This document shows positions 1 through 64,000 of a stretch of 64,000 nucleotides of DNA, piece after piece (the first letter of the stretch is position 1; each line of letters begins with the position of its first letter). This stretch comes from a virus. The position numbers were made by a program, and so were the translations under genes. Under the pieces are notes generated by a model, which made no database searches, was not told where the DNA came from, and saw nothing but the letters and a program-made list of their open reading frames with translations. Location of the stretch: positions 13,078 through 77,077 of the IMG/VR virus record IMGVR_UViG_3300022200_000033; one strand, 5' to 3'.

Positions 1-341
1 ATAGTTATTGTAACATCGTTACCAATGGTGCTTGTTCCTGTATTAACTGGAGTTGCCGTAACAATTGGAATGTATTTAAAGTCTGAAGCAAAGTTTATTG
101 ACCATGGTTTTGTTGTGTTTGCAAAAACAGTTTCATCTGTAACAACATCAACATAACCTGCATAAAACTTTGCATTGTTGTTTTTTAGATCTTGTCTTCC
201 TACCGTTCTGGTATCAACGCTTGTATAGTTGTATGTTGCTGTAGAGATGCTATCTGATAAATCATTTACAGCATTTGCAATTTGATACAAATATGTTACG
301 TCAAGCGGTTGTCCACGGTCTGGAAGGGGTACTTTTGCCAT
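1..341 (-). CDS. Minor tail/baseplate protein, 3' end runs off the window (MAKVPLPDRGQPLDV...)
   Basis: Translated by hand from ATG 341 with a GGAGA RBS; open to the window edge; beta-rich 'F..IPIVTATP' segment typical of tail-tip domains. Confidence 0.7.
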   Translation of the reverse strand, partial: MAKVPLPDRGQPLDVTYLYQIANAVNDLSDSISTATYNYTSVDTRTVGRQDLKNNNAKFYAGYVDVVTDETVFANTTKPWSINFASDFKYIPIVTATPVNTGTSTIGNDVTIT

Positions 342-366
342 TATATTCTCCTAATCAATTATAGCA

Positions 367-1164
367 TTAAAGGGTAGTTATTAAATTGTCATACATTCTA
401 AGAGGATACCCTGTAAAAGATCCAGTTCCTGATCCAGTAGAGGTTAAGTCTTTCCTATCAGTATCAGTTAATGCATCTTCTATATTATCATACAATGCTA
501 TGGTTGTATAATCTATTGTTCTTGTATAGTAAGTGGTGTTGTTTACAAGTCCACCTATCGGTGTTGCGGATAGATAAAGTCCTGGGGTTCCTGAGCTTGA
601 TCCATGAAATGCACCAAAATCAATTACATTGTTTAATATATCTACAGTGGTAGAATTCTGAGGAAATTCATAAGTTTGATCGTATCTAATGATTGGCCTT
701 CCTGGTCTATATATTTCTGCATACATATATTTTATGCTGCCTCTGGTGATTCCATTGGAATCTACATATTCTGCTGGAATATTTATTCTAACTGACGTTG
801 AATATATTCTTTGATTGTATATCCAATCACTTGGATTATTTCCACTAGATTGTGCCCACCTAATCCAAACATCATAGTATGGAGTTTCAGATATTCTTTC
901 AAAAGAACCGTCAACAATTTTGTAAATTATGACAGGACTCCAAGTTAGATCAACAGAATCACTACCAAGCTTATCCAAATACAGGTATCCAGGAGTTTCC
1001 AATGTCCCTCTTTGATAAATATACTCTGGATCTACTTGAAATATTGGAGACCAGTTTGAAAAGTTATTTTTATTATCTGAAATTATTCTATATCTTACGG
1101 CATATTTTCCAGTATAAATATCTACTTCTTGAAAAGCTTCCTGAGGAATTGCTATTTGTGCCAT
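367..1164 (-). CDS. Minor tail protein with FN3/Ig-like segments
   Basis: 265-aa ORF coupled to the upstream gene; position in the tail block. Confidence 0.55.
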   Translation of the reverse strand: MAQIAIPQEAFQEVDIYTGKYAVRYRIISDNKNNFSNWSPIFQVDPEYIYQRGTLETPGYLYLDKLGSDSVDLTWSPVIIYKIVDGSFERISETPYYDVWIRWAQSSGNNPSDWIYNQRIYSTSVRINIPAEYVDSNGITRGSIKYMYAEIYRPGRPIIRYDQTYEFPQNSTTVDILNNVIDFGAFHGSSSGTPGLYLSATPIGGLVNNTTYYTRTIDYTTIALYDNIEDALTDTDRKDLTSTGSGTGSFTGYPLRMYDNLITTL

Positions 1165-2498
1165 TATCCTACATCCAAATTAAATCTAAACTCGATGTAG
1201 TTGTTTGTGTTTGTATATTTGTATATAGGCTGTCCATCACTCGTTCTTACTGCTGAGTAACCTACCATTCCATAGATTGGATTTGAACTTGTGGTGTTTT
1301 CTATTCTTATTCCTTCTAGTTCTACATAGTGAACTGGAGATGTTTTTTGTTCTCCGCCATCTGTATAAACAACTGAGGCAAATATTCTTGCAAGCCTAAC
1401 CTGTGCAGAACTAAAGTCTGGACTAGTTATAAGTTCTGAAATTGGAATCTCTACAACCTTGTACCTGTCTCCAGTAAAGTCTGTTCCATCAATTTCAATT
1501 TCTGCTTTTGCATATCCTGATGTAGTAGATGTTTCATTTTTGTAAAACTCAATCAATATCTTTACATAATCTGGGTCTGTTCCACTTCCTACAGCATCCC
1601 TATCGATTAAGCTAAAGGCAAGAGAGATTAAATCTGATGGAGCATTCTTTGAAATATCAAAGTTTATGGCATTAAGGTGTATGTGTGTTGATTGTGTAAA
1701 GGTTACGGTTCCTGTTGTTGCAACAGAAGATATTGTTGCAGATGAAGCAAAGGTTATCGTTGTGTCAGTTCTTGCTGTAATTACATGCTCTCCATCAAGA
1801 TCTACATCAGATATATCAACAAGTATGGTGTCTCCAATATTAAGCAAATGTGTTGATACTGTAAGAGTCGCTACGGAAGAGCCAGCTTCCTTATTGGTTA
1901 CAGCGTATGTCGGAGTTTCTGCTGACCAATTTCCAGCACTTCCCTGGATTACAGAAGAGTCACCCCGAAGAAGTATCTTGGAGTCAAGGAATCTTGGTCC
2001 TTCTTTTCTTGTCTTTCTGTCTAAGTTAGAAAAAACTAAGTTATCGCTCGAAGCTCTAAGTACTTTAAGATCTGTTGTTATATCTCCTCCGCTACCAAGT
2101 GGTATGGGTGTTGCAATTTCAGAGATTGAAGTATTATGTGCTTGCCAGGATTCTGAAAAGTTAAATAAAACCCTGCTGTCAAAGTTTCTTGCTAAGGAAT
2201 TGCTTCCTGCTGACCATAGTCCAATTTCGGTTATTTCATATCTATTTTCTTTTGGAAGCTCTGCTGTTAAGGATACCTTTGTTACTCCATTGTCGTCAAC
2301 AAATCCTTTTGATGTTATTGGAACGCGAGCCATCTCAAAGTCCATCTTTGTTTTTGCCGCTAAAGTTTCTGTAGTTGGGGGAGTATCATTTGCATCTAGG
2401 GGAACAGCCCCACAACCAATAGATATGTGACTAGCATATGTTGGTACCTGACCCAAAAGATACTTTGAGATAATTTCTTTTCCTGCGTTTGTAATCAT
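1164..2498 (-). CDS. Baseplate/tail-collar-like structural protein
   Basis: MITNAGKEIISKYL...ISIGCG...EITEIGLW N-terminus resembles tail-collar/baseplate wedge proteins. Confidence 0.6.
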   Translation of the reverse strand: MITNAGKEIISKYLLGQVPTYASHISIGCGAVPLDANDTPPTTETLAAKTKMDFEMARVPITSKGFVDDNGVTKVSLTAELPKENRYEITEIGLWSAGSNSLARNFDSRVLFNFSESWQAHNTSISEIATPIPLGSGGDITTDLKVLRASSDNLVFSNLDRKTRKEGPRFLDSKILLRGDSSVIQGSAGNWSAETPTYAVTNKEAGSSVATLTVSTHLLNIGDTILVDISDVDLDGEHVITARTDTTITFASSATISSVATTGTVTFTQSTHIHLNAINFDISKNAPSDLISLAFSLIDRDAVGSGTDPDYVKILIEFYKNETSTTSGYAKAEIEIDGTDFTGDRYKVVEIPISELITSPDFSSAQVRLARIFASVVYTDGGEQKTSPVHYVELEGIRIENTTSSNPIYGMVGYSAVRTSDGQPIYKYTNTNNYIEFRFNLDVG

Positions 2499-3121
2499 AG
2501 CTCAATCCTTGTCAGTGTTTCAGAAATAGAAACTTGCACTTCTATATTTTCTTCTGGTCTCATTATATCAATTTCCACAACAAGCCTACCTTGATCGTCA
2601 AAGACTGGCTCATACATTCCGCGTGATATTATGTCAATTGTAGCATTTCTTGTTTCATTTTGTGAAAGAAAGTCTGATTCAATTATGTTGTTTGGGTTAA
2701 ATCTTTGCCTTAATCTAGAAAGATTTGCAATTGGATTATACACCACATTGATGCCATCAATCAAATCGTGTCTAGAAAGATTAATAAGTTCTTGTCCACC
2801 AAGCTCTTCAAAAAATCTTTCAACAATGTAATCTCCAGTTGTATCTATCTCTGGATCAAGAACAATATCTGGCTGAGCCTGCTTTATACCCCTTGGAGCT
2901 TGATAAGTTGATGTTGTTATCCATGGATTAGGTGGTGTCGGTGGTGGTGGTGGAGGGGGTGGTGGAGAAGTATCTTTAATAGGTGCAGGAGATGTTTCAA
3001 CAGGGGGGACATAAGGCTTGTAAGACACATTACTACCAATAAAAGCGGCATTGGGATCAATGTTTTGCAAAAATCCACCATTAAAGTAAGCGTTCAACTG
3101 CTCTTGAGTTAGCTCAGCCAT
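2495..3121 (-). CDS. Virion protein with poly-proline linker
   Basis: 208-aa ORF with a PPPPPPPPPTPP tract; in the tail block. Confidence 0.55.
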   Translation of the reverse strand: MAELTQEQLNAYFNGGFLQNIDPNAAFIGSNVSYKPYVPPVETSPAPIKDTSPPPPPPPPPTPPNPWITTSTYQAPRGIKQAQPDIVLDPEIDTTGDYIVERFFEELGGQELINLSRHDLIDGINVVYNPIANLSRLRQRFNPNNIIESDFLSQNETRNATIDIISRGMYEPVFDDQGRLVVEIDIMRPEENIEVQVSISETLTRIEL

Positions 3122-3139
3122 TTATATCACCTAACATAA

Positions 3140-6100
3140 TTATACCTCTAGCAAGTATATCGTAGTTGATAGACCTGACGCATCCTTCTTGTATTCCATG
3201 TTATAGATAACAAATCTGCTTGTTTCTGGAGATATAATATCTATTCCTTGACCTTGAGCATCTTTATAATTAATATTAACAATGTCTCCTAATTGAAGAT
3301 TAGTTGTGCCAAAAGTATTAACTCCAACTGCTTTTTTAGGAACGGATACCTTGTCGATTACCCATCCAAAAACATCTTCAGCAGCATCAGAAGTTTGAAT
3401 GTATGGGCTGTCTATCGGTGTAAATTGATGAACACCATACTTTATTCTTGAGTTTTTAATCTTATTGTATTCCTCTAACACTCTAAATGGATTTGATATG
3501 GTTGAGGATTTTCCAAGATCTGAATTAGATAATATTGATTTACTCTTGTAGTAGTCATCAACATTAAGATTATAGGTTGTGTCTTGCGTAAATGCAATTC
3601 CTGAAATTCTTAAATAGTTTCCAGAAGTATCGTCAAGGTTTAGATTAAAGTCGGTACAGTTAAAGATTAAGAAGTCTGCCCCATACGATCCTGCATAGAA
3701 TCCTGAAACAGAATATCCTTTGACCCTATTCATAGTATTCATTAATCTTGCGTAGAGTGCAGGATAGGCCCTATCGTACTTGACATTAAAGTATGCAACT
3801 TCTCTTAAAATTGTTCCAAACTCTTCAAAGTACATTCTATACTTTGGTGGTTCTGCACTACTTATTCCAGAAAGGTATGTCTTTTGGATTATCCCACTAA
3901 TTGCATACTTTCTTAATGCCTCAGAAGCATCAACTAGGTCATCACCAAATACCTTTGAGATCCCAGAGTCTACGGTAAACGTTGTGCTTTCTGAATAATT
4001 ATTGGCTAAAGCATAAACATTCTCGAACATACACCTGGAAGACCCTCTTGTAAATACCGCCATGTTATTGTACTCTGGCAATGGGTCTATGTCATCTACA
4101 GTAGATATTTGCTTTCCATTTAAATATAAAAAGAATCTTCTTGCAGATCCAATGTTAATGTACTCTGCAGACATGTCATATACAGTTGTTGAAGATTCTC
4201 CAGCCAATCTATTCTGTCCAACAAACTCTCCACTATCTACGTTTATTTGACCAAGACCAGACCAAAGTCTTACTGGTATAGCAGATCCACTCCCATCTGA
4301 AACAATTTTGTAAAAATATATGTTTGCAATGTTTGTAGCTTCTTGAATAGATTGCGAAGCAACTCCACCCGTGCTTGATGTTGTTGTTAGAGGTGTTGGC
4401 GATGTTATCACATATTTAAAAGATTTTTTATCTGGAAATATTGATGTAATAGCATATTCTCCATTTAGTGGAGTCCTAGTATTAGTTGGGTCATTTGCAT
4501 CTACTAGACCAGAGATTAAAACACTTTCTCCAACCTGAAAATCAAACTGTCTTTCTGTGTAAACGGTTACTTCATTTGCTACACATGACGGGCTTGGAGA
4601 TGAAAGAATGTTTGCAACTTTTACTCCAGCATTATTGTCAGAAACATAATCCCCAACATTATCAGCAGTTAAAGCTACAATTTCAAAAAAGTATCCATTA
4701 TTAGTTTCTTTATTTACTCCTATCCCAATCCCTCCAGAGCCACCATAGATTCTTACCTGTTGGTCTGGTGCATTCTGAGATACGTTGCTAGAAGATGAAT
4801 ATAGCTCTAATCCAGAAGATCCCTCAAAAATTGGATAGCCGCCGATAGGAGTTTGAGACTTATCTGTTCCAGACTCCACCTTACCAACAATTCTCATCCT
4901 TGTTCCAAAATGCTTGTAGGGAATTGCCTCTCCGTTTTGATCAATAAAGTCTTTGTAGACGTAAGAGATAAAGGATGATGCAGGAAGAGCATCTGTAAAC
5001 TTTGGACCATTTAGTATTAAGGCAGATGATTGAATAGTTCCTGGTCCAGTTGTTTTATAATAATTTACCTCTGATTCAGTTGCATAACTATCTGCCAGAA
5101 AGTTTTTAATAATTCCATTTCTTGTTGAAGATTCAGAAAAGGAATCCGCATCAATGTATGGAGACGTTTGAATTTTACCAGCAGTTCCCTGTTGAAGGGT
5201 GGTTGGATATTCAATATAAGACCCTGTAGTGAATAGGTATTTTGATGCATCCATTATGCAACCTCGAACATATAAGTTATCTGACCAATAGCTATCGCTA
5301 CTAAGTCCTGCAGAGTGTGCTGTTATGGGGGTTCCAAACTGTCCTCTGCCATGTTCTATAATTTCTCCATTTTTAATATTTGTTATGCCATCAATAATTT
5401 CATACTCTGGCTTTGTGTATATTCTTACATTTCCCGTAGGAAACATTTTTCCATTAAAAGTAAGTCTAGAGAAATAATCTTGATACTCTTGATTGCTTGT
5501 AACCCACACTGGCTCAATCTCTCCAGAAACAGAGTACTCTACTGCATCAAACTTAATAACTTCTCCATTTGCATAAAAGTATCCAGAGTATGATGGAATC
5601 CAATACACATTCTCTCCAACATCAATCACGTTGTTGTAAACTGTATTATTTAATGAGTATGGAACCTCTTCTGTTAAGTTTGTGTTTAGTGGTACTGCTC
5701 CAAGCGTATATCCTGAGTTCTGTGCCCCTAGCTGGTTTATTGTTTTTGTTGCTTCTCTTCCTTGAACTTCCCACAAAAGAACGGGCTTGTAGATATACTC
5801 TTTGTATTGATCTAGTTTTTGCGCTGTTGCCGTTGATCCAATAGATCTTTGAATATATCTGGTTGTGTAATTTATTTCACCATCATTGTAGACAAGTTTA
5901 TCTTGTGAAGAAAGATTGATGATGTTTGGAAGATTGTCCCCCTCCACCTGTCCATACATAGTTGTATCGGTTACTCTTTCATCCTCACTGTTTGGAAGCA
6001 GGTATTCCTTAGACATTATAACAAGGTTGTTATATTCATCAAAGAACATTGTTGACTGACTGGCTACCGCTAATTTTTGTAGCATTTCTGCAACATTTTG

Positions 6101-7924
6101 ATCAGGTTCGACAAAGAAATATGGGATCGTTGTTTCTGGGTATCCAGCAACTCTTTTAAATGTGTAGTTTGAAAATCCTATGTAGTCAAGCAATACCGTT
6201 ATCGCCCAGCTTAAAGATACATCTGTCAGCAGGAGCTCTGGGGCTGGTCTTGACTCAAGAAGAAAAAACAAGTCTCTTATGGTTACGCTTATTGTTGCTG
6301 CTTCTCCAGTAACCTGTGGAAATGACTCGCTATACATTGTCTTTACTGGAATGAAGTAGTCTATTCCATCTACCTCTTTTGTGATGTCGTAGAATAAAAA
6401 CTTTATTGGCATGTCTAAATAGTTTGCTAGGATGCTTCCTCTGTAGTCCTCAAAGTTAAAGACATTGTTTTGATTAAAAGAAAAGTCTGTATCAAAAACT
6501 TCAATCTGTCCTGTTGATGCAGAAAGTCCACCTACAGGTATAGATCCATTTCCAAGGTCTGACATTGTTTTTGTTATTGAGAATGACAAAACGCTTTCAC
6601 TCATTTCAACCAAAAGTCTTGGAGAAAGTTCTATTAGGTCAAATGTACAACCACTTTTATTCATTGTTTCAATAACTAACCTCATACCACCTAACCATTC
6701 GAACTCTCTAAACACTGGGTTGTTATTTGCATCATAAAAGTAATCTGGATTTGCTGGCTGTGTCACAAAGTTACTATTATAGTTAATCAATTCATCTGAC
6801 ACTGCCCAGGAGTAGTCTGGAGTAAAAGACACCCATTCTTCATTTATAAAAATCCACATCGTACCTAAATCATGGTCTGACTCTTTAACTAGGTAGGTAT
6901 ATCCTTCTGGAGCAGTATCTGGAAGTAGGGTTGAGTTTGGGATGGTGTCAGCAAATATAAAAATATCTCTATACTCTAATGGAATCTGTAATCCATAAGA
7001 TATTTCAACGTGACCGTCAAAACCAATTATAGGAGTTCCGTCAGACCTTAAAGATACGTCATCAAAAGATATCATAGTTACCCAACTATCATCTTCATCT
7101 AGCTTTTCAATTCTCCATCGAACTGGTGTAGTCTTATTATTGTCACCAAATAGCGGATCTTGTATTGATGTGTTTCCATATCTTAAGGTTCCTAAATCGA
7201 CACCTCCTACGTTTGTCTGCATCTTAACAACAATCTTGTTTGCTGGAACCTGGTTTTCATAGACAACAAAAGGAACAGAGTCTTCGATAGAGTGATTGCC
7301 ATTTACCAAAAACGAAATCCCTCTTTCAACTTGACGCAATTCTGATGTAGCACTTTCCCCAGGTCTTGGACTTGGAACCCCATATTCTGTTCTATAAGAA
7401 GTCCAGTATTTAAATAAATCATCTTTGTGAGACATATAGTATCTTGGCCTGTTAACAATGTATCCTTGATTTACTTCTTGTAAATCTGTTACCTTGTTGA
7501 TTGGAGATGGATTGGTTATGTACTGCGCTGTTTCGTATGTTGAACCAATGTTTCCAAGGTACAGTGGTTTGTTTATTCCTGACCTTGGTCTATGAGGACT
7601 TATACAATCATTTAAAGAATAAAGAAGCTTCATCTTTTCTTTAGGAGAGATAAACAGTGTTGGTTGATCTTGATCATCAAAGCCACTTTGGATAGCAACG
7701 TCAGAATCTGTTGCTCCTGTATACCAGTTTCCAATGTCTAATTCATCATAGTTTACGGGAAGAAGGTAGTATTCAGATCCAGAATACGTTGGTCTATAAC
7801 GATAGTTTCCAAGGTTTTTAATGTTTCCTGGCTGATTCATATTCCATTCAGCATATACCGCTGACTCAACTTTAACTGTATCTGAAGTTTTCAGATGATT
7901 TTCAAGTTCTTCTGATTGAAACAT
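3140..7924 (-). CDS. Large minor tail/baseplate hub protein
   Basis: 1594 aa, second gene after the tape measure (Tal/hub position); C-terminal 'NLQLGDIVNINY' motif typical of hub proteins. Confidence 0.7.
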   Translation of the reverse strand: MFQSEELENHLKTSDTVKVESAVYAEWNMNQPGNIKNLGNYRYRPTYSGSEYYLLPVNYDELDIGNWYTGATDSDVAIQSGFDDQDQPTLFISPKEKMKLLYSLNDCISPHRPRSGINKPLYLGNIGSTYETAQYITNPSPINKVTDLQEVNQGYIVNRPRYYMSHKDDLFKYWTSYRTEYGVPSPRPGESATSELRQVERGISFLVNGNHSIEDSVPFVVYENQVPANKIVVKMQTNVGGVDLGTLRYGNTSIQDPLFGDNNKTTPVRWRIEKLDEDDSWVTMISFDDVSLRSDGTPIIGFDGHVEISYGLQIPLEYRDIFIFADTIPNSTLLPDTAPEGYTYLVKESDHDLGTMWIFINEEWVSFTPDYSWAVSDELINYNSNFVTQPANPDYFYDANNNPVFREFEWLGGMRLVIETMNKSGCTFDLIELSPRLLVEMSESVLSFSITKTMSDLGNGSIPVGGLSASTGQIEVFDTDFSFNQNNVFNFEDYRGSILANYLDMPIKFLFYDITKEVDGIDYFIPVKTMYSESFPQVTGEAATISVTIRDLFFLLESRPAPELLLTDVSLSWAITVLLDYIGFSNYTFKRVAGYPETTIPYFFVEPDQNVAEMLQKLAVASQSTMFFDEYNNLVIMSKEYLLPNSEDERVTDTTMYGQVEGDNLPNIINLSSQDKLVYNDGEINYTTRYIQRSIGSTATAQKLDQYKEYIYKPVLLWEVQGREATKTINQLGAQNSGYTLGAVPLNTNLTEEVPYSLNNTVYNNVIDVGENVYWIPSYSGYFYANGEVIKFDAVEYSVSGEIEPVWVTSNQEYQDYFSRLTFNGKMFPTGNVRIYTKPEYEIIDGITNIKNGEIIEHGRGQFGTPITAHSAGLSSDSYWSDNLYVRGCIMDASKYLFTTGSYIEYPTTLQQGTAGKIQTSPYIDADSFSESSTRNGIIKNFLADSYATESEVNYYKTTGPGTIQSSALILNGPKFTDALPASSFISYVYKDFIDQNGEAIPYKHFGTRMRIVGKVESGTDKSQTPIGGYPIFEGSSGLELYSSSSNVSQNAPDQQVRIYGGSGGIGIGVNKETNNGYFFEIVALTADNVGDYVSDNNAGVKVANILSSPSPSCVANEVTVYTERQFDFQVGESVLISGLVDANDPTNTRTPLNGEYAITSIFPDKKSFKYVITSPTPLTTTSSTGGVASQSIQEATNIANIYFYKIVSDGSGSAIPVRLWSGLGQINVDSGEFVGQNRLAGESSTTVYDMSAEYINIGSARRFFLYLNGKQISTVDDIDPLPEYNNMAVFTRGSSRCMFENVYALANNYSESTTFTVDSGISKVFGDDLVDASEALRKYAISGIIQKTYLSGISSAEPPKYRMYFEEFGTILREVAYFNVKYDRAYPALYARLMNTMNRVKGYSVSGFYAGSYGADFLIFNCTDFNLNLDDTSGNYLRISGIAFTQDTTYNLNVDDYYKSKSILSNSDLGKSSTISNPFRVLEEYNKIKNSRIKYGVHQFTPIDSPYIQTSDAAEDVFGWVIDKVSVPKKAVGVNTFGTTNLQLGDIVNINYKDAQGQGIDIISPETSRFVIYNMEYKKDASGLSTTIYLLEV

Positions 7925-8560
7925 TTATACTTCTTCCAGGGATATGTTAATATTCCAAAAGTCATGTCCAGAAGTTGTTTGGTTTGACCAGATTCCGCCT
8001 CTTTTTTCAATTGAATAATCAAAAGAAGATATGTACATTTTTAGAACCTGATTATACACTCTAAGTTTTTCAAAGTTTTTTGTGCCATTTATATTAAATT
8101 TGTCATAGCCAAGGAATACATAGAATGGTCCAGAGTGGTTTTCATACCAGTTTAACAAGTCAACTCCCCCTGCACCGCCGTCAACTGTGTACATTGTGTA
8201 TGTGGATGGATTGTCTGTTATTTCTCCATTAGCTGGATTGAAGTCAACGTCTGCAGAAAATGCTCTAGAAGGAATCCTATTCCAAGATGTGGAAAGGTTT
8301 AGCTTGTCTGCAGTCCAGTACGAGCGCATGTTTCCGTTTACCATCCTTTGTCTTGATTCAATTCTTTGCTGAGACATGGAAATCTCTCCCCTATTTCCAT
8401 CTGTTAAGATAATGAAGTCTGTTCCCTCTGTTCCTGTAGGGACATATGAGCCACTATCAAGTGTTCCTGAGTTATCTGAAAATAACAAAGCTTGGGGTCT
8501 TGTAGCACCCCTTAGATAGGACCTGCGACCTTCCATATACGAACTAGTAGCCACGACCAC
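7925..8560 (-). CDS. Distal tail (Dit-like) protein
   Basis: Immediately after the tape measure; size and synteny. Confidence 0.6.
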   Translation of the reverse strand: MVVATSSYMEGRRSYLRGATRPQALLFSDNSGTLDSGSYVPTGTEGTDFIILTDGNRGEISMSQQRIESRQRMVNGNMRSYWTADKLNLSTSWNRIPSRAFSADVDFNPANGEITDNPSTYTMYTVDGGAGGVDLLNWYENHSGPFYVFLGYDKFNINGTKNFEKLRVYNQVLKMYISSFDYSIEKRGGIWSNQTTSGHDFWNINISLEEV

Positions 8561-11500
8561 TCCTTATCTGTGTGCCCTGCATTTGCTTAATTTTTGCAAT
8601 TGTTATATTTGCAATTTCATCTGCAGAAGCTCCAGCGTTACTAACATTAACTCCAACGCTATAACTATTATACATGGGAGCAGAGATGTTTGTCGAATTG
8701 TTGGACTCCATCTTTGTCATACCTTCAGACTTAGGCATACTATATTTTGGCATTGAAAATGATCCCTGGTTTATTGATGAAAGCATAGGCATTCCATACT
8801 TATCTACCATTGATTTACGAATAACGAACTCTCCTGGAGTAAGTCTTGCAGAAACAGAGTCTCTAGATCCATTGCCAGCAACTCCGCCTGCCATCATTCC
8901 AGGAGGTGGTTCGTTAGAGGTGTACTTGAGTAAACCTCCTGCTGCATACCCCTTAATCATTCCTCCAGCGTAGTGAACTTGACCAGTACCATACCTGATG
9001 TTTCCTAGGGCTGGATTTCCTCCTGCATCTGTTGGCCCTACTGATGCTTTGGCAAGTGCTTCTCTTGCAGCATTACCTGCGGCAATCCAGGCATCCCTGT
9101 ACTCGTTAACCTTTGTAACGTTGCCAGCAATTGATGCAACTAGCGCGGCATTCTCATCTTTTTGTCTTTGAAATTCATCTGCCGTGAGTCCTGCAGCGGT
9201 AAGATTACTAAGCGCAATGTCAAGAGCCTTTTGATGATTTTCTAGTATTCTAGAGTGTTGATTGTTTTGATTTGTTAGTGGCTCAATCATATCTTCATTG
9301 ATATTGTAAATTTCATTAGTAAGTCTACGAACCTCAAGACTGTTTGCATAAATCTTATCTTCTTCCATTCTAATCATTAAGCTTGCTTGATAAGACTGTT
9401 CTTTTATATCTGCAATTTGTCTTTCAGCTTCTTCTCTTGTTAAGCCCTCGCTTGTTCTGAGAGAATCAATAGCATTCTGCTTCCCCTGTTCAAGACCTGC
9501 TCTTGCTTGATCCTGTGCATCCTTTGCTTGATTCTGACGCATTGCTTGTGCAGCTGCTGTTGCAGCATAGATATCTCCTTCTGACAAAGCTTGAGAAATT
9601 CCCAATTGATCTTTTTGTTGTTGCAGTATTCTGTTGTTTAGTTCTTGAACTTTGTTAAGGGCACTAATTCTTTTATCGTATGCCTCAGAAATCTTGGTCT
9701 CTTGTTGACCCATAAGATCAAGTTCATGAGAAAGAGCATCTGAAACCCTGTTTCTTAATTCATCTTGTCTTTGAAGATCATCAATATTTTGACTGGTTAA
9801 GTCATTGATGCGCTCGTAATCATCAATTTCTTCTTGTTTTCCGTCAATAAGGTCTTGCTGTATTTGAATTAACTCTTCATTTGCATCAATTTGTTTTTGA
9901 ATTTCTTTTGTTGTTTTTTGTTCTGCCCCGTAACGCTTTTCTGCAAACTCATTTTCTACCCTTGTTTTCTCAACATCAAAGGCCATGCCTACTGTATTTG
10001 AGTATTCTGACCATGCCTTATTAAGTTCATCTACTGGATCTTTTGCTTCTTTTGTTACTGCAATAAATTCCTCAAATGCCGCAACAACTTCTTTGACAGA
10101 CTTTCCACCCCTGCCTGCTTTTGCCTCCAAAAGAGTAAAGACATAATCTGTGTTTGAGGCAAGACTCTTTGCATCTTCTTCGCTAAACCCTTGATCTATT
10201 AACATTGATTCAGCTCTACCCGATCTCTTTTTTGTTTTTATCTCATCTTGCATTCCTCTAAGAGTTTCGGCAATAGTAGCCTTTCTGTATTTCGCAAGCA
10301 ACTCTTTAACTTTTTTCTTATTTGCATTAAGGAGTTCTTGTGCTCTTTTTATTCCTTCTTCTCCACCACCAATTGCTTCAATTATTTGTTGCGGAATTGC
10401 TGGGAATTTTTTCTTTATTTTATCTAACATTCTAGGGAACATTTGTAGATTTGCTTCAGTCTCAGCAATTAAATCTTCTAGCCATGATCTTGTTTCTGAA
10501 CCTCCACCAGTATCTTCGGTATCGTCCGTTGTATCACCTTCTGTTTCTGTCGTTACACTATCTGTTCCTGGAGCAAGGGCCCCCATAGCAGCACTCAAAA
10601 GTCTGAGCCTTTCTGCTTTTATCCATCTTTCAGCAGCATCTGGCGACATACCTTTTGGAACATCTAACTCTAAAGACATAAGAGCGGCAACAGCAATTTT
10701 TACAGAAGATGGTGCCTTAGCAAAATCTTCAAGACCCATGCTCATAGCCTTTAATCCAGCAGCAACGTTTCCTGGCGCTTCTCCAAAAACTACTTCAGCT
10801 TGCTTTTTAGCGTTTTTCTTACTTTGGAATAGTTCATAGTTTTTAGAAATTTTTTGTAAAGCAGTAGCACCAATTGCTTCTACGGTAAGGTTTTTTCTTA
10901 CTGAAGGAGGAAGTGTTTCTAAGTCTTTCAAAACGCTTGTCATGTTTTCTAACTCTTCAACACTCATACCCTCTGCAGCCAGAACCAAGGTAGCTCTAAC
11001 TTTTTCTGGTAAATCTTCTGGAAGCTTAAGCAAGAAATTTCCAAAAGCAAGAATTTCTTCTGGACTCTTACCTTCTGTTTCTAATGAAATAAGAAATTCA
11101 GATCTTGCAGTCTCCCCCAGGCTTGCATAAATTCTTTCTACTTCGTTTGCCTGATCAAAATCTCCTTCTACCCTTAAGCCCATGGTTACCCCAAGAACCT
11201 TTGAGGCTTCTCCCCTACCACCTTGCTCACGATAAAGATCGTCTAGAATTTTAGAAGCTTCTGGATCTGACTCTCCAATTGATAAATCAAATATCATTTG
11301 ATATCTAATTTCTCTTTGCTTTTGCTCATCTAGGGCTGGCAACCCAGCCTGCCTTCTTTGAATCTCCATTGCAATTCGAGCAGATGCTAGCATTTTGTCA
11401 GTATCTAGCCCTTCTGTGCTAGCCTCAACAGATCTTTGCATCCCAGTAAGAGTTTCTCTTCCAATATCTGACAGTTTTCCGTCTTCTTCGGTTAAAGAGT

Positions 11501-14500
11501 TCATGTATTCAAGAAGTTCTGCTCTTCTTTGAGCTATTACTTCAGATTGTTCTTCTCTCAACTTCTTTCTTTGTGCAACTGCCTCTTCAAGTTGTCCTTG
11601 TTTAAGAATTCTTGCTTCTGAAGCTTTTTTCCTTTTGTCTTCCGTTTTGGCATTTTTTTCTTTTTCTTTTTCTAGACGGATTTCTTCTTTAAGTTTATTT
11701 ATTTTATCTTGCTGTGCAACAATTTGATACTCAACATTGTCTGAAAGGCTTTTTGCATTAGAAACCAAAGACTGTGTATATGCCACGCTAGCCCTTACTG
11801 CTTCATCAAATTCTCCAAAAACTAATTCTGCTCCAGGAAGGTTTTCATAAAAATCATCTCCCCATTTTTTTGCACTTTCTTCGGCCTGCCTTTTTAAAGT
11901 TTTTTCATCAAGCTCAATGCTAGCAACAATATTTGCCAGTATCGTCATTGGTCTTTCTGTTATATCCTCTCCGCTGGCACTTAAAATTTGAGTAATTTGT
12001 GCTATTACCTGTGCAGACAATTCTTCTTTTCCAAGAGCTTCTGCAATTCCCGAAGCAACAGCTTTTGCTTGATCTGGTGTAATCGCACCACTCACAATTG
12101 CCATTGAAAGTTGATTAGCAAAGTTTGTTGCAAAACCAGATGCATTTGCTTTAAAGGAAAGCTTTGCCTCTTCTACCATAGTTTTTCCAAATTCTGTTTC
12201 TACAAATTTTCTTCCTTCTTCTACTACTTCTGGAGTAAGTCCAGCAATCTTATCTTCATTTCTTGATTTAGAAATATCTCTCACAGTTCCATTAAAAAAT
12301 TCACCAAGACTTTTAATTTCTGAGGATGCTAAATTCATAGAATCAGACATTTTTTTGCCAGCATCAATATTATTATCAAGACCTTTTTTCAAAGCAAATC
12401 CTGCAACAGCTACGGATGCAAGAGCTGTTCCCATAATGCCTATTGGGGTTAATAGCAACGGTAAAGCTTTAAGCAACGCTGGCATCACCATTGCAAGTCC
12501 TTGAAAAGCAAACATTGCTGGCATAATCTTTTGAGCGAATTCTCCAATAGGTCCACTTAGCATAGATGCTCCGAAAGCTAATCCGCTCATGGCTCCCATG
12601 GCTCCATTTACTTTTAGTCCCCCAGAAACCATAGTTTTTCCAAATTTTGATGCAGACCCCTTAAGTTTAGACATAGAAGATGAAACTTGTTCTGTTTCTT
12701 TAGTTAATTTTGTCTGAGATAGTATTTGATTTTGAATAGAGTTTGGTGCTATCTGAAGACCCATATTTCTTGGTGGCAGAGGAGAGGATGGCCCTCCCAG
12801 TGGATTCATGGGCCCCATCCTTCCAGCAAATCTTGCATCAAAAGGTGTTGTCATTCCTGGAGCTATCGGAGGCATATTTAGGCTTAATGCTCTGCCTTTT
12901 TCCATAGCAGCTTTTATCTTTAAGTGAGCATCTTGAAGTTCTGCAGACATACCCTGCTCTATTCCCTGCCCAATCCATCCTCCAAGCTGAAGTGACCATG
13001 GTGGTGGGGAAGCAGCATTGGCACCTTCAGTAACTGCTGGCCTTAGTTCTCTTCCTCCAGAAAGACCAAACTCCCTAAACACTCTTTGTGCTGTTGATGT
13101 GCTAAACCCAGAGTCTGTAAGCATTTTCCTGCCTAGATCTGGGTCCATTCCTTGTGCTATCGCTGATGCAAAGATTGCCTTAGATGCTACGCCTCCAGCC
13201 CTCATCTGAGTGGCAAATGTAGCCCAGTATGCTCTAGATCCCTGTATTGCTGCTTGCTCTGCTGACTGTACAGATGAACGAATTAGTTCTGGGGAAACCT
13301 GATCAGAAGAAAATAACAGAGGTGCTTTTCTATAAGTTCTTCCAGAAGAAAGACTTTCTTGTCTTGTTCTTACTGAAGCGTCTCCCAGAGGGGAGGATAT
13401 TCTAATCCTATCGTTTTCTTGATCCATAACGATATTTCTTTCTGCAAGGAGTCTTCTTTGTTCATCTGTAAGATCTGATAGCCCACCAACGCTTACTCTT
13501 AAGTTGTTGTATTCATTTGAAAGATTTTCTATTTCAGAAAGCATCTGCCTTGTTTCATCGTCAAGACTAGAAAATGCTGTTCTAAAAATTTCATCAATGT
13601 TAGAGTCGCCAACTATTGCAAAATCTTCAGCAGCAGAGACTATCGCATTGTCAAGAAGCTGTAGCTTTGGCCTTAATTCTTCAAAATCTTGTCCAGTTAC
13701 TGCTACTGTGCTTTGCCATTTTTCTACTCCTGCTCCACCAAATTCCTGCCCAAATGATCCTCCAGTTAAAGAATCTCTTCTCATTGCTTCATTGAAATTT
13801 GTTGGCATTTCAACAATAAGATTGCTTACAGCGCCAATACTAGAAATTGTTCTTCCAAGAACTCTTTCAATTTCTTGCAAAACTGTAAGATTTCTTCTTG
13901 CACCTGCGGTTAAATTTTCCATAGCAAGGGCTTCTGAAGTGCCCAAACTTACTCTTCCAGTTAAATGAGTTCTAGCAGTTGAACCAACATAATCTGAAAG
14001 CTTTGACCCATCATTCAAACCTTTGACTGTTCCACGATTCATGGCATCAAGTACGGGAGCAAATCTTCTGGTTGCTTCTTTATTCATTACAAATTCACCA
14101 GGGGTTAGTAGTGCTGGCTCAGTATCTTTATTTCCAACGCCACTGATCATTCCACCAGTAGCCATTTTTTTAACAGGACGACCTCCAAATCCCTGAGGAA
14201 GTCCTGAAGCAGCAGAACCCGCTGCAGCAACATATGTTCCATAAGCTCTTGAAAGCTGTCCTACCGCACTTCTTTGAACGTTTAATGCAGCAGTTAATCT
14301 GGTGGTCTTTCCCTCTAAGCTTGCTGCTGCTGCTGCTGCATCTAACTGTTCTCCTGCCAAATATGAAAGATCCTGACCCCCACCCCTTAATCTGTTAAAC
14401 AAATTGTTAAACATTGCAAAACCTTTTACAGCTTGACCAATAAAGTTACCAAACAAACCAATAAGCATAATTACTGTTGGAGCCACAACCCCAACTCCAG

Positions 14501-16133
14501 CAACAAGAATGGTTATAAATTGCTTGATTCCTGGACTAAGATCATTAAACTTGTCAAGAATCTTTGAAACTACCTCAAGTATTGGAGTTGCAATCTTTAG
14601 AAATATTTCTCCAATTGGTGCTATTGCAAGTTTTAATCTTTCAAGTGCCCCAGTAAATTTCATACCAATTGATTCTTCAATTGCCCCAAGTTCCTTGTCA
14701 GCAAGTCCAGCAAGATCTTCTATGCTTTCTCCAGCAAGATCTATAACCCTACTTGCCTGAGAACCTTCTGTAGAAATGTTTTCAAATAATGAACCCAATC
14801 TTGCAAATTGATACTTACCAAAAACTTTAGCAAGCGTTTGCTGCCTTCCAAATTTATCAAGTGTCATCAAGGCGCTACCAAATTCTTGAACGGTTGCTCT
14901 GATATCCCCTTTGTTAGTAGATATGATTGAGTCAATGTCTATGCCAACTTTTTGAAGCTGTTCTCTAGCACCTTTTGTTGGGTTAATCAGAGATGCAAGA
15001 CCAGATTTTAGTGCGTTTGCCCCCTCTGCTGCATTCACCCCACCTTCTCTCATGGCAGTCAGGAAGTAAGCTAGGTCTTCAACGTTTCCTCCAAGACCCA
15101 TAATTACTGGAGCAACCTTGGGAATTGCTTCAGTAACGTCACCCAGAGATAGAATTGTTTGGTTTTCTACTGCGTTCAAAAAGTTTACAGATTGTGCAAG
15201 TTCTTCGTTGCTTAGCTTAAATGCAGTCTGCAAGGATATGGTGGCAGTCATAGCCTGATCCATCTCTATCATACCTAGAGTTGCCAACCTTGTTGACTGT
15301 GCCGTTGCTGCAATGAGATCTGCTCCCTGTGCGCCAGTCGCAGCAATGTCTCCTGCAAGGCCAACAGTGTCTTTCACTGTAATTCCATACTTAGTAAACT
15401 CTTTACCAAGATCTTGAATTTCTTTGACCATTTGGTCTGTCTCGCCTGCTGGAGTCATTGCATCACCATAGACACGACGGAAGTTTACAACCTGCCTTTC
15501 AAGATCCATGAAGATTTTTCCAGCCATGCCACCAAAAATTGTAAGGGGTACGGTAAATCCAACCATTAGCTGGCGACCAGCCCATTGAGTGTTCTTACCA
15601 AAATTAATTAATGATGTAGACCCATCATTTAAAAGTTTGCTAAATAACTGCTGTCTTTGTGCTGCTATTGCTGTATCTGCATTAAACAGTGCAAGAGGTC
15701 TTACAGCCATTGCCCGTGTTACGCCATTTTGTGCAGCACCTAAGGCAATATACTGGGTTTGAAGTCTTTTTACTCTCTCTGTTGCAAGAGCAGTCATCTG
15801 AGTATGTTCTTTAGCAAAAACCTTTCCGAAGTTTTTACTAGATGCCACACCGTATCTAAAGTATTCCCCAAGACCAAGCTTGTTTTTATCAATTGCATTG
15901 CCAAGTCTAGATACACTTGATTCAACATTTACAATTGATGTAGAGAACGCTTTAGTAGCTCCAATTTGAGCAGTAAGTCCTGCTAGTGCCGACTTTTGCG
16001 CTGCTGTTGCCTGAGCATTGCTAGCAATAATGCTTTTATTAAAGGAAGATATTTGATTTTGAAGGGTACGCAAAGAAGCAAGAGCTTGACTTGAATCAAT
16101 CCCTATATTTATATTAGCATTTACTTCTGACAC
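8544..16133 (-). CDS. Tape measure protein
   Basis: 2529 aa, Ala/Gly-rich helical, TP901-like core, hydrophobic segments, 'LTPGEFV' motifs, downstream of the tail chaperones. Confidence 0.95.
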   Translation of the reverse strand: MSEVNANINIGIDSSQALASLRTLQNQISSFNKSIIASNAQATAAQKSALAGLTAQIGATKAFSTSIVNVESSVSRLGNAIDKNKLGLGEYFRYGVASSKNFGKVFAKEHTQMTALATERVKRLQTQYIALGAAQNGVTRAMAVRPLALFNADTAIAAQRQQLFSKLLNDGSTSLINFGKNTQWAGRQLMVGFTVPLTIFGGMAGKIFMDLERQVVNFRRVYGDAMTPAGETDQMVKEIQDLGKEFTKYGITVKDTVGLAGDIAATGAQGADLIAATAQSTRLATLGMIEMDQAMTATISLQTAFKLSNEELAQSVNFLNAVENQTILSLGDVTEAIPKVAPVIMGLGGNVEDLAYFLTAMREGGVNAAEGANALKSGLASLINPTKGAREQLQKVGIDIDSIISTNKGDIRATVQEFGSALMTLDKFGRQQTLAKVFGKYQFARLGSLFENISTEGSQASRVIDLAGESIEDLAGLADKELGAIEESIGMKFTGALERLKLAIAPIGEIFLKIATPILEVVSKILDKFNDLSPGIKQFITILVAGVGVVAPTVIMLIGLFGNFIGQAVKGFAMFNNLFNRLRGGGQDLSYLAGEQLDAAAAAASLEGKTTRLTAALNVQRSAVGQLSRAYGTYVAAAGSAASGLPQGFGGRPVKKMATGGMISGVGNKDTEPALLTPGEFVMNKEATRRFAPVLDAMNRGTVKGLNDGSKLSDYVGSTARTHLTGRVSLGTSEALAMENLTAGARRNLTVLQEIERVLGRTISSIGAVSNLIVEMPTNFNEAMRRDSLTGGSFGQEFGGAGVEKWQSTVAVTGQDFEELRPKLQLLDNAIVSAAEDFAIVGDSNIDEIFRTAFSSLDDETRQMLSEIENLSNEYNNLRVSVGGLSDLTDEQRRLLAERNIVMDQENDRIRISSPLGDASVRTRQESLSSGRTYRKAPLLFSSDQVSPELIRSSVQSAEQAAIQGSRAYWATFATQMRAGGVASKAIFASAIAQGMDPDLGRKMLTDSGFSTSTAQRVFREFGLSGGRELRPAVTEGANAASPPPWSLQLGGWIGQGIEQGMSAELQDAHLKIKAAMEKGRALSLNMPPIAPGMTTPFDARFAGRMGPMNPLGGPSSPLPPRNMGLQIAPNSIQNQILSQTKLTKETEQVSSSMSKLKGSASKFGKTMVSGGLKVNGAMGAMSGLAFGASMLSGPIGEFAQKIMPAMFAFQGLAMVMPALLKALPLLLTPIGIMGTALASVAVAGFALKKGLDNNIDAGKKMSDSMNLASSEIKSLGEFFNGTVRDISKSRNEDKIAGLTPEVVEEGRKFVETEFGKTMVEEAKLSFKANASGFATNFANQLSMAIVSGAITPDQAKAVASGIAEALGKEELSAQVIAQITQILSASGEDITERPMTILANIVASIELDEKTLKRQAEESAKKWGDDFYENLPGAELVFGEFDEAVRASVAYTQSLVSNAKSLSDNVEYQIVAQQDKINKLKEEIRLEKEKEKNAKTEDKRKKASEARILKQGQLEEAVAQRKKLREEQSEVIAQRRAELLEYMNSLTEEDGKLSDIGRETLTGMQRSVEASTEGLDTDKMLASARIAMEIQRRQAGLPALDEQKQREIRYQMIFDLSIGESDPEASKILDDLYREQGGRGEASKVLGVTMGLRVEGDFDQANEVERIYASLGETARSEFLISLETEGKSPEEILAFGNFLLKLPEDLPEKVRATLVLAAEGMSVEELENMTSVLKDLETLPPSVRKNLTVEAIGATALQKISKNYELFQSKKNAKKQAEVVFGEAPGNVAAGLKAMSMGLEDFAKAPSSVKIAVAALMSLELDVPKGMSPDAAERWIKAERLRLLSAAMGALAPGTDSVTTETEGDTTDDTEDTGGGSETRSWLEDLIAETEANLQMFPRMLDKIKKKFPAIPQQIIEAIGGGEEGIKRAQELLNANKKKVKELLAKYRKATIAETLRGMQDEIKTKKRSGRAESMLIDQGFSEEDAKSLASNTDYVFTLLEAKAGRGGKSVKEVVAAFEEFIAVTKEAKDPVDELNKAWSEYSNTVGMAFDVEKTRVENEFAEKRYGAEQKTTKEIQKQIDANEELIQIQQDLIDGKQEEIDDYERINDLTSQNIDDLQRQDELRNRVSDALSHELDLMGQQETKISEAYDKRISALNKVQELNNRILQQQKDQLGISQALSEGDIYAATAAAQAMRQNQAKDAQDQARAGLEQGKQNAIDSLRTSEGLTREEAERQIADIKEQSYQASLMIRMEEDKIYANSLEVRRLTNEIYNINEDMIEPLTNQNNQHSRILENHQKALDIALSNLTAAGLTADEFQRQKDENAALVASIAGNVTKVNEYRDAWIAAGNAAREALAKASVGPTDAGGNPALGNIRYGTGQVHYAGGMIKGYAAGGLLKYTSNEPPPGMMAGGVAGNGSRDSVSARLTPGEFVIRKSMVDKYGMPMLSSINQGSFSMPKYSMPKSEGMTKMESNNSTNISAPMYNSYSVGVNVSNAGASADEIANITIAKIKQMQGTQIRSGRGY

Positions 16134-16162
16134 AGATTAGCACCTCTTGTAAATTATACCAT

Positions 16163-16558
16163 CTACCCCATTGGGTTTTTAGCATTTTTCCCAGAGTATT
16201 CAAGACCATTTCCTATTCCAAAACCTGCGCTCCTTGCAGTTGCTCCCTGCAAAGAAACTATGTCGCTTGAATCTTTTACTGATCCTCCAGAAAACACTCT
16301 GGCTTTCATGTCTTCCCATTCTTTTTGACCACGACCTGAAGACTTTCCTTCTAGGTCTATGCCTTGAATAGAAGCAAGAAACTTTTTATCTTCATAGTCT
16401 TTATCTCTTTTAGCGATGAGAATTGATGTTAGCTCTGGCATAGACAGGCTATCTTCTAGATCTTCATAATCTTTCCAAATTCCAAGAATGAATATTTCTG
16501 ATTCTATTTTTACAAGGTCTAGGTCAGACCAGGAATCCCCATCGCTGGTGCGTTTCCC
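16163..16558 (-). CDS. Tail assembly chaperone, frameshifted C-terminal extension (GT form)
   Basis: The -1 frame from GGGAAAC reads RTSDGDSWSDLDLVKIESEIFILGIWKDYEDLEDSLSMPEL... continuously into the 92-aa ORF. Confidence 0.85.
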   Translation of the reverse strand, partial: GKRTSDGDSWSDLDLVKIESEIFILGIWKDYEDLEDSLSMPELTSILIAKRDKDYEDKKFLASIQGIDLEGKSSGRGQKEWEDMKARVFSGGSVKDSSDIVSLQGATARSAGFGIGNGLEYSGKNAKNPMG

Positions 16559-16854
16559 TCATCGTCAAACTTAATACCTGAGGCAGCCTCAATAACTTTA
16601 TATACGCTAGGAAGATCAATTGTGTCCTCTAGCTTCTCTCTGTCTGTTGAGAGTTCTGGAGAGTATTGTTGCATAGCAATTTGAACACAATCCATCAGGA
16701 TGTCCATGGACTTATCATTGCTATCTGCTACCTTTGCAATGCCCTCAAACTTTTTCATAAACTGCCTAAGTAGAGAAATCTTCAATGGACGCATTGTAAT
16801 CTTTGTTCCATCAAGTAGTTCTATTTCAGTTTTTTCATAAACGCTAGTTGCCAT
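16519..16854 (-). CDS. Tail assembly chaperone (G form)
   Basis: Between tail tube and tape measure; likely start ATG 16854 (MATSVYEK) after a GAAAGGA RBS. Confidence 0.85.
   Translation of the reverse strand: MATSVYEKTEIELLDGTKITMRPLKISLLRQFMKKFEGIAKVADSNDKSMDILMDCVQIAMQQYSPELSTDREKLEDTIDLPSVYKVIEAASGIKFDDEGNAPAMGIPGLT
16552..16558 (-). other. Programmed -1 ribosomal frameshift slippery site G GGA AAC
   Basis: X XXY YYZ heptamer in frame near the end of the chaperone gene; open -1 frame downstream. Confidence 0.85.
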
Positions 16855-16898
16855 TATAGTCCTTTCGTTAACTATTATCTGCACAAATTATAGCATGA

Positions 16899-16930
16899 CA
16901 AAGACCCCCGCGCAATGCGCTAGGGGCCTC
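16899..16930 (-). terminator. Intrinsic terminator after the major tail gene
   Basis: GAGGCCCCTAGCGC-ATT-GCGCGGGGGTCTTT hairpin followed by Us on the minus strand. Confidence 0.65.
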
Positions 16931-16958
16931 TGACTATTAAATTGTGTTTTGTTTTTTA

Positions 16959-17639
16959 TCAGCTTGTGCTGTTAACTGTTCGGTCAACAATCTTTCCATA
17001 TGAACCATTGTTTGCAGGAAGCAAACGGAATGAAACTTCGAACATTGAAGCCTCATCACGCTTTGCTGATACTGTAACGTTATCAATTGAAAGCGCACGG
17101 TAAGCAACATAGATACGTTCAATGTACTGTGTTGGATCGCATTCACCTGTACCTGGACCAACTGCAACCAGACCTCGTTCTACTGGACATTCGCCAATAG
17201 CGCCTGAAGTAAGATCAAGTGTTGAAGCTGTTGAAACTGTACCAGCATCCATTGGATTGTCTAGTGTTGTGCTTGCACTGTAGGCTGTTGTTGGTGCTGC
17301 AATTGCAACAAGAAGGTTTTCAAGTGTAGCTTCAGCAAATGCTGTTGCTAGATTAACCTGCATTCCTTGCTTGTAGAGCTTTGCAACGTCAAGAAGCTGA
17401 TCTACCTGTACCTCACCAAAATCTGGCTGAAACTGTAGTTCAAGACCGTTAGTTGTGTAACCAATGTTACGAACTAGGGCTTGACCTTCTGTTGAATCAG
17501 TAAGTGTTTCGATGTATTGAGTATCCTCAACAAAGTCTGGGAAGACTACTGTCTCTGGATTAAAATCTGCTCCTGTTGAAACGAACATAGCGGCTGCACC
17601 AACAATGATGTTTTTTGAATCTCCGCGTGTATATGCCAT
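16959..17639 (-). CDS. Major tail (tube) protein
   Basis: 'NIIVGAA...IGYTTNGLELQFQPDFGEVQVDQ...EATLENL' tail-tube motifs; highly biased codons; GAGGTG RBS. Confidence 0.9.
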   Translation of the reverse strand: MAYTRGDSKNIIVGAAAMFVSTGADFNPETVVFPDFVEDTQYIETLTDSTEGQALVRNIGYTTNGLELQFQPDFGEVQVDQLLDVAKLYKQGMQVNLATAFAEATLENLLVAIAAPTTAYSASTTLDNPMDAGTVSTASTLDLTSGAIGECPVERGLVAVGPGTGECDPTQYIERIYVAYRALSIDNVTVSAKRDEASMFEVSFRLLPANNGSYGKIVDRTVNSTS

Positions 17640-17715
17640 ATTTTTTCACCTCTTTTTCCATAGTATTTTTTTGTTCCTATGGGGGCGTTTCCTCAATACC
17701 TATTATACCGTGTTT

Positions 17716-18249
17716 TTATAGGTAATCTTCAAGCGAAGTTGTGTAATGATACTCCATATCAATAATAAATTCTGAAATATAGTATGGCCTTATGCTGAAG
17801 TCTCTTCTATTTTCTCCCTCTGTTGCTAAAGACGTTGAGGTTTGATACACCCTGAGTTTGTGAAAGAATATAGGATAAACATCATTTCCACCATTATTTC
17901 TAATCCATTTATTTATATCTTTTGCAGCATCGTCTGATCTATCAAGAATAATTTGTATTGCTGATCCCCAGACTAGAGTGTCTCTTTCTTTAGCCTTTAG
18001 GTTATACCTGATCTCCTCGCACTTTATTGGATAAAATGGATCTTTCATTTTTGTAAACATTCTGTCATAAATAATATAAGTCTTGTTGTCCCAAGTCTTT
18101 TTTCCAGAGGCACTATCGCTTAATGGGAAAATTGGGACTGTCTGACCATAGTTCTTTGATTGGGATAAAGATGGTTCAATTGCTTTCATTGTGTCCCAGA
18201 AGTACTTGTTTACTGCAATAGGGGCTACCCCTAACATGTCTAAGCTCAT
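17716..18249 (-). CDS. Tail terminator/completion protein
   Basis: Synteny, directly upstream of the tail tube. Confidence 0.55.
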   Translation of the reverse strand: MSLDMLGVAPIAVNKYFWDTMKAIEPSLSQSKNYGQTVPIFPLSDSASGKKTWDNKTYIIYDRMFTKMKDPFYPIKCEEIRYNLKAKERDTLVWGSAIQIILDRSDDAAKDINKWIRNNGGNDVYPIFFHKLRVYQTSTSLATEGENRRDFSIRPYYISEFIIDMEYHYTTSLEDYL

Positions 18250-18920
18250 ACTAATCTATCCCCAGACATTGAAAAGTATTTTCTTCCTGCTATAACTCCT
18301 ATAGACTTTCCAGCTTTAGTTCCTTGTGAATATAGTGCAGAGAACTCTTTTGGATTTTTTAGCTTTGTTATTAGTGGCCTAAGTATTGATTGAACAAGGT
18401 ATGAGTCAAAAAATTCTTCAATTACATTGCCAAAACTTCCAGCAACTTGGTCCCCTCCTGGATGAGCTATATAGACTGAGTTAGCTGTAAACACAGTTTC
18501 ACCATCATCTTCAAAAGCAAGAACAGAAGAATTTTTAGGTGTAACTGTTACAGATATTCCATTTTCCATAATATTTGCTTTATCTACAAATACTTGACCA
18601 GATTCAGATGCAGGCTTCTTTGATGATAAAAACTTTCCGTTAAATGTAATAGAGTATTTTGTTGCGTCAACATTGATAGTAAATAGTCTTGATCCTTTAT
18701 TCCCTACTTCATTCCATTCATATATGTGATGAAGCATTGATGGATTCATCCTTGCTTTTGAATCAATGTATCCACCTAGAGCCTCTGCTGTATATCCCCC
18801 CAGAACTTTATTAAATTCTGTTCTGTTTAAATCTATACCTTGTAAGAATCCATTAGAGTAGGAAACTGTATTTTTTAAAATCTTTGACAATTCATCATTT
18901 TTGATCTTTGTTGTAATCAC
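18246..18920 (-). CDS. Neck/tail completion protein (HK97 gp10-like position)
   Basis: Synteny in the neck module. Confidence 0.5.
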   Translation of the reverse strand: MITTKIKNDELSKILKNTVSYSNGFLQGIDLNRTEFNKVLGGYTAEALGGYIDSKARMNPSMLHHIYEWNEVGNKGSRLFTINVDATKYSITFNGKFLSSKKPASESGQVFVDKANIMENGISVTVTPKNSSVLAFEDDGETVFTANSVYIAHPGGDQVAGSFGNVIEEFFDSYLVQSILRPLITKLKNPKEFSALYSQGTKAGKSIGVIAGRKYFSMSGDRLV

Positions 18921-18921
18921 G

Positions 18922-19350
18922 TTAAATCTCCTGCCTATCAGATCTATTAAATAGTATCTTGTAGTATTCTATTTCGTTCCAAGGATTGACATATGGCTCT
19001 ACCGCCGTAACTTCGTATACTGTTGGCTCTCCATCGCTTTCAACATAAAAGATAGTTTTATTATTTACATCCTGGATATTTGTAATAAGTATGCTTGTTA
19101 TTGGGTAATAAATTCCTTCTAAAGATACTCTGGGATCTTTTATAGTTCTTCCAATTAGTTTATTTTCGTACTCAAAAAACATATTATTCTTCAAGCTATC
19201 TTTTTCTACTGCACCCAGATTTTCAGCGTAACCCAATAGTGTCTGATCAAGTCTCCAAGTTTTGTTCTCCATTCCAAAGTCATCTTGACTTTCTGTAGAA
19301 TAGTAAATGTCTAGATTCATTGAAAACAGCATACTTGGACCACAGATCAA
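18922..19350 (-). CDS. Head closure (stopper) protein
   Basis: Synteny; 'DIYYSTESQDDFG' beta-barrel-like N-terminus. Confidence 0.55.
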   Translation of the reverse strand: MICGPSMLFSMNLDIYYSTESQDDFGMENKTWRLDQTLLGYAENLGAVEKDSLKNNMFFEYENKLIGRTIKDPRVSLEGIYYPITSILITNIQDVNNKTIFYVESDGEPTVYEVTAVEPYVNPWNEIEYYKILFNRSDRQEI

Positions 19351-20304
19351 TTAAATCACTCCAAGTCTATATATTGGTGTTATATATCTTTCTAATATCC
19401 TGTCTACCGTTAGGTTCCCTGAACCCCTTAAAGATATATCAGAGTACTTTACTCTAAACTGATCTGTTTGATATTCTGTAATATATTTATCTATATAGGA
19501 AAGCCTTCCACACTTAATATCATCAATCAGTAATGTTGTTGCATCTTTTATGTCTTGAGGAACAACAGGCCATCCCCATTCCCCAGAAACAATGTAGTCC
19601 CATCCCTTTGGGAAAAGTGGGGCTCCATTAATTTCTGTTAAAGATAAAACTTGGTCATAATTATCTCCATAAAGCATGAATGAGTCGGATGCCCCTACTG
19701 GAAGTCTTACCACCTTTGACTGTGCTCTATTGTATTCTCCAATTACTTGTATTGTCATTGCGGTATTGTCTGGTGTGGTTACATATACATATTGACCATC
19801 AAGTGGCTTTATACGATCATAAACCTTTACGTTATTTTCATAGACAGCGTTTATCTTGTTAGCCCTTTTTCTTAAAGGTAGCACATCTGCTCCAAGACCA
19901 GACGCCTCTTCTGATTTTGACTCGTAATAAAAGCCTCCAACAATCGTATCAATTATGTGACGAGCAGTTCTTTCTAGTAATGCATACTCTTCAAAATCAC
20001 AATCGTCATCGGAGAGGGTTCTTGGATCTACATATGGTCTGTAAATATATAGGTTGTCTATTACAACTGTCTCATCTGCAATTGAGTCAACTATTGTATA
20101 AATATACAGAGAATAAGTTCCATCATATTTTTCAAAATAGTTTGGGATTGTGTAATTAATTGCGCCAGAGGGTGATGATGTAACTTTTTCAGAAACTATA
20201 AGCTCTGTATGATCGTTATATATCTCAAGAATATATTCTGTATCTGCTGTAAGACCAGTATAAGATGCAGTTAGCGGAAATGGGGTTTGACGCAATATGT
20301 CCAT
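19351..20304 (-). CDS. Head-to-tail adaptor
   Basis: 'WGWPVVPQDIKDAT...GNLTVDRILERY' adaptor motifs; synteny. Confidence 0.75.
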   Translation of the reverse strand: MDILRQTPFPLTASYTGLTADTEYILEIYNDHTELIVSEKVTSSPSGAINYTIPNYFEKYDGTYSLYIYTIVDSIADETVVIDNLYIYRPYVDPRTLSDDDCDFEEYALLERTARHIIDTIVGGFYYESKSEEASGLGADVLPLRKRANKINAVYENNVKVYDRIKPLDGQYVYVTTPDNTAMTIQVIGEYNRAQSKVVRLPVGASDSFMLYGDNYDQVLSLTEINGAPLFPKGWDYIVSGEWGWPVVPQDIKDATTLLIDDIKCGRLSYIDKYITEYQTDQFRVKYSDISLRGSGNLTVDRILERYITPIYRLGVI

Positions 20305-20305
20305 G

Positions 20306-20710
20306 CTATAAGCCGTAGTGGTCTGCTACTTCTTCTGGAGTTGCTTCACGAACAGAAGATAGTGTTAACCACTTTTCAGCCGCCTCCTTGGTAACAATAT
20401 TATATCCTGGAACCAATGACCCAACCAGATTCCATCTTAAATTCTTTTGTGAATAAACAGCAACCTTTGATGGTGATGGTTTTTCTGGTGTTCCCTTGGT
20501 AGCATTTTTATTTGACATGACTGGTGACACAATCACATTCTCTGGCTTGTCTAGGTTAGTATCTTCACCGATATTTGATTCAATATTTAAAATTTTTGAA
20601 AGAATTTTTGTCTTTGTTTTAGCATCGCCCAAGCTAATATTGTTTTCTTCTGCATAGTCTCTGAGTTCTTTTGCAGTCTTTAAAGATAGATCTTCCATTA
20701 TTTCTCCCAT
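20306..20710 (-). CDS. Small protein with N-terminal HeH/Rho-N-like domain
   Basis: 'LSLKTAKELRDYAEENNISL...KTKILSKI'; ATG lies 6 nt after TGTTATAAT (leaderless). Confidence 0.6.
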   Translation of the reverse strand: MGEIMEDLSLKTAKELRDYAEENNISLGDAKTKTKILSKILNIESNIGEDTNLDKPENVIVSPVMSNKNATKGTPEKPSPSKVAVYSQKNLRWNLVGSLVPGYNIVTKEAAEKWLTLSSVREATPEEVADHYGL

Positions 20711-20736
20711 TCTCTAATTATAACAGAATATAGCTG

Positions 20737-20770
20737 AGGGGGCAGAGAGTATTTTCCCTGCCCCCACAAG
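20737..20770. terminator. GC-rich hairpin after the capsid gene
   Basis: GGGGGCAG...CTGCCCCC inverted repeat just past the MCP stop. Confidence 0.6.
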
Positions 20771-20789
20771 CATTTTTTTTATTTAGTTA

Positions 20790-21920
20790 TTAGGATGGAT
20801 CGACGGCTGCATCTGCGTAAGCAACTGCGTCAAGCTCTTCCCATGTGATGCCTAGACGGACGAATACTGTGTATTCGATTGTGTCCTTCTTGGCTTGGTA
20901 CTGGCGATTCACTGTGATATCGCGTTGGAAACCCCAAACACGGTTCTGTGGGAATGTAAGATCTACATAATCCGCAGGGTAGTAAGGAACCTCCATGACA
21001 TCAATACCGAGAACACGGGTAGTGCGAGCACCACCGAATGTCTGTCCAGCGCCACCTAGGTATGCGTTGGCGTATTGATCTGTACCACGGAGAGCAGGAG
21101 CAACAGCTTCTGCAATAGCGTCTGCAAGTGTTCCGTTGTTAGCAACGATACCTGCAAATACATCTGTACCTGCGTAAAACTTAAGACCACTCTTTACAGC
21201 GCGGTACTTGCGTGGCAATGCGTAGATGATCTGCTGCATGACCTCTGGAGTCCACTCGTTACCTGTTACAGTTACGACTGCCTCATGAGCGTCGCTACCA
21301 GTTGTTACCTGATTGACGAAACCGTTCATGATTCCTAGGAATGGGTCAACACCACCGTCACCGTTAATAGCCAAGTCTTCGATATCGTTACCGAAAGCGT
21401 TGGTCATCAGACGGACAAGATGATCTTCAAGAGCACCTCCTTCAATGTTGTCCTCAAGGGACTCTGTTGAAACTTCCCAGTCAAGACGGATCTTCTTTGT
21501 TGTAAGTTCCACCTTTGTGAAAGTTGCGCCAGCATTTGTGTAGCTGCCTTCTGCTTGTGCTGCTGCACGGATAACGCGCTCACCAACGTTGACCTTTTCG
21601 ATCTCCATTGTGTTTGCACGCATTGTTACCCTGCGTCCATCGTTAGCAAGAACTGTTGCATCCCAAACATAATCGATAAAACGATTAGCTTGTTCTGGAT
21701 TCAGGATACCTCCAGCAACACCTGTTGGGTTGACTGCGTTTGGTCCTGTTGTAACTCCATAGTTAGCGGTTGGAATGTTTCCAATTACGCCAGCTCCTGG
21801 ATCTGTTACGCCGCCAATGTTGCCAGCTGCAACGGCTCCTTGACCTTGGTATAGACCTGGTGCTGGATCGCCGTATTTGCCAGCCTCACTTGGCTGATTC
21901 TTTAAAATTTCTTCTGACAT
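20790..21920 (-). CDS. Major capsid protein (HK97 fold)
   Basis: 'GGILNPEQANRFIDY','VELTTKKIRLDWEVSTESLEDNIEG...DIEDLAINGD'; optimised codons; start 21920 after GGAGGTG. Confidence 0.95.
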   Translation of the reverse strand: MSEEILKNQPSEAGKYGDPAPGLYQGQGAVAAGNIGGVTDPGAGVIGNIPTANYGVTTGPNAVNPTGVAGGILNPEQANRFIDYVWDATVLANDGRRVTMRANTMEIEKVNVGERVIRAAAQAEGSYTNAGATFTKVELTTKKIRLDWEVSTESLEDNIEGGALEDHLVRLMTNAFGNDIEDLAINGDGGVDPFLGIMNGFVNQVTTGSDAHEAVVTVTGNEWTPEVMQQIIYALPRKYRAVKSGLKFYAGTDVFAGIVANNGTLADAIAEAVAPALRGTDQYANAYLGGAGQTFGGARTTRVLGIDVMEVPYYPADYVDLTFPQNRVWGFQRDITVNRQYQAKKDTIEYTVFVRLGITWEELDAVAYADAAVDPS

Positions 21921-21953
21921 TGTATATTTCACCTCCATTTTTCTTTTTTATTA

Positions 21954-23279
21954 TTATGCGAATAGGTCGGACTTTGTGAGGAAACGTCCACCCCATAGTG
22001 CTTTTTGCTGAGCCTTTTCGAAAATTGGCTCCTGTACGATCTCTCCGAGATCGCCAGACTTACGGAAAGCAGTATCTTTTTCTACTGCATCTACACGCTT
22101 TCCAAAATCATTTTTTACTGAATCAACATCTTGTCTAACACCTGTAACTGTCTTGTTGAGTTCGTCTACCTTCTCATTAAGAGCCTTAATGGTGTCAGCA
22201 AGCATGGTGAATGTTGAGTGAACCTCTTGAATGAGTGCCTTTGCAACTTCATCTTCTTCAGGCTTCATTGACTTTTCTTCCATTTCTTCCTCTTCATCCA
22301 TGGATTTCTCAGCCATATCCCCTTCATCTTCTTCTTCTGTTGAAACTTCAATCTCTACAGCCTTCTCTACTTCTTCTTCAGCCTTTTCTGATTCTGGCTC
22401 AGACTTCTCTAGTTCTGGCTCTACAGCTTTTTCAACTTCTGTTTCAGATTTTTCCATTTCAACTTCTACAGCTTTTTCTACGGTTTCTGTAACAATATCT
22501 GTTACATCTTCCATAGGTACTGTTTCTGTATTTTCATTTTCCATCTTGCTTACCTCCTTTGCGTCATTTTTGATAGTAGAAAGAATAGACTTTACTACCT
22601 CTGCTTTTTGAGCATCATTAGTCTCAACGAAACCAATGTTGTTCATACCTTTGTCGCACCTTGGGCAGTCTGATGTACTACCAGAAGATAGTTGAACAAT
22701 ATCGTCACCTTTGCACCAAAATACGTTTTCAATTAGGGCTTTAGAAAGATACCCTCCAGCATGACCTTTTTCAATGCTAATAACATTGGCGTATTGATTT
22801 GCAGGATTGTCTACTAAAGACAACTCAAAGAGATCATAATCTTTAATGATCCTAATAGATTTATTAGCACCTTCATCAAAAGTATCTTCGGAATCTTTTA
22901 CACTGCCACCGATTGAAAAACCTGTTAGCGTACCGTCAAGAACTTTTTCCCATGTATCCTGAGCACCCTTACTTACATATGTAGAAACAAAAACACCCTT
23001 ATAAAATTTTCCAGTTTCTTGGTCATAGAATGAATCTTCTTTGAATGATACTAGTTTTCCGACAGCCTTCTTGTCATCGTGCATTTCTCTGATGTTCCCA
23101 CGGAATTGCTCAAAAGCTTTTACGCTAGCTTCTGATGGAACAATGTCCCCTTGTCTATCAATGTTATCAAGAGTAGCAAATCCAGATACGATTCTTCTCT
23201 CTATATCAATTTTTGCAATAGGCATTGAAAGACGTAAACTGCTTCCTTCAGATTCCCAGTGTGCCTTAGAAATTTCCAT
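21954..23279 (-). CDS. Prohead protease fused to an acidic scaffold domain
   Basis: 'GFATLDNIDRQGD','REMH','GFSIGG','ELSLVDNPAN' HK97-type protease; CxxC Zn ribbon; Glu-rich EK repeats and coiled coil. Confidence 0.9.
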   Translation of the reverse strand: MEISKAHWESEGSSLRLSMPIAKIDIERRIVSGFATLDNIDRQGDIVPSEASVKAFEQFRGNIREMHDDKKAVGKLVSFKEDSFYDQETGKFYKGVFVSTYVSKGAQDTWEKVLDGTLTGFSIGGSVKDSEDTFDEGANKSIRIIKDYDLFELSLVDNPANQYANVISIEKGHAGGYLSKALIENVFWCKGDDIVQLSSGSTSDCPRCDKGMNNIGFVETNDAQKAEVVKSILSTIKNDAKEVSKMENENTETVPMEDVTDIVTETVEKAVEVEMEKSETEVEKAVEPELEKSEPESEKAEEEVEKAVEIEVSTEEEDEGDMAEKSMDEEEEMEEKSMKPEEDEVAKALIQEVHSTFTMLADTIKALNEKVDELNKTVTGVRQDVDSVKNDFGKRVDAVEKDTAFRKSGDLGEIVQEPIFEKAQQKALWGGRFLTKSDLFA

Positions 23280-23314
23280 ATTGGTTCCTATTATACATCA
23301 TTTTTATCAAATTG

Positions 23315-24946
23315 TTACTGTGTTGATCTTCCCTCACCTTGAGGGTTTCTTCCAGTAGTTGTAGCAACGCTATCTGATGCATTATTCATCCTTTCTGCAT
23401 CTCTTTGTCTGTTACCTGACAAGTTTGCGCGAGCATCAGTTGCTTGTCTTGGAGTCATCTCAAAGACTTCATCTCCACCTGGCCTTTGCGGTAGCCCAAT
23501 CTGCTCTCTTGCTTCATTTGGAGTCATTACCTGAGTTTTAATATATCTTTCAAGCATTTGTGATTGAGCTACTTCATCTGTCAAAGTTAGTTCATTAAAC
23601 TTAAGATCGATAAGGTCTGTTTTTGTCTTAACAATCTTGCTTAGCATTTTTTCAATATATCTTTGTGCTGGACGAGTTACCTGTTCCTTGAATGTTCTAT
23701 CTTGAGACATTGCAGCAGCAAGACCTCCAGTATCAACTCCGCCAAGCTTTGAAAGTGGAACTTGATGAGCCATGAGAATGTCATCACGATTCTTTTGGTG
23801 ATAGTCATTAAATGATGCTTCTTGAACATTTGCTTCAACAGGAATCATCTTAAAGTCAATGGCATTTCCCTGTGAGTCTGCGGGTAGTGGAACGTAAAGG
23901 GTTCTGTGGTTCTGACCCTTTAATCCAGTCTGCAGGAATCTAAACAATCTATCCTCTGACTCAGAATCAAGCCTTGCCCCCTTAACAACAACTATGTATC
24001 TTGGAACAGCTTTATTTTCAAAATAGTCAATATTGAATTGTGATGCTAACTGATCTCCCTTAAGAGATAAATAAGCAGAAAGAATATCTGGAACACCATA
24101 AAATGTGTTTAGTGGTGAGTAAGCTTTAAAGTGAATTACCTCGTTTGGACGGGGATCTTCTGTAATTGGATTAGGGTTAGTTGCTCCAAAGTTGCGGAAG
24201 TACACTATCTTTCCTGCAATAATTTGAGTAAAACCATCACGAATTCTGCGTACCCTCATTGTTGTAGCTGGAATATGTCCAAGGTATCCAATGTCTCCAG
24301 CGACTGTTCTACCAACTTCTAGGTAACCGTTTCCTGTTGACTCAAGGTCAAGAAGAACCTTCTCCATGCTTGTAGTAAAACTATCATCATCGTTTAGACT
24401 TTCAATCCACTCTATTGCCTCGCCCTTTAATCTATCTAAGCGACGACGAGCCTTTTGCATAGCAGTTTCATTTTCCATTGACTCAATTCTAAGAATAACG
24501 TCTTTTGCTACATCAAACTTATATCCAAGACCGACGGTGTTTGATACCTTTGCATCAATTGCTGCATGGTTGGCAAAGTTTGTATCATAAAAATTTGCAA
24601 GTTCGTATAGGTTATAAGGTGGTGTTATGACATCAAAAAGCCCATATCCATTTCTAAAGACTTCTCCTGGATTCATTTGCTTTGATTGAACTCCATCAAC
24701 TCCAGTAGCTCTTGTTCCCGCTGCAACAGCGTATGAACCAGTGGCTCTTCCATCTCTGTCGATGGGAATATTTATAGATTTCTCTAGTTTATTATTTGTT
24801 CTGGTAGTTCTTCTTTTAAAGTTAGTATTTAAACCATCAAAATCCTTAATCTCTTCCCATGACTTACTGAATGGATCTTTAGAGATAAACTCATTTTCAA
24901 CCTCAATGTCGTCAGAGTACTTTATAGCAATTCTTTGTTCTTCCAT
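23315..24946 (-). CDS. Portal protein
   Basis: 'GNGYLEV','NEVIHF','YGVP','YFENKAVP','HQVP..KLG','MTPNEAREQIGL' PBSX/HK97 portal motifs. Confidence 0.95.
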   Translation of the reverse strand: MEEQRIAIKYSDDIEVENEFISKDPFSKSWEEIKDFDGLNTNFKRRTTRTNNKLEKSINIPIDRDGRATGSYAVAAGTRATGVDGVQSKQMNPGEVFRNGYGLFDVITPPYNLYELANFYDTNFANHAAIDAKVSNTVGLGYKFDVAKDVILRIESMENETAMQKARRRLDRLKGEAIEWIESLNDDDSFTTSMEKVLLDLESTGNGYLEVGRTVAGDIGYLGHIPATTMRVRRIRDGFTQIIAGKIVYFRNFGATNPNPITEDPRPNEVIHFKAYSPLNTFYGVPDILSAYLSLKGDQLASQFNIDYFENKAVPRYIVVVKGARLDSESEDRLFRFLQTGLKGQNHRTLYVPLPADSQGNAIDFKMIPVEANVQEASFNDYHQKNRDDILMAHQVPLSKLGGVDTGGLAAAMSQDRTFKEQVTRPAQRYIEKMLSKIVKTKTDLIDLKFNELTLTDEVAQSQMLERYIKTQVMTPNEAREQIGLPQRPGGDEVFEMTPRQATDARANLSGNRQRDAERMNNASDSVATTTGRNPQGEGRSTQ

Positions 24947-25314
24947 TAATCTTGTGCTCCGTATTTCTTAAGTGTTTGTTGAGCATCGTATACTGCTCCC
25001 ATATCATTCAGGTTTGGAATTAATCCATTCTTCATTCTGTCTACCTGCTCTGAGTGTCCTTCATCGCTGATTCTACTTATTCCAGCGTAAAACCATGGGC
25101 TTCCATCTGGCTGTCCATAGTGGGCTGCTGCTTTTCTTAGTTCAGAAATATTTGATAAGTCATGTTTTCTTGACGGAATGTTTAAAAGATTCCCTTGACC
25201 ATCATTAAAAAGGTGTCCATCTGGAAGTTTCCAGAAGTAAAGTCCCCATTCGTACCCTTTATCTATGATTGTGGCTTTTGATTTGCCTACTTTTGGCTTT
25301 CTAGTATTACTCAT
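24946..25314 (-). CDS. Conserved hypothetical protein upstream of the portal
   Basis: 122 aa, leaderless start 6 nt after TGCTATAAT, coupled to the portal. Confidence 0.7.
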   Translation of the reverse strand: MSNTRKPKVGKSKATIIDKGYEWGLYFWKLPDGHLFNDGQGNLLNIPSRKHDLSNISELRKAAAHYGQPDGSPWFYAGISRISDEGHSEQVDRMKNGLIPNLNDMGAVYDAQQTLKKYGAQD

Positions 25315-25331
25315 GGTTGAATTATAGCAGA

Positions 25332-28300
25332 TTATACGGGTTTAAGGATATAGGATGGTTCAAACCATACCACAGATGAGAATACACTAAATTGATCACC
25401 TTGTACTGACATGCCCGTATTATCATCAATAACGATAATATTTGTCCCCATGTAGGTTGAATAGATTTCTTTGGGGGTGGTGGAAAACTGTCGTGCCTCT
25501 TCTAAGACATAGACATCTTTCCATTTGTTTGGAATTTCAAGCACTCCATTTTCATCATACCAAGACTGCCAGTCAACTATATTACCTGGATCTGTTTCTT
25601 GATCCCCATAAAGGACGTCTTCCCAAGTTCTGGCAATCGTCACACCAAACTCATTTAACCCAGTTGACTTAAAGAAAGATATGTTGCTGTATGCACAACC
25701 AAACAGTAGACTTAGGGACCCAGAGAAATTATTCATATCTAGTGGCTCTTCGAATGAGAAAGCTATAACGTTCCACTCATACTTTTCTATGTAGGGATTT
25801 TCTACCTTTATTCCGTTTTGATAAAAAGATATCCCAGGGTATTCTTGTTTTGTATACTTGTCTCTTGCCGATATATAAAATCTTCCAAGACTCGCCACGG
25901 GAGTTACGGTAAACTCTATTTCTCCGTCTCTGTGTGTTAAATAGAATATAGTTTGAGTGGTTCCAATTTCCTGAAATATGTCGTACTTCATAAATAGCTG
26001 AAATGTTCCAAGTAGATAGTTTGCACTTTTATTTCTGTTTATTGGTATTAAAGACCCATACTCAATATCAGCATCTGTATCTAAGACCTTTATTCCAGTA
26101 TTTTCCGTTAAGTATAGGTATGGAAGATTTTGTTTACTTAGCATGATTGGATTCTTTGATTTTCCACTGTAATATATTCCAGTTTTTACATATGGATAGA
26201 TCGGAGTTCCTGTTTTAGTTCCAATCGCTGTAAGTGATTTTTGATTAAGAGACTTTGAGGTAATCTCCAGGTTCTTTACTTTTAGCGGATTACTTATTAT
26301 GCCATCTTGTTCAATTTCAAAATGCACAACCATTGCCACGTTCTTAAAATTTATTGCTTTTGGTGGATAGATTACTGTTCCGTCTATTACCCTAAACTTT
26401 GTTTTATAAGATTTATATGGATCAATGTTGGTATTTTGGCTGTCTGCATAAACTGTATAAGAATCTGTTAAGTTTTTTGTATAAGTGAAGCTTGACAATG
26501 GCTCATCTGCTCCTTCAGCAAGAAGCTGGAAGGTAACATAAGCATCAAGGGATGATTGAGATGTATCAATTTGATATTCTGTAATAATATTTCCTGCAAG
26601 ATCCGCATAGTCTGCGTATCCAGAAAGAACTGCGTTATCTAAAATACCATAATCTTTCTGAATAGGATCGTTATAGTCTTCAAAAAGCTCTTGGTATGTC
26701 CAATCTGGATTATCTACAGTTGTCTCTACAATGGTGGTTAATGATGGGTATCCAAAGTTAAACTGTAGATAGTCAAGGTCATAGGCGGTTGCTCCATCAC
26801 TTGTTTCTATGTATGATGCAAAAGATGATAGAGGAAAATACTCTTCCCATTTAGACGAAACAGATATGTCAAGGAAAAATGCATTGTATCTAAAGAATGG
26901 AGACAAGGTGTATGAAGCATAGTGTCCCTCTAGTAAAGCTCCATCTGCATTATCTGCAATTCCGTTTTCTTGAAAATGTTCGGATATTGATTGATAATTT
27001 TCTTGATCAGAAAAACCTATTCTGTATATCTTACCTTCAAATGTTGAAACTCCATCCCCTCCAACAAACATCGACAGTACTTCTGGGGAACCAAAGAAGG
27101 ATGCTAGTTCATAATTGAAAGACTCAGATATTGTTGGTATGTGGATGCCTACAGCAAAATGACTATTCGCCACAGTAAAACCTGTATCTGCCAATTCCTG
27201 CCCATCAAATTCATATTTTATGTCATATCCAGTTATGTTTATTTCAAATCTTTTTCCAGTTAAAGTGTTTACTATATGAAGAAGCGGCCTTGTTTCTATC
27301 ACTTCGGACTCTACTTCAAAGATTCCATAAAAAGAACTTAGAGGGTTAGATAGAAAAGTTAAAGAGGTGAAGTTTAGATAGCATGGCTCTGTCCAGTTTG
27401 TTCCAGTTATTGGCACCCATTCATCACCTTCAACATTTGGCCTAAATGATATATTTTTAGCATGGTTTCCACTTGGATATAAAAGATCGTTTAGATCTTT
27501 GCAGTCTGAATACCACTCAACAACATCTCTTCCTCCCAAATATATGTCTGGCAAGGAGTAATCTGGCACAGAGATAGAATTTGTATTTGCAATTAGATTG
27601 TTATAGTATCCTGCATCCCACCTCTCCATGTCTGGATATACTTTATTTACTGTGTAATTTGCATTTGCAAAGTTTATAATTGCTTCTTCACCATCAAATG
27701 AATCATTGATTAGTTCAAGAGGGTCAGTTCCTTGTCCCCAAACAAAATGCTTTCTTGCAAGCTGAAGAGGTATTGCATAAGGAAAGATTGATAGACAATC
27801 AATTTCCATAAGATTTATATCTTCATAGCTATAAATACCTAACCATTCACTTTCAGAAAGAGAAACAGTGTCTTTATTTATTGTTACTTGGGCAACTTGC
27901 TCACCATTTATGAGCATATAAAAGCTATCTCCCTTTATATATATATGAACAAGCATTGGTCGATACCAATATGATACGTTATGAGATGAAAATTTCCCAT
28001 CAACAACAAGGGTGATAAATCCTTCACTTACATAAACCCCATCATTTGTATCTATTGGTCCAAGGATTCTTCTTGATTCTTTTGTAGATGGCCTTGTTTT
28101 TATCCAAAACTCCAATGTAAAATCTTTAGATATTCCGTCTGTTGTAAAAAACTCTTTATTTGGAAAAATAAAAGATGGAGATCCATCTGATGAAGGGTAT
28201 ATCTTTGTAACATTTTCTGATCCAAAGATCATTGGTATTCCCTTGTTTATTGCAAGAGCTTTTCCATCTTCACAAACAAAGTAAGCATTCTGAGAAAGAA

Positions 28301-29000
28301 TTCCGTATTGGTCTGATGGAACAACCTTGTTAGATAGTCCAGAGGATACTGGGGACACTTCTGTTCTTGCCCCCAGGCTCTTTGAGGTAAACGGTTCGGA
28401 CCACTGACCAACAGTTATTCCGTTAAAGATAAAATTATAATCTCCAGGGGTTCCACCAGTATTCACCTTAGCTCTAAAAATTATGTGACAATAGTCTGAA
28501 CCGAATTGTTCAATAAGAAAGGTGTCTTGGATATGAATCCATTCTCTTCTATCTGTAGTTGGTATTATTGTAAATACTTCAATCCAGGAAGATGTTGAGT
28601 CGTCATAATACTCATATCCAATCTCATATTCAGATACATAGATGGAATCTTGGTAGACGTAAGCACTTATACAAAATGTCTCAAGCTCTTCGCTACAATC
28701 ACTAAAAAGAAAGGTATCTGAGCTTTTTGCTTCTATATACGTTCCGTCCGATAAAGGAACACTTCCTTCTATTCCAGCGTAGATATTGCTGTCAAATGGG
28801 GACCCAATATTTGGGAGAACGAGAGAATCGTTTGCAGTTCCATTTGTTATGGTCCATCCAACATAAGGGGAATCTGCTTCAAAGGTTCTTTGTTGATTTG
28901 TAATTAAAGAAATGTATGAAAAGTCATCGTCAATAGGCCAGATACCCACTGGATGTTCTGAATATAATTTTGCTGCGTACATGTTAGAAACGTTTGTCAT
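25332..29000 (-). CDS. Large virion protein with concanavalin/LamG-like domains
   Basis: 'HPVGIWPID' start, 'FTLEFWIK','LINGEQV' LamG-like strands. Confidence 0.6.
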   Translation of the reverse strand: MTNVSNMYAAKLYSEHPVGIWPIDDDFSYISLITNQQRTFEADSPYVGWTITNGTANDSLVLPNIGSPFDSNIYAGIEGSVPLSDGTYIEAKSSDTFLFSDCSEELETFCISAYVYQDSIYVSEYEIGYEYYDDSTSSWIEVFTIIPTTDRREWIHIQDTFLIEQFGSDYCHIIFRAKVNTGGTPGDYNFIFNGITVGQWSEPFTSKSLGARTEVSPVSSGLSNKVVPSDQYGILSQNAYFVCEDGKALAINKGIPMIFGSENVTKIYPSSDGSPSFIFPNKEFFTTDGISKDFTLEFWIKTRPSTKESRRILGPIDTNDGVYVSEGFITLVVDGKFSSHNVSYWYRPMLVHIYIKGDSFYMLINGEQVAQVTINKDTVSLSESEWLGIYSYEDINLMEIDCLSIFPYAIPLQLARKHFVWGQGTDPLELINDSFDGEEAIINFANANYTVNKVYPDMERWDAGYYNNLIANTNSISVPDYSLPDIYLGGRDVVEWYSDCKDLNDLLYPSGNHAKNISFRPNVEGDEWVPITGTNWTEPCYLNFTSLTFLSNPLSSFYGIFEVESEVIETRPLLHIVNTLTGKRFEINITGYDIKYEFDGQELADTGFTVANSHFAVGIHIPTISESFNYELASFFGSPEVLSMFVGGDGVSTFEGKIYRIGFSDQENYQSISEHFQENGIADNADGALLEGHYASYTLSPFFRYNAFFLDISVSSKWEEYFPLSSFASYIETSDGATAYDLDYLQFNFGYPSLTTIVETTVDNPDWTYQELFEDYNDPIQKDYGILDNAVLSGYADYADLAGNIITEYQIDTSQSSLDAYVTFQLLAEGADEPLSSFTYTKNLTDSYTVYADSQNTNIDPYKSYKTKFRVIDGTVIYPPKAINFKNVAMVVHFEIEQDGIISNPLKVKNLEITSKSLNQKSLTAIGTKTGTPIYPYVKTGIYYSGKSKNPIMLSKQNLPYLYLTENTGIKVLDTDADIEYGSLIPINRNKSANYLLGTFQLFMKYDIFQEIGTTQTIFYLTHRDGEIEFTVTPVASLGRFYISARDKYTKQEYPGISFYQNGIKVENPYIEKYEWNVIAFSFEEPLDMNNFSGSLSLLFGCAYSNISFFKSTGLNEFGVTIARTWEDVLYGDQETDPGNIVDWQSWYDENGVLEIPNKWKDVYVLEEARQFSTTPKEIYSTYMGTNIIVIDDNTGMSVQGDQFSVFSSVVWFEPSYILKPV

Positions 29001-29025
29001 TTACTCTCCTTCCTAATTATAGCAA

Positions 29026-29054
29026 AGCGGGGCAGCCTCAAACACTACCCCGCT
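29026..29054 (-). terminator. Terminator after nrdJ
   Basis: AGCGGGGTAG...CTGCCCCGCT hairpin followed by TTTG on the minus strand. Confidence 0.6.
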
Positions 29055-29068
29055 CCGCAGCCAACCTA

Positions 29069-31012
29069 TTACGCAGAAACTAGGTCTACAACATCACAAG
29101 ACCCAGCAGTACAAGACAATTCTTGTGAGCCAGTTGTCGTATCTTCTAGTTCATAAAGTGGAAGGGATTGCCATGGAATATTTGTGGGCATTGACTTTAC
29201 CGCTTCATTATACTCTTCTTCTGTTATTTCTTGATATGGTGCTTGTCGGTAAGAATGCTCAGATAACGGTAGGAACGAAACTCCACCAATTGAGTCAAAA
29301 TTCTTAAAGACCCAAGCCCCAACATCTAGCCACTCGTCCTCTGCAACGTTAATAGTTACTGATGGATTGTGCTCTGTCCAGAATGTTCTATATGCTTTCC
29401 AAACCTCAAGGTGCTCAGTTGCTGAAAGGTCTTTTGTTACTGTAGCGTTATCTGGAGCTTTGATTGGAAAATAAAAAACTGTAGTCATATCAGGCTTCAT
29501 TACGTCAGGTTCATTTGGAACACCAAAGTCCTTAAGAAATGCTGTCAATGGATCTTTGTTATCTGCACGAACAGAACGAATGTAGTACTTTGAATACCAT
29601 GGATGGATGCCAGAAGACACTCCAGTTAACTGAGATACCGTTCCTGAAGGCTTTACTGTTGTAATAGCAGTAGAATGATTTATTCCCAGTTTGTCTGCTT
29701 CCTTGGCATTCTCGCTTACTGCAAGCTCTCTCATCTGAGTAAGCATTGTGTTAAGCTCTGGATGCAGTTTTCCTGTCAACTTATTACCAAAAATACCTGT
29801 TAAGGAAACCCCAAGCAATCTTTCTTCTTCTGTATTTGATTGCCATGTTTTACGAATATACTTAAAGTTACTTAGGGTTGATTGCCAAGTACCCAGAATT
29901 GTAGCCAGACGAATCTTTGTGAGTAGAGTTTCAACGGTATCCTCTGCATCAATGACTACTTCAGTTAAATTACAGAACTGATTTGCACGCAAAAGAATCT
30001 CTCCACATGGGTTTGTTCCAGCGACCTTTGAAGAGTCTCTACGATCAAACTTGTCAATATGCTTACGAACTGCATCAAGGTTATAAATACCTCTCTCACC
30101 TGACTTTGACTCATAAAGGTTTCTCCATTCACGGAGGAACTGAGCAGTATTTGGCTTTGAGTTATATACCGCTGAGTTGTTGGCAAGAGCACGCTGTCCT
30201 TCTGTTTCCCACCATTGACCACTCTTTGCTTTAGCCATCTCAAAGTCATCAAGATTAGACAGGGAAATAAGTGCTGAACGGCGAACTCCACCTACTACAA
30301 CAACTTCTCCAACCTTGCACATTAGGTCGTGTGCTTCAATTGACTTTAGTCTACGACCCTTTGCAATAGAGAATGTTTCTACGGTAAACTTAAATAAATC
30401 ATTAAGAGGCTCTGGCCCTGAAGCACGGCCTCCAAAAGTCTTTAGCCTTGCTCCTGATGGACGAACCTTTGACATATCCCATTCTGGAATCTGTCCTGTA
30501 ACCAACAAACCAATTAGTTCTTTAAATGATTTTGCCCAGCCAAGCTTAGAATCTTCAACAACGATCGTTGTGTTTGTCTGGAACATCTCTTCTGCAATCA
30601 CAGGAAGATTTTCAATATACTTCTGCTCTACAGAGAATCCTACTCCTGTTCCATTCATCAAGATGTACATGGCCTCATCAAAGGATCTAAGAGAATCTAC
30701 GGCGATAAAAGAACAATTGTATGCTGCGATATGGTCTCTTTCTAAAGCTGGCCCAGCGGTCATTAAGGCACGCATAGATGGCATTACCTTGTGGTTAAGG
30801 ATTGCATCTCTTACTTCTGCAAATGACTTGTCTTTTTCCTTATATCCATAATTTTTTACAAGGTGATTCTTCATGAAGTCCATGTAACGATCTACAGTTT
30901 CTACCCATGTTTCCCTCCTACCTTTTTCTTCCAGCCAACGACTGTATCTTGAAACATGAATGAAATTTCTGTAGGGATCTGAAATTGATCCATTTTCGTT
31001 AATAAACGACAT
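29069..31012 (-). CDS. nrdJ: Class II (adenosylcobalamin-dependent) ribonucleotide reductase
   Basis: 'AAYNC','VVVGGVRRSA','GTNPCGEI','QFCNL','TTVKPSGT', C-terminal CxxxxC; no small-subunit gene nearby. Confidence 0.92.
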   Translation of the reverse strand: MSFINENGSISDPYRNFIHVSRYSRWLEEKGRRETWVETVDRYMDFMKNHLVKNYGYKEKDKSFAEVRDAILNHKVMPSMRALMTAGPALERDHIAAYNCSFIAVDSLRSFDEAMYILMNGTGVGFSVEQKYIENLPVIAEEMFQTNTTIVVEDSKLGWAKSFKELIGLLVTGQIPEWDMSKVRPSGARLKTFGGRASGPEPLNDLFKFTVETFSIAKGRRLKSIEAHDLMCKVGEVVVVGGVRRSALISLSNLDDFEMAKAKSGQWWETEGQRALANNSAVYNSKPNTAQFLREWRNLYESKSGERGIYNLDAVRKHIDKFDRRDSSKVAGTNPCGEILLRANQFCNLTEVVIDAEDTVETLLTKIRLATILGTWQSTLSNFKYIRKTWQSNTEEERLLGVSLTGIFGNKLTGKLHPELNTMLTQMRELAVSENAKEADKLGINHSTAITTVKPSGTVSQLTGVSSGIHPWYSKYYIRSVRADNKDPLTAFLKDFGVPNEPDVMKPDMTTVFYFPIKAPDNATVTKDLSATEHLEVWKAYRTFWTEHNPSVTINVAEDEWLDVGAWVFKNFDSIGGVSFLPLSEHSYRQAPYQEITEEEYNEAVKSMPTNIPWQSLPLYELEDTTTGSQELSCTAGSCDVVDLVSA

Positions 31013-31148
31013 ATAAACACCCTTTCTAAGTTTGATTTATGAGTATTGAGTATAGCACTTTTATATCTTTCAATGCAACATCATCTGTAACATTTTTTAC
31101 AAAATGTTGGTAATAAAGGATGTTTTTAAGTTTGTGATTATTCTTACA

Positions 31149-32054
31149 TTAATTAAAAAGAAATGTTGCAACTATTGGATCTATTCCCCCTGTTTCAGAT
31201 ACAGGTTGCCAGGATGGAGTGGTTCCGTCTGTTGTTAGATATTCTCCAGAGTGACCACCTTGATCTGGCAATCCATCGAACAAAGATATTTCATTTTGAA
31301 CAAACTCTGTTGTTGCTATCTGAGTGGTGTTTGCTCCGACTATTGCTGTTGGGGCTAACGGAGTTCCAGTAAATGCTGGAGAATCTGAAAGAGCCGTACT
31401 TCCTGTTCCTGTAGAGGTCGTTACCCCCGTACCACCATTGGCAACAGGAAGAGTTCCAGAAACATGTGTGGTTAACCCCACCTTACCCCAAGTTGGTACA
31501 ACCCCCACTCCACCAGATAACAAAGTGTTTCCTGTAACTACATCAGATAGCTTTGACAGAGTGGTTGATCCAGAAGCATAAACAATATCTCCAATAGTAT
31601 AAGAGGTTATTCCAGTTCCACCCTTGTTTACCGCAATTGTTGTTGCATCCCATGTTCCTGTTGCAATAGTTCCAACACTGGTTAAGCTTGAGGCAACTAC
31701 AGAAGATCCTAGGGTTGTCGAAGTAAGAACTGAGACATTATTTACTTCATAGCCTTTTCCTGTTGCAACATTTACATCTCCAGAAAAATTTGATTGTCCA
31801 GAAGCATTTCCAATGTTTATTGTTGTCGCTGATCCACCAATGTTCAGAGTAGTAGCATTGGTGTTAAATAGATTTGCAGTTATTGCATCTGTTACAAGGC
31901 TTCCTCCGTCAATTGCTAGATTATTTATAAATGCTGGAGTAGTTAGAAAAGAATCAATATTATTAGCAAGAGACTCTATATCCCCCGCAACATTTACTGG
32001 ATCTGTTGATAAGGGATAAGCTAAGGAATAGTTGGCTGTAGATCCGCTGGACAT
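31149..32054 (-). CDS. Tail fibre-like protein
   Basis: T/S/G-rich, 'LPVANGGTG','SPAFTGTPLAPT..TTQIATT' fibre motifs; leaderless start. Confidence 0.7.
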   Translation of the reverse strand: MSSGSTANYSLAYPLSTDPVNVAGDIESLANNIDSFLTTPAFINNLAIDGGSLVTDAITANLFNTNATTLNIGGSATTINIGNASGQSNFSGDVNVATGKGYEVNNVSVLTSTTLGSSVVASSLTSVGTIATGTWDATTIAVNKGGTGITSYTIGDIVYASGSTTLSKLSDVVTGNTLLSGGVGVVPTWGKVGLTTHVSGTLPVANGGTGVTTSTGTGSTALSDSPAFTGTPLAPTAIVGANTTQIATTEFVQNEISLFDGLPDQGGHSGEYLTTDGTTPSWQPVSETGGIDPIVATFLFN

Positions 32055-32086
32055 AGTTTAATTATAGCATTTTAAGTATCTTGTGT

Positions 32087-32254
32087 TTAATCTTCCTTAC
32101 CCCATTTACCTAATGGGCATTCTGTAAAGCTAAGCCTTGCCTTAACCTTCATAAAACACCCACACTCTTTGCAGGTCCATGTTGCTTTAAATAGTGATGG
32201 ACATTCGTTGCAAATTGCCAATCTTTCAAATGCTTTTTCTTTTTCAACAAACAT
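32087..32254 (-). CDS. 55-aa Cys-motif protein (DUF6171-like), not in the ORF track
   Basis: MFVEKEKAFERLAICNECPSLFKATWTCKECGCFMKVKARLSFTECPLGKW; TAATG overlap with the upstream gene. Confidence 0.8.
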   Translation of the reverse strand: MFVEKEKAFERLAICNECPSLFKATWTCKECGCFMKVKARLSFTECPLGKWGKED

Positions 32255-32874
32255 TACATTCCTTCCAAATATTTGTCTAGATCTTCCTCAAAAACCGATT
32301 GATCTTCTGGGTAGCCGTTTACACCACTTGGCATGATTATATCACCATCCTTGATGGCTTCTTCAATGGCCCTTGCCATTACTGCCTCTTTATCTCCCCA
32401 TTTTTCTTCTGGACAGAATGAATCTGCGCTCTTTGTTGACTCTAAAATTAACACATTGTCTACCGTGCATGTCATATTTTTTGAATCAAACAGTGGGCAT
32501 GAAATACAGACAGAAACTCTTTCTTGCCTTTCTTTTCTAGAAACATAGTTTCCTGGACCACAATTATCGCTCCATGGATATTTATCTGAAAAAACTACTT
32601 CTTCCTGAACCCCATCTTTTTTACCATCAACCTGTATCTTTTCTGATATATTATCTTTGTTTACCTTTGTTGCAAAAAACACCCACCTTCCCGCAATAAG
32701 ATCTTCATCTTTAATAAATATGATCATGTCTTGCTCATCCTGCATTAACTTTAGTCCAGTGCAAAAGTCGTAATCTGCTAATAAATTATTTTTATCATCA
32801 AAAACGCATAAAAAAGTTTCACTATTTTTCCACATAGTTTCTACTGTATCTTTGTATATTTCTATAATATTCAC
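32254..32874 (-). CDS. Protein with C-terminal CxxCP..C..CP..KW (DUF6171-like) domain
   Basis: 'ERVSVCISCPLF...MTC...FCPEEKW'. Confidence 0.6.
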   Translation of the reverse strand: MNIIEIYKDTVETMWKNSETFLCVFDDKNNLLADYDFCTGLKLMQDEQDMIIFIKDEDLIAGRWVFFATKVNKDNISEKIQVDGKKDGVQEEVVFSDKYPWSDNCGPGNYVSRKERQERVSVCISCPLFDSKNMTCTVDNVLILESTKSADSFCPEEKWGDKEAVMARAIEEAIKDGDIIMPSGVNGYPEDQSVFEEDLDKYLEGM

Positions 32875-32875
32875 A

Positions 32876-33430
32876 TTAACTCACCTTATACCATTCTGTT
32901 CCGCTATTTGTATATCCTGGCTGATTGACAAGAACGTCACAGTATGTGTCATAAACTGTTCGCGTATATTGAGTACAAACAACCCCATTATAGTAATTCC
33001 AACACATGTATCCTGGACATCCGCACTGACCAAATGATTGAGTTTGACCAGGAGCGCACTGACCTGGACCAGATTTACAACCACCACATCCAGCATCAAG
33101 ATAGCAAGGTTGATCGTAGTAAGTTTCTGTACGAGGAACTTGTCTACAAGAATAGGTGTAAGACTTTCTTTCCATAAAATCTGGGTTTGATGCAGGAGAG
33201 TTTATTGATAACCTTGCTATCACAGAGAATCTAGCGTTTGCGCTACTCAATGTGTATCTTCCGTTAGATGCATTAAGTGTTGCTGTTCCTGATCCACCTA
33301 CAAGTGCTGCCGTATACGTCAATGTAGGATCATAGTTTGATATGCTAAATACACCAGTTGAAACGTAAGCCATAATTGGGTCTGGGGTAAATTTTCCACT
33401 ACCTGCGGCTGCTGCAATAGAGACTAACAT
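32876..33430 (-). CDS. Cys-rich tail-tip/adhesin-like protein
   Basis: Likely start MLVSIAAAAG at 33430 (TAATG overlap); 10 Cys in about 70 aa. Confidence 0.65.
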   Translation of the reverse strand: MLVSIAAAAGSGKFTPDPIMAYVSTGVFSISNYDPTLTYTAALVGGSGTATLNASNGRYTLSSANARFSVIARLSINSPASNPDFMERKSYTYSCRQVPRTETYYDQPCYLDAGCGGCKSGPGQCAPGQTQSFGQCGCPGYMCWNYYNGVVCTQYTRTVYDTYCDVLVNQPGYTNSGTEWYKVS

Positions 33431-34413
33431 TAACTTTGTACCGTGTCTCCAAAAACAAGCCAATCATTAGATCCTGTTTTTAAAATAGTAGCAAAAGAAT
33501 ACTGAGTCCTTGTTTTAATAAAAGATCCTAAGGTGGAGTCAGTTCCATAAACTGATGGAGGATTAACTCCAGTATCTCCCTTAATAGTAATTTGACTTAC
33601 CCCAAGTTGAACAACACAAATGCTTGCTCCTATAGGAAAAAGTTCGAGACTTAAGTTGTTTGGGATTATTATTGTACCTCCGTCTGAAAAAAACAAAACC
33701 TTACTCATATCAGAGCTAAGCAAATAATACTGTCCACTAGTAAATATAGCAGACTTCGTTCCTGTTGTTATTACTGGACTGGTTAACGTCTTGTTTGTTA
33801 AAGTCTCTACTCCAGTAATTGTAGAGGTTTGTATTCCATTAGAAAATACTTTTCCGTCTTTGTCTACCCACGCCATGGCTGTTCCACCAGAGTTTTGCCA
33901 TTCTTGGATATTTGCGGTCTGAGATGTTTGTGCTTTTACAACAATTCCATTATGTGCTGCGTTTCCAGTTACAACATTTAACCCTATTGTGGTTGACTGT
34001 GTTGTTGTTCCTAAAGTTAAATACCCTGCCAGGTTCATGTTTCCAGATGCTCCAACAGATCCAACGTTTACTGAAGATGAGTTTTGCCATTGCTGTAGCG
34101 GGGATGTTTGAGATGCGATAGACCTAATTGTCAGAGGTGTAGTTGTAGTAGATTGTCCAGTGATTACGTTTGGAGTTGCTGTCAATGAAACTTGTTCTAC
34201 ATAGGTAGTTCCTAATCCTGATACTGCTGACTGCAAAGCTGTAATAGCGGTTCCAAAAGTTCTAAAATTACCCTCAATGCTGTCATCTGGAATAGGTTCT
34301 GTTGAGTAGTCATCTACCCCATAATGATAAACCTTTAAAGCTTCAACGATTGTTGCATCGTCTGATAATGTCGGTATACGACTTTTATATTGAAATCCTA
34401 CTGGTTGAGACAT
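33430..34413 (-). CDS. Tail fibre protein
   Basis: Repeated 'SQT..lQ.WQNS' beta units, 'ETLTNKTLT', C-terminal 'FPIG...VQLG..Q...RTQYS.ATI.K....W.V.GD' fibre-tip domain. Confidence 0.75.
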   Translation of the reverse strand: MSQPVGFQYKSRIPTLSDDATIVEALKVYHYGVDDYSTEPIPDDSIEGNFRTFGTAITALQSAVSGLGTTYVEQVSLTATPNVITGQSTTTTPLTIRSIASQTSPLQQWQNSSSVNVGSVGASGNMNLAGYLTLGTTTQSTTIGLNVVTGNAAHNGIVVKAQTSQTANIQEWQNSGGTAMAWVDKDGKVFSNGIQTSTITGVETLTNKTLTSPVITTGTKSAIFTSGQYYLLSSDMSKVLFFSDGGTIIIPNNLSLELFPIGASICVVQLGVSQITIKGDTGVNPPSVYGTDSTLGSFIKTRTQYSFATILKTGSNDWLVFGDTVQS

Positions 34414-34430
34414 ATAATCACCTACTAGAA

Positions 34431-35021
34431 TTATACCACTGTGATAAGGGTAGCAATATCAATTGCCTCTGAGTCTAATGCTATCCAACTACCGCCAGAA
34501 TATTTAATTCCTTCAATATTTATTAGTAGGTTTGATCCTGAAATGGTTTGAGAGTTTATTGTCAAAACAATTGGATCTGATCCTATTGGAGTTAAATTAA
34601 CTACATAAGAGTATGGACCAGAAACCACTACCCCTGGGGGAACGATATCTGATGTCGGTATACTCATTGTTGCTACCCCTGCTGTAAAAATTTCTTCAAC
34701 ATTTCTGTTATATATTGGAGGAGATAATCTAAGTACTTGATCCCAGCTGTCTCCCGATACCTTTGGATTATAAATATAAAGCCATCCGTAGTTTGCTCCT
34801 GCGGCTGTATTTATGTACATATCCCCGTCAACAGGAACAACAGCATCTCCAAATACGTTTTCTGATACCGTAATATCATTTGGATTTCCAGAACCTGCAT
34901 AAAATGTTGCTCCTCTTTGACCCTGTGGACCAAAGTCAACTCCAACATCAATTACTGATGGTGGTGCAAAAACAACTATGTCGTCAGAGTTAACGACAAC
35001 ATCAAAAACGTTTATTGTCAT
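34431..35021 (-). CDS. Fibre-associated structural protein
   Basis: 'GPQGQRG..YAGSGNP','GDMYIN' motifs. Confidence 0.55.
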   Translation of the reverse strand: MTINVFDVVVNSDDIVVFAPPSVIDVGVDFGPQGQRGATFYAGSGNPNDITVSENVFGDAVVPVDGDMYINTAAGANYGWLYIYNPKVSGDSWDQVLRLSPPIYNRNVEEIFTAGVATMSIPTSDIVPPGVVVSGPYSYVVNLTPIGSDPIVLTINSQTISGSNLLINIEGIKYSGGSWIALDSEAIDIATLITVV

Positions 35022-35371
35022 GGTGTAGTGATATCTCCTGTAACGGATATGGTACCTGTTAAAAGTGTGTACACTATATTAGCATTTTCTTTATCCTGAA
35101 TAGAAACATCATAGTAATAAGTTGTTCCTGGAGTTAAAGAGTTTCCAACGTCTGGTCTTATTTCGCAGGTAACTGAGTTATCTCCAATTGCCGTGCTTCC
35201 TTCTTGAGTGCTACCAGATGCACCGTTTCTAGAAGTTGAAATTCTAAAATAAGCATCGTAAGTTATGCTATCTACTGGATAGAGATCTCCCGCAGTAGTT
35301 TTTGGACGGATTACAAATTGATAAAGGTCACCTTTGTAATATCTAATATTATAATTTCCAGGAAAACTCAT
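35018..35371 (-). CDS. BppU-like upper baseplate/adaptor domain protein
   Basis: 'YKGD...YYYDVSI....YTLLTGTISV..DIT'; leaderless start. Confidence 0.6.
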   Translation of the reverse strand: MSFPGNYNIRYYKGDLYQFVIRPKTTAGDLYPVDSITYDAYFRISTSRNGASGSTQEGSTAIGDNSVTCEIRPDVGNSLTPGTTYYYDVSIQDKENANIVYTLLTGTISVTGDITTP

Positions 35372-35389
35372 ATTTAAATTATACCATCA

Positions 35390-35773
35390 CTACCATTGAA
35401 CATCGTCTCCTATTGATGCAAATACGGGCTCTTCTACTCTCATGCCATTTATATTTAATGATATCTCAGAAGCCCTTGTTTCTGTGGACTTCTTCTTATT
35501 ACCTTGTTGATCAAGCCAAGAAACTTCTTTAATTGTGCCTTGAACAGTAATAGGGTCTCCCTTGGAAAGATGAGCGATAGCTTTCTTGGCAAGATTATCC
35601 CATGCCACCACCGTCCAACCAGACGTATCACGATCTTCCCAATCGCCGTGGTCATTTTTACGGCGGTCTGAGGTAATAATACGAAACTTTATTTTTTGTG
35701 TTCCATCAGACATTGTTCTTGCTTCAATATCTGTACCAATTCTTCCTGATAATACAATATTTGGATTTGACAT
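35390..35773 (-). CDS. ssb: Single-stranded DNA-binding protein
   Basis: OB fold 'VVAWDNLA....HLSKGDPITVQG', acidic tail DDVQW. Confidence 0.9.
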   Translation of the reverse strand: MSNPNIVLSGRIGTDIEARTMSDGTQKIKFRIITSDRRKNDHGDWEDRDTSGWTVVAWDNLAKKAIAHLSKGDPITVQGTIKEVSWLDQQGNKKKSTETRASEISLNINGMRVEEPVFASIGDDVQW

Positions 35774-35806
35774 TTTTTTCCTATCTACTAAAGGGTTTAT
35801 AAAATA

Positions 35807-36745
35807 TTACACTAAAGAGCTGTCAAAGTCAAGCCATTGCTGAACAATTCTACCTTTGCTTCTATATTCAACAATATCCTGAATCTGCTCAGATGGATCA
35901 AACTCTTTATTCTTGATTATGTTGATAGCATTTCTTAGATTGTCTGCGTAGTCTTTTACTACCTCATCCATTGATTGTTTAGAAATAAAATCAACCATCA
36001 TTCCATACCCGCGAGATGTTTCTGGCAATGCTCCAACATTGCTATAGACACAAAGGTTTCCAGACGCTAGTGCCTCTGCCTGAACAAGGCAACTTGTCTC
36101 TTCAAAGATTGAGGGGTAGGCATGAATCTGAGAGTCTGCAAATGCCTTCATTACTGTATTTCGTGGTGTCTTACCATAAAAAGTAATTCTTTCATCTTCT
36201 AGCAACTTCTGTAGTGCCTCATTATCTGGATGTTGTTCGGGGTAGAAGTCATTGTAAATGTCTAGTTGAAAATCTTCATCAATCTGTAGTGTTGCCTGTA
36301 GAAGAACTTCTAGACCTCGTACCGCCTGAGATGCATGAATAATTTTTACCTTATCAACATTGTCAAACTTAGACTCATTATACTCAGTGCCATAAAGTGG
36401 GTACTCAATAACATGAACCACATCTGGATCTACATTAAGTTGTAGAACAGTTTGCTTCTTATGAAATTCAGACAGTACGATAAAATGGTCAACAGTGTCA
36501 AGGAAATCCTGACGCTTCAATACATTCATACCCTTGTCATCAATCTGATCTGGCGTAAGATGAAGCCAGATAATGTTACGCTGTCCATCAAACAGTTCTT
36601 CTAGGTTCTGTGGTGCTCCTGGTACAGAGATACAACGATAGTCTGTAATATTATTTACTTGTGGTAATACATTTTTATGAAACCATTTGAGTGCTACTTC
36701 TGTACCGCCCAAATTATTGTTATCCCATGGGAATACGCTTTCCAT
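35807..36745 (-). CDS. GT-B (GT4/family 1-like) glycosyltransferase
   Basis: 'GGTE','RGL','AYPSIFEETSCLVQAEALASG...GALPET' (EX7E). Confidence 0.88.
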   Translation of the reverse strand: MESVFPWDNNNLGGTEVALKWFHKNVLPQVNNITDYRCISVPGAPQNLEELFDGQRNIIWLHLTPDQIDDKGMNVLKRQDFLDTVDHFIVLSEFHKKQTVLQLNVDPDVVHVIEYPLYGTEYNESKFDNVDKVKIIHASQAVRGLEVLLQATLQIDEDFQLDIYNDFYPEQHPDNEALQKLLEDERITFYGKTPRNTVMKAFADSQIHAYPSIFEETSCLVQAEALASGNLCVYSNVGALPETSRGYGMMVDFISKQSMDEVVKDYADNLRNAINIIKNKEFDPSEQIQDIVEYRSKGRIVQQWLDFDSSLV

Positions 36746-37557
36746 TACACACCTTTCCAAAACTCTAGTCCTGAATATTTCTTAATTATTGATGGTGAAA
36801 ATATGTCTTCTAGAACATAGTTTTCTCTTTGTATTATCTTCTTTACTTTGTGATGATCTTTTACTCCCCAATGATCTGTGTAAGTGTGGGGAGTAGAAAG
36901 ATTAGACAAGTCTACTTGATAATGAGGAATTCCAAGGAAATCATATACCTTATCTACCGTTTCTTCTGTATTAGTAGTTAAGTCATCATAGTCAACAAGC
37001 ATTATATTGTCTTTAAATTGTGGATGCAAAACCCTCTTCATATTCTCAATACCAATACGAATACCATTTTCATCCCCGCCCATAGTCATAAAGTAATCTG
37101 CTCTTTTATCTGCCATAGGTCTCTTTGTCTTATCGACCTTGTTGATTTCTGGATCATAGCTATTCTTTGGATCGTTTTCGCAAAGACGATTCCATGATGC
37201 TAAAATTCCCATGACATTACGAACAGGGCAAATTACCCTTAGAGGATTTTTAAGATGGTTTTCAAGAATTACATATGGATGTGCATCTAACCACGAAAAG
37301 TTCTTGTCAATAATATATGTTTCCTTATGCCCTCCATAAAAGGTAGGAATGATTATTTCCATCACACGATAGATACTGTCCCATTGATCTGAGTCCTTAT
37401 TCTCTTTACTCTGATATTGGTTATAGGTAGCGCCCAAGGTGTTAGGGAGGACTGACTGTGGAGAAACATAAATATCTGGATTCTGACTAAGAATAGAAGA
37501 TAACATTGTACCTCCCGAGCGTGGCAATCCTGCCATAAAATAAAACTTTTTATCCAT
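36745..37557 (-). CDS. PAPS-dependent sulfotransferase family protein
   Basis: 'FMAGLPRSGGTMLSSILSQNP' 5'-PSB loop, 'DKN','CPVRN....ILAS','VDYDDL...V..FLG'; start 37557 after GATAGGA. Confidence 0.85.
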   Translation of the reverse strand: MDKKFYFMAGLPRSGGTMLSSILSQNPDIYVSPQSVLPNTLGATYNQYQSKENKDSDQWDSIYRVMEIIIPTFYGGHKETYIIDKNFSWLDAHPYVILENHLKNPLRVICPVRNVMGILASWNRLCENDPKNSYDPEINKVDKTKRPMADKRADYFMTMGGDENGIRIGIENMKRVLHPQFKDNIMLVDYDDLTTNTEETVDKVYDFLGIPHYQVDLSNLSTPHTYTDHWGVKDHHKVKKIIQRENYVLEDIFSPSIIKKYSGLEFWKGV

Positions 37558-37578
37558 TATTTTCCTATCTGTTTTGCC

Positions 37579-37610
37579 CAATAATATCATAAAGGCTAGG
37601 ACAAGTCAAG
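37579..37610 (-). promoter_or_regulatory. SigA-type promoter for the sulfotransferase
   Basis: TTGACT-N17-TATTAT on the minus strand. Confidence 0.55.
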
Positions 37611-37642
37611 CCCTAGCCAATATGATTTATATAAAAATATTA

Positions 37643-37942
37643 CTATGCTGGTGGAAGCTCACCACTCCTTCGTGCTTCCATCTCAGCCTCCATAGCCTCA
37701 ATCTCCTCTGGAGTTGGCTTTGGAGTTCTCTCCTCACCACGGCCCCCTGGAGCAAATGGAGCATCTTCAACCTCAATGGACTCAATGAACATCTCAGCCC
37801 ATGCAGCAGCCTCCTCAGCAGAATCCCATGGGGTTCCATTTGGGTAGTAGGGCTGGAATAATCCAGCAACATCTGCACCATCATAATATACTCTTACTGC
37901 AAAACCCTCTTCTGGTCCTGCAACCTCGTATCTATTTGCCAT
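37643..37942 (-). CDS. Small acidic protein (fibre-associated family)
   Basis: 'QPYYPNGTPWDSAEEAAAWAE'; GGAGGTG RBS. Confidence 0.65.
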   Translation of the reverse strand: MANRYEVAGPEEGFAVRVYYDGADVAGLFQPYYPNGTPWDSAEEAAAWAEMFIESIEVEDAPFAPGGRGEERTPKPTPEEIEAMEAEMEARRSGELPPA

Positions 37943-37969
37943 ACTTTTCACCTCCTATAGATGTATATT

Positions 37970-38629
37970 CTACCATGAAATGGGTACTTTCTTCATATGC
38001 TTAACAAGGACGGTAGGGTCAAACATAATATCTATACCCGCCTTATATGCATTAATACACCAAGAGATATCTTCTCCTAGTGAATCTTGTATTGTTGTGC
38101 CGTCCATCTTTTGCACATCTTGCAAATAATGCTTAAACCAAGGGCGTTCTAGTCTTTCAAATACTCCAGACTTCATAGCAACAAATCCAAAACCAATGCT
38201 TTGTACCTTGGTTATTTCTGACATTTGCATAATTTCATGCTTTGGTATTCCGCCTGGATTTCCCCATGCATGAACAGATGTAGTAATTCCATCAGCAAGC
38301 AAATATGCACCTGTTGTTACATCATAGTCAGAGTCATATATCTTAAAGAATTGCCAAGGCTCCCATGAAATATCAGAGTCAATCCAAAATATCTTATTGT
38401 ATGTTACTTTATCTCCCATTGGACCTTTGTGGTCTGGATTTAATTCCATACCCTCGCCACCACTGCACGTTAATTCACGGGCATGATGAACAAGTGATCC
38501 ATAGGCATTGATAAACTTATATGTCAAACCTCTTTTATCACATTCTGCGAGGGTATTGACAAGACTTTTTACATATTGTGCTTCCATCATAGCCCCAGGA
38601 GTTGCTATGAGAATATCATAATGTTGCAT
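37970..38629 (-). CDS. GT-A (GT2-like) glycosyltransferase
   Basis: 'IATP','FWIDSDI','GFGFVAMK..VFE','GEDISWC....G..I..DP....H'. Confidence 0.85.
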   Translation of the reverse strand: MQHYDILIATPGAMMEAQYVKSLVNTLAECDKRGLTYKFINAYGSLVHHARELTCSGGEGMELNPDHKGPMGDKVTYNKIFWIDSDISWEPWQFFKIYDSDYDVTTGAYLLADGITTSVHAWGNPGGIPKHEIMQMSEITKVQSIGFGFVAMKSGVFERLERPWFKHYLQDVQKMDGTTIQDSLGEDISWCINAYKAGIDIMFDPTVLVKHMKKVPISW

Positions 38630-38700
38630 TATTTTCCTATCTGTTGTATGTATTATATAGGACAAATCTTATTACAAGGATATCAACTTTTATACAATGA

Positions 38701-39711
38701 TCAAAGTAGTCCTGAGATTCGTGATATTTGTTCGGCAACATCTCTTTCTCTTGTCACTAATGGAGTATCGTAGGCGATGGAGATCCAGCTCTTCTGCGAT
38801 AGCAGCGACCTTCCTGTCCATGTAATGCCATCGGTGGAGGAGGCGGCAGTGGATGAGTTATATGCCACAGCAACAAACGTGCCATTGCCATAGGCGACGG
38901 AGCGCCAAGAAATACCTATTGGCATTGCCGCAAGGGTCCATGTAATGCCATCGGTGGAGGAGGTGGCTGCGGTTGTGAAAGATGCCACAGCAACAAACTT
39001 GCCATTGCCATAAGTGATGGATCTCCACTGCGCATACGCTGGCAGTTCCACAGAGGTCCATGTAATGCCATTGGTGGAGGTGGCTGCGGTTGTGTTGTTA
39101 TGTATCACAGCAACAAACTTGCCATTGCCATAAGCGACGGAGCGGTATCTACCAGTCAATGGCATTGTCCTTTGTGTCCATGTAATGCCATTGGTGGAGG
39201 TGGCGACTTGGATGGCGGCTGTGTTATATGCCACAGCAACAAACGTGCCATTGCCATAAGTGACGTCTTCCCAGTTAGCGTTAGCATTGGGCAAAGTACC
39301 TTGTATCCATGTAATGCCATCGGTGGAGGCGGCGGCTACTTGGGAGCTTCTTGCCACAGCAACAAACGTGCCATTGCCATGGGTGACTGCGTCCCAACCA
39401 GCAGCCACAGGAAGTGTTCTTTGTATCCATGTAATGCCATCGGTGGAGGAGGCGGCTACTTGGGCACTAGATCCAGAAAGGTAGTCTGACACGGCAACAA
39501 AGGCACCATTGCCATCATGGGTGATGTCGCGCCAGAACGCAGACACAGGCATTGTCCTAGCGGTCCAAGTAATTCCATCGGTTGAGTATGCGGCTTCTTG
39601 GGAATTAATTGCCACAGCTAAGTATGTTGCTTCATTTATTTCTATATCTGTAGTTATATTATTAGCCGATAAACTATAAAACTTGTCAAACTTTGTTCTC
39701 TCAATACCCAT
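38701..39711 (-). CDS. 7-bladed Asp-box (BNR) beta-propeller adhesin 3
   Basis: Seven SxDGxTW repeats alternating with YGNGxFVAV. Confidence 0.85.
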   Translation of the reverse strand: MGIERTKFDKFYSLSANNITTDIEINEATYLAVAINSQEAAYSTDGITWTARTMPVSAFWRDITHDGNGAFVAVSDYLSGSSAQVAASSTDGITWIQRTLPVAAGWDAVTHGNGTFVAVARSSQVAAASTDGITWIQGTLPNANANWEDVTYGNGTFVAVAYNTAAIQVATSTNGITWTQRTMPLTGRYRSVAYGNGKFVAVIHNNTTAATSTNGITWTSVELPAYAQWRSITYGNGKFVAVASFTTAATSSTDGITWTLAAMPIGISWRSVAYGNGTFVAVAYNSSTAASSTDGITWTGRSLLSQKSWISIAYDTPLVTRERDVAEQISRISGLL

Positions 39712-40680
39712 TAAATTTCTCCTCCAAAGGCATGGAATGTAGATGCTCCATTAGTTGATTTAATTCTAAGTGTGTTATTTTCTTCCATTGTGTACCCGCC
39801 TTTAATCGTAATTGTTTCGTTTCCAAGAATGTCGTGGGACTTGAATAAGTAGTCCTCTGATGGAATTGCTGGGGATATATCTGGATTACCTATACTGACG
39901 GTAGTCCACTTATTACTCATAGAAATTGTCCCTTGTGTCCATGTAATGGCATCGGTGGAGGAGGCGTAGTATTGGGTGTTATATCCCACAGCAACAAACA
40001 TGCCATTGCCATAAGTGACGGCATTCCAACTACCACCAGGAGGAAGTGTTCTTTGTATCCACGTTACACCATCAGTGGAGGTTTGGGCTGTTGTGTAAGC
40101 GTTATATGACATGGCAACAAAGGTGCCATTGCCAAAAGTCATGCGTACCGTTCCGGCATTAACGGGATAGGTTGCCATTGTCCATGTAATGCCATCGGTG
40201 GAGGTGGCCGCTGCTTGGGAGTTTTTTGCCACAGTAACAAACGTGCCATTGCCATAGGCGACAGTCGTCCAATTCCGTGACTGTGGCGTTGAACTTCCTG
40301 TCCATGTAACACCATCAGTGGAAGATGCGACGGTGCCGTACGTCACGGACACAGCAACAAACGTGCCATTACCATAAGTGACGGCTTCCCACGGACGACT
40401 TATTGGCATTGTCCCTTGTGTCCATGTAATGCCATCGGTGGTGGTGGCGGAGTATTGGGAGTTGTATGCCGCAGAAACAAATATGCCATTGCCATGGGTG
40501 ATGCTGCGCCAAATTGCACTCACTGGCATCTGCCCTTGTATCCATGTAATGCCATCGGTGGAGGTGGTGGATACTTGGGAGCCGTATGCCACAGCAACAA
40601 AGGTGTCGTTGCCATAAGTGGAGGCGTACCAATAGTTACTCAAAGGCAAGGTTTTTGTCGTCCACACTATGTTATCGGTG
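38820..40680. repeat. Near-identical ~120-bp blade repeats shared by two adjacent propeller genes
   Basis: TCCATGTAATGCCATCGGTGGAGG and CCACAGCAACAAACGTGCCATTGCCATA recur many times. Confidence 0.9.
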
Positions 40681-40904
40681 GAAAAAGAGTACTGTGTGCT
40701 GTTACGCGCAAGGACAACATATGTAGGAGTAGCAACAGGAACAAAAGCACTATCATTAATAGCAATATCAAATGTGTCTGCTGTTGAAGATGTGTTGGTT
40801 ACATTGATTGCCCTGACTACCGTGGCAGAACCAGAGGGTACAGAATAAAGATTCTCTTCATTTCCATCATTAGCACTCTGTCCTAATATCTTATATTCTG
40901 TCAT
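39711..40904 (-). CDS. 7-bladed Asp-box beta-propeller adhesin 2
   Basis: Seven SxDGxTW repeats inside a YKILGQ...FGGEI scaffold. Confidence 0.85.
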   Translation of the reverse strand: MTEYKILGQSANDGNEENLYSVPSGSATVVRAINVTNTSSTADTFDIAINDSAFVPVATPTYVVLARNSTQYSFSTDNIVWTTKTLPLSNYWYASTYGNDTFVAVAYGSQVSTTSTDGITWIQGQMPVSAIWRSITHGNGIFVSAAYNSQYSATTTDGITWTQGTMPISRPWEAVTYGNGTFVAVSVTYGTVASSTDGVTWTGSSTPQSRNWTTVAYGNGTFVTVAKNSQAAATSTDGITWTMATYPVNAGTVRMTFGNGTFVAMSYNAYTTAQTSTDGVTWIQRTLPPGGSWNAVTYGNGMFVAVGYNTQYYASSTDAITWTQGTISMSNKWTTVSIGNPDISPAIPSEDYLFKSHDILGNETITIKGGYTMEENNTLRIKSTNGASTFHAFGGEI

Positions 40905-42190
40905 GATAGTTCAACTCCGTAGGTAGAAAATGTTATATTGCCCCCGCTATTATCCTTTGCCACAATGGAGGCAGATGCAGAAAGAACAATTCCTGGTTCA
41001 AGAATTTGTGTTTCATTTTGTGAAATTAGGGAAGATTTGTATAGGTTGTTAAGGGAAGGGGAAGAGTATGGTTGAATATCTTCTCCATAGGCAGAATCTA
41101 CCCAAACCTCACTTGAAGGCATTGTTCTAGCAGTCCACGTTATACCGTCTGTTGAGGATGCTGATGTAAACGAAGTTATGGAAGAAGCAACAAAAATACC
41201 GTTACCATATGTGATCGATTTCCAAAAATTAGTTGATGGAAGGGTGCTAGCAGTCCAAGTAGTTCCATTGGTTGAGTATGCGGCGGCGGCGGATATGTAT
41301 CCTGCTACAGCAACAAAGGTGTTATTACCATAAGTGACATCTTCCCAAGACTGACTTGATGGCAATAATCTAGCCGTCCACGATATTCCATTTGTGGAAC
41401 TTGCTGCGGCGTTGTCAGACCAGCCATATCCCCCAGAACCTGCAATAGCAACAAATACTCCACCTCCATAACTTATAGAGGACCAAGGGTTCATGCTTGG
41501 AAGACTAGATAGGGTCCAAGATATTCCATTTGTAGAATAGGCAGAGTCATTAAAACTATAACCTCCATCATTATAATATCTAGGAATAACTACGAAGACT
41601 CCACCTCCATATGTAACAGATCCCCAATACTTACTACCCGCAGCAATTGATGTAGATGTCCAAGTTATTCCATCTGTTGAATATGCTGCATCTGGAATAG
41701 AATATCCAGTAGCAACAGCAACAAACTTTCCATCACCGTAGGTTATATCGATCCACCAACTAGAACTAGACATTGTTCTAGGTGTCCATGCTATTCCATC
41801 TGTAGATGACGCTGCTGACGTACTTTGCTCTGCAATGGCAGAAAATATTCCATTACCATAGGAAACATGCCAGTCAGAATTTGATGGCATCGTGCTAGCG
41901 GTCCAAGTAGTTCCATCGGTTGAGTATGCGGCAGCGGTTTCACCAGAAACAATAACAAAAGTAGGAGATAAGATCTCAACATCGTCCAAATCACTTTGCT
42001 GTGTAACTCCACTCTCATAAACATTGATATCAAAGGTTGCAGATGAAGATGATCTATTTGTTACCGTGATATTTGAAACTAAAGATTGTGTATCTGCGGG
42101 GGCGACGTAAAGAAGTTTTTCTTTATCATCAGCAGGAGCAATTGCACCTAGTCTTTTATATGATTCAGGCATAATTCTATTATACACCAC
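40901..42190 (-). CDS. 7-bladed Asp-box beta-propeller adhesin 1
   Basis: Seven SxDGxTW repeats inside a YKRLGA...YGVELS scaffold. Confidence 0.85.
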   Translation of the reverse strand: MVYNRIMPESYKRLGAIAPADDKEKLLYVAPADTQSLVSNITVTNRSSSSATFDINVYESGVTQQSDLDDVEILSPTFVIVSGETAAAYSTDGTTWTASTMPSNSDWHVSYGNGIFSAIAEQSTSAASSTDGIAWTPRTMSSSSWWIDITYGDGKFVAVATGYSIPDAAYSTDGITWTSTSIAAGSKYWGSVTYGGGVFVVIPRYYNDGGYSFNDSAYSTNGISWTLSSLPSMNPWSSISYGGGVFVAIAGSGGYGWSDNAAASSTNGISWTARLLPSSQSWEDVTYGNNTFVAVAGYISAAAAYSTNGTTWTASTLPSTNFWKSITYGNGIFVASSITSFTSASSTDGITWTARTMPSSEVWVDSAYGEDIQPYSSPSLNNLYKSSLISQNETQILEPGIVLSASASIVAKDNSGGNITFSTYGVELS

Positions 42191-44945
42191 CTAGGATAAA
42201 CATGGGGTGAATTGTTGGCTGTACCGCCGAAGTTGCTACATCAACATAAGCAGTTGTTGCGATTTGTGTTGAATTTGTTCCTGCTGATGCTGTAGGAGCA
42301 GTTGGTGTTCCAGTAAATGTTGGAGATGCAAGTGATGCCTTGGCAGCAAGGTTGGCAGTGGTAGGGATCTCATATCCACCAGCAAGGGTGATTGCAAGAG
42401 TTCCAGATGAAGTTATTGGGCCACCAGATATAGAAAGACCTGTTGGTACTGATGCATTTACTGAAGTTACTGTTCCTGTAGTAGTCGAATACCCCTGAGA
42501 CTTTACATAAGCAGTTGTTGCAATTTGAGTAGTATTAGTTGCTGCTGAAGCAGTGGGGGCAGTAGGAGTACCAGTAAGTGTTGGGCTTTCTAGTGGAGCC
42601 TTTTGCCCTAGTGATGTAGATATGGTAGTTGCAAAGTTTGGATCATCACCCAATGCTGCAGCAAGTTCATTAAGTGTATCTAGGGTTCCTGGAGCAGAAT
42701 CAACTAGAGCAGCGGTTTCAGCCTTCACAAAAGCTGTAGTGGCAATTTGTATTGTATTAGTTCCTAGTGCAGCTGTTGGAGCGGCTGGAGTTCCTGTAAG
42801 TGTGGGAGAGGCAAGTGGGGCTTTTGTAGACAAGTCAGTGGTTAAGTCAGTAATTTGTGATTGAGATAAAGTAAGTGCATCAGCCTGACCAGATGCGTGA
42901 GACGCTGCGTGAGCAGTGGGGGTACGAGAATCTGACAAACGGGAATCTGCAGTAACAACAGCAGTTCCTGTAATTGCTGACGGTGAAATACCAGTATCAG
43001 GGGCAGCACCAATATCACTAGGGGTCAATACATCTGAACCACCAGTAGCGTGTGAACTTTTATGTGAGGTTGGTGTTCTGGAGTTAGTCAACCTACTATC
43101 GCTATCTATAACAGCGGTACCAGATATTTTTGATGGGTCAATTGCTGCAGTAGCGTTAATGTCAGCATTAACTATTGTACCGTCAACAATTTTTGCTGAA
43201 GTAACGGAATTATCTGTGGGTGTTCGATTGTCTGAAAGACGAGAATCACTTGTGTAGATCAAATTTGCTGTATTGGTAATTCCGTGAACTGATGTAGTTG
43301 CTGATGTATGTGAGTTTAGCGTTGTTGTGTCAGCCTTGGCTCCAATCTGAGAGGCAACAGTAGTAGCAAAGTTAGCATCATCTCCTAGAGCTGCAGCAAG
43401 CTCATTAAGAGTATTTAGTGCTTCTGGTGATGAATCTACTAAATTACTAACTGCAGTATCAGTATATGAATTTGAATTAGATTCTGCTGTTGCTGCAGAA
43501 CCTGCTGGATCGTAATTCACAGCAAGGCCATCGGAATAAGAGTTAGCTGCACTCTCTGCAGAGTCAGCAGCGGAATCTGCATAAGTTTTAGTCGCAAGAT
43601 CTGCCGTGTTTGCTATTCCATGAACACTTGTTGTAGCGTTTTCGTGATCTGTTAAATCAGAAGCGACTGCTGAGGCAGAGCCAGAAGAATCGTAGTTGCT
43701 TGCAAGGCTGTCAGAATAAGTATTAGCAGTAGATACTGCATCTGATTCGGCAGTATCTACATATGATGTAGTGGCAAGTAGAGAGGTATCTGAAATTCCA
43801 TGAACACTGGTCGTGTCTAGATTATGAGTAGAAACTTCACTAGATGCTGTACCCGCTGCATCATAATTAGATGCAAGGCTATCTGCATAGGAATTAGAAG
43901 AAGATACTGCATCTGACTCAGCGGTGTCTACATAAGAAATCGTAGCAAGAAGAGATGTATCTGCTATTCCGTGAACTGATGTAGTATCAGAATTGTGTGT
44001 AGAAATTTCTGTATCTGTGTAAGAGTTAGCATTGCCCTCTGCTGTTGCCGAACTGCCAGATGGGTCGTAATTAGGGGAAAGACCGTCAGAATAAGAGTTG
44101 GCAGATGTCACTGCATCAGACTCAGCTGAATCAACGTATGAAATAGTAGCAAGTAAAGATGTATCAGAAATACCGTGAACATTTGTAGTTGCTGATTCAT
44201 GACTTGTAAGATCTGCATCATTTGCTTTAGTTGCAATGCTGTTAGTAACTGTAGTAGCAAAATTTGGATCGTCTCCAAGTGCCGCCGCTAATTCATTAAG
44301 GGTATCAAGTGTTAATGGAGCAGAGTCTATTAAGTTTGCTGCTGCGGTAGTAGCAGCATTATCTGCATAGGTTTTAGTAGCAAGAGCAGAAGTGTCTGCG
44401 ATCCCATGTACATTTGTAGTATCAGCGTTGTGGGTAGATAAAGATGAATCAGAATAACTTTCTGCATTTGACTGCGCTGTTGCAGATGATCCCGCTGGGT
44501 CATAATTAGAGGCAAGTCCATCAGCGTAGGATTCTGCTGCTGTTTGGGCTGCTGAGGCTAAACCAATAGCATCATAACTAGATGCAGCATTAGCCTGAGT
44601 CAAGTAAGTTGAGGAGGCAGTTGATACATCAAGTTTATCTGCCAAAGAATTTGTAATTGTTGATGCAAAATTTTCGTCATCACCTAAAGCTGCTGCCAAC
44701 TCGTTTAATGTGTCTAATAGTGCTGGAGCTCCATCAAGAACTGATGAAACTGAAGAGTCAATAGCACTTTGAATTTCAGCTGGAGTTAAATTAATATATA
44801 AAAGATTTGACCAAGTTGAAGAACCATCTCCAATCTTTATTTTTTCTAAATCTGTTGATATAGCAAGTTCTCCTGATGCAAGCACTGGATTTGCTGAAGA
44901 CCACTGTGAAGAGGTTCCTCTTCTTATTTGAATTAAAGTTGCCAT
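42180..44945 (-). CDS. Long repetitive tail fibre
   Basis: Mtd/hyaluronidase-type N-terminus (IQIRRGT..W...NPVLASGE...KIGDG), 4x LDTLNELAAALGDD, 6x HxxxTTxVHGI, 3x SPTxTGTP. Confidence 0.88.
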   Translation of the reverse strand: MATLIQIRRGTSSQWSSANPVLASGELAISTDLEKIKIGDGSSTWSNLLYINLTPAEIQSAIDSSVSSVLDGAPALLDTLNELAAALGDDENFASTITNSLADKLDVSTASSTYLTQANAASSYDAIGLASAAQTAAESYADGLASNYDPAGSSATAQSNAESYSDSSLSTHNADTTNVHGIADTSALATKTYADNAATTAAANLIDSAPLTLDTLNELAAALGDDPNFATTVTNSIATKANDADLTSHESATTNVHGISDTSLLATISYVDSAESDAVTSANSYSDGLSPNYDPSGSSATAEGNANSYTDTEISTHNSDTTSVHGIADTSLLATISYVDTAESDAVSSSNSYADSLASNYDAAGTASSEVSTHNLDTTSVHGISDTSLLATTSYVDTAESDAVSTANTYSDSLASNYDSSGSASAVASDLTDHENATTSVHGIANTADLATKTYADSAADSAESAANSYSDGLAVNYDPAGSAATAESNSNSYTDTAVSNLVDSSPEALNTLNELAAALGDDANFATTVASQIGAKADTTTLNSHTSATTSVHGITNTANLIYTSDSRLSDNRTPTDNSVTSAKIVDGTIVNADINATAAIDPSKISGTAVIDSDSRLTNSRTPTSHKSSHATGGSDVLTPSDIGAAPDTGISPSAITGTAVVTADSRLSDSRTPTAHAASHASGQADALTLSQSQITDLTTDLSTKAPLASPTLTGTPAAPTAALGTNTIQIATTAFVKAETAALVDSAPGTLDTLNELAAALGDDPNFATTISTSLGQKAPLESPTLTGTPTAPTASAATNTTQIATTAYVKSQGYSTTTGTVTSVNASVPTGLSISGGPITSSGTLAITLAGGYEIPTTANLAAKASLASPTFTGTPTAPTASAGTNSTQIATTAYVDVATSAVQPTIHPMFILGGV

Positions 44946-44978
44946 CTATTATCTCCTTTTAAATTATATCATAAACTA

Positions 44979-45350
44979 TTAATAAGACCCTCCATCATAA
45001 TTACCAACAAATACTGTTTCTGATGGAGAACCTCCATCTATAGAATTGTCAAATACCGTTGTGTTATATGATCCCCCATCAAGTGTGGGAACATCTGAAA
45101 AATATGAAAACTCTTTCCAAATTGAATTAAAATAAATTGCTGTTTTTCCGTTGCTTGTATTATAAAAAAGTTGTCCGTTTGATGCAGAGCTTGGATATTC
45201 TGAACCATTTTCAACAATAGTTGCTGATGAAAGACCATCAACATACTCCTTGGTCGCAAGGTGCTGTGGCAATGTGGGGTTTGCAGCCGTTACATTTCCA
45301 GTAAACGTTGCTGCAATTGCCTGAATTGTTGTTAAAAATCTTTTAGCCAT
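44979..45350 (-). CDS. Small fibre-associated protein
   Basis: MAKRFLT start shared with the neighbour, 'HLATKEYVD', DGG repeats. Confidence 0.65.
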   Translation of the reverse strand: MAKRFLTTIQAIAATFTGNVTAANPTLPQHLATKEYVDGLSSATIVENGSEYPSSASNGQLFYNTSNGKTAIYFNSIWKEFSYFSDVPTLDGGSYNTTVFDNSIDGGSPSETVFVGNYDGGSY

Positions 45351-45419
45351 GTTTTTTATAATCCCTTTCTTGATTTTGGAGAAGGTAGGATTGTTTTACC
45401 CTACCTCCTCCTAATCAAA

Positions 45420-47036
45420 TTATCCTACAATAACTACACGATATGCATTTGCACTTGGTGCAGAAGCAAATGATACGGTTACTGTATCAGCATCTGTTCT
45501 AACAACGTCACACTCTACTGTTTCCTTTGTTGCATTATCATGAACGCTTACAACAACGTCTAGAGTATTTAGGTTATGAGAAAGTGCAAATGATAGATTA
45601 GATCCATTTCCTACACTGGCTGATACCTTATGAGTAACACCAACAAGCTCTGCTTGAATGGATGATATGTCTGATGCATTTGTTGATACATCTCCTTCAA
45701 CAGTTGTCAATCTTGAGTCAAGACCTGAGATATTGGAGGCATTTGTAGAAGTATCCCCCTCGTTGGTTGTGACTCTTGAATCAAGAGCTGAAATGTCAGA
45801 TGCATTTGTTGAGATATTTCCTGTATTTGTTGAAATATCGCCCTCAGCAGTGGTTAGTCTTGAATCTAGTCCACTTATATCTGATGAATTTGTGGATACA
45901 TCTGACTGAAGTGTTGAGATGTCTCCTTCATTTGTAGTTACCCTTGAATCAAGAGCACTGATATCTTCTGCGCTTCCAACTGTTAGATAAGATGTTCCGT
46001 CTTCTGTGTACTGCCACTTATCAGATGTTTCGTTCCATCTAATTGCTACATTTGCAGAAGTTCCTCTTTCAACCTCAACTCCAGCATTTGCAGCTGGGGT
46101 TCCAGTTACACCAGAGTTTAAGGTAACAATATTGTCTTCAACGAGGAGCTCTGTTGTGTTTAATGTTGTAGTAGTACCATTTATAGTAAGATCTCCAGTA
46201 ACAACAAGGTCATTGTTAACCGTTAAGTTATTACCAATAACAACATCGTCTGGAAGTCCAATTGTTACTGCTCCGACAGAGGCTGAAACCTCTACCTCAT
46301 TTGCTGTGCCAGTAAGAGAAGAAACTGCAGAATTAGAATCAATTGTTAAAGCTAGACTGATGTCTGAAGTTCCATCAAAAGATGCTGATGCTGTCGCATC
46401 ACCTGTAATGCTAATAGTTCTTGCTGTTTGTAGTGCAGTTGCTGTATCTGCATTACCTGTTAAATCACCAGTTACATCTACAGAAATAGATGCTGGAAGA
46501 TCTACTGAGACTGCCGCTGATTCTGATCCAGAACCTGTAACAGTAACGTTGGATGACCCTGCAACGGTAGCTACATAATTTCCAGTAGTATCTGTTCCTA
46601 GTGCTACTGAGTTTGCAACCACACCGCTAGCAGTTGTTGCTGTAGCAGCATTTCCAGTTGTATTTGCATTGATTGTTGCTGGAAGACTGATGGTGATATC
46701 TCCAGTAGACGTATCAACGTCAACTTCATCTGTTGTGCCAGTTACACTAAGTACTCCTGTGTTTACGATGGTAAGAATATTGTTCTCATCATCATATGTA
46801 AGACTTACTCCATTTCCTGCTGCGAGTAGATTGTCTATGTAGTCCTCAATTTCTTCTTGAGAACCTCCTACGTTTGCCCACGCTGAACCAGTCCAAACCT
46901 TGATTTTTGAATCAACTGTGTCATAGTAAACTTGACCAGTGGCTGGTGTGCTTGGTGGCGTAGCAAGATTTTGAATAGCTGCATTTTGTATCTCAAGCTT
47001 ATTCAAATCAATTGGTGTTAAAAATTTTCTAGCCAT
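45420..47036 (-). CDS. Tail fibre with trimeric coiled-coil repeats
   Basis: 'DISALDSRVTTNEG' repeats, 'VEDNIVTLN..NAGVEVERG', C-terminal HNLNT domain. Confidence 0.8.
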   Translation of the reverse strand: MARKFLTPIDLNKLEIQNAAIQNLATPPSTPATGQVYYDTVDSKIKVWTGSAWANVGGSQEEIEDYIDNLLAAGNGVSLTYDDENNILTIVNTGVLSVTGTTDEVDVDTSTGDITISLPATINANTTGNAATATTASGVVANSVALGTDTTGNYVATVAGSSNVTVTGSGSESAAVSVDLPASISVDVTGDLTGNADTATALQTARTISITGDATASASFDGTSDISLALTIDSNSAVSSLTGTANEVEVSASVGAVTIGLPDDVVIGNNLTVNNDLVVTGDLTINGTTTTLNTTELLVEDNIVTLNSGVTGTPAANAGVEVERGTSANVAIRWNETSDKWQYTEDGTSYLTVGSAEDISALDSRVTTNEGDISTLQSDVSTNSSDISGLDSRLTTAEGDISTNTGNISTNASDISALDSRVTTNEGDTSTNASNISGLDSRLTTVEGDVSTNASDISSIQAELVGVTHKVSASVGNGSNLSFALSHNLNTLDVVVSVHDNATKETVECDVVRTDADTVTVSFASAPSANAYRVVIVG

Positions 47037-47054
47037 TTTTTATCCTTCTCCTTT

Positions 47055-47339
47055 TCATGATAAATATGCCTTTCCAGCAAATGCCCCTGAGAATGTCGCT
47101 ATGACTGTATTTTCATCGGGGTAGGAATAATCTCCTTCAACTACTGATCCAGCTGAATCAACTACGGTAATATTTGGAATAAAACTCAAACCATGAGTTA
47201 TGTTCCATCTGGCAGATGCAGATGCTTGTGTAAATACATATGCCAAGACTTGAGTAACTCCTGAAGCACCTTGCGGTCCTGAAGTTCCAAGCTGTACGGT
47301 GGAGCTACTGCCAACAATCTCTACTGTTACATTAGCCAT
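47055..47339 (-). CDS. Small structural protein
   Basis: 'W.ITHGL...PNITVVDSAG...FSGAFAGKAYLS'. Confidence 0.65.
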   Translation of the reverse strand: MANVTVEIVGSSSTVQLGTSGPQGASGVTQVLAYVFTQASASARWNITHGLSFIPNITVVDSAGSVVEGDYSYPDENTVIATFSGAFAGKAYLS

Positions 47340-47686
47340 TATGTTGTCACCTCTGGGGTAACTATAAACTTGCCTTCAATAACTCTGTAAACTGTGTCAT
47401 CAGTAACTAACTCAAGGTCATAGACATATTCTTTTGCATAAAAGCTTGATGTTTCTTCAGCACTTATTAGAATGTCTATGGTCCCCTCTGATCCACCTAA
47501 GGTTATACCACCATTTTCCGTAGTAATGTTAAGTATTGGAGCGCAAGTTGATTTATGTTTATCTTTTGCCTGCATCCTTGCGGTATACCCTGTTAAGTTA
47601 ACTGGAACATCATCAATTTTCCAAGTAAGTGTCTTAGAAAAGGTTGCCCCTTGAGGGCATATTATGTTATATTTTCCAGGTGTCAT
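47339..47686 (-). CDS. BppU-like adaptor protein (paralog of 35018-35371)
   Basis: 'QGATF...PVNLTGYTARMQ...YVYDLEL.....RVIEGKFIVTPEVT'. Confidence 0.7.
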   Translation of the reverse strand: MTPGKYNIICPQGATFSKTLTWKIDDVPVNLTGYTARMQAKDKHKSTCAPILNITTENGGITLGGSEGTIDILISAEETSSFYAKEYVYDLELVTDDTVYRVIEGKFIVTPEVTT

Positions 47687-47794
47687 TCAACGGTAATCTC
47701 CTAATTTAATAACTTGATTATATCATGATTTAAATAAACCAATATACAATGATAACGACTCTATAACGATATTTAAGATATTTGATGGTACGAC

Positions 47795-47822
47795 TTGACA
47801 AGTATTTTTTATGCTGTACACT
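47795..47822 (+). promoter_or_regulatory. SigA-type promoter for thyX
   Basis: TTGACA-N16-TACACT. Confidence 0.55.
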
Positions 47823-47910
47823 TTTCTTTATAGTCTTTAAGAGAAGAGAATAAGTGATCTCTATCTTACTGGTAACTGATCCCCGCAGGGGATAAACGAA
47901 AGGGTTTAAG

Positions 47911-48603
47911 TTGATTTCTGTTTTGGATCATGGTTATATAAAGTTAATAAATAATATGGGTTCTGATTTAGATGTAGTAAATGCTGCAAGAGTTTCTTTT
48001 GATAAAGAAGTTTCTTCTCTTGGCGATAAAGATATTAATCTCATTAACTTCCTGGTAAAAGATAAGCATGATTCTACTTTAAGACATTGTGTTTCTACCT
48101 TTGAAATCTATGCTCCTCTCATGGTAGCTAGACAATGGTATAAACATGCAGTTTCATCATCCCACCTGGATGATCAACTTGGTTGGAATGAATCTTCTAG
48201 AAGGTATGTTACTGAGAAAGAGCAATTCTACATCCCTACTGTCTTTGAGTGGCGCAGTGCCCCAGAGAACCGCAAGCAGGGGTCAGGGGAGTCCGTAAAT
48301 AGTGAAGTTGGGGCAAAGTGTCTCCAAAGATTACGAGCCTCTGTAGAGCGTGGAATCAGAGATTATGAAGAAGCACTCAAAGATGGGGTAGCCCCAGAAC
48401 AAGCACGACTCCTTCTCCCCGCATACGCAATGTATGTACGTTGGAGATGGACTGCTAGCCTCAATGCTCTCCTACACTTTGTAAGTCTACGAGACAAGCA
48501 AGATGCTCAATATGAAATTAGGGAATATGCTAAGGCAGTCAACACAAGCCTTCATCAACTCTACCCTCATACGACAAGAGCCTGGAATGAGTTTAGGATT
48601 TAA
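47911..48603 (+). CDS. thyX: Flavin-dependent thymidylate synthase
   Basis: 'VVNAARVSF','H.S','ARQWYKH','WNESSRRY','EQARLLLP','AQYEIR.YA'. Confidence 0.93.
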   Translation: MISVLDHGYIKLINNMGSDLDVVNAARVSFDKEVSSLGDKDINLINFLVKDKHDSTLRHCVSTFEIYAPLMVARQWYKHAVSSSHLDDQLGWNESSRRYVTEKEQFYIPTVFEWRSAPENRKQGSGESVNSEVGAKCLQRLRASVERGIRDYEEALKDGVAPEQARLLLPAYAMYVRWRWTASLNALLHFVSLRDKQDAQYEIREYAKAVNTSLHQLYPHTTRAWNEFRI

Positions 48604-48706
48604 TTGATGCTTTTCCGTGCGGCGAAAATAGAAGAAAACAATACAAACATGTATATACGTTCTTCAGTTCGCACGAACATCTGCACAGTTGCTTCTAAGG
48701 AAGCAT

Positions 48707-49081
48707 ATGCAGTCTAAACGTGCAAAAAAGCGAGCAGCTAAATGGAGATTGGCAGGAATGATTAAAACTTCTATAGGCTGTAAAGATTGTGGGTATAATA
48801 AAAGTCCATATGCTTTACAATTTGATCACATAGGAGATGACAAAAAAGGTAGTGTTTCCAATCTTATACGCTCTGATTATTGCTGGGGTACTATTAAAAC
48901 AGAAATATCAAAATGTGAAGTTGTCTGTGCTAATTGTCACGCTGTTAGAACAAAAGAAAGAGGACAGCATAATTCACAAACGTATGATGCTACTTCATAT
49001 CACGAATCTGTTGAGAAAGGTCTTCAATCTTACGCTCAAGGGCTTTATTCTCAAAAAGTAATTGTTGATTTTGACCTTTAA
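48707..49081 (+). CDS. HNH endonuclease-like protein
   Basis: 'GCKDCG','LQFDH','EISKCEVVCANCH'. Confidence 0.85.
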   Translation: MQSKRAKKRAAKWRLAGMIKTSIGCKDCGYNKSPYALQFDHIGDDKKGSVSNLIRSDYCWGTIKTEISKCEVVCANCHAVRTKERGQHNSQTYDATSYHESVEKGLQSYAQGLYSQKVIVDFDL

Positions 49082-49331
49082 GAGTAAGTAGGTCTTCTCT
49101 TAGTAGTTTGTTTTCATTGATGAGTTCATCTATCTTACCTTTGGTATCTACTAGCTCAATGCGTAGTTCATTCATTGTTAGCTGCATTGTTTCTACTGCA
49201 TTTTGTGAGGACTCACTAATAGATTCATAAATTTCAGCTACATGCTTTTTTCTATTGGTAAGCCAGGTAATTAAAGCTGCAAGTGGGGCAGCTAGAATTC
49301 CGATGATGGCAATGAGTATTGCTCCATCCAT
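48990..49331 (-). CDS. Membrane-anchored coiled-coil protein (lysis region)
   Basis: N-terminal TM helix followed by heptads. Confidence 0.65.
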   Translation of the reverse strand: MDGAILIAIIGILAAPLAALITWLTNRKKHVAEIYESISESSQNAVETMQLTMNELRIELVDTKGKIDELINENKLLREDLLTLKGQNQQLLFENKALERKIEDLSQQIRDMK

Positions 49332-49786
49332 TACTTTGTAATGCTCCTATAAAAAGCATAAAGGTCAAACGCCCTTACTGCAGAGGCAACAGCCATACCA
49401 ATCCAGATGGTAAACCATATGAGCCAGGAGAACACATTCTCTGGGTAACTTACTACTAGTGCTCCAACATAAGATAATGCTGTTGCAGTTGCTGCTGCAG
49501 CAATAAAGAACCATCCATACATTTCACTCATTAGTGCAAATATAGGTCTTTTCTTCCTATTACATGTTAACGATAACATAATAACGCCCGATGGAATCAT
49601 CAGATAGACACTAAGAATAGTTACTATCCAAGAGTAATCTTCTATGATAAAGGATTCGGGCCAACCGTCATCTACGATTCCATATACCCCCAACAAAAAT
49701 AATACAAAAGCTATATAAAAGTCAAAAGGACGCTCACGCAAATGATTACGGAACATCCCTTTGATAGTATTAAGTTTTGAGGTCAT
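49331..49786 (-). CDS. Four-TM membrane protein
   Basis: Four hydrophobic segments. Confidence 0.65.
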   Translation of the reverse strand: MTSKLNTIKGMFRNHLRERPFDFYIAFVLFLLGVYGIVDDGWPESFIIEDYSWIVTILSVYLMIPSGVIMLSLTCNRKKRPIFALMSEMYGWFFIAAAATATALSYVGALVVSYPENVFSWLIWFTIWIGMAVASAVRAFDLYAFYRSITK

Positions 49787-49830
49787 TACATTTTTTTCTC
49801 CTAGTGTATCTTATACTATTATAGCATTTA

Positions 49831-50049
49831 TTATTCCACCAGAGATGGTGTTCCCTTTGTTCCTACACCAGCAGAAACAATGCTTGTTGCATAAGAAAGT
49901 AGTGCTCCTCCAAGAGCAAGACCAAGATTGGTTGCCCAATCTACATTAAATATATTAAAACTGCCTGCAGTTCCTAAAACTAAAATAAATTGTGCAAATG
50001 TTTTAAGTGCTCTTTCTGTTGATTCAATCCAAAATTTCTTTGTAAACAT
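49831..50049 (-). CDS. Holin, r1t family
   Basis: 'MFTKKFW....ERALKTFAQ...VDW......A.LS..TSI.S....GTPSL'. Confidence 0.85.
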   Translation of the reverse strand: MFTKKFWIESTERALKTFAQFILVLGTAGSFNIFNVDWATNLGLALGGALLSYATSIVSAGVGTKGTPSLVE

Positions 50050-50050
50050 A

Positions 50051-50272
50051 TTATTCCTCTTCCTTAGGTAATCTTACATCTTCATATACTGCTCCACCAA
50101 TGTATGCTCCAACTACTGTACCCATAAGAGCAAATGCTCCTAGTACAAGTGTTTCGGCCAAGGATGTTGAGTCCCATTTTATAGCAACATAGAGAATAAG
50201 GAACATTGAAAATAACAAAGATCCAAATACTGCTCTACGCCTTAGCTTCCACGATGGTCCATTTACTGACAT
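50051..50272 (-). CDS. Two-TM membrane protein (holin-like)
   Basis: 'W.LRRR', two TM helices, 'YIGGAVYED'; leaderless start. Confidence 0.65.
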   Translation of the reverse strand: MSVNGPSWKLRRRAVFGSLLFSMFLILYVAIKWDSTSLAETLVLGAFALMGTVVGAYIGGAVYEDVRLPKEEE

Positions 50273-50293
50273 AAAACAATTATAACAAATTTT

Positions 50294-50428
50294 TTACCAT
50301 TTGTACAATGGGCATGTTGCTAGTCGTAGTGTTATATAATCGTCTATCTCTTGATCGTTCTTAAGGCAAAAGCCATTAAGGTTCTCTATGCATTCCCCGC
50401 AGATTTTTATTCTTTCTGGATAATACAT
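50294..50428 (-). CDS. 44-aa DUF6171-like Cys protein, not in the ORF track
   Basis: MYYPERIKICGEC...FC...TCPLYKW; ATG 6 nt after TATAAT. Confidence 0.7.
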   Translation of the reverse strand: MYYPERIKICGECIENLNGFCLKNDQEIDDYITLRLATCPLYKW

Positions 50429-50837
50429 AATGTCATTATACTCTAAAGTTTAAAAATATTATGCAACCTATATAGCACATTACCTGGGTTAATGCGTAGT
50501 ATATGTCTCATTAATATGTTTTCTATATGTGTAAAAGTTTAAAAATTTTGTATTTTCAAAATTGACTAAAGTTTAATATTTTTTAGATGTGTACGATACG
50601 CAAATCTGACAAAACGGACATAACGGATTAGTGAGCACACTAGGAGAAATCCGTAGAAAATTGATCAAAAGTCGACTAAAGAATTTTATTTTAGCCATGT
50701 ATGCGACTATATCCGTTGTTATAGATATCCATATCTTCGGATACCGTTGCCTATACCGTCCTATTATCGGTCAATGTCAGACCCCTGTGTTAGTATGTAT
50801 ACATAAAGTTAAATAAACAAAAGAAAGAAGAAATAAA

Positions 50838-50963
50838 ATGTTAAACAGTTTCCAAAGAGAAGGTCAAGTCCTAGCACCATTGAACACTTGCATAGACGGT
50901 AACGGTCACGTTACTAGTGCTAGCAGAGTTTGTTTCAAGTGCAATGAAGATCTCAATAAGTGA
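50838..50963 (+). CDS. 41-aa Cys/His peptide (first cassette)
   Basis: MLNSFQREGQVLAPLNTCIDGNGH...CFKC; follows the motif promoter and an AGAAG RBS. Confidence 0.55.
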   Translation: MLNSFQREGQVLAPLNTCIDGNGHVTSASRVCFKCNEDLNK

Positions 50964-51074
50964 TCTAACTCACACAAAGACAATTCGGACATAACGGATA
51001 TTCAACTTCCCAAATGTCAGACCCCAATGTTATACTAAACATATAAAGATAAAGATACTAAAGAAAGTAATAAA

Positions 51075-51260
51075 ATGAACGTAATAACAAAAATCAAGTG
51101 CAATGGCTTCCTATGCCTCTCCTCTGCTACTCGCCATAATGCGATTGAGAATGTCTCTCGCGTATACCCTAACGGTAGTGTAGATATCATTCCAATGTGT
51201 GAGCGTTGCTCTACTTGTGCCCAAGATGTTTGGGAAGATGTAACGATAACCGTTATCTAA
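51075..51260 (+). CDS. Small Zn-finger-like protein
   Basis: C..C...CERC; own motif promoter. Confidence 0.65.
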   Translation: MNVITKIKCNGFLCLSSATRHNAIENVSRVYPNGSVDIIPMCERCSTCAQDVWEDVTITVI

Positions 51261-51333
51261 CTGCTATCTAACTACCCTCAAATAGGGTATCAAATGTCAG
51301 ACCCCTAGTGTAGTCTAGGACTATAAATAAATA

Positions 51334-51397
51334 GAGAGTAGAGCGTGAGCCTAGCAAATAATCCGAAAGGTGAGCCTAGCAAATAATCGTTCCTCTC
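51334..51397 (+). ncRNA. Candidate two-fold symmetric structured RNA
   Basis: Closing stem GAGAG-TA-GAGCG/CGTTC-CTCTC, two identical TGAGCCTAGCAAATAAT loops, CC-GAAA-GG cap. Confidence 0.6.
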
Positions 51398-51430
51398 ACC
51401 CCCCACAAACTAACTAATAAAGGAAATAAA

Positions 51431-51550
51431 ATGACTTACTTAATTGGAACATATCAGCCAGAGATGAACGGCTACCGTGGTGCAATTCCCGCCATGATCC
51501 ACTACAAGATCAAAGAAAATCATCACCGTTTGACAGATCCATTCATCTAA
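51431..51550 (+). CDS. 39-aa peptide
   Basis: AAGGA RBS; stop directly before the next motif. Confidence 0.55.
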   Translation: MTYLIGTYQPEMNGYRGAIPAMIHYKIKENHHRLTDPFI

Positions 51551-51606
51551 CAAATGTCAGACCCCCATGTTAATATAAACTTAATCAAACAAACAAAGGA
51601 AACAAA

Positions 51607-51768
51607 ATGCAATCACTACTAATAAAGACAGTACATGTAAAGACAGGTTTAGTACATGAGTTTGCCTATGAGTGCCATAACGAGGCTACACAAATGGCAA
51701 TCGTTAGCGGTACCTTGGAATCTTGCTCACGCACAGGTTGGGCTATATGCGAAATGCAGGTGGCATAA
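51607..51768 (+). CDS. 53-aa hypothetical protein
   Basis: AAGGA RBS after a motif promoter; TAATG-coupled to a short TM peptide. Confidence 0.6.
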   Translation: MQSLLIKTVHVKTGLVHEFAYECHNEATQMAIVSGTLESCSRTGWAICEMQVA

Positions 51769-51846
51769 TGTTAGATGCCGCGATATTTATTCTGGCAGGT
51801 GTAATTGTTGGCTATGTCATTAGACTAGCCCAAGAGATGAAAGAAG

Positions 51847-52062
51847 ATGCAAATGAAATTGACTAAGCGTGGTAACCGTGTTGTCTCTGTTGCATTTATT
51901 GCATTCATTCTATCTACCCTCGCGCTTGCGGGTAGGTTCGAAGCATTAGATCAATGCGCTACATTCCAAGCAGACAATAACTATTCTGATGCACTAGATG
52001 CAGGTTGCTCATTCGATGTATTGCCTAATGGCGAATATCCTTACACATGGGAGGTAAAGTAA
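51847..52062 (+). CDS. Small membrane protein
   Basis: 'KLTKRG' followed by a TM helix. Confidence 0.65.
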   Translation: MQMKLTKRGNRVVSVAFIAFILSTLALAGRFEALDQCATFQADNNYSDALDAGCSFDVLPNGEYPYTWEVK

Positions 52063-52226
52063 TGCAAATCAACACACCAACATTGCAAATTGTTTGGAAT
52101 GGATCACATACCGCTAACGTGTATAACTATTTAGATAATGAATTAGATGCATTTACTTTTGCTTTTGATCGCAAACCTAATGCAATTGATTTTGTTTCAG
52201 CTACCGCTCAATACTTGGAGGACTAA
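52062..52226 (+). CDS. 54-aa hypothetical protein
   Basis: GGAGGT RBS, TAATG coupling at both ends. Confidence 0.6.
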   Translation: MQINTPTLQIVWNGSHTANVYNYLDNELDAFTFAFDRKPNAIDFVSATAQYLED

Positions 52227-52477
52227 TGATAAATAATAAAAAAATAAAGATCAATCACATGATGGCAGATACTCTATCTATCTCTACAGGAGAGGGTGCA
52301 TATTGTGGAGAGGGATCTAGTGAAATTGCATTCTTCAAAAATAAAGATTGGCAAGTAATTCCAATTCCCGAATTCGCTACATACCATGATGGTAGTGATA
52401 GCGTTGCAGAGACAGCCGTCTATCCATATGTACCTAATGAAAAGATAGAAAAGTTTTTAGATAAATACCGCGCATGA
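52226..52477 (+). CDS. Hypothetical protein
   Basis: GGAGG RBS; 'SISTGEGAYC...EIAFF...VYPYVP'. Confidence 0.65.
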   Translation: MINNKKIKINHMMADTLSISTGEGAYCGEGSSEIAFFKNKDWQVIPIPEFATYHDGSDSVAETAVYPYVPNEKIEKFLDKYRA

Positions 52478-52662
52478 AAAGCGTTGGTATATAAGGGTTT
52501 TTGATATAGCTAAAATACGTTGGTAATAAAGGAGTTTTGGTGCCTGCTTTCTTGTTAATTGTTTTCGTTCTTTCTGTATGTGCTTGGGCGGCTAGTGTCT
52601 TGTAAAACCGTTGGTACTAAAGGGATTTTTAGACTTGACATTTGAGAAAAATCCCGGCCCCC

Positions 52663-52798
52663 TGTGGATAACTTGTGGATAACCTTAAGATAACCCTTAA
52701 GAACCTGTGGAAAACCTGTGGAAACCTATTAACCTAATGTTCATCTTTAACACGGCGTGTCGATTTGACAAGCTTTTTTGTGCATAACTTGTGGATAA
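52663..52798 (-). promoter_or_regulatory. Cluster of six DnaA boxes in three pairs
   Basis: TGTGGATAA at 52663, 52674, 52790; variants TGTGGAAAA 52706, TGTGGAAAC 52717, TGTGCATAA 52779 (reverse of TTATCCACA). Confidence 0.85.
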
Positions 52799-52906
52799 CT
52801 TCGTTATCATTCTGTTATAAAACAAAAACGGACATATAGGATATTCGATAGGTCAAATGTCAGACCCTCGTGATAGGATCTAGTTACTAGATCGAAAGGA
52901 TAAAAA

Positions 52907-53053
52907 ATGTTTATTTACCTAGTTACCCTTACCAATGGCTCTACCGTGCGTGTCGAAACCGCAGGTGACCCTACCGTACACCCCGCGTTCTTTGAGCGCG
53001 TAGCCAATGTGGAAACCATTGGTGAATCTGGCAAATTACTCTCCCTAGTGTAA
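52907..53053 (+). CDS. 48-aa cassette protein
   Basis: GAAAGGA RBS; stop TAA is the start of the next motif. Confidence 0.65.
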   Translation: MFIYLVTLTNGSTVRVETAGDPTVHPAFFERVANVETIGESGKLLSLV

Positions 53054-53105
53054 TGTCAGACCCCCATGATAAACTAAACTTAGAAACATAGAAAAGAGAA
53101 ATAAA

Positions 53106-53264
53106 ATGAAAACATTCCTACACACAAATGACAATTCCCCTATGCCTACCTGCTCAGGTTGCTATAACCGACATGAGCCAGAAATGTGTCCACACGGTGA
53201 CATTGACAGTCTGCTAGAAAATTGGGAATGCACTCACGGGCATTTCAATTGCACTAAGCACTAA
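53106..53264 (+). CDS. 52-aa Cys/His-rich cassette protein
   Basis: CSGC..H....C.H...C.H...C; stop overlaps the next motif. Confidence 0.6.
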   Translation: MKTFLHTNDNSPMPTCSGCYNRHEPEMCPHGDIDSLLENWECTHGHFNCTKH

Positions 53265-53314
53265 ATGTCAGACCCCTGTGATAGTCTTTACTTATTCAAT
53301 CGAAAGGAAACAAA

Positions 53315-53527
53315 ATGTACAATCTTCAGAATCTCCCTAAGGATACCGCTGACTACCTTAACGAGTATCACTTAATTGCTGCCCGTGAAATCTCTCGCTT
53401 GCAGGCTCTCCCTGAAAGTGTAAAGCAAGCAAATGCAAACTCTCACCTCATTGGAAATGTAGACGGCGTTAGTCGTTGCGTTGATTGCGAAATTGGTGTT
53501 TGGAATGCATGGAAGCGTCAATGCTAA
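53315..53527 (+). CDS. 70-aa cassette protein with H..CVDC
   Basis: GAAAGGA RBS; stop overlaps the next motif. Confidence 0.7.
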   Translation: MYNLQNLPKDTADYLNEYHLIAAREISRLQALPESVKQANANSHLIGNVDGVSRCVDCEIGVWNAWKRQC

Positions 53528-53573
53528 TGTCAGTCCCCCATGCTAAGATCAAAATCTAACGAAAGGTAAAACT

Positions 53574-53738
53574 ATGAATCATCAAGCAATCATCACCCAC
53601 GTTTATTGCGGTGTGGAAAGCACTAGCGAAGTGGAAGACTTAGACCTAACCATGTTCTATGCAAAGTTCACGGGAACTATAAAAGGCATAACTAATGCGG
53701 GTTCACACATAACCAAAGTGGAAACGGTGGCAGTCTAA
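53574..53738 (+). CDS. 54-aa cassette protein
   Basis: GAAAGG RBS; stop overlaps the next motif. Confidence 0.62.
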   Translation: MNHQAIITHVYCGVESTSEVEDLDLTMFYAKFTGTIKGITNAGSHITKVETVAV

Positions 53739-53785
53739 TGTCATACCCCCATGGTAATGTGATCCCCATAAAGAAAGGAAATCAA

Positions 53786-54690
53786 ATGTCGGAACTCAAT
53801 AAGGCTTGGCGAGATATCTACTACATGCTAGAAGATAACGCTTTCGACTATGTTGGAAAGCCATTCTATAACGACAAGGAAGGAACCGTACAACTTTGGA
53901 ACGGTTCACAATTCATAACATATGCGGAGGTTCCATTCTAATGACAAAAGTTTCTATGCCCCGCGCAGATTGGGATACCGTCATCATGATATTGACAGAT
54001 GCACGCGATAGCGGAAAGTTCGCATACCTTGATCACATAACAGACACCATTGACCATGCACTAGATACCCAGGAGAACTAATGAAACAATTATTTATTTA
54101 TCATCAAGGAACATCAACACTCATTCCATTGAATGATGAGGTGTATCTAGTTGCCGCCGATATTGTTGGCGATGAAATGATCAACGACATGTCTGAAGGT
54201 TGCAACGTGTATCCAATGGAACACAAAGGATACCGCTTAGACAATTACAACATGACCAATTTATTTTTTGGAGGTGCAGAGTGACAAACTTTATCTGTGA
54301 ACATTGCGAATCAAATGAAAATCCTCAATCTGAAATGTGGGAGGAACTGTGTGTGTATTGTAATGAAACAATGCTAATCGCAAACCTAGAAATGGTGCAA
54401 CGACAAATCAAACTAATAGAAATGGATTAGCATGAAAACAAATTGGGCGCTAACAGAAGAAAAAAATATCAGCTTCGAACATTGCAACCGTCCTGCGTAT
54501 TGGGAAAATGAAAATGTTTATTGCTCAAAGTGTGGAGAGGAATTGCCAGATGTTATCTAATAAAGATTTGACACAAAAAGAGTTTGACGTTGCGCTAGAT
54601 CTAAAAATTGCAATGAATTGTTTGATGCAAGAAAACACGTTGGGAACAAAGGAGTATTTGCAGTCTGCAATTAAAAAGTTGCATACCTGA
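53786..54690 (+). CDS. Run of six coupled small ORFs (53786-53941, 53941-54081, 54081-54284, 54281-54430, 54432-54560, 54550-54690); two carry CxxC motifs
   Basis: TAATG/GTGA coupling and GGAG RBSs. Confidence 0.6.
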
Positions 54691-54820
54691 AAAACTGTTG
54701 GTAATAAAGGGTTTTTTGGGGCCCGGCCCATTTTCTTCCACTTGTCAAGTCTTTAAGATGTGTTTAAGATCACACCGAAAAACCCTTGACTTTTTATATA
54801 AAATAAGATAAAATGACATC

Positions 54821-54961
54821 ATGATCAAGACACGAAAAAAGACTAGCGAAGAAATTAGATTCTGGCAAGAATTGCGTAGATCTAACGCTGCCCAGAGTCA
54901 TCGCAATAAGAAAAAATATACTAGAAAAAATAAGCACAAGTCCTTGACTTTCTCTGAATAA
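54821..54961 (+). CDS. 46-aa basic ArfA-like peptide, not in the ORF track
   Basis: MIKTRKKTSEEIRFWQELRRSNAAQSHRNKKKYTRKNKHKSLTFSE; leaderless after TTGACT-N17-TAAAAT. Confidence 0.7.
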   Translation: MIKTRKKTSEEIRFWQELRRSNAAQSHRNKKKYTRKNKHKSLTFSE

Positions 54962-54978
54962 TAAGATAGGTTAATCTC

Positions 54979-55098
54979 ATGATATTAGAACTTGACCAAG
55001 ATGAATTCGATCAATTTGTTTCTATGCTACTACGCGATCCTGTAAATAAGCCAAAGCTTGCTAATCGTATGGCTACCCCCGCACCCTTCACCGACTAA
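54979..55098 (+). CDS. 39-aa peptide resembling the C-terminus of TacA/AtaR (DUF1778) antitoxins, not in the ORF track
   Basis: MILELDQDEFDQFVSMLLRDPVNKPKLANRMATPAPFTD; leaderless after TTGACT-N17-TAGGTT. Confidence 0.65.
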   Translation: MILELDQDEFDQFVSMLLRDPVNKPKLANRMATPAPFTD

Positions 55099-55127
55099 AT
55101 GTCAGACCCCCATGTTAGGATAACACC

Positions 55128-55685
55128 ATGAATAAATTAGCAGATAGCCCCATTGCCCTTGCCGAAGTTTCGGAACACTCCTACTACCAATGCATATTGC
55201 AGGCTACCCTCGCCCAAGTTGAGCAGGCTAGTGTCTGGTACTTTGAGGCACAAGAAGTTGCGGAAGATGTTGCTGAGATCATGGGCGTGAGTTTGGAAGT
55301 GGGTGCTAGTGTTGTGTCTGCATTCTCTCCCCGCGAACGTTGGGCTAGCAATGTTGCCAAGGCGTTTGCATTCGCACACGGTAAGCCCGTCAAGGGTTTG
55401 TCTAATAATCTCAATATGGCTAACAATAGTTTGACAATGGGATTCGAAGCACTTAATGGTCAGAAGACTAATGCATTCGCTCGCGCTATCGCTGGCGACT
55501 CTGACGCGGTAGTGATTGACGTTTGGATGATTCGTGCCGCAGGACTTGACGCTAGCAAAGGTGTAAATAAAACACAATACAACACGCTAGTTGATTCCGT
55601 TCGCAAAGTTGCAAAAGAGTTTGGACTAACACCGCGCACCGCGCAGGCATTGATCTGGATTGTAAAGAGAGGTAGTGCAGAGTGA
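55128..55685 (+). CDS. Conserved phage protein with HhH-glycosylase-like motifs (DUF7178-like)
   Basis: 'WY','SAFSPR..W..N','KT.AF..AI.GD...VVIDVW','QA.IW'; leaderless start. Confidence 0.6.
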   Translation: MNKLADSPIALAEVSEHSYYQCILQATLAQVEQASVWYFEAQEVAEDVAEIMGVSLEVGASVVSAFSPRERWASNVAKAFAFAHGKPVKGLSNNLNMANNSLTMGFEALNGQKTNAFARAIAGDSDAVVIDVWMIRAAGLDASKGVNKTQYNTLVDSVRKVAKEFGLTPRTAQALIWIVKRGSAE

Positions 55686-55915
55686 GTGAAATAATTATTG
55701 ACCCAAAAATATTTAGTGATGAACTTTCAAAAGTTTATGCTAGTCGTAATTCTGAAATTTCGGTCACCCTTCCAAAAATTGCGTGGGAGTCATTGCTAGA
55801 AATTTTGCAGAGTCATAACGCACCGCATGGTGATTTTGACATAACAACAATAATAAATTTGCATAATGAAATATCTGATCAGATGGGAAAACAAATAAAT
55901 GATAAAACTTTTTAA
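55682..55915 (+). CDS. Hypothetical protein (followed by a 25-aa TM peptide, 55899-55976)
   Basis: GTGA coupling, GAGG RBS. Confidence 0.55.
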   Translation: MSEIIIDPKIFSDELSKVYASRNSEISVTLPKIAWESLLEILQSHNAPHGDFDITTIINLHNEISDQMGKQINDKTF

Positions 55916-56117
55916 TTTTTTTGCAGGAATTGTTTTGATTGGGCTTGCGATATTTTTTGCGTTCAAGTATTGGTGAGTCAAAAACTGTTGGTACTAAAGG
56001 GTTTTAGCGGCCCGGCACGTTTTATTAGCTTTGTCAACCTTTTAAGAATCAATTAAGAATATGGCAGAAATCTGCATGAATTTGACAAGTGTCAGTCCTC
56101 TATGCTAAGGTAACCAC

Positions 56118-56300
56118 ATGATTACAGAAGAGATGGAAATAGAGTCATTAGAAGAAGGCGATCAAATTCTTTTTGGGGAAGATGATGTATATAAGATATT
56201 GTCTATAGATGAAGACATAATGAAGCTAGTAGATGAAAGTGGAGATGTGTTTCAAACTAATTACATTCCCACCCAAAAATTTCTTTTAATAGTTGAGTAA
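56118..56300 (+). CDS. Small acidic SH3-like protein
   Basis: 'LEEGDQI....VYKI'; leaderless start. Confidence 0.6.
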   Translation: MITEEMEIESLEEGDQILFGEDDVYKILSIDEDIMKLVDESGDVFQTNYIPTQKFLLIVE

Positions 56301-56370
56301 AACCCTTGACAAATGTCAGACCCCTGTGGTAGGATAAATCCATAACAACAACAAGTAAGGGTGGTTACAA

Positions 56371-56865
56371 ATGGGACTAGATCAGTATCTATACGCAAGA
56401 AAGTATATCTCTGCTAACAACTACAGTAGGGATGAAGAGGGTAACTTTAGCGAAACGCCTAATCCAGAGTTTTCCAATATCATGGAGCAAAGTGGTCTAC
56501 CGCTAGATATTAACAAGTATACTTTTTCAGGATCAGCAAATGTGGCAATTCAGGTTGGATATTGGCGCAAGGCTAATGCCATTCATGGTTGGTTTGTTGA
56601 TGGGTTGGCTAATGGTGTAGATGAGTGTCAAGAAATCTATGTACCCCGCGAGAAATTGTCGGAGTTGCGCGATCTCTGCAAGTCTGCTCTCAAGAAACCT
56701 GCCATGGCTGGCGAGATTCTTCCACCTACCGCAGGATTCTTCTTTGGATCTAATGAAGTAGATGAATGGTATATGGACGACCTAAAGACAACAGTCGAAA
56801 TGATTGACTATGTTCTTGCCAATACCTCTGATGACTATGATTTTTTCTATCAAGCCTCTTGGTGA
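56371..56865 (+). CDS. Conserved phage protein
   Basis: 'MGLDQYL','YWRKANAIHGWF','GFFFG','YQASW'. Confidence 0.75.
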   Translation: MGLDQYLYARKYISANNYSRDEEGNFSETPNPEFSNIMEQSGLPLDINKYTFSGSANVAIQVGYWRKANAIHGWFVDGLANGVDECQEIYVPREKLSELRDLCKSALKKPAMAGEILPPTAGFFFGSNEVDEWYMDDLKTTVEMIDYVLANTSDDYDFFYQASW

Positions 56866-56994
56866 GGCTCCAACAATCGCATCCAAGTGCCTCCAAAAGT
56901 CGCACATAACAATTTCATAACGGTAGGGCAAATGACTTGACTCTATGCCCCAACTATGATAGGGTACTACTAACAACAACGAAGGGTTATAAAA

Positions 56995-57387
56995 ATGGGT
57001 GATCGTGCAAACTTTGGTTTTCGTCAGGAAGATGGATCTATTATCTTTCTGTATGGACATTGGGCTGGCGAGGGTATGATGAATACTCTGGCAGAAGCAA
57101 TTGCTAAAGCTCGACCACGTTGGACTGACAGTTCATATGCCACAAGAATTTGTATCTCACAAATCATTGGTGATGAATGGAAAGAAGAAACAGGCTGGGG
57201 AATCTCTACTTCGTTTGGAGATAATGAGCATTCTGTTCCCATTGTTGATTGGGAATCTCAAGCAGTTTCTCTCTATCAGGCAGATTGGAATACTGTTAAT
57301 ACAGACTTTCTCAATCATACCCCCAAGTTTGCAATGGGGCTGGAGGCGTTTATAAATAAATTTGCAAAGTACTTGACAACTGTATAG
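56995..57387 (+). CDS. Conserved phage protein
   Basis: 'MGDRA','LYGHWAG','RWTD.SYATRI'; SigA promoter at 56937. Confidence 0.75.
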   Translation: MGDRANFGFRQEDGSIIFLYGHWAGEGMMNTLAEAIAKARPRWTDSSYATRICISQIIGDEWKEETGWGISTSFGDNEHSVPIVDWESQAVSLYQADWNTVNTDFLNHTPKFAMGLEAFINKFAKYLTTV

Positions 57388-57435
57388 AAGTAGTGTAAGG
57401 TAATCCATATAACAACAACAACGAAAGGCAATAAC

Positions 57436-57612
57436 ATGGCAAAGAATCTAACATCCCGTACCCCCAAGAATGAAATCTGGGTTCGTACAATCGGTCAGTT
57501 TGCTGGCAAGAAGGTTGCAAAGAAAGTACACCGCTCAAAGGGTGGTCAATTTTTGGGTGGTACAAATCAAACCGCTGAAAAGTTGGTTGGTCGCGTGGGT
57601 GCATTTAGTTAA
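57436..57612 (+). CDS. 58-aa basic protein
   Basis: GAAAGG RBS, TTGACA-N17-TAAGGT promoter; 'HRSKGGQF'. Confidence 0.65.
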   Translation: MAKNLTSRTPKNEIWVRTIGQFAGKKVAKKVHRSKGGQFLGGTNQTAEKLVGRVGAFS

Positions 57613-57629
57613 TCTAACTTAGGTTAGAA

Positions 57630-57656
57630 ATCCTGAGCATGATCTCAAACTGCTCA
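57630..57656 (+). ncRNA. Mini H-type pseudoknot element, copy 1
   Basis: ATC-C-TGAGCA-T-GAT-CTCAAAC-TGCTCA. Confidence 0.55.
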
Positions 57657-57690
57657 ACTCAAATAAATCAAATCAAACAAAGGAAATAAA

Positions 57691-57828
57691 ATGGGTACAT
57701 TGACAATCGGTTCAGAGTTCGTTTCTCAGAAGTCAGCACACAAGGGTGTCATTGCTGAAATTGTAGAGAATGTAACTGGTTCAATGCGGGTACGTTTTGA
57801 AGATGGTCGTTGGACTACCGTTTCGTAA
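57691..57828 (+). CDS. 45-aa SH3-like protein
   Basis: AAGGA RBS; 'G.I.EIV.......RVRFEDGRWTTV'. Confidence 0.65.
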   Translation: MGTLTIGSEFVSQKSAHKGVIAEIVENVTGSMRVRFEDGRWTTVS

Positions 57829-58011
57829 TCTGATATAATCAAACACACAATTCAATAGTGGCTTGGGATATGCGACCCGTAGTTAATTCTACATCGACTC
57901 GCTTCCCCACTTGTAGTCTAGTGTACCAACATCATAGAGATATGACAAAAAATGTTTTGTCTCGCTACAAGTTAATCGTGAAGGGTTAAGCCTAGATACC
58001 TTCACACTCTT

Positions 58012-58084
58012 GGTTCTGTAGAGCAGCGGAGTGCTCGCCACCCTGTCACGGTGGAGGTCGTGGGTTCGAATCCCATCAGAATCG
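58012..58084 (+). tRNA. tRNA-Asp(GTC)
   Basis: Acceptor GGTTCTG/CAGAATC, anticodon arm CCACC-CTGTCAC-GGTGG, T-loop GTTCGAATC; no encoded CCA. Confidence 0.95.
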
Positions 58085-58086
58085 CT

Positions 58087-58140
58087 GTCCCCCTAGGTTG
58101 AGCATACCCACCCACCTTGCTCCCTGGGGGGACTCTTTTT
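58087..58140 (+). terminator. Long hairpin with C-rich loop plus U-tract
   Basis: GTCCCCCTAGG..GAGCA-TACCCACCCACCT-TGCTC-CCTGGGGGGAC-TCTTTTT. Confidence 0.7.
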
Positions 58141-58303
58141 GTAGGGAAAATCCCGGCACGCGAGCTCTGATTTGTCAAGCTTTTATGATGTGATTAAGGA
58201 CACACTAGAAATCTGGGAGTTTTTATAAATAACTATTGACAAATGTCAGTCACATAGTATATAGTTTGACTATCAAATAAACACACTATAGATAGGAAAT
58301 CAC

Positions 58304-59299
58304 ATGGCTCACATGTTAGAACAATACGGCGATATGGCTTCTTTTGCTTCCCTGCGCCAACCTGCATGGCACGGTTTGGGAACCGTCCTTGAGGAAGAGG
58401 TTACCACATCAGAAATGCTAAAGGCTGCACATCTTGATAATTGGAATGTGCGTTGCGAAGAAATTGCGCTTCCAGGTCGTTCTACCACCAACTACTTTGC
58501 TACCGTTCGCACTAATCCTTTCGATGGTGAGAATGATGTGCTAGGTGTTGTGGGAGAACGCTACCGCACTTTGCAGAATGAGGAATTGTTTGCATTTGGC
58601 GATAACATTCTTGACGGTGCGCGTTGGGAAACTGCTGGCTCTATCAAAGATGGAAAAGTTGTTTTTGGTTCCCTCGCACTTGAGCGCGAATCTATCATTG
58701 ACCCCAATGGTGTAAGCGATAAAGTTAATTCATATCTTTTGGTTCACACATCACATGATGGATCACTTGCTATTCAAGCAAGCATCACACCTGTGCGCGT
58801 TGTCTGCCAGAATACATTGAACATGGCTGTTGGTGCGCGTGGTAAGTCTGCAAAGCAATCATTCCGCATTCGTCACACCCAAACTGTTGAGGGTAAAATC
58901 ATGGCTGCGCGTGAGGCACTTGGTCTTGCTAATAAGTACATGGACGAATTCGATAAGCAAGCGCAGGACTTGTTTGCGCGTGAGATTGACGCTAACAAGT
59001 TCTTTGAGATTGTTAAGGCTGCATACCCTGAGCCAGATGCAGATGTAAAAGGTTCTGCTACTAAGTGGACAAACAAAGTTGATACTCTGTTTGATATTTG
59101 GAATGGCCCAACAAATGTTGGTATTGCTAAAACTGCGTGGGGTGCTTACAACTCACTAACCGAACGCCTTGACTGGTACCGTAATCCTCGCGGTGGTAAT
59201 GCAGAGTCTGTGCTTGCTGCTGCTAGTGGATTCGATGCTGCTACCAATGCAGAAAAGAATCGCTTGCTTTCTGTTGTCAAGGAATTGACTACCGTCTAA
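58304..59299 (+). CDS. DUF932 / TIGR03299 phage-plasmid protein
   Basis: 'PAWHGLG','LGVVGERY..LQN','WETAGS','SHDGS','TPVRVVCQNTL','IRHT','TAWGAYN'. Confidence 0.9.
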   Translation: MAHMLEQYGDMASFASLRQPAWHGLGTVLEEEVTTSEMLKAAHLDNWNVRCEEIALPGRSTTNYFATVRTNPFDGENDVLGVVGERYRTLQNEELFAFGDNILDGARWETAGSIKDGKVVFGSLALERESIIDPNGVSDKVNSYLLVHTSHDGSLAIQASITPVRVVCQNTLNMAVGARGKSAKQSFRIRHTQTVEGKIMAAREALGLANKYMDEFDKQAQDLFAREIDANKFFEIVKAAYPEPDADVKGSATKWTNKVDTLFDIWNGPTNVGIAKTAWGAYNSLTERLDWYRNPRGGNAESVLAAASGFDAATNAEKNRLLSVVKELTTV

Positions 59300-59305
59300 T
59301 TTGTA

Positions 59306-59332
59306 CACCTGAGCATGTGCCTAAACTGCTCA
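59306..59332 (+). ncRNA. Mini H-type pseudoknot element, copy 2
   Basis: CAC-C-TGAGCA-T-GTG-CCTAAAC-TGCTCA. Confidence 0.55.
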
Positions 59333-59535
59333 CCCCCACCATGTAAATATAAAAGCTGACTTGACATTTGCATGGCAAAGGGGCCGGAAACATTTTTCTA
59401 TATAAACATAAATAATAACTCTATTAAGATGCATTAAGATGAATCCCAGGAATTTGCCAATATTTTTGTAGTAAACACTTGACATTTGACAGATATGTGT
59501 ATAGGATTGCGCTATAACTACAACTAAGGAGAATT

Positions 59536-59985
59536 ATGTCTTATCTAGATACCCCGATTGAGGCTACTGTCTCTCAATATACCCCCAACTATTCCCCAGA
59601 CCAGATCAAGCAGATGCAATATGATCTTAATGTTCTAGCAAAAGAGAATGAAAGGTTTAGACTTGATGTAGGTTCTCTACGCCGTCAGTTAATGGAGAAA
59701 AGTGGATACATTGAAAGTGCTAAAGATCTTATTGTAGAAGCATTTGAGATAGATGACTTTGACAAAGATCTTTTTATTGCCATTGCAGAAACACTTGATA
59801 TTGAACTTACCAAAGAACTTAGTGTGACTATTAATGTTTCTTTTTCTGGTACTGTTACTGTACCGTTGGGATTTGACATGGATGTTATTGAGAGGCACAT
59901 TGACTTTGAGGCTTCCACCAATAGTTATACTGAACTTGAATGCGATCTCTTTACAGATAGTATTGACTTTAACATCAACGACTGA
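59536..59985 (+). CDS. Hypothetical protein, coiled coil plus beta domain
   Basis: AAGGAG RBS, TTGACA promoter. Confidence 0.7.
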   Translation: MSYLDTPIEATVSQYTPNYSPDQIKQMQYDLNVLAKENERFRLDVGSLRRQLMEKSGYIESAKDLIVEAFEIDDFDKDLFIAIAETLDIELTKELSVTINVSFSGTVTVPLGFDMDVIERHIDFEASTNSYTELECDLFTDSIDFNIND

Positions 59986-59997
59986 TAGGATCACTAC

Positions 59998-60174
59998 ATG
60001 CTTACATTTGAGAATGATGGTTTAACTAAAGATCAGATGTTGTCTGAATATACCGTGCTTGGATTTGCCATGTACTTGTGTGTGGTAGAGCGTAAGTCAG
60101 ATGGTGTGCGAGGCACACTTGACTTTACTGATGTTGCTGGTGTAAGGTACTACTATGATTTCAAGGAGGCATAA
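59998..60174 (+). CDS. 58-aa hypothetical protein
   Basis: Leaderless after TTGACT-N17-TAGGAT; 'VLGF...VVERKSDGVRGTLDF....RYYY'. Confidence 0.65.
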   Translation: MLTFENDGLTKDQMLSEYTVLGFAMYLCVVERKSDGVRGTLDFTDVAGVRYYYDFKEA

Positions 60175-60507
60175 TGAAATACAAGGTAGAAATTGAAAAG
60201 ATATCCTATGTCTATGTAATTGTTGATGCTGAAGATGGTGATGAAGCATTCGACTATGCAGAATCAAATGTAGAAAGTTTATTTAATGTAGGTACTGAGT
60301 CAGGCCCAGATGCTTACAACGTCTTTGATGAAATTTTGGAGGCATGATGGGCACAATTGTTTTTGATAACATAGATCAAGATTTACTAAACCTGCAAAGA
60401 TTAGAGTTAATTAATCTTATTTGGGATGACTTAGAAAGTCCCTTGTGGGGTCTTGTAAATATGCTAGATGACTGGTATGATCGCACTTACCCAATCAAGG
60501 AGGCATC

Positions 60508-60855
60508 ATGACTGAAGATGAATGGTATGAAACATACAAGCCTATCAAGAATCATATAGACCCTGATGGGGCTTCTTGGAATGGTGAGATGTTTGAGACA
60601 TATGGCGAAGAGGTTGAGTTTGTTATTAGCCAACCAGATGAAAATATCTGGACATGGGTAGAAGCAGATGGAGGTACTTATCTAGTAAGTGGTTATCATT
60701 TTGTAAATAGAATGGGATACATTATTTGTTCCGTGCCTTGGACAGAAGAGGCAATGGAGATAACTATTGACGAGCCAGAGGAATCCTGTGATGAATGCGG
60801 AGAGAATGTGGAGGACGGAGACTGTGAGTGTGAAATGGAATCAGTTGGAGTTTGA
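60508..60855 (+). CDS. Acidic hypothetical protein with C-terminal CxxC..CxC
   Basis: AAGGAGG RBS. Confidence 0.7.
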   Translation: MTEDEWYETYKPIKNHIDPDGASWNGEMFETYGEEVEFVISQPDENIWTWVEADGGTYLVSGYHFVNRMGYIICSVPWTEEAMEITIDEPEESCDECGENVEDGDCECEMESVGV

Positions 60856-61677
60856 TTTCGATTATGCCGAGGAACAATGGAAGGATAACAATGGAAACCC
60901 AATTGCCTGAAAAGATAAATGTAATTAGATCTATCACCTATGATGTGCCCAGCATTGTTGATTCCTTGAAGGAACTAATGGGGGAAGAGGATATTAACAT
61001 AGATAGTGTTATGGAATACATTGAAGATTGGGTGTCAGAAGACATGTCAGCACCCTTGTCTCGCCACGACCTTACCTACCTAGATGAGAACGGGATGGAA
61101 CTGTGAAGAAAGAAGAAATGATTGCTGAGTTTACTAAGATGATAGATCATGCTCACGAAGCAGGGTGGCATGAAGGGTATATCAAGGGAATGGAGTTTCA
61201 TAGTGATACACATCTATGAGTGTACTGATGGGGCGACTGTATATCATGAAGCTTACAAGACTGTAATTGGTGAGGGGTGGGGGGAAGACTATATCCTTAC
61301 CTTGGAAGATCAAAATGAATTTGACTTATACCTTGACATAATCAAGGCTCAGGGTGTAGACTTTGTAATCCACACACTAAAGGAGTATGATGAGTATCAC
61401 CTCGCAATATCGTCCTAGCAAGCGTCCTAGCGTAAAGTCTGTTAATTACTGGGACTCTATCTATGCAGAAAGAATTGAACCTCATTGGCGTGGTAATGAT
61501 TTTAATGGTGACGTAGAAGTATTTAGGGGAGACCCATTCCCAGACTTTTATAAAATGATCTTCACACCAGACAAGGGCAAGAAGATAAGTAAACTATTCT
61601 ATGGTGAGTCTGCATGGAATGAAGTAGAGCGTTGCGTCTATGACCTTGGAGCACATAGTGTATTGGGGAGGATTTAA
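60852..61677 (+). CDS. Run of small hypothetical ORFs (incl. 60852-61106, 61149-61418, 61387-61677)
   Basis: ORF track plus RBSs; starts uncertain. Confidence 0.5.
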
Positions 61678-61816
61678 TGTCTAAGTATCTAGTTACAATT
61701 ACTGAATACGATGATGGTGAGGCATATGATGAATTCGTTATCACCAACCCTGATGCCCTAATAGATTTTATTCAACTTCCTATCGTGGGAGTAGTAGCAG
61801 ATGGAGAGGGGATGTA

Positions 61817-62110
61817 ATGGATTTTCATAATGAGTTTTCTGTTCCCGTTTTGACAGGGCAGATGGATGAGTATCTAGATGGAATGATTCGCACCATTCAG
61901 ATGCGTAAGAAGGACATGGCTCCCAAGGTATGGGAATTCCAGGTTGGGGATCGTGTACGCCTGGTGAATGCTAATCCTAAGTATCTTATTGGTGCATTGG
62001 CTACCGTGCGTAAGGTTAATAGAACTAAGATTGTTATTGACTTAGATCGGACATACGGTAGGTTCTCTAACAATATCTCTACCCCCCCTTCTATGGTGGA
62101 GAAGGTATAG
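61817..62110 (+). CDS. KOW/SH3-like protein
   Basis: 'FQVGDRVRL........GALATVRKVNRTK'. Confidence 0.65.
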   Translation: MDFHNEFSVPVLTGQMDEYLDGMIRTIQMRKKDMAPKVWEFQVGDRVRLVNANPKYLIGALATVRKVNRTKIVIDLDRTYGRFSNNISTPPSMVEKV

Positions 62111-62115
62111 GGATT

Positions 62116-62189
62116 GGGGCATTAGCTCAGCTGGTTAGAGCCCCGAACTCATAATTCGGTCGTCGTTGGTTCGAGTCCAACATGCCCCA
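62116..62189 (+). tRNA. tRNA with CAT anticodon (probably Ile2/lysidine, possibly elongator Met)
   Basis: GGGGCAT/ATGCCCC acceptor, CCGAA-CTCATAA-TTCGG arm, GTTCGAGTC; paired 1:72 and no 3 G-C pairs, so not initiator. Confidence 0.92.
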
Positions 62190-62248
62190 CTTGACAGCGG
62201 TACACAGATATGATAGGTTAGACCCATCATCAAACGAAAGGGTATATC

Positions 62249-63305
62249 ATGGAAAAAGTATTCGAGGGCTATCGAATTGTTCTAGAGGTAGATCAAGATT
62301 GGTTTGAGGCTATCGCAAAGATGACTGATTATTCAGAGCATGGTGAACTCATGAATTGGGTATCAACAGATCGTATCACCGTTACACGCGAGGTATGCGA
62401 TATTTGCAATGTTATTGCAGATGAGTTAGAATACATTGAACATGATGATTTCATTCACGAACAAGAGGAGGAAGAAGTCTAATGGCAACTATCGGTGGTA
62501 CACAAGAATTCATGGCAGCACACATGGGTCACAAGACAAGTATCTCTATGCTTGAATTATCTGACGTTAGGTATATTACAGAGATATGCAAACTACATCA
62601 CGATGGTAGTCTCTGTGTTTCTTTAGGTGAGAAGGATAGCGAAGAGTGGGTACAGAATACTGGTGCATATCTTTACTGTCATGATTGCCAAGTAGAAGAA
62701 GAATTAAATTTGGGGGAAGTTGTAGAGGACTAACTCTTGACAATACCCCCACTAGATGATAGCATTGGAGCATGATGGAAAGACAGGCAAACAAGATACT
62801 AGACATTATTGCTGACGGTAGATATAGTCTTTCTGACATTGACTATCTTGGCTTTCATGTAGTAAACTTATCAACGAGGCAAGTGAGAAAAAATGCTTTA
62901 ACACTTGCTGATTCAATTATTCATTATTCCGAAAACCCTTTCTCAGGAGATGTAGATGGACAAGACACCCTTTTCTAAATGTGAAATTTTATCAGACCTA
63001 TACAATGATTTTTTTGGCACACCAGAGTGGGAAGATTTTTTTCTTAAGAATGATCTTGGAATTTTTTGTGCCGTTAGTTTTGTTGCAGGTTCTACAACCT
63101 TAACAGATATCGGTGAAAGAGATGTTGTTGCTGCCTACAACGCTTTATGTGAAACTCTGAAAGTAGACAAAGAGTTTTCATTTTCTACCATAGATGAGAT
63201 GCTAGAGTGAACAGGGGTAACGATGCGCTAACCGCATTCTTTGGTGGGTTTGTTTTCCTGATTGTTTTCTTCTTTATCCTGGTTGGAATATTCTCTATCT
63301 TCTGA
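62249..63305 (+). CDS. Small hypothetical ORFs (62249-62482, 62482-62733, 62772-62978, 62956-63210, TM peptide 63207-63305)
   Basis: SigA promoters at 62191 and 62737, coupling, RBSs. Confidence 0.6.
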
Positions 63306-63340
63306 AAAGAGGGCCGGGGATCTTATAATAAATAAAAAGA

Positions 63341-63980
63341 CATTACGAAGAGCTCTCAAAATCGCCGAGCTTTTTTATAAAAGGTATTACGAAGAGCTTG
63401 TAAAATCGCCAGGGATAGGATATAATTAACTGTGACATGTATCGTAGGTATAGTAGATAACGATACTATATATATGGGTGGGGACAGATCTGCATCAGAT
63501 GATTCATCTATAGTATCTATGATAAAACCAAAGGTATCTATAAAAGATGAATGGATATATGGTTATGCAGGTACTATAGGTATAGGACAGCTTATTAATT
63601 ATATCGATCTACCTTCGCCAGAAGGAGATATAGAAAAGATTATTAGATTAGATATATGTGAGAGTCTTAAAACTATGATAGATTCCCATGCCAGGGATAT
63701 AGAGAATGAAGATACAGGTTTTCTTATAGGTGCAAAGGGTAGATTGTTTGAATTTAATGTAGGTGACTGGGGGGTATTAGAAGTAGATCAATCCTCTATA
63801 GGAAGCGGTAGTCAAATAGCTCTAGGTTCTCTTCATACATCTATAGATAGTGATCCAATAGATAGAATAGGTATAGCTCTTGGAGCTGCTATCACATATT
63901 CCCCATCATGTCAAGGTCCAATAGATATTATATATATATAGTATATAAGGTATTACGAAGGATCTCTAAAATCCCCGATG
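63341..63980 (+). repeat. Three copies of ATTACGAAG-N-AAAATCSCC
   Basis: At about 63342, 63386 and 63952, flanking the HslV-like gene. Confidence 0.8.
63432..63941 (+). CDS. HslV/proteasome-beta-like Ntn hydrolase
   Basis: N-terminal (M)TCIVG, 'MGGD', 'K', 'GYAG', 'SIGSGSQIALG'. Confidence 0.8.
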   Translation: MTCIVGIVDNDTIYMGGDRSASDDSSIVSMIKPKVSIKDEWIYGYAGTIGIGQLINYIDLPSPEGDIEKIIRLDICESLKTMIDSHARDIENEDTGFLIGAKGRLFEFNVGDWGVLEVDQSSIGSGSQIALGSLHTSIDSDPIDRIGIALGAAITYSPSCQGPIDIIYI

Positions 63981-64000
63981 TTTTAGGATATTGTATATAA

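Follow-up and report, generated by a model that had tools for sequence, protein, structure and literature searches.

Promoters that depend on PafBC, known as RecA-NDp or recA P1-type promoters, occur in Mycobacterium and other Actinobacteria (PMC8635444, PMC11804915, PMC8223512). Their consensus, tGTCgg(N10)tA(N3)T, carries a SigA −10 and no −35, and the "−26 element" at −28 to −23, where PafB makes its contacts, is read by SigA through "sigma adaptation" (PMC8635444), PafBC itself being activated by single-stranded DNA (ssDNA) (PMC11804915). A parallel has been drawn with "sigma appropriation" by AsiA/MotA of phage T4 (PMC8635444). Repeated promoters are also known from T4-type phages as PeSLs, in which a promoter is paired with a terminator stem-loop (PMC2839356, Arbiol et al. 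2010).

The locus described here lies in a 64,000-nt window of the IMG/VR record IMGVR_UViG_3300022200_000033, an uncultured phage from a lake, with a G+C content of ~39% and a putative actinobacterial host. We found no published description of PafBC-type promoters on a phage, and the 13 repeats of this window are probably such promoters, as judged from their sequence.

Organisation of the promoter array

The motif AATGTCAGACCCC was found in 13 copies, all in the same orientation (Table 1). Eleven of them have at most two mismatches, where 0.5 would be expected. A 14-mer search at the same tolerance (≤2 mismatches) gave 11 matches on the + strand, between 50772 and 56324, against an expectation of 0.53, and none of 100 shuffled sequences reached 11. 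The two degenerate copies, at 56088 and 58242, have TTGACA directly 5' of them, which completes the 13 co-oriented copies that the sequence-only reading had claimed. Elsewhere in the 77-kb contig there are only two near-matches, each with two mismatches, on the opposite strand and within late genes.

Table 1. Promoters and genes of the array, in window coordinates.
Feature	Position	Strand	Details
Promoter 1	50773–50796	+	13-mer 50773–50785; TGn; −10 TAGTAT 50791–50796; no −35; predicted start ~50803
41-aa ORF	50838–50963	+	Cys-containing; after promoter 1
Promoter 2	51013–51036	+	13-mer; TGn; −10 TATACT
61-aa ORF	51075–51260	+	Cys-rich; no Pfam family
Promoter 3	51293–51316	+	13-mer; no TGn; −10 TAGTCT
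39-aa ORF	51431–51550	+	stop 1 nt before A-run (51552) leading to promoter 4 13-mer
Promoter 4	51553–51576	+	13-mer; TGn; −10 TAATAT; operon of ~5 small ORFs (51607–52477)
Promoter 5	52856–52879	+	13-mer, 1 mismatch; TGn; −10 TAGGAT; first past DnaA-box cluster
48-aa ORF	52907–53053	+	TAA overlaps A-run before promoter 6 13-mer; two paralogous copies in L029
Promoter 6	53052–53075	+	13-mer; TGn; −10 TAAACT
52-aa ORF	53106–53264	+	Cys/His-rich; TAA overlaps promoter 7 motif start
Promoter 7	53264–53287	+	13-mer; TGn; −10 TAGTCT
70-aa ORF	53315–53527	+	TAA overlaps promoter 8 motif start
Promoter 8	53526–53549	+	13-mer, 1 mismatch; TGn; −10 TAAGAT
54-aa ORF	53574–53738	+	TAA overlaps promoter 9 motif start
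Promoter 9	53737–53760	+	13-mer, 1 mismatch; TGn; −10 TAATGT; heads ~6 small ORFs (53786–54690), two zinc-ribbon-like
Ordinary SigA promoter	54786–54814	+	not motif-type; TTGACT, 17 nt, TAAAAT; leaderless 46-aa basic ORF 54821–54961
Second ordinary SigA promoter		+	not motif-type; TTGACT 54944, TAGGTT 54967; leaderless 39-aa ORF 54979–55098
Promoter 10	55098–55121	+	13-mer; TGn; −10 TAGGAT; leaderless start 55128
185-aa DUF7178 protein	55128–55685	+	coupled 77-aa and 25-aa ORFs downstream
Promoter 11	56082–56111	+	hybrid; TTGACA, degenerate motif, TGn, TAAGGT; leaderless 60-aa ORF 56118–56300
Promoter 12	56306–56335	+	hybrid; TTGACA, 18-bp spacer containing perfect 13-mer, TGn, TAGGAT; 164-aa ORF 56371–56865
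Promoter 13	58236–58265	+	TTGACA; degenerate motif (TGTCAG retained, C-run lost); −10 TATAGT; 331-aa DUF932 gene 58304–59299

A TAnnnT −10 box begins exactly 5 nt after the motif in every copy, and both the module alignment and the coordinate table place it exactly 10 nt after TGTCAG in 13 of 13, one more than the 12 originally counted. TGTC is invariant across the 13 sites. As had been described, the extended TGn is usual (11/13; missing at 51293 and 58242), TTGACA occurs in only three copies, with an 18-bp spacer (56082, 56306 and 58236), and the motif fills the promoter spacer, occupying the −30 to −18 stretch in place of a −35. The TAA of the preceding ORF overlaps the 5' A-run of the motif at 53051, 53262, 53525, 53736 and 55096, leaving these five junctions without a spacer, and a single nucleotide separates stop and A-run at 51552.

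Two units are leaderless, their ATGs (55128 and 56118) each lying 6 nt past the −10. The remaining units have A-rich leaders of 18–35 nt with an AAAGGA-type RBS, and one leader, that of promoter 3, is 108 nt long, contains a 19-bp direct repeat and is 79–86% conserved in four relatives (L029, L042, L024 and L104). Between repeats, the promoter-plus-leader module is near-identical over ~25 nt and similar over ~60 nt. The first ORF encodes 39–70 aa in 10 of the 13 units, in keeping with the 40–70 aa noted earlier. The description as one-gene cassettes needs a small correction, as several units are operons, with ~5 ORFs behind 51553, ~6 behind 53737 and three behind 55098, and ordinary SigA promoters are mixed in from 54.8 kb on. 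The micro-genes of the array, for which host-takeover or anti-defence functions had been suggested, matched no Pfam family, and the 52-aa ORF at 53106 has no counterpart among the 120 related loci. These findings support a view of the 13 repeats as promoters heading small genes with rapid turnover, whose order is not fixed among relatives.

The box is carried by more than 120 IMG/VR contigs, with up to 24 copies each. From 120 related viral loci, 386 distinct motif instances were compared. Conservation of TGTC is 99% in this set, and 94% of the instances have TAnnnT at the fixed spacing (89% when those that had served to retrieve the loci are set aside). Their −35 zone holds no information content, and A peaks where the start site would be expected. 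Among cultured phages, the closest portal comes from Streptomyces phages (45% identity), and the box is not carried by the nearest cultured relatives, the Streptomyces BE-cluster phages.

Correspondence with PafBC promoters of bacteria

What the data show is the sequence and spacing of the phage promoters, how well they are conserved, and that their box is identical to host recA-type boxes. Like PafBC promoters, they have an asymmetric site, TGTC[AG]G at −28 to −23 with an invariant GTC, exactly 10 nt from a SigA TAnnnT, and no −35 consensus, the information content being ~0 upstream of the A-run. Unlike PafBC promoters, the array is virus-borne, has 13 co-oriented copies (no more than 24 in relatives), precedes tiny genes of no annotated function rather than repair genes, and includes three copies with a −35; the extended TGn is present in 67–91% of phage sites and in just 2 of 25 host sites.

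Exact TGTCAGACCCC-N5-TAnnnT sites were found in two Acidimicrobiales MAGs, 14 in G008 and 11 in G091, with none for the reversed-pattern control. The box precedes recA in both, and other genes behind it are rmuC, a UvrD-like helicase, DNA methylases and DUF5131. The A-run upstream of the box is common to host and phage sites: at −32 to −29, positions not used in the search, A occurs in 80–96% of host sites and 47–82% of phage sites. Tandem WYL genes of G008 match, from end to end, PafB and PafC of PDB 7p5x and 6sj9. Both MAGs have the pafB-pafC pair, and both are candidate lineages for the phage host. The sequence-only reading had proposed a phage-specific promoter class; this does not hold, as sequence, spacing and the missing −35 are those of the host PafBC/RecA-NDp class (PMC8635444), and there is a 15-position match to the recA boxes of these pafBC-bearing MAGs.

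The core box extends to other bacteria. In 3 of 4 Nanopelagicales genomes checked, recA has TGTC[AG]G-N10-TAnnnT adjoining a LexA box. The exact 24-nt pattern precedes a helicase-nuclease in Rothia and, in Myxococcales MAGs, uvrA-like and ssb-like genes (both identified by their N-terminal sequence only) as well as imuA/RecA-like genes (by Pfam). The ACCCC extension is not general: in Nanopelagicales and other Acidimicrobiales, each order sampled with 41 genomes, exact sites were rare. Where MAG loci do carry the exact extended box, their G+C is 44–65%, mostly above 50%, against ~39% in the phage, and comparisons of tRNAs and methylases were uninformative on the host.

As the phage promoters match, in sequence and spacing, the host promoters switched by PafBC, recA included, the phage probably borrows that switch. 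The array would then consist of PafBC-class promoters on a lytic actinophage, each site having a "−26 element" (TGTCAG at −28 to −23) flanked by the A-run and ACCCC, then a 10-nt spacer and a SigA −10, usually with the extended TGn and usually without a −35. The PafB-PafC heterodimer of the host, activated as its WYL domains bind ssDNA, would wedge between the DNA and SigA domain 4, allowing the housekeeping RNA polymerase to start at the phage promoters. In this way the micro-genes, as a hypervariable early or delayed-early block, would be plugged into the host's ssDNA alarm, which infection itself likely trips through DNA entry, nuclease attack, host DNA breakdown or replication. We infer PafBC binding, the timing and the host's identity. 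Some basal firing without PafBC is the probable effect of the added TGn; it could even make the promoters independent of PafBC, and the role of the motif would then be open.

The T4 middle promoters, with a MotA box at −30 and a sigma70 −10, are similar in that an upstream box takes the place of the −35 and the housekeeping sigma is redirected by an adaptor. They differ in that their adaptors are phage-encoded, whereas the box here is the host's own and is centred near −26, not −30. Neither a WYL protein nor sigma70 region 2 was found in the phage or in four relatives, each of which is at least 92% complete; with no such factor of its own, the phage would use the host alarm. A wider scenario can be offered only tentatively, in which a widespread clade of freshwater actinophages of ~100–116 kb, having no transcription adaptor of their own, wires a hyperplastic block of early micro-genes to host PafBC, so that ssDNA made by infection or defence switches on, by sigma adaptation, possibly counter-defence genes, the promoter-plus-leader module also being a portable joint by which single genes, and even the promoter class, are swapped between phages.

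Alternative roles of the motif

It is unlikely, though conceivable, that the motif only resembles the PafBC box and is the site of a phage-encoded factor, either a MotA/AsiA-like activator or a repressor bound in the spacer. A protein bound there could block RNA polymerase, and because promoters with the TGn (11/13) could be active unaided, shut-off might be what the conserved motif is for. Most of the phage genes have no known function, and a WhiB-like protein, of a family that binds SigA domain 4, is encoded by each of the four near-complete relatives; WhiB proteins are not known to read a sequence like this motif. However, a private factor would not explain the identity over ~15 positions to recA and rmuC boxes in pafBC-bearing bacteria, and the lack of WYL and sigma genes in the five genomes also argues against it. 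Repressor sites of a similar kind are the stoperators of cluster A mycobacteriophages, 13-bp asymmetric sites oriented with transcription, which are not tied to a fixed-spacing −10 and are found in temperate phages, where a repressor and an integrase are present. The array resembles them in having many copies of a 13-bp asymmetric site, in one orientation, in short actinophage intergenic gaps, but all 13 copies have a −10, and no tyrosine integrase (PF00589) was found in the contig and four relatives.

Gene turnover and the motif

The repeat could also be mainly a recombination joint, as in PeSLs or integrons, with exchange between copies excising, inserting and shuffling single-gene cassettes and promoter activity being secondary. 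Several observations point this way. In a comparison with L029, the closest relative, two motif copies exactly enclose the third cassette in this phage, whereas in L029 the cassette is missing between the same neighbours and is placed elsewhere, again between motif copies; the cassette at 53052 is replaced in L029, also between motif copies. The starts of homology blocks peak sharply at the 5' edge of the motif (−4 to 0), with ~930 of 16,919 against 50–150 per neighbouring 10-nt bin, and most cassette ORFs are singletons among the 120 loci. PeSLs demonstrate that repeated promoters can shuffle modules (PMC2839356).

Against this, of the pairs that share a gene, 26% keep synteny across junctions with the motif and 25% across motif-free junctions. 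Only 9–11% of 540 indel or replacement boundaries fall at the motif, compared with 5% under random placement, and in 1% of cases both ends fall there. Moreover, the motifs abut stop codons, therefore breaks at gene boundaries necessarily coincide with them. Transcription, but not recombination, accounts for the near-perfect conservation of a fixed-spacing −10 and for that of a host-type box. This reading is therefore very unlikely, and since motif junctions break synteny no more often than others, the proposed recombination joint is unproven, even though some gains, losses and moves are bounded by the motif. The motif-marked cassette edges would seem to arise simply from having repeats at gene starts, as a by-product, and not to reflect a dedicated recombination system.

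The likeness to PeSLs extends to repeated early-type promoter modules, a hyperplastic region of small non-essential genes and some gene gains and losses bounded by repeats. The comparison fails on the terminator stem-loop of PeSLs (PMC2839356), as no terminator-like hairpin was present at any cassette junction, five of which lack even a spacer; the array also differs in belonging to an activator-dependent host class and not to strong sigma70 promoters, and its junctions are not detectably hotter than others.

Integron arrays share with this locus the one-way arrangement of small, variable, mostly single-gene units. They are built on IntI, attI and attC, with promoterless cassettes behind Pc. 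The "integron-like" label could not be kept, as there is no integrase beside the array, the asymmetric site is not a folded attC-like inverted repeat, and every unit has its own −10 and start.

That the array is mainly a decoy, its dozens of high-affinity PafBC sites on a replicating phage genome titrating PafBC and RNA polymerase from host DNA-damage and defence genes, is also very unlikely: copy number is high (13 here, up to 24 in G001), the phage sites are nearer the consensus than Nanopelagicales recA boxes and the host regulon in G008 and G091 has many DNA methylases, but each copy has a −10, a start site, an RBS leader or leaderless ATG and an ORF, none of which a pure decoy needs, and the −10 is kept in 89–94% of the instances in relatives.

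In L029, the ortholog of the 41-aa ORF has a SigA −35/−10 promoter instead of one like promoter 1.

Promoter array and its counterparts in related viruses

The IMG/VR contig of the phage is 77 kb long and 71% complete (CheckV), and the window covers its bases 13078-77077. Its late and structural genes, including those for the portal, protease, major head protein, ribonucleotide reductase and very large tail proteins, lie on the minus strand up to approximately 50.3 kb, and a block of small genes lies on the plus strand from approximately 50.5 kb. When up to two mismatches were allowed, the 14-mer motif containing TGTCAG was found 11 times in the small-gene block, always on the plus strand, versus 0.53 copies expected; two further degenerate copies are each located 3' of a TTGACA. 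Elsewhere in the contig, only two matches, each with two mismatches, were found, on the opposite strand within late genes.

All 13 modules place TAnnnT exactly 10 nt downstream of TGTCAG. An extended TGn is present in 11 of the 13 promoters and TTGACA with an 18-bp spacer in three, and at five junctions the TAA stop codon of the preceding gene overlaps the A-run of the motif. Starts are leaderless at 55128 and 56118; in the other units a short A-rich leader carrying a ribosome-binding site precedes the gene. Based on the module alignment and coordinate table, the sequence-only reading was therefore accurate in its copy number, spacing, TGn, TTGACA and stop-codon overlap, with two exceptions. 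Several units are small operons rather than one-gene cassettes (a promoter with its small gene), and ordinary SigA promoters are interspersed in the array from 54.8 kb onward. A tRNA was the sole match of the 8-kb array region among 50,697 phage records (megablast) and the only hit of an Rfam search, and a Pfam search returned no family for the array micro-proteins.

The motif with TGnTA was detected in at least 120 IMG/VR contigs, many of them 95-116 kb long. Five relatives, two with genomes closed by terminal repeats, likewise carry the motif in clusters of one orientation (24, 10, 8, 4 and 1 copies). Across 386 distinct motif instances, TGTC is 99% conserved and TAnnnT occurs at the fixed distance in 94% (89% of the instances not used to fetch loci). 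Viral instances carry TG at -15/-14 in 67-82% of cases, have zero information content in the -35 zone, and show an A peak 7 nt 3' of the -10, ahead of an A-rich leader. The viral motif repeats are promoters. The closest cultured portal, at 45% identity, is that of the Streptomyces BE-cluster phages; Blueeyedbeauty, Yaboi and Wakanda, the nearest Streptomyces phages by portal, contain 0-1 TGTCRG-N10-TAnnnT sites, which is not above control. These cultured relatives lack the array, so there is no cultured model; neither the phage nor its host is in culture.

Match to the PafBC promoter class and the candidate host

PafBC, a host WYL-domain activator, reads the motif tGTCgg(N10)tA(N3)T with a SigA -10 and no -35; the helix-turn-helix of PafB contacts -23 to -28, the '-26 element', and in this 'sigma adaptation' PafBC sits between the DNA and SigA domain 4 (PMC8635444). 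It is activated by ssDNA binding to its WYL domains (PMC11804915), and the promoters it reads, RecA-NDp, are found across Actinobacteria (PMC8223512). The sites in the window have the same hexamer, coordinates and spacing as the published PafBC motif. The promoter class is thus already known; its viral use in arrays is not described in the searchable literature, where no account of PafBC promoters carried by phages came up. To our knowledge, PafBC and sigma adaptation are known solely as a bacterial DNA-damage response.

Scanning the exact 24-nt pattern against one genome per species (185,579 species) gave 30 matches, about half of them actinobacterial. Three Rothia matches sit 5' of a helicase-nuclease, and others lie in Myxococcales metagenome-assembled genomes (MAGs). 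Several come from low-G+C contigs whose downstream ORFs are small, within unrelated MAGs; these contigs are taken to be mis-binned phage contigs. Exact TGTCAGACCCC-N5-TAnnnT sites number 14 in the Acidimicrobiales MAG G008 and 11 in G091, a member of the same family, versus none for the reversed control. The exact box lies 5' of recA in both MAGs, and the other genes behind it, often leaderless, include rmuC and a UvrD-like helicase. The search did not specify the four bases 5' of TGTC; 80-96% of host sites and 47-82% of phage sites have A at these positions. Two adjacent WYL genes of G008 match PafB and PafC of PDB 7p5x and 6sj9 over their full length. Among the results added here is this exact extended-box regulon, including recA, in pafBC-bearing Acidimicrobiales MAGs.

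No phage-encoded reader of the motif was found: neither a WYL protein nor a sigma factor (sigma70 region 2) was detected in the phage contig (71% complete) or in four relatives, each at least 92% complete. Tyrosine integrase was likewise not found in these five genomes, and all four near-complete relatives encode WhiB. From these findings and the portal match, the phage is a lytic actinophage, and it would have to depend on host PafBC. The extended TGn, carried by most window promoters and at least 67% of those in relatives, occurs in only 2 of 25 host sites in G008 and G091, a contrast between phage and host sites that the analysis also adds. It probably adds PafBC-independent activity to the phage promoters, and it is mainly because of this element that PafBC dependence is rated no higher.

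The exact extended box points to the lineage of G008 and G091 as a candidate host. The G+C content is 39% in the phage versus 44-65% in MAG loci with the exact box; BE-cluster phages are also approximately 20 G+C points below their Streptomyces hosts. The phage tRNA-Asp is only approximately 81% identical to a Nanopelagicales tRNA over 54 nt, and the Acidimicrobiales match is poorer. The phages lack a homologue of a G008 methylase driven by the motif. Neither the tRNA nor the methylase comparison pointed to a host. Samples of 41 genomes each from Nanopelagicales and Acidimicrobiales hold few exact extended sites; in three of four Nanopelagicales genomes checked, recA has TGTC[AG]G-N10-TAnnnT beside a LexA box, without the ACCCC extension.

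If the reliance on host PafBC is true, this would apparently be the first lytic phage to time its genes via a host WYL-type activator, unlike T4, which uses its own adaptor MotA/AsiA, and unlike LexA-type control, which uses a repressor. Phage expression would then be tied directly to the ssDNA signal made by infection and anti-phage nucleases. IMG/VR holds several hundred natural promoter variants that could serve to dissect the -26 element, among them versions that have a -35 or an extended -10, and the phage promoters offer a sequence handle for host prediction in a very common lake phage group.

Approximately eight orphan-looking methyltransferases (N6_N4_Mtase, Eco57I-like) and DUF5131 in G008 (L157-L170) and G091 (L182-L192) each have their own exact box; DNA methylation wired to a DNA-damage activator is unusual. 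Myxococcales and other deltaproteobacterial MAGs (L124, L126, L132, L137, L144, L145, L150) carry the exact 13-mer with TGnTAnnnT, in front of uvrA (L132) and ssb (L144), both named from their N-termini, an imuA/RecA-like gene (L145; Pfam RecA) and an IS200-type transposase (L124; the L137 N-terminus is identical). These positions point to a PafBC-like DNA-damage regulon beyond Actinobacteria that shares the box. Ca. Planktophila (L122, L128, L171-L176) has a cluster of three to four near-identical modules within a few kb, which consists of box, TGn, TATTCT and leader units, precedes a 198-aa protein without assigned function and histone-deacetylase-family genes, and possibly forms a small island under PafBC control in acI bacteria.

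Possible cassette exchange at the motif

The motif had also been proposed to double as a recombination joint in an integron-like array. The array is highly fluid in its gene content, and most cassette ORFs are without a counterpart in the other 120 loci. Some differences from L029, the closest related viral locus (70-85% nucleotide identity), are motif-bounded: in the window the third cassette is bounded exactly by two motif copies, and in L029 it is absent from between its neighbours and found elsewhere, again between motifs. The 53052 cassette is replaced and the 52907 gene duplicated in L029. Homology blocks begin very sharply at the 5' edge of the motif; but breaks at gene boundaries fall at motifs in any case, since these adjoin stop codons. 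The L029 ortholog of the first ORF has a SigA promoter (TTGACT-17-TAGAGT) instead of the motif, with homology resuming at the extended -10. This is a swap of promoter class at an orthologous gene, a further addition of the analysis.

The junction tests, which used crude gene calls (all plus-strand ORFs of at least 30 aa), showed little excess at motifs. The gene after a shared gene was kept in 26% of pairs where the junction held a motif and in 25% where it held none, and 9-11% of 540 indel or replacement boundaries were at a motif versus 5% for random placement, an approximately twofold excess. These quantitative tests, also added here, weaken the recombination-joint reading. The promoter-early stem-loops (PeSLs) of T4-type phages require a stem-loop (PMC2839356); unlike these, the window array has none. 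With little excess at motifs, no stem-loop and no integrase, motif-mediated exchange is therefore a plausible side effect rather than the function, and 'integron-like' is rejected.

Other features in and near the array

Features in and near the array and in related loci
Feature	Position	Strand	Size	Description
Operon-end module GTTGGTAnTAAAGG	52483, 52519, 52610, 54697, 55987; also 31106			Repeated; flanked by A-run and T-run arms
Leader of promoter 3	51323-51430		108 nt	Contains 19-bp direct repeat
DnaA boxes TTATCCACA	52663-52798	minus	136 bp	Three perfect, two with one mismatch
39-aa leaderless ORF	54979-55098		39 aa	Weak, sub-threshold match to C-terminal part of TacA-type antitoxin
45-aa ORF	57691-57828		45 aa	Commonest family in related loci (84 copies, 61 loci)
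tRNA-Asp, window	58012-58085			
tRNA-Asp copy, L029	6327-6403	reverse		Inside promoter array, directly 5' of motif copy
Ca. Planktophila modules	G006:C3:14386-25537; G007:C1:32160-35610			

The perfect DnaA boxes are the only ones in the window. The cluster is located between two array operons in a stretch partly conserved in L029, and may serve as an origin that depends on host DnaA or as a site that titrates DnaA. The operon-end module has 10 matches versus 1.6 expected, and a CCCGGCC motif and TTGTCAAG/TTAAGAT repeats lie downstream of its early-block copies; the module is not a canonical terminator.

The leader of promoter 3 is among the best-conserved array stretches (79-86% in L029 and the other viral relatives L042, L024 and L104), in contrast to the ORF that follows. 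The leader is predicted to fold no better than shuffled sequences (z = -0.97) and matched nothing in Rfam. The tRNA-Asp in the L029 array is 95% identical to that of the window, and L029 also has a copy at the conserved position.

The 39-aa ORF matches Pfam PF08681 with E = 0.004 and 17.5 bits, below the cut-off of 21. The 45-aa ORF family is a multi-copy core micro-gene, often with several members per genome, and 32 of the 84 copies are directly behind a motif promoter.

Follow-up and report, generated by a model that had tools for sequence, protein, structure and literature searches.

Comparison with described systems

The stoperators of phage L5 follow the asymmetric 13-bp consensus GGTGGMTGTCAAG, which is read by a gp71-type immunity repressor. 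In IncP plasmids, the KorB operators represent one motif that lies near many regulon promoters at varying distances and provides co-ordinated control; their palindromic sequence is the target of a ParB-family protein that has a helix-turn-helix. As described for cluster A mycobacteriophages (PMC6550527, PMC9283540), a single short asymmetric stoperator motif recurs in numerous narrow intergenic gaps, differs between related phages in a lineage-specific manner, and tends to face one way with respect to transcription. In T5-like phages, restriction takes effect only at sites within the terminal repeat (PMC10644984), and the injection stop region of T5 has paired DnaA boxes (preprint 10.1101/866236).

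In this study, we analysed a stretch of 64,000 nt (the window) of a viral contig of 77,077 bp, the early arm of which carries short GC-rich blocks at its operon boundaries (Table 1). With stoperators, these blocks share the actinophage background, the repetition of a short asymmetric motif in small gaps between genes, and the lineage-specific versions in related phages; the version of Streptomyces cluster BE phages, GGCCGCCCCGGCC, also comprises 13 bp. The blocks point both ways, with four forward and two inverted ones here, 14 to 5 in Streptomyces phage Karimac, and a mixture in relatives L025 and L019. In the window, the block is accompanied by a TGTCAAG element. Unlike in cluster A phages, which are temperate and carry their sites genome-wide, the blocks stay within the early arm or terminal repeat, and their motif is GC-rich, with a CpG in its centre. 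No gp71-like repressor was found in a comparison with solved repressors. KorB operators resemble the blocks in being a single repeated motif near many promoters, whereas the ParB-like content of the BE phage repeats is limited to short ParB-N-terminal-domain proteins, to which nothing comparable was found in the window. Like the first-step-transfer repeat of T5 and the host-takeover module of SPO1, the arm spans about 10–13 kb with many small early genes and strong host-type promoters, and paired DnaA-box-like repeats beside block 1 are reminiscent of the boxes in the T5 injection stop region. In contrast to T5-like phages, this repeat-like arm is the only place keeping CCGG apart from one intragenic site.

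CCGG depletion and location of the remaining sites

Dinucleotide-preserving shuffles of the window led to an expectation of 53.7 ± 6.0 CCGG, while only 7 were observed, and the whole contig likewise contained 7 compared to a Markov expectation of 50.3. The resulting ratio of 0.14 was the lowest among all 256 tetranucleotides of the contig. Thus, the depletion noticed by eye in a preliminary description was confirmed by counting, as was its list of sites, which is complete for the window: 40153, 52654, 54723, 56012, 58153, 59384, and 63314. Six of the seven are located where one operon of the plus-strand early arm borders the next, and outside the arm there was, as also noted before, only one (35 expected). 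ORF-free DNA makes up 9.5% of the window and contains five of the sites (binomial P ~1e-4); the remaining boundary site, 63314, is overlapped only by a doubtful 55-aa TTG ORF, which spans the promoter module.

In this phage as in its freshwater relatives, short palindromes have been purged, with a set that is particular to each lineage (CCGG, CGCG, AGCT, GCGC, TCGA, or GATC). AGCT, CGCG, GCGC, TCGA, and GATC are each absent from some lineages and normal in others, as differing restriction-modification repertoires of the hosts would lead one to expect; AGCT stands at 1/337 in G001, and CGCG, GCGC, or TCGA is zero in many loci. Host restriction-modification pressure is the likely cause. Because three near-complete relatives encode WhiB, we regard these phages as actinophages, the WhiB genes pointing only as far as Actinobacteria for the host. 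As known for restriction-site avoidance in phage genomes, the loss of short palindromes is strong and lineage-specific when compared to a Markov expectation; what differs is that the leftover CCGGs are non-random, concentrate in one functional motif class, and are kept at matching positions.

Organization of the boundary modules

At the boundaries, CCGG is the core of a GC-rich block of about 9–13 bp that is usually asymmetric; the core in this phage approximates (G)GCCCGGC(M)C and therefore contains CCGG. The blocks are located 3' of the upstream terminator or hairpin and 5' of the next promoter, and either a TGTCAA element is found at a distance of 13–17 nt or DnaA-like or CRP-like sites adjoin directly. 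The previously proposed arrangement CCCGGC-N15-TGTCAA with identical spacing was recovered at 54722, 56011, and 58152, and TTGACA was found 13 nt and 17 nt upstream of the CCGGs at 52654 and 59384, respectively, which is the inverted form of the same CCGG/TGTCAA composite element. On both strands of the window, CCGG-N11-18-TGTCAA occurred five times with 0.34 expected, and the spacing is kept among relatives, though the spacer letters vary. After each boundary site follow TTAAGA- or TTACGA-type repeats and a sigma-70-like promoter, an arrangement that the preliminary description had noted, with TTAAGA-type repeats, for three of the sites. Block 4 is preceded by tRNA-Asp and a strong terminator hairpin (~58087-58140). 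The AAAAC-GTTGGTAnTAAAGG-GTTTT motif, which forms a weak A/U-rich hairpin just 5' of blocks, appears in either orientation in relatives, where DnaA-box pairs directly after blocks are found too. Along the arm, the polarity flips in the window as well as in relatives, with forward blocks upstream and inverted blocks downstream of the DUF932 gene.

Table 1. Boundary blocks, neighbouring elements, and related features in the window
Feature	Position	Strand	Remark
Sole intragenic CCGG	40153..40156	none	GC-rich fibre-tip repeat gene
AAAAC-GTTGGTAnTAAAGG-GTTTT, 3 copies	52476..52628	+	
TTGACA	52635-52640		inverted TGTCAA partner of block 1
GC block 1, TCCCGGCCCCC	52652..52662	+	paired DnaA-box-like repeats directly after
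Co-oriented DnaA-box-like repeat cluster, TGTGGATAA pairs, 11-bp period	52663..52799	+	adjoins block 1
AAAAC-GTTGGTAnTAAAGG-GTTTT, further copies	54690-54715, 55980-56005		
GC block 2, GGGGCCCGGCCC	54718..54729	+	3' of A/U-rich hairpin motif 54690-54715
TTGTCAAG	54742-54749		N15 downstream of block 2
TTAAGA direct repeats enclosing CRP-like TGTGT-N6-TCACA palindrome	54752..54775	+	
Equivalents of the preceding element	~56040-56060, ~58181-58205		
GC block 3, GCGGCCCGGCACG	56007..56019	+	3' of hairpin motif 55980-56005
TTGTCAAC	56031-56038		N15 downstream of block 3
GC block 4, ATCCCGGCACGCG	58150..58162	+	upstream boundary of DUF932 gene
TTGTCAAG	58172-58179		N15 downstream of block 4
DUF932 gene (phrog_1221)	58304..59299	+	anchor gene common to Streptomyces BE phage terminal repeats
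Block 5, inverted, CCGGCCCC-N-TGTCAA on minus strand	59361..59387	-	downstream boundary of DUF932 gene
Block 6, AGGGCCGGGGA	63310..63320	-	minus-strand reading TCCCCGGCCCT
ATTACGAAG-type 35-nt repeats	63332-63366, 63376-63410		after block 6

Operon ends precede the blocks, and several blocks of relatives are G-run/C-run near-palindromes (GGGGCTCGGGCCCC, GGGGCCGCGCCCC) that have runs of A and T on either side and could form GC stems of 4–5 bp. This would fit an explanation that we consider highly unlikely, in which CCGG arises as a side effect of the GC-rich stems formed by intrinsic terminators or by small hairpins with a protective role, an AT-rich genome producing and tolerating such words nowhere else. 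Compared to shuffles, two of six segments folded better (z −3.8 and −2.2), and the other four revealed z values of +0.5 to +0.9. The former of the two, the block 4 segment (−40.9 kcal/mol), owes its stability to the hairpin upstream of the block, the latter pairs only GGGG just before CCGG, and the CCGG core was usually unpaired, which speaks against an intrinsic terminator stem that includes CCGG and is followed by a U-run. Moreover, cores such as CCGCCCCGG, GGCGAGCC, and CAGCGCCAG lack self-complementarity, in BE phages the block comes after a perfect UUCG hairpin distinct from it, and composition alone leaves the uniform cores within each genome and their co-ordinated swap, described below, unexplained.

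Conservation and exchange of cores in relatives

Conservation of CCGG in relatives, suggested earlier as a check, was found in the modules of two near-complete genomes, which hold 7/7 (G002) and 6/6 (G003) of the CCGGs and leave none outside; likewise, all CCGG sites listed for loci L023, L032, L034, and L039 lie within modules. The modules flanking the DUF932 gene keep CCGG in 6–7 close relatives despite changing flanks, and the one matching block 5 keeps it in six. This supports the view that the boundary CCGGs are kept by selection and not by chance. Of the earlier proposal of retained target sites, the retention thus stands, as the sites are conserved while their flanks diverge, whereas CCGG as such being the target is not supported, given the CCGG-free blocks in sister lineages.

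The modules are visibly paralogous, with TTGTCAAG, TTAAGA repeats, and identical N15 spacing in common, as would be expected of functionless duplicates of one ancestral spacer in which the CCGGs are passengers not yet removed. Such an origin is extremely improbable, because about 35–50 CCGGs were purged elsewhere, yet these fast-evolving spacers keep theirs in matching modules of 6–7 genomes. In addition, the CCGG state changed at least seven times on the DUF932 tree, each change giving another specific core and not random decay.

Each lineage revealed its own uniform core restricted to the early arm, e.g., CCAGGCCGG in G001 (4/4 copies in the arm) and GGCGAGCC in the CCGG-free relative G004 (8/8 copies within 7.5 kb of 117 kb). 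Across lineages, CCGG cores with different flanks were identified (CCGCCCCGG, CCAGGCCGG, GGGCCCGGG, AAATTTCCGGRG, and GGCCCGGC), and CCGG is the one element common to the differently flanked cores of Karimac, L003, L049, L032, L023, and the window, which leaves room for CCGG itself being read there. Sister lineages possess blocks without CCGG at the same place (e.g., GGGCGCCCC, GGCGAGCC, GGCCGCCCC, and CAGCGCCAG) and still avoid CCGG; L044, L047, and others do so without having a CCGG core. Between the collinear loci L049 and L044 (76–91% identity), GGGCCCGGG is exchanged for CAGCGCCAG at four modules with nearly identical flanks at several of them; there, the swapped block reads (C)AGCGCCA(G), and at three further modules the block is lost.

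Streptomyces cluster BE phages and the role of CCGG itself

By position, the early arm matches the terminal repeat of about 10.7–12 kb of Streptomyces cluster BE phages, within which the DUF932 anchor gene is located. These phages, which include cultured ones, harbor CCGCCCCGG or GGCCGCCCCGGCC in the terminal repeats only and do not avoid CCGG. All 38 copies of CCGCCCCGG in Karimac were assigned to the two terminal repeats (19 per repeat), with none in 107 kb of unique DNA and none for the control, and in the first 11 kb of Bmoc there were 16, of which 12 took the form GGCCGCCCCGGCC. The Karimac block is placed 0–6 nt 3' of UUCG hairpins and 16–24 nt 5' of the −35 element. In the window, where the blocks are degenerate, the BE-like 9-mer GCCCCGGCC was not enriched when up to two mismatches were allowed (27 vs. 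32.6), so that what ties the blocks to the BE motif is their position plus a short CCCGGC match. The boundary motif is not described in the literature searched.

Since some CCGG avoiders have CCGG-free blocks and Karimac has the motif without avoidance, depletion is one phenomenon and the motif another, and in this lineage the two happen to coincide. The same evidence bears on the idea that CCGG is the working target itself, with a CCGG-recognising enzyme of host or phage that nicks, cuts, or methylates these few sites for a recombination-dependent replication start from the repeat, for early-operon shut-off, or for sensing of the host methylation state, all other CCGGs having been removed to leave the boundary sites as sole responders. 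Apart from the invariance of CCGG among differing flanks and its absence outside modules in G002 and G003, such a target would fit the RecA, PD-(D/E)XK nuclease, and endonuclease VII encoded by the phage and the site-specific nicks in T5-like phages with long terminal repeats (PMC10644984). We nevertheless regard it as improbable, since many relatives avoid CCGG yet have equivalent CCGG-free blocks, Karimac possesses the motif without excluding CCGG (73 in 16 kb vs. 83 expected), and the non-palindromic cores GGCGAGCC and CAGCGCCAG behave alike; furthermore, G000 yielded no methyltransferase of the C5 or N4/N6 type, and five relatives yielded none of the C5 type. The methylation sensor or nick/cut site of the preliminary description thus received no support for CCGG itself. 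Nor did a type II restriction or nicking target used by the phage find support, as the same word is neither required at all equivalent sites of relatives nor excluded elsewhere in Karimac.

The blocks might instead be polar, host-specific signals for a DNA-processing machine and not for transcription, either Chi-like words taming a host end-resecting nuclease at exposed genome ends or pause/stop signals for stepwise entry that work with DnaA-box pairs, as proposed for T5. The cores are asymmetric GC-rich words of 8–9 bp found only in the terminal repeat or early arm, their polarity flips at DUF932, and in Karimac the three copies nearest the inner boundary of the repeat have the inverted orientation, whereby the first copies encountered from either physical end face the same relative way. 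A host change would account for the co-ordinated core swap, and the paired DnaA boxes adjoining blocks have a counterpart in the T5 signal (10.1101/866236). On the whole, this is unlikely: signals of that kind need neither the strictly intergenic placement nor the fixed distances of 13–17 nt to TGTCAA/−35 elements and 0–6 nt from terminator hairpins, and the inverted Karimac copies also follow a gene, which is located on the opposite strand.

Putative function of the blocks

Our tentative preference, to which we assign somewhat less than an even chance, is that restriction-site avoidance across the genome clashes with a recognition site that is under constraint and is probably read by a DNA-binding regulator in a stoperator-like way. 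The one short GC-rich block that the early host-takeover arm carries per operon boundary would most likely be a sequence-specific site on double-stranded DNA. Through it, a putative regulator would insulate or switch the highly transcribed early operons in concert, with the block as operator or as a barrier to transcription, comparable to stoperators in cluster A mycobacteriophages. Depletion, placement, conservation, the arm-restricted cores of each lineage, and the co-ordinated swap are observations; restriction as the cause of depletion, protein binding, and the regulatory role are inferences. No binding protein was identified among the candidates examined, and a 180-aa HTH_17 protein kept in five relatives showed no detectable similarity to solved repressors (PDB). 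A changed core would need co-ordinated change at all sites and presumably also in the reading protein, as some relatives appear to have made, and CCGG would survive only in the blocks because of this need.

If the arm is the terminal repeat that enters first, its CCGGs would be the most exposed ones, as with sites in T5-like phages (PMC10644984), and constraint by itself may not explain everything. The blocks may also, though this is rather doubtful, represent a fast-evolving 'address code' of a lytic actinophage family, i.e., a lineage-specific polar word in the first-entering terminal repeat that is read by a phage or host protein. Such words would serve either as roadblock-type operators through which co-infecting relatives become cross-immune, or as signals for a nuclease, for nicking, or for entry, and would have to stay even where they equal a restriction site purged elsewhere; a co-ordinated rewriting of all copies, such as that from GGGCCCGGG to CAGCGCCAG, would in this case signal a change of specificity.

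Genome Layout and Closest Relatives

The window makes up the right-hand 64 kb of an IMG/VR contig of 77,077 bp, which is linear, about 71% complete, and revealed a siphovirus gene set comprising a tape measure protein of 2,529 aa, portal, capsid, RNR, DnaE, RecA, primase, DnaB, and endonuclease VII. Structural and replication genes are located on the minus strand, and the plus-strand early arm, which starts at about 50.6 kb and extends to the end of the contig, harbors many small ORFs, mostly without a family match. A Pfam scan of 20 further small arm ORFs gave nothing useful, and a candidate HTH_17 protein (G000, the contig, 12278-12820) had no match in the PDB. One arm protein of 169 aa matched the HslV-family peptidase PHROG phrog_1040 (E 6e-13). 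Searches for C5 and N4/N6 methyltransferases in the contig and for C5 enzymes in five relatives resulted in no hits, and HNH was detected in one relative only.

Based on portal, capsid, and DUF932 protein, the closest cultured phages are Streptomyces phages of clusters BE and BK (41–55% amino acid identity); at the DNA level, the arm gave only tRNA matches to cultured phages, near and distant. Because of this kinship, and since three near-complete metagenomic relatives encode WhiB, we infer that the host is most likely a low-GC freshwater actinobacterium.

CCGG Depletion and Placement

An avoidance of CCGG, noticed by eye in the preliminary description, was borne out by counting: seven copies were observed against 53.7 ± 6.0 in shuffles of the window and against 50.3 expected from a Markov model of the whole contig, CCGG being the most depleted of all tetranucleotides. 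Outside the arm, a single copy was found (35 expected). Five CCGGs are located in the ORF-free 9.5% of the window (P ~1e-4), and a sixth is covered only by a doubtful ORF of 55 aa. These six lie at operon boundaries of the arm, in modules that contain a GC-rich block of about 9–13 bp after the upstream terminator or hairpin and before the next promoter. The spacings previously described between CCGG and the neighboring hexamers proved exact, and both cases with TTGACA upstream are the same composite element, inverted. Altogether, CCGG-N11-18-TGTCAA occurs five times (0.34 expected), in forward orientation ahead of the DUF932 gene and inverted immediately after it, a polarity shared by three loci of relatives.

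CCGGs outside modules cluster in GC-richer stretches in or near tail-fiber genes, both in the window and in the near-complete relative G001 (GC content of these G001 stretches 47–49%), which would fit recently acquired DNA that is still unpurged.

Table. Positions of block cores and associated features in the window, in loci (L) and genomes (G) of metagenomic relatives, and in Karimac.
Feature	Sequence	Location	Remark
Block 1		window 52652..52662 (+)	
DUF932 gene		window 58304..59299 (+)	
Composite element	CCGG-N-TGTCAA	window 52635-59387; L003, L005, L010	polarity change at DUF932 gene
169-aa protein		window 63432-63941	
CCGGs outside modules	CCGG	window 40153; G001 33.3-34.9, 41.1-41.3, 45.3 kb	
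CCGG-free core	GGGCGCCCC	L047	
CCGG-free core	GGGGCCCGA(G)CCCC	L041, L028	
CCGG-free core	GGGGTCGCCCC	L019	
CCGG-free core	GGCGAGCC	L014	either orientation
CCGG-free core	GGCCGCCCC	L025, L035	
CCGG-free core	GGGGCCGCGCCCC	L009	
Karimac terminal repeats	CCGCCCCGG	L093: 1-12425, 119.3-131.9 kb	
Cassette promoter	AAATGTCAGACCCC..TAnnnT	window 50773-56333 (e.g., 51553, 53052, 55098)	at least 11 copies
DnaA-box-like pairs	TTATCCACA / TGTGGATAA	window 52663-52799; L003:3940-3965, L004:2975-3000, L023, L047	window pair beside block 1
CRP/GlxR-type palindrome	TGTGA-N6-TCACA	window 54759-54774; L032, L023, L041, L025	block-adjacent
Weakly folding motif	AAAAACC-GTTGGTAnTAAAG-GGTTTTT	window 52476-52628, 54690-54715, 55980-56005; L004:6690-6716	inverted in L004

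Retention and Replacement of CCGG in Metagenomic Relatives

With the DUF932 protein, 74 IMG/VR loci of relatives were retrieved. Across these loci of 10–20 kb, most had no CCGG and a subset had 3–9. In 11 inspected loci that keep CCGG, all copies but one were found in the same module type, and a motif-context count placed most or all CCGGs of the other low-count loci in module context. Counting by script in three near-complete genomes revealed 7 copies (56 expected) in G002 (99.6 kb), 7/7 in arm modules, and 6 (50 expected) in G003 (101 kb), 6/6 in modules; G001 harbored 21, of which 8 were in modules and the rest mostly in GC-richer stretches near fiber genes. The positions are conserved as well, in that six to seven close relatives retain CCGG in the modules on both DUF932 flanks while nearly every flanking base varies, so the module sites are under selection.

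The preliminary description had read the CCGGs as deliberately kept target sites. Selected retention stands, but CCGG is not what all versions of the element share, as CCGG-free relatives carry a different GC block at the same position, with a core, i.e., a lineage-specific word, that is uniform within each genome. The core GGCGAGCC occurs eight times in the complete genome G004 (117 kb), all inside 7.5 kb of the arm, and CCAGGCCGG four times in G001 (4/4 in the arm). At the sequence level, loci L049 (seven CCGGs) and L044 (none) form a natural experiment: they are collinear with 76–91% identity and nearly identical flanks at several modules, and in four modules (C)AGCGCCA(G) has taken the place of the GGGCCCGGG-type block of L049, which has disappeared from three.

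On the DUF932 tree, at least seven changes separate the states "CCGG in modules" and "no CCGG". Lineages on both sides all still avoid CCGG, and the other avoided palindromes form lineage-specific sets. Restriction avoidance would account for the depletion, and the six sites would owe their persistence to being part of a constrained code. Read in this way, the modules offer a clean natural case of selection for defense evasion opposing selection for a cis-acting signal over the same four bases, with relatives differing in how this conflict was resolved.

Other 4-mer palindromes are extremely avoided too, in sets varying by lineage: AGCT occurs once in G001 (337 expected), and CGCG, GCGC, TCGA, or GATC is missing from many of the loci L001–L074.

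A Terminal-Repeat Motif in Cultured Cluster BE Phages

Cluster BE phages possess terminal repeats of 10.7–11.5 kb (PMC5764925), and in phage Karimac the DUF932 gene lies inside the repeat. All 38 Karimac copies of CCGCCCCGG fall within one repeat or the other, the 107 kb of unique DNA being free of the motif; a reversed control word gave no copies. The motif (14 forward, 5 inverted) is located 0–6 nt past a UUCG-loop hairpin and 16–24 nt ahead of a -35 element. In phage Bmoc (L100, 1-11000), the first 11 kb carry 16 copies, mostly extended to GGCCGCCCCGGCC. Almost every UUCG terminator hairpin in the repeats of both phages is followed by CCGCCCCGG or GGCCGCCCCGGCC, often then by AAAAGATCTTG. 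Karimac does not avoid CCGG (73 versus 83 expected in 16 kb).

The window blocks would be linked to this motif by position, on both DUF932 flanks as well as post-terminator and pre-promoter, and by a short CCCGGC match. Since the BE 9-mer, allowing up to two mismatches, was not enriched in the window, we claim no sequence homology beyond CCCGGC plus position. Literature searches on the motif, on BE terminal-repeat motifs, and on intergenic retention of avoided sites yielded no description, and a full-text search for the motif sequence returned nothing relevant; this motif, restricted to the terminal repeats, is absent from the literature searched, including that on BE phages. As these phages can be grown and manipulated, whether it serves as a regulator site, a roadblock, a nuclease signal, or a nick site is directly testable.

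Possible Function of the Blocks

When the six sites were folded as RNA, hairpins containing the CCGG cores were not consistently obtained, so an origin of the cores as terminator stems is unlikely. A putative sequence-specific protein site on double-stranded DNA fits best with asymmetric words of 8–13 bp, a uniform core per genome, arm restriction, fixed spacing to promoter-side elements, and coordinated core swaps. As a model, the stoperators of cluster A mycobacteriophages (PMC6550527, PMC9283540) come closest, though the blocks fall outside that family because they are arm-restricted and a gp71-like protein was not found. If a phage protein reads the cores, their rapid coordinated turnover would bring lytic phages that have long terminal repeats under the logic of stoperator-type immunity.

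Some caution is needed, as the blocks may alternatively be targets for nicking or cutting, or serve as Chi-like signals or as signals for entry. CCGG is common to several cores with differing flanks, block polarity flips at the DUF932 gene, the dangerous restriction sites of T5-like phages are those in the first-entering repeat (PMC10644984), and the paired DnaA boxes at block 1 recall an injection stop signal proposed for T5 (preprint 10.1101/866236).

Neighboring Sequence Elements

DnaA-box-like repeat pairs with an 11-bp period abut GC blocks directly, in either orientation, and resemble the paired DnaA boxes of that T5 region. CRP/GlxR-type palindromes were found beside blocks, within TTAAGA repeats. 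Just upstream of blocks, a weakly folding motif (AAAAACC-GTTGGTAnTAAAG-GGTTTTT) appears in both orientations; given this weak folding, its role may be that of a weak terminator acting in both directions or of a further protein site. The cassette promoters display TGTCAG, 10 nt, and TAnnnT, which is the spacing of the mycobacterial PafBC-dependent promoter consensus, tGTCgg(N10)tA(N3)T (PMC8635444). Judged by this mycobacterial consensus, expression of the phage's small early cassettes may depend on the host DNA-damage activator PafBC.

Follow-up and report, generated by a model that had tools for sequence, protein, structure and literature searches.

Within a gene-free gap in the early arm of an uncultured siphophage of ~100 kb, related to the Streptomyces Stanwilliamsviridae phages, lies a compact array of DnaA boxes which, judging from the sequence, we tentatively interpret as a docking site for the DnaA protein of the host, placed in the control hub of an early promoter together with MtrA-like and PHO-like repeats; to this reading as a whole we would give somewhat less than an even chance. 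The whole stretch of DNA that was analysed (hereafter the window) comprises 64,000 nucleotides, positions 13,078 to 77,077 of the IMG/VR record IMGVR_UViG_3300022200_000033. The gap measures 430 bp and separates the end of one early operon from the promoter of the next, and the array is found ~90-220 bp upstream of the transcription start inferred from a conserved extended -10 promoter. We infer an actinobacterial host from the cultured phages most closely related to this one, the style of the promoter being a weaker hint. The elements of the gap are listed in Table 1.

Table 1. Sequence features of the gene-free gap and of its downstream border (coordinates of the window)
Feature	Position	Strand	Description
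27-nt motif, A-run / GTTGGTA-N-TAAAGG / T-run	52476-52502, 52512-52538, 52603-52629	+	three copies
Tiny ORF, 21 hydrophobic residues	52540-52605	+	GTG start, AAAGGAG ribosome site; between copies 2 and 3 of the 27-nt motif
9-bp inverted repeat	52622-52630 / 52647-52655		flanks TTGACA (52635-52640)
10-bp G+C block	52653-52662		adjoins the first DnaA box
Double DnaA box 1	52663-52671 + 52674-52682	+	both perfect, 2-bp spacer
TTAAGA repeats	52685, 52697 (52685-52702)	+	in register with the DnaA units; operator-like
Double DnaA box 2	52706-52725	+	TGTGGAAAA (one mismatch, tolerated position) + TGTGGAAAC, 2-bp spacer
ATTAACC-N4-GTTCATC direct-repeat pair	52728-52745	+	11-bp period, PHO-box-like
GGCGTGTCG + TTGACAAG element, with TTGACA	52754-52772	+	second part is a near-palindromic CTTGWCAAG-type site
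Double DnaA box 3 (promoter-proximal)	52779-52798	+	TGTGCATAA (mismatch, degenerate position 5) + perfect box, 2-bp spacer
GTTAT-N6-GTTAT	52803-52818	+	3 bp past the last DnaA box; also inverted at 47752-47767
ACGGACATA-type motif	52822-52842	+	~35 bp before the promoter element
Phage promoter	52856-52879	+	AATGTCAGACCC spacer element, extended -10 TG (52871-52872), -10 TAGGAT (52874-52879)
First gene of the downstream cassette operon, 48 aa	52907-53053	+	orthologs with 81-83% identity in two near-complete relatives

The array consists of six co-oriented DnaA 9-mers on the + strand (52663-52798, 136 bp) arranged as three pairs with a period of 11 bp, i.e., with spacers of 2 bp. This is what the original prediction had described, and both the coordinates and simulations of clustering bear it out. 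Three boxes (starts 52663, 52674, and 52790) are perfect and read TGTGGATAA, the reverse complement of TTATCCACA; two others (starts 52706 and 52779) have one mismatch and deviate at positions 3 and 5; the box starting at 52717 has two mismatches to TTATCCACA and one to TTWTNCACA. Counted per pair, the mismatches are 0+0, 1+2, and 1+0. No other perfect box exists in the entire record of 77,077 bp. The number of boxes with at most one mismatch across the window is not above chance (19 seen vs 22 expected); their clustering is far above it, for in 1000 first-order Markov simulations of the record at least three perfect boxes never fell within 150 bp (0/1000) and two did so in 3/1000. In E. coli, the unit bound by DnaA in vivo is a pair of co-oriented boxes for which spacers of 2 or 3 bp are functional and a spacer longer by one base pair is not, and the box halves of the purH site that was tested match TTATCCACA at 7/9 positions or better (PMC11317965). 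All three pairs of the array are built in this way, with halves in the same orientation, 2 bp apart, and each near TTATCCACA.

Conservation across relatives had been named as a check on these boxes, and they are indeed kept while the DNA between them drifts. In the comparison with the ortholog of the related locus L008, 49/54 box positions are identical (91%) vs 101/151 positions in the rest of the gap (67%; Fisher p = 6e-4), which indicates that the DnaA boxes are under purifying selection. Double DnaA boxes 1 and 2 are both kept in L008, L006 and L007 having an inverted pair at the place equivalent to box 1, and double DnaA box 3 is kept in L008, L006, L007, and L012. At the scale of 74 related loci (1.12 Mb of early arms, from a phage family with genomes of ~100-118 kb), we counted 306 perfect boxes vs 8 occurrences of the reversed control word (~38-fold) and 116 double boxes vs 1 control, and 66/74 loci have a DnaA box. 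In complete relatives, 5-11 boxes compare with 0-1 control words; most of these boxes lie in the ~15-30 kb about the early arm, and the relatives carry 2-5 separate DnaA sites each. The family boxes are often paired with a spacing of 2-3 bp and are mostly intergenic (33% in ORFs of at least 50 aa vs 79% of random positions). They degenerate mainly at the positions 3 and 5 that DnaA tolerates: the deviations of imperfect partner boxes fall at position 5 (22) and at position 3 (15, including 7 with the actinobacterial G), and the T4 and C6-A9 core of the box has only 4/52 mismatches.

One may wonder whether the 11-bp repeats are iterons of a DNA-binding protein encoded by the phage, coinciding with the DnaA consensus by accident. 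Other repeats that are specific to the phage and share this period (TTAAGA, GTTAY, and GTTCATC) abound in the region, and GATAAC/GTTATC is common to the box and to the neighbouring repeat; however, the 9-mer is the perfect universal DnaA consensus, its variants occur mainly at the two DnaA-tolerated positions, the spacing of the pairs is that of DnaA, and more than 120 further viral contigs, both small and large, contain the identical 21-mer pair, and we consider such a coincidence very improbable. The DNA-binding domain of DnaA (Bac_DnaA_C, PF08299) was not found in the record or in five near-complete relatives, and it is because of this that host DnaA appears the likely reader of the boxes. 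Pfam and PHROGs searches of the early-arm proteins returned DUF7178 and DUF932 only, with no regulator and no initiator among them; no Rfam family matched between 50 and 56.5 kb; and, among cultured phages, neither megablast nor blastn of the region turned up a relative, the sole match being the DnaA repeat of a microvirus. The 11-nt unit of double DnaA box 2 is repeated 11 times in Microvirus mar31. The DnaA call of the original prediction thus holds and gains strength from selection, from the 2-bp double-box geometry, from variation mainly at tolerated positions, and from the search in which no phage DnaA DNA-binding domain was found. The scatter of DnaA sites through the early genes across the family makes it almost certain, as far as comparison of sequences can tell, that these phages dock the host initiator DnaA.

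What docking would serve is best approached through the neighbouring promoter. The promoter element exists in eleven copies (50771-55113), mostly directly 5' of the starts of small ORFs; its -35, where present, is TTGACA at 17-18 bp, and a scan of the gap for the sigma-70 consensus gave no match. Among the relatives that share this promoter element, the set in which promoter association was measured, the interval 60-200 bp upstream of the element contains 47 boxes vs 9 for random positions; in the array itself, ~92 and ~103 bp separate the centres of double DnaA box 3 from the inferred transcription start downstream. The DUF932 gene has a promoter that carries TTAAGA-type repeats in the window vs a DnaA double box in L155, L158, L159, and L195, while L201 has both, and this exchange is the behaviour of alternative operators. 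At chromosomal promoters under DnaA control, the two 9-mers point the same way with 2-3 bp between them, and as a rule one is perfect while the other is not (Stringer, Fitzgerald and Wade 2024, PMC11317965). The phage array shares with them the pair format and the promoter-proximal, intergenic position; unlike them, it has three pairs in 136 bp, lies further upstream (~-90 to -220), and is on a phage genome. At box clusters away from origins, DnaA acts as a repressor, a roadblock, or an activator (PMC2533591; PMC11317965). Simple occlusion of the promoter by DnaA was rejected because the boxes overlap no -35 or -10; visual inspection likewise showed no -10 suitably spaced from either TTGACA, where it would overlap the boxes. 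The spacing between the proximal box and the promoter varies (54, 67, 67, and 80 bp) and is loose for a face-of-the-helix activator, and the orientation of boxes relative to transcription is biased by 2:1 only across the family, the first DnaA pair being flipped in L006 and L007.

It seems reasonable to propose that ATP-DnaA would bind each box pair as a dimer and could oligomerise along the phased array and that, in concert with proteins bound at the GTTAY, GTTCATC, TTAAGA, and CTTGWCAAG repeats, it would raise, lower, or insulate transcription of the cassette operon. The early programme would thereby read the replication and growth state of the host, and the multicopy phage DNA would keep some DnaA off the host origin, as a side effect rather than a purpose. 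Of the three functions put forward in the original prediction (an origin, a decoy, and a sensor tying early genes to the state of the host), the sensor is the one that fits best, the boxes being intergenic, upstream of promoters, and exchanged with operator-like repeats.

The repeats that accompany the boxes had also been pointed out, and all of them are present at their places. Exact pairs of TTAAGA recur at other operon boundaries (54753 and 56042), together with a degenerate pair at 58183. Copies similar to the ATTAACC/GTTCATC pair occupy the equivalent place in the modules of L006, L008, and L012; the label PHO-box-like gains some support as a lead, in that the pair resembles the repeat unit of Streptomyces, for which the format of the PHO box and its core GTTCACC have been described (PMC4415409). 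The element made of GGCGTGTCG and TTGACAAG, with GGCGTGTCG beside TTGACA at 52754-52770, is kept in the modules of several relatives, where it is followed by DnaA pairs in L006, L008 (twice), and L012 and by a promoter in L166; sites of the type CTTGWCAAG with at most one mismatch number 33 vs 18.7 expected. The reading of GGCGTGTCG as a WhiA site is based on a 5-mer. The motif of the ACGGACATA type is found again at 50608 and 50979 and, in relatives, in either orientation.

As for the GTTAT repeat that follows the last box, its pattern has 7 matches in the window vs 0.64 expected, 3/7 being the DnaA pairs themselves. The composite of a DnaA box, N3, and GTTAY-N6-GTTAY was met in 14 distinct contexts within 11 related loci, each followed by the promoter after ~35-60 bp. 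Actinobacterial regions for control of the cell cycle that join DnaA boxes and MtrA sites are known, such as the oriC and the dnaA promoter of M. tuberculosis, and MtrA binds oriC in mycobacteria. The phage composite is similar in that, at a constant distance past a DnaA box, it has two direct repeats of 6 nt, spaced by 5 nt, that resemble MtrA half-sites of the GT(G/T)AC type. The label OmpR-family-like gains some support as a lead, GTTAYN-N5-GTTAYN resembling the MtrA consensus of S. coelicolor (PMC5650626); this likeness is to a loose consensus. Given that the head of the DnaA box reads GTTAT, the GTTAY repeat may also be what is left of an inverted pair of boxes after decay. Unlike actinobacterial control regions, the composite is not above chance in bacterial genomes: a search of 596 Gb returned 10 scattered matches with ~4 estimated by chance, and the composite was therefore rejected as a host chromosomal architecture.

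On the other side of the array, the 27-nt motif recurs at the ends of operons (also at 54632, 54690, and 55980) and is possibly a weak hairpin, a terminator, or a protein site marking the end of the upstream operon; its RNA folds into an A-U stem with a conserved loop, with a stability no better than that of shuffled sequences. In relatives, a sequence resembling the tiny hydrophobic ORF is also found directly before this motif.

Is the array a replication origin of the phage, or one of several, where host DnaA, or an R-loop at the promoter as in oriF and oriG of T4, would open the DNA and aid loading of the DnaB-type helicase? The phage encodes a DnaB-like helicase, a primase, SSB, and DnaE, and yet no initiator or helicase loader was recognised in the 77-kb record, of which the array is the sole DnaA site. 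Besides, an AT-rich 27-mer, the G+C block, and two tandem boxes with their TGTGG end facing the block (52625-52682) have the polarity of a bacterial oriC core, the same as in DUE-R1 of the E. coli oriC and in the basal unwinding system of B. subtilis, and in the more distant relative L155 (14230-14480) a cluster of five boxes is followed by three iteron-like repeats. The likeness to an oriC is good for the box cluster, six in 136 bp, and fails for the AT-rich unwinding element and the DnaA-trios. The easiest-melting windows of the gap rank at the 2.4th percentile of the record for 40 bp and at the 9th for 80 bp, much softer DNA being present elsewhere (50400-50590 and 47700), and contain no unwinding element. 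Upstream of the G+C block, visual inspection gave no more than three trinucleotides with A in the middle, short of a DnaA-trio run, and none in register in L008 and L012; in these two relatives the DNA that separates the G+C block from the upstream motif is neither conserved nor AT-rich. The G+C block itself, with CCGG, accompanies every large early-arm gap of the window, whether or not the gap has DnaA boxes, and is a general mark of operon boundaries. The inversion of the first pair in L006 and L007 further means that the polarity is not conserved, and membership of the array in the basal unwinding systems was rejected since trios are lacking, the flank is not soft, and the polarity is not kept. 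Across the family, box flanks are not AT-rich and the several sites of a relative are spread over ~15-30 kb. The replication genes are more than 50 kb from the array. The check on GC skew proposed for an origin came out against one as well: the cumulative skew has its minimum near 38 kb and follows gene orientation. A classical DnaA-dependent origin is disfavoured because an unwinding element and DnaA-trios are missing and the site is not unique in the genomes of relatives; it is the least supported of the three functions initially proposed, and we regard an origin of any of these kinds as unlikely.

The decoy would work otherwise, as a sink: with the multiplication of phage genomes, the array would sequester ATP-DnaA, prevent the host from starting further rounds of replication, and leave more nucleotides to the phage. 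A precedent is datA, a cluster of high-affinity boxes that lowers free ATP-DnaA via IHF-dependent hydrolysis. The boxes of the array, perfect and paired, are predicted high-affinity sites, relatives have several sites per genome with no fixed place, and the phage invests in nucleotide supply through a ribonucleotide reductase and ThyX. Against this, 3-11 perfect boxes per genome amount to a small capacity until late infection, and a sink needs no set position, yet the boxes are tied to modules upstream of promoters with a fixed neighbour repeat. The array is comparable to datA of E. coli and to the clusters of B. subtilis in having several boxes of predicted high affinity that are intergenic and away from the origin; those clusters, however, are near oriC and serve the initiation of the cell itself, and here the bearer is a lytic phage with a small capacity as a sink. 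At the B. subtilis clusters, DnaA is mostly a repressor or a roadblock, and an activator at sda (Ishikawa 2007, PMC2533591). Altogether, sequestration as the purpose of the array seems to us rather improbable.

The closest published parallel is phage T5, whose first-step-transfer DNA has DnaA boxes, and the comparison with T5 made in the original prediction proves apt. In T5, the terminal repeat of 10.2 kb includes untranslated regions of repeats in which 7-8 DnaA boxes occur as pairs (10.1101/866236). Our scan of T5 located box pairs with a period of 12 bp at 6182, 9437, and 9498, the first between divergent pre-early promoters and the two others within the annotated injection stop signal. 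T5 and the phage studied here are alike in being virulent siphophages of large size whose 6-8 boxes form co-oriented pairs, with roughly half of the boxes perfect, and lie in untranslated DNA that is rich in repeats and surrounded by very small early genes; one of the T5 pairs is also between promoters, and the early arm studied here is syntenic with the long terminal repeat of a cultured relative, Streptomyces phage Karimac. In this arm as in Karimac, ThyX and HNH are followed by numerous tiny cassette genes, all in one orientation, and then by DUF932/DUF945, and in Karimac genes 1-27 of the syntenic block form a terminal repeat of 12,590 bp with ThyX just outside. In the relative G001 (99.5 kb), the contig ends abut in the ThyX-HNH gap, at a junction homologous to the boundary of the Karimac repeat, and motifs of the array recur in inverted orientation ~2 kb downstream. 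An entry checkpoint of the T5 type could be imagined on these grounds, with membrane-held DnaA binding boxes in a long terminal repeat so as to tether or pause the DNA until early proteins are made. Several observations go against it. The terminal repeat of Karimac has no DnaA-box cluster, the boxes of relatives are spread along the whole arm instead of marking one stop point, tblastn (E up to 0.01) found no homologs of T5 dmp or of A1 and A2, the proteins with which T5 resumes transfer and which may have non-homologous analogues here, in the record or in the loci of relatives examined, and the role of DnaA in the T5 injection stop is itself a hypothesis. The terminal repeats that IMG/VR lists for two complete relatives (55 and 123 bp) are circular assembly overlaps and are therefore uninformative on the true ends. 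Unlike T5, the array has spacers of 2 bp instead of 3 bp, and large inverted repeats of the IRC/IRD type are absent around its pairs, where short motifs match the module 2 kb away in inverted orientation, and then weakly (73-76%). The lineages are also unrelated, with a DnaE replisome and a Stanwilliamsviridae-like portal here, and the pairs of relatives are placed at many promoters, in contrast to the two fixed blocks of T5. We hold a checkpoint of this type to be improbable too, a shade more so than the sink.

Docking of host DnaA in the control of early promoters is the interpretation that we favour, and it bears on an old question. To our knowledge, DnaA boxes on virulent phages have been documented mainly for T5, and their role is unsolved after nearly forty years. 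An unrelated and much larger uncultured family, with its own replisome and probably with actinobacterial hosts, keeps DnaA double boxes under selection, which argues that docking of the host initiator may be a general phage strategy rather than a T5 oddity. The positions, spacings, and partner repeats collected across this family make up a comparative data set through which the T5 question can be approached. That this widespread family of lytic phages of ~100-118 kb would wire its early promoters to master regulators of the host, through DnaA double boxes set at a fixed distance from direct repeats of the OmpR-family type (MtrA-like GTTAY pairs and PHO-like GTTCATC pairs), the replication cycle and the nutrient state gating infection, is a broader proposal which we deem unlikely. 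If DnaA does gate early transcription, it would offer lytic phages a new route to read host physiology, a phage sensing the state of the cell via the replication initiator itself.

This IMG/VR record of 77,077 bp (classed as linear, ~71% estimated completeness; the window is its bases 13078-77077) contains a 430-bp gap without credible gene, bounded by the stop of a small + strand gene (52477) and by the start of the following gene (52907). As the original prediction had described, the gap holds six DnaA boxes, all in one orientation (the + strand reads TGTGGATAA), which are grouped in three pairs of 11-bp period, i.e., with 2-bp spacers, at 52663-52798; the remaining elements that it had listed were likewise all found in place. 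Boxes with at most one mismatch are not enriched across the window (19 vs 22 expected). The only perfect boxes of the whole record are the three of the gap, and when the record was simulated 1000 times with a Markov model, no run placed three perfect boxes within 150 bp.

Features of the DnaA-box gap and related repeats at other early-arm operon boundaries (window coordinates)
Feature	Position	Strand	Remark
27-nt operon-end motif, three copies	52476-52502, 52512-52538, 52603-52629		leftmost in gap
Hydrophobic 21-codon ORF	52540-52605	+	good ribosome site; between operon-end motif copies 2 and 3
9-bp inverted repeat flanking a TTGACA			right of third operon-end motif
10-bp G+C block			between 9-bp inverted repeat and DnaA pair 1
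Perfect DnaA boxes	52663, 52674, 52790	+
One-mismatch DnaA boxes	52706, 52779	+
Two-mismatch DnaA box	52717	+
TTAAGA repeats, two	52685-52702		between DnaA pairs 1 and 2
GTTCATC-type direct-repeat pair			right of DnaA pair 2
Conserved GGCGTGTCG + TTGACAAG element			between GTTCATC pair and DnaA pair 3
GTTAT-N6-GTTAT			right of DnaA pair 3
ACGGACAT motif			between GTTAT-N6-GTTAT and promoter
Promoter -10	52874-52879	+	then ribosome site, ATG at 52907
TTAAGA(T)-type pairs	52685-52702, 54753-54769, 56042-56058, 58183-58199, 59455-59472
27-nt motif, further copies	54632-54658, 54690-54716, 55980-56000

The predicted boxes proved to be conserved when we compared 13 loci related by their DUF7178 gene and 74 (1.12 Mb) related by their DUF932 gene. 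The orthologous gap of a 101-kb relative (L008) carries all three pairs in unchanged order, with identity at 49 of 54 box positions vs 101 of 151 other gap positions (p = 6e-4), while in L006, a 99.5-kb relative, and L007 the boxes lie at the same places with the first pair inverted. The 74 loci contain 306 perfect boxes vs 8 reversed words and 116 double boxes (11- or 12-bp period, at most two mismatches) vs one control, at least one box being present in 66 of them. In seven relatives with complete or near-complete sequences, perfect boxes number 3-11 each vs 0-1 control words and lie mostly inside ~15-30 kb around the early arm, and ORFs of at least 50 codons enclose 33% of boxes vs 79% of random positions. 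Imperfect partners of perfect boxes vary at position 5 (22) or position 3 (15) and hardly anywhere else, and 7 of the 15 position-3 variants are G, matching the actinobacterial TTGTCCACA; variation at positions 3 and 5 is the tolerance pattern of DnaA, TTWTNCACA. A domain search found no DnaA DNA-binding domain in this phage, nor in five near-complete relatives. Because of this lack of a phage-borne domain, the conservation, the family-wide enrichment and the DnaA-type tolerance, we consider it very probable that host DnaA binds the array.

The closest cultured relatives are, on protein identities, actinophages. The portal is 45-46% identical to those of Streptomyces phages of 121-132 kb, phages of this same group match DnaE (53%) and the DUF932 protein (55%), and DUF7178 homologs occur nearly all in Mycobacterium, Gordonia, and Rhodococcus phages. 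We therefore infer that the host is probably an actinobacterium, and one of low G+C since the phage itself has ~39% G+C.

Minus-strand genes of the window encode tail, portal, protease, capsid, tail-fibre, and ribonucleotide reductase functions, and the 13 kb preceding it a DnaB-type helicase, primase, SSB, DnaE-type polymerase, UvsX-like recombinase, Cas4-type exonuclease, endonuclease VII, and RuvC. Neither an initiator nor a helicase loader could be recognised in the 77-kb record; the lack of a recognised initiator keeps alive the reading of the array as a replication origin, which also finds support in soft DNA, a G+C block, and tandem boxes in oriC-like polarity. Such an origin is nevertheless unlikely: the G+C block is present at every operon boundary, the polarity is flipped in relatives, several sites occur per genome in relatives, and the GC skew, by which the proposed DnaA-dependent origin could be checked, tracks transcription. 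Moreover, the flank of the boxes is not notably easy to melt and DnaA-trios are absent from the array, and since these are defining features of the oriC class, membership in it was rejected. Among the easiest-melting DNA of the record are 50400-50600, at the early-arm start, and 47700-47800, in the strand-switch region, the latter also holding an inverted GTTAT pair, TTAAGAT, and a perfect CTTGACAAG; if a conventional unwinding site exists, both are better candidates than the DnaA gap. In more distant relatives (L155:14230-14480, similarly L175 and L211), the main cluster lies 4-6 kb downstream from the start of the DUF932 gene and comprises 3-5 boxes in one orientation; in L155, three copies of the repeat AAACCTAACAA come after them, and the L155 cluster is iteron-like and more origin-like than the array of the window.

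The closest published parallel to the array is provided by the DnaA boxes of T5 first-step-transfer DNA. Within the 10.2-kb terminal repeat of T5, divergent pre-early promoters flank a box pair at 6182, and the annotated injection stop signal contains two more, at 9437 and 9498; the period of these pairs is 12 bp. That the array might serve as a T5-like checkpoint on incoming DNA is quite improbable, the mechanism being unproven in T5 itself, termini not readable from assemblies, A1/A2 homologs not found by tblastn (E up to 0.01) in the record and relatives' loci, and the terminal repeat of Streptomyces phage Karimac devoid of a DnaA-box cluster. In its favour, the early arm shows synteny with the direct terminal repeat (12,590 bp) of Karimac, where ThyX lies directly outside the repeat and is followed by HNH, by 26 tiny genes in one orientation, and by DUF945 close to the end, and the contig ends of a near-complete relative (G001) join exactly in the ThyX-HNH gap. 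Given this gene order and these ends, the early arm of the family may be a long terminal repeat. In a comparison of window 47911-49081 with Karimac (L229/L235), the gene order ThyX, HNH, tiny cassette genes, DUF932 corresponds to the inner boundary and content of the Karimac repeat.

As an exact 21-mer, pair 1 (two perfect boxes, CT spacer) recurs in at least 120 other IMG/VR contigs (L017-L136); among the matches listed, many contigs measure 4-8 kb, and in every contig 2-11 perfect boxes fall within 300 bp. Microvirus mar31 (L142, MZ089777.1), a complete microvirus, carries at 1955-2075 eleven head-to-tail copies of TGTGGAAAACC, the pair-2 unit, a DnaA-type box with 11-bp period. They stand in a 630-bp non-coding gap that separates its capsid and pilot genes, and could serve this ssDNA phage as a complementary-strand origin that depends on DnaA or as a further DnaA dock. 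From these contigs and the microvirus repeat, phased DnaA-box repeats are widespread in viruses.

The early-type arm of tiny genes occupies the + strand from ~50.6 kb on. Its conserved promoter combines a AATGTCAGACCCC spacer element, the TG of an extended -10, and a TAnnnT hexamer; it precedes most tiny genes, and the -35, where present, is TTGACA at 17-18 bp. The other large early-arm gaps (54.7, 56.0, 58.15, and 59.4 kb) share with the DnaA-box gap a CCGG-containing G+C block, a site TGTCAAG, repeats of TTAAGA type, and a promoter, and lack DnaA boxes. TTAAGA(T)-type direct-repeat pairs, 11-12 bp apart, stand 5' of several early-arm promoters, each preceded by a near-palindrome of CTTGWCAAG type and by a G+C block that has a lone CCGG, and are probably the operator of some regulator. 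Early-operon ends are marked by the 27-nt motif (A-run, CGTTGGTA-N-TAAAGG, T-run), kept in relatives and at times inverted; its fold, an A-U stem with a conserved loop of 7 nt, is no more stable than those of shuffles, and the motif is a possible terminator, processing site, or protein site. The 21-codon ORF is wholly hydrophobic, and relatives show similar sequence directly before the operon-end motif.

Some partner repeats recall host regulators. The GTTAYN-N5-GTTAYN repeats resemble the S. coelicolor MtrA consensus, (G/T)T(G/A)ACC-N5-GT(G/T)ACN (PMC5650626), and the GTTCATC pair resembles the Streptomyces PHO unit; PHO boxes consist of paired units of 11 nt, whose 7-nt core reads GTTCACC in S. 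coelicolor (PMC4415409). The predicted OmpR-family-like and PHO-box-like sites hold to the extent of these resemblances, but both consensuses are loose and the DnaA box likewise has GTTAT at its head; as the host is probably actinobacterial, they seem reasonable leads. The WhiA idea is based on five bases.

Pair centres lie near -98, -170, and -213 from the inferred transcription start. Counted where a promoter element is recognisable, 47 boxes vs 9 random positions fall 60-200 bp upstream of it. A composite of DnaA box, 3 bp, GTTAY, 6 bp, and GTTAY, then 35-60 bp to the promoter, occurs in 14 distinct contexts from 11 loci, and each of the seven perfect boxes of L213, a more distant relative, has a GTTCAYC-type repeat pair 12 bp off. 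As a design of host chromosomes the composite was rejected, with 10 scattered matches in 596 Gb of bacterial genomes vs ~4 estimated by chance. A DnaA sink is improbable, since a pure sink would need no tie to promoter modules. The suggestion of a sensor controlling early genes accounts for more of the observations than the other readings, with the loose box-to-promoter spacing as its weakness. At the DUF932-gene promoter, the window has TTAAGA-type repeats, four relatives a DnaA double box, and a fifth one DnaA box plus a TTAAGA pair; DnaA pairs and other repeats therefore swap at orthologous promoter-upstream positions, which is the behaviour expected of alternative operator sites. Mechanistically, the chromosomal double DnaA box offers the closest model, and DnaA is known to act at non-origin double boxes (PMC11317965; PMC2533591). 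For this reason, and because of the intergenic promoter-upstream position, the fixed partner repeats, the interchangeability, and the several sites per genome, we tentatively favour the possibility that the array controls transcription of the early promoter.

Follow-up and report, generated by a model that had tools for sequence, protein, structure and literature searches.

The analyzed window, a 64,000-nt stretch of the virus record IMGVR_UViG_3300022200_000033 (positions 13,078 to 77,077 of that record), contains, between approximately 50.7 and 58.3 kb, an array of small plus-strand genes, each located behind the phage-specific motif AAATGTCAGACCCC and an extended -10 element; the motif is present in at least 11 copies in this region. 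A gene of 39 codons lies in this array, between the genes for a 46-aa basic peptide and for a DUF7178 protein (Table 1). Its translation is exactly the 39-aa peptide for which a likeness to the toxin-neutralizing tail of DUF1778 antitoxins had been claimed earlier (hereinafter, the original prediction).

Table 1. Features of the locus around the 39-codon gene (coordinates refer to the window).
Feature	Coordinates	Strand	Remarks
Gene for 46-aa basic peptide, DUF7230-like, PHROG 2057	54821..54961	+	Conserved; without functional tie to the 39-codon gene
Promoter TTGACT-N17-TAGGTT	54944..54972	+	Read from the sequence; heads the 39-codon gene
152-nt segment found here but not in close relatives (insertion or presence/absence polymorphism)	54969..55120	+	Empty-site contigs and 13 viral loci
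39-codon gene	54979..55098	+	Product resembles the DUF1778/TacA toxin-binding tail alone
Cassette promoter: AAATGTCAGACCCC motif, extended -10 TGTTAGGAT, 6 nt, ATG of DUF7178	55097..55127	+
Gene for DUF7178 protein	55128..55685	+	Conserved downstream neighbor; context

The promoter of the 39-codon gene consists of TTGACT (54944-54949), a 17-nt spacer and TAGGTT (54967-54972), followed by 6 nt and the ATG at 54979. Because the start codon is this close to the -10 element and is not preceded by a Shine-Dalgarno sequence, the mRNA is apparently leaderless. Upstream of the ATG, the frame stays open for only 3 codons before a stop is reached, and at the other end, the TAA stop codon (55096-55098) overlaps the next AAATGTCAGACCCC motif, which starts at 55097. 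Direct reading of 54944-55098 thus confirms the arrangement described in the original prediction, namely, an open reading frame (ORF) that possesses its own promoter and a leaderless start, and has its stop codon fused to the next cassette motif. The element before 54979 was not flagged in a consensus promoter scan because TAGGTT matches only 3 of the 6 positions of TATAAT. In related phages, the element TTGAC(T/A)-N17-TAGGTT is conserved base for base, and in the relatives L002-L007, L010, L012 and L013, it heads the DUF7178 gene. The -35 box falls within the terminal codons of the 46-aa gene upstream (K-S-L-T-F-S), so that coding and promoter constraints overlap at this site. No hairpin terminator was found in the region 54400-55800. 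The 39-codon gene is covered by contigs from an RNA library, for which DNA carry-over is possible.

The 39-codon gene is an accessory gene and not part of a conserved unit. It is missing from all 13 related viral loci that were collected through the downstream DUF7178 gene, and in each of these, the 46-aa peptide (46-83% identity) is encoded directly upstream of DUF7178. In two relatives that are 92-94% complete, no TacA-like sequence was found anywhere. Contigs with the empty site were detected in two metagenomes: the one in X15 joins 54968 to 55121, skipping 152 nt, and in X7, a loose end at 55121 reads from the -35/-10 elements directly into the DUF7178 start. L002, L003 and L012 are identical to the window (54940-54984, compared with L002:2962-3006) across the promoter and as far as ATG ATA, the first two codons, which in these loci start the DUF7178 gene; the 5' end of the window's own DUF7178 gene (AACACC ATG AAT) matches the empty-site contigs of X7 and X15 instead. 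With the identities at the 5' end split in this manner, the locus is a mosaic. The empty sites, together with the promoter identity, indicate that the 39-codon gene, along with a cassette promoter, was slotted between the -10 box and the start codon of DUF7178; in other words, the cassette promoter that now heads DUF7178 came in together with the 39-codon gene, and after the insertion, both genes are leaderless. Judging from the sequences at the junction, the small gene itself may have arisen through an in-frame junction. Phage counter-defense genes typically reside at sites like this one, among early genes that are strain-specific and bring their own promoters.

In the original prediction, the 39-codon gene was suggested to form a translation-protection module together with an adjacent ArfA-like peptide and two tRNAs. 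The evidence does not bear out this proposal. The adjacent 46-aa peptide weakly matches DUF7230 and PHROG 2057 (function unknown), with no match to ArfA in a Pfam scan at E-values up to 10, and in 13 of the 13 related loci, it is retained along with DUF7178 in the absence of the 39-codon gene. The tRNA-Asp and tRNA-Met genes, at 58012 and 62116, lie 2.9 and 7 kb downstream, behind several other promoters. Thus, a connection between the 39-codon gene, the 46-aa peptide and the tRNAs is not supported.

The sole Pfam match of the 39-aa peptide is PF08681 (TacA1/DUF1778), with an E-value of 0.004 and a score of 17.5 bits. Residues 2-31 of the peptide align with positions 46-75 of the 80-position profile, that is, with the toxin-binding tail. 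Scores of 17.2 and 18.4 bits (E-values 0.002-0.005) were obtained for the two natural variants of the peptide, and none of 15 other small ORFs in the same region has a Pfam match to TacA1. An HMM search against DUF1778, the check proposed originally, therefore retrieved the expected family, but at a score below the curated gathering cut-off of 21 bits, which is reached neither by the peptide nor by its variants. When every small ORF and every family is counted, about one match at this level is expected by chance per window, and the 39-codon ORF had been picked by the same pattern that the HMM measures. Given this chance rate and the prior selection, the Pfam match alone is weak, and other measures were sought.

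We gathered 24 DUF1778 antitoxins from 301 Planctomycetota genomes and from E. coli O157:H7 Sakai. In a MAFFT alignment, the peptide runs without gaps along 17 DUF1778 tails, from a conserved Leu to the natural C-terminus, with matches at L5, F10 (a W/Y/F site), F13, the invariant L17, P21, P25 and L27. The closest single sequence is chain C of PDB 7ak7: when the peptide is compared by BLASTP with the C-terminal 39 residues of 7ak7_C, the identity is 31% over 36 ungapped columns, with an E-value of 3e-5 that is valid for that single comparison. Both sequences have a C-terminal end that is rich in Pro, with an aromatic residue two to three positions before the terminus, in the common motif M-x-TPAP-[FW]. 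BLASTP against the AtaR2 tail gave no alignment. Comparison of the three-sequence peptide family with an independent DUF1778 profile, composed of 17 of the 24 antitoxins, using hhalign places columns 3-29 of the peptide on columns 47-73 of the profile, with a P-value of 3.3e-4 and a probability of only 38%. When an HMM of four TacA-clade tails was run against the 1328 six-frame ORFs of the window, the 39-codon ORF ranked first (E-value 0.011), and none of 2000 composition-preserving shuffles matched the score of the peptide. The broader HMM of 24 full-length DUF1778 sequences also ranked this ORF first in the window, at an E-value of only 0.21, and the version of this HMM that included the C-terminal half alone did not detect it. 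The second-best HMM match in the window, an ORF that starts at 61659, was rejected as a 9-residue coincidence. Altogether, the likeness of the peptide to DUF1778 tails is above chance but modest. The DUF1778 tail pattern that was originally proposed is borne out as a likeness, with agreement among the sub-threshold Pfam match, the gap-free alignment, BLASTP and hhalign.

Such a modest likeness could be accidental. The gene then would encode a real small early phage protein with another function, an amphipathic two-helix peptide that happens to share the L..F..F...L..P pattern with antitoxin tails, an explanation that we consider unlikely. The sub-threshold Pfam match and the weak or negative results with the broader HMMs are compatible with this explanation, and so is the scarcity of relatives. 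A phmmer search of 1.8 billion representatives found no relative of the peptide outside its own 90% cluster, which consists of three sequences on about 13 contigs; searches for near and for longer homologous proteins also retrieved this cluster only. Nothing was found for the peptide itself in PHROGs, NCBIfam, PADLOC and a phmmer search of the PDB, or by tblastn against 50,697 phage records, and scans of viral and metagenome contigs with degenerate DNA patterns of the 39-codon gene returned 0 matches. Foldseek, queried with the AlphaFold2 model, gave no significant match, with the TacA1 peptide chain 7ak8_H appearing only at an E-value of 8. In the ESM Atlas, the ten best matches all belong to one family, with a score of 0.87, in a comparison where shuffled proteins attain a first-hit score of at least 0.8 a third of the time. 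Against coincidence, the peptide has 201 of the 256 Atlas features in common with its match, which is within the range usually seen for true members of a family, and no shuffle reached its score with the tail HMM. Moreover, agreement on one family and on one stretch of 35-40 residues was reached by five partly independent measures, in alignments that are end-anchored and gap-free. We regard the peptide as quite likely to be a true homolog of the DUF1778 tail. Very probably, it corresponds only to the C-terminal toxin-binding tail of TacA, AtaR and KacA.

Some of the retrieved sequences have a size similar to that of the peptide. The three nearest clusters in the ESM Atlas consist of 42-47-aa proteins, with PF08681 present in 73%, 83% and 38% of the members; these TacA1-like, tail-only mini-proteins are nearest by language-model features, and no pairwise sequence identity is detectable between the peptide and the retrieved short TacA1-like proteins. 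A profile search with the tails plus the 39-codon ORF yielded, for the most part, pieces of the query antitoxins themselves, along with P0015 (41 aa) and P0017 (39 aa), which are short natural tails; none of these is close to the 39-codon ORF. In a Planctomycetota genome, a TacA1 match limited to profile positions 41-77 (L038, G244:C30:4614-4724, minus strand) forms the last part of an open frame of 195 codons and may be a tail fused to another sequence or reached by read-through from one. The only non-self phmmer match, P0004 (1062 aa), is an ATPase of actinobacterial appearance that contains many 'LLARDPAGKARLDNP' repeats; it aligns with residues 8-33 of the peptide owing to the repeat composition and was rejected as a relative.

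AlphaFold2 models the peptide as a coil (residues 1-6), a helix (7-19), a DPV linker, a second helix (23-32) and a coil at the Pro-rich C-terminal end (TPAPF), with a pLDDT of 73.5. This predicted layout matches that of the KacA tail, which wraps KacT with a strand (5 aa), a helix (14), a PPAP linker and a helix (12), and blocks both KacT dimerization and acetyl-CoA binding (PMC6698736). The tails of antitoxins are, typically, disordered and serve as substrates of proteases (PMC6698736). The PDB includes isolated tails of 36-46 aa from work on TacT/AtaT and their antitoxins (7ak8, 7ak9, 6gtq and 9ilr), and the title of 7ak8 refers to the TacT1 toxin bound to the C-terminal peptide of the TacA1 antitoxin, which indicates that a peptide of this size can bind alone. 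Co-folding of the peptide with Swiss-Prot TACT3_SALT1, a stand-in toxin from another host, gave a score of 0.00 against a mark of 0.32 in a run without controls.

As originally noted, there is neither an RHH domain nor a neighboring toxin. The 39-codon ORF begins at position 46 of the PF08681 profile, and its neighbors are the DUF7230-like and DUF7178 genes. No GNAT gene (PF00583, PF13508) was found in the whole 77-kb record, which is approximately 71% complete. The locus thus presents what is expected of an orphan antitoxin: an antitoxin-like gene in a variable early region of a record without a toxin.

The phage plausibly infects an actinobacterium, probably one living in freshwater, as suggested jointly by protein kinship, the gene content of relatives and habitat. 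The head-maturation protease of this record is a distant relative of its counterparts in large Streptomyces and Rhodococcus siphophages; WhiB genes are present in two near-complete relatives of ~100 kb (L045, G302:C1:63126-63311, E-value 3e-15; L046, G303:C1:72335-72508, E-value 2e-10); and the sequence was found in freshwater, aquatic and estuary metagenomes. The window's own record contains only a weak WhiB-like stretch in a 258-aa frame (G000:C1:890-955). We rejected as a host clue the 7-kb contig L018 (JBIKTI010000524.1) from a Phycisphaerales MAG of a lake metagenome, which is phage-like and was the only match when genome contigs were scanned for hosts. This contig bears a DUF7178 homolog with 60% identity and is probably a mis-binned phage contig.

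The explanation we favor, to which we give about an even chance, is that this is a real early accessory phage gene whose product acts as a stand-alone antitoxin tail neutralizing a GNAT toxin of the host. Under this scenario, the leaderless mRNA would be translated soon after infection, and the largely disordered peptide would fold, as a strand, a helix, a Pro linker and a second helix, onto a tRNA-acetylating GNAT toxin encoded by the host or by a resident mobile element. It would cover the dimer or the acetyl-CoA surface of the toxin, as the KacA and AtaR tails do, and would keep the toxin inactive if host shut-off or proteolysis depleted the labile cognate antitoxin. Without an RHH domain, the peptide would not bind the operator of the toxin-antitoxin (TA) module. 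High specificity is reported for the pairing of TacA with TacT (PMC9431474), so that naming a target would require knowledge of the host. The original designation of the product as a phage anti-toxin-antitoxin protein fits with the tail likeness, the lack of an RHH domain, the absence of a toxin nearby and the early, promoter-flanked accessory cassette, whereas the role itself is putative.

A true homolog of the TacA tail could also perform a different job. It might act against a GNAT toxin encoded in the missing ~29% of the phage genome or by a competing prophage or plasmid, or else serve as a decoy for the host protease that degrades antitoxins. The incompleteness of the record, the lack of an identified host toxin and the disordered, protease-sensitive character of antitoxin tails (PMC6698736) would all accommodate such a role. 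Nevertheless, this alternative appears rather unlikely: toxin and antitoxin genes are normally adjacent and there is no GNAT gene in the 77 kb, and the nearly complete relatives that lack any TacA-like sequence argue against a resident TA module in this phage group.

Very unlikely, finally, is a non-functional open frame left by recombination that joined two promoter cassettes: this is a short ORF in AT-rich DNA, and the identity of its promoter and ATG ATA to the DUF7178 start in L002, L003 and L012 makes a by-product of an in-frame junction conceivable, but the frame begins precisely at the leaderless ATG and ends at the stop fused to the next promoter motif, as in the neighboring cassettes, it is kept intact in samples from different years, and the family likeness would be an unexplained coincidence. 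The identical 39-codon sequence was found in runs of at least 7 studies dated 2017-2025, including an estuary sample. Among the three protein variants, six positions are variable, each of them outside the hydrophobic and proline positions, and the two variants carry only conservative changes relative to the peptide, outside the hydrophobic core. The RNA of the gene is less structured than shuffles (fold z-score +1.4) and has no credible match in Rfam, so that a reading of the 39-codon gene as a structured RNA was dropped as well.

Among the characterized systems, the peptide is most similar to the tails of the TacA-AtaR-KacA antitoxins (PF08681) of GNAT-RHH type II TA modules, with the same length, layout and hydrophobic pattern, and its size is that of the tail peptides that have been crystallized alone. 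Unlike DUF1778 antitoxins, it has no RHH domain for DNA binding and dimerization, and no adjacent GNAT toxin; it is also distinguished by being encoded in a phage behind its own leaderless promoter, by the sub-cut-off score, by a Phe in place of the terminal Trp and by a neutralizing activity that is putative. Antidote halves without a toxin are known from other phages. ORF106 of cyanophage S-CREM1 is designated 'TacA', by annotation only, and the host lacks TacAT according to Table 2 of that study (PMC9964418), whereas for orphan DarG-like phage enzymes, there is experimental proof that they counter DarTG1 (PMC11257639). As with the S-CREM1 TacA and the DarG-like genes, the proposed use here would be to keep a host toxin silent during infection. 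The differences are that the DarG-like proteins are enzymes, and that the present gene encodes a tail only and belongs to a phage lineage different from that of S-CREM1. Phage-borne orphan antitoxins are, accordingly, an established idea, of which the 39-codon gene is a further, rather divergent member with a putative function. The new aspects are the clean insertion polymorphism, with closely related phages that either contain or lack the 152-nt cassette, and the promoter-cassette context, which show how a gene can slot between a promoter and the gene it drives without disturbing either.

GNAT-RHH modules (TacAT/AtaRT/KacAT) are abundant. They are absent from PADLOC, and we found no paper on their defending against phages. 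Phage genes that encode only the toxin-gripping tail would argue, indirectly, that GNAT-RHH toxins threaten phages, and tail-only proteins of this type would be minimal natural inhibitors of tRNA-acetylating toxins. For experiments, other examples would be better suited than the present gene, given its sub-threshold likeness and the uncultured phage. A broader evolutionary scenario can be proposed, which in this combined form is rather improbable: the gene would have been born when a resident leaderless start captured, in frame, the 3'-terminal part of a tacA gene from a bacterium, via recombination between the -10 boxes of cassettes flanked by promoters; the AAATGTCAGACCCC array would be a platform for the shuffling of counter-defense genes; and GNAT-RHH modules would be anti-phage defenses in freshwater actinobacteria.

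Several sequence elements recur across the array. Between 50773 and 58262, AATGTCAGACCCC occurs in at least 11 copies of the same orientation, each with (TG)nTAnnnT behind it and each heading a small ORF, and in the Pfam search of ten such ORFs, there was no match at an E-value of 0.01 or better. Direct repeats of TGTGGATAAC, which resemble DnaA boxes, are present in at least 4 copies between cassette groups (52663-52799). A 26-nt box, AAAAACnGTTGGTAnTAAAGGGTTTT, occurs in five copies after the last gene of cassette groups (52476-52628, 54690-54715 and 55980-56005), with one copy located just upstream of the promoter of the 46-aa gene.
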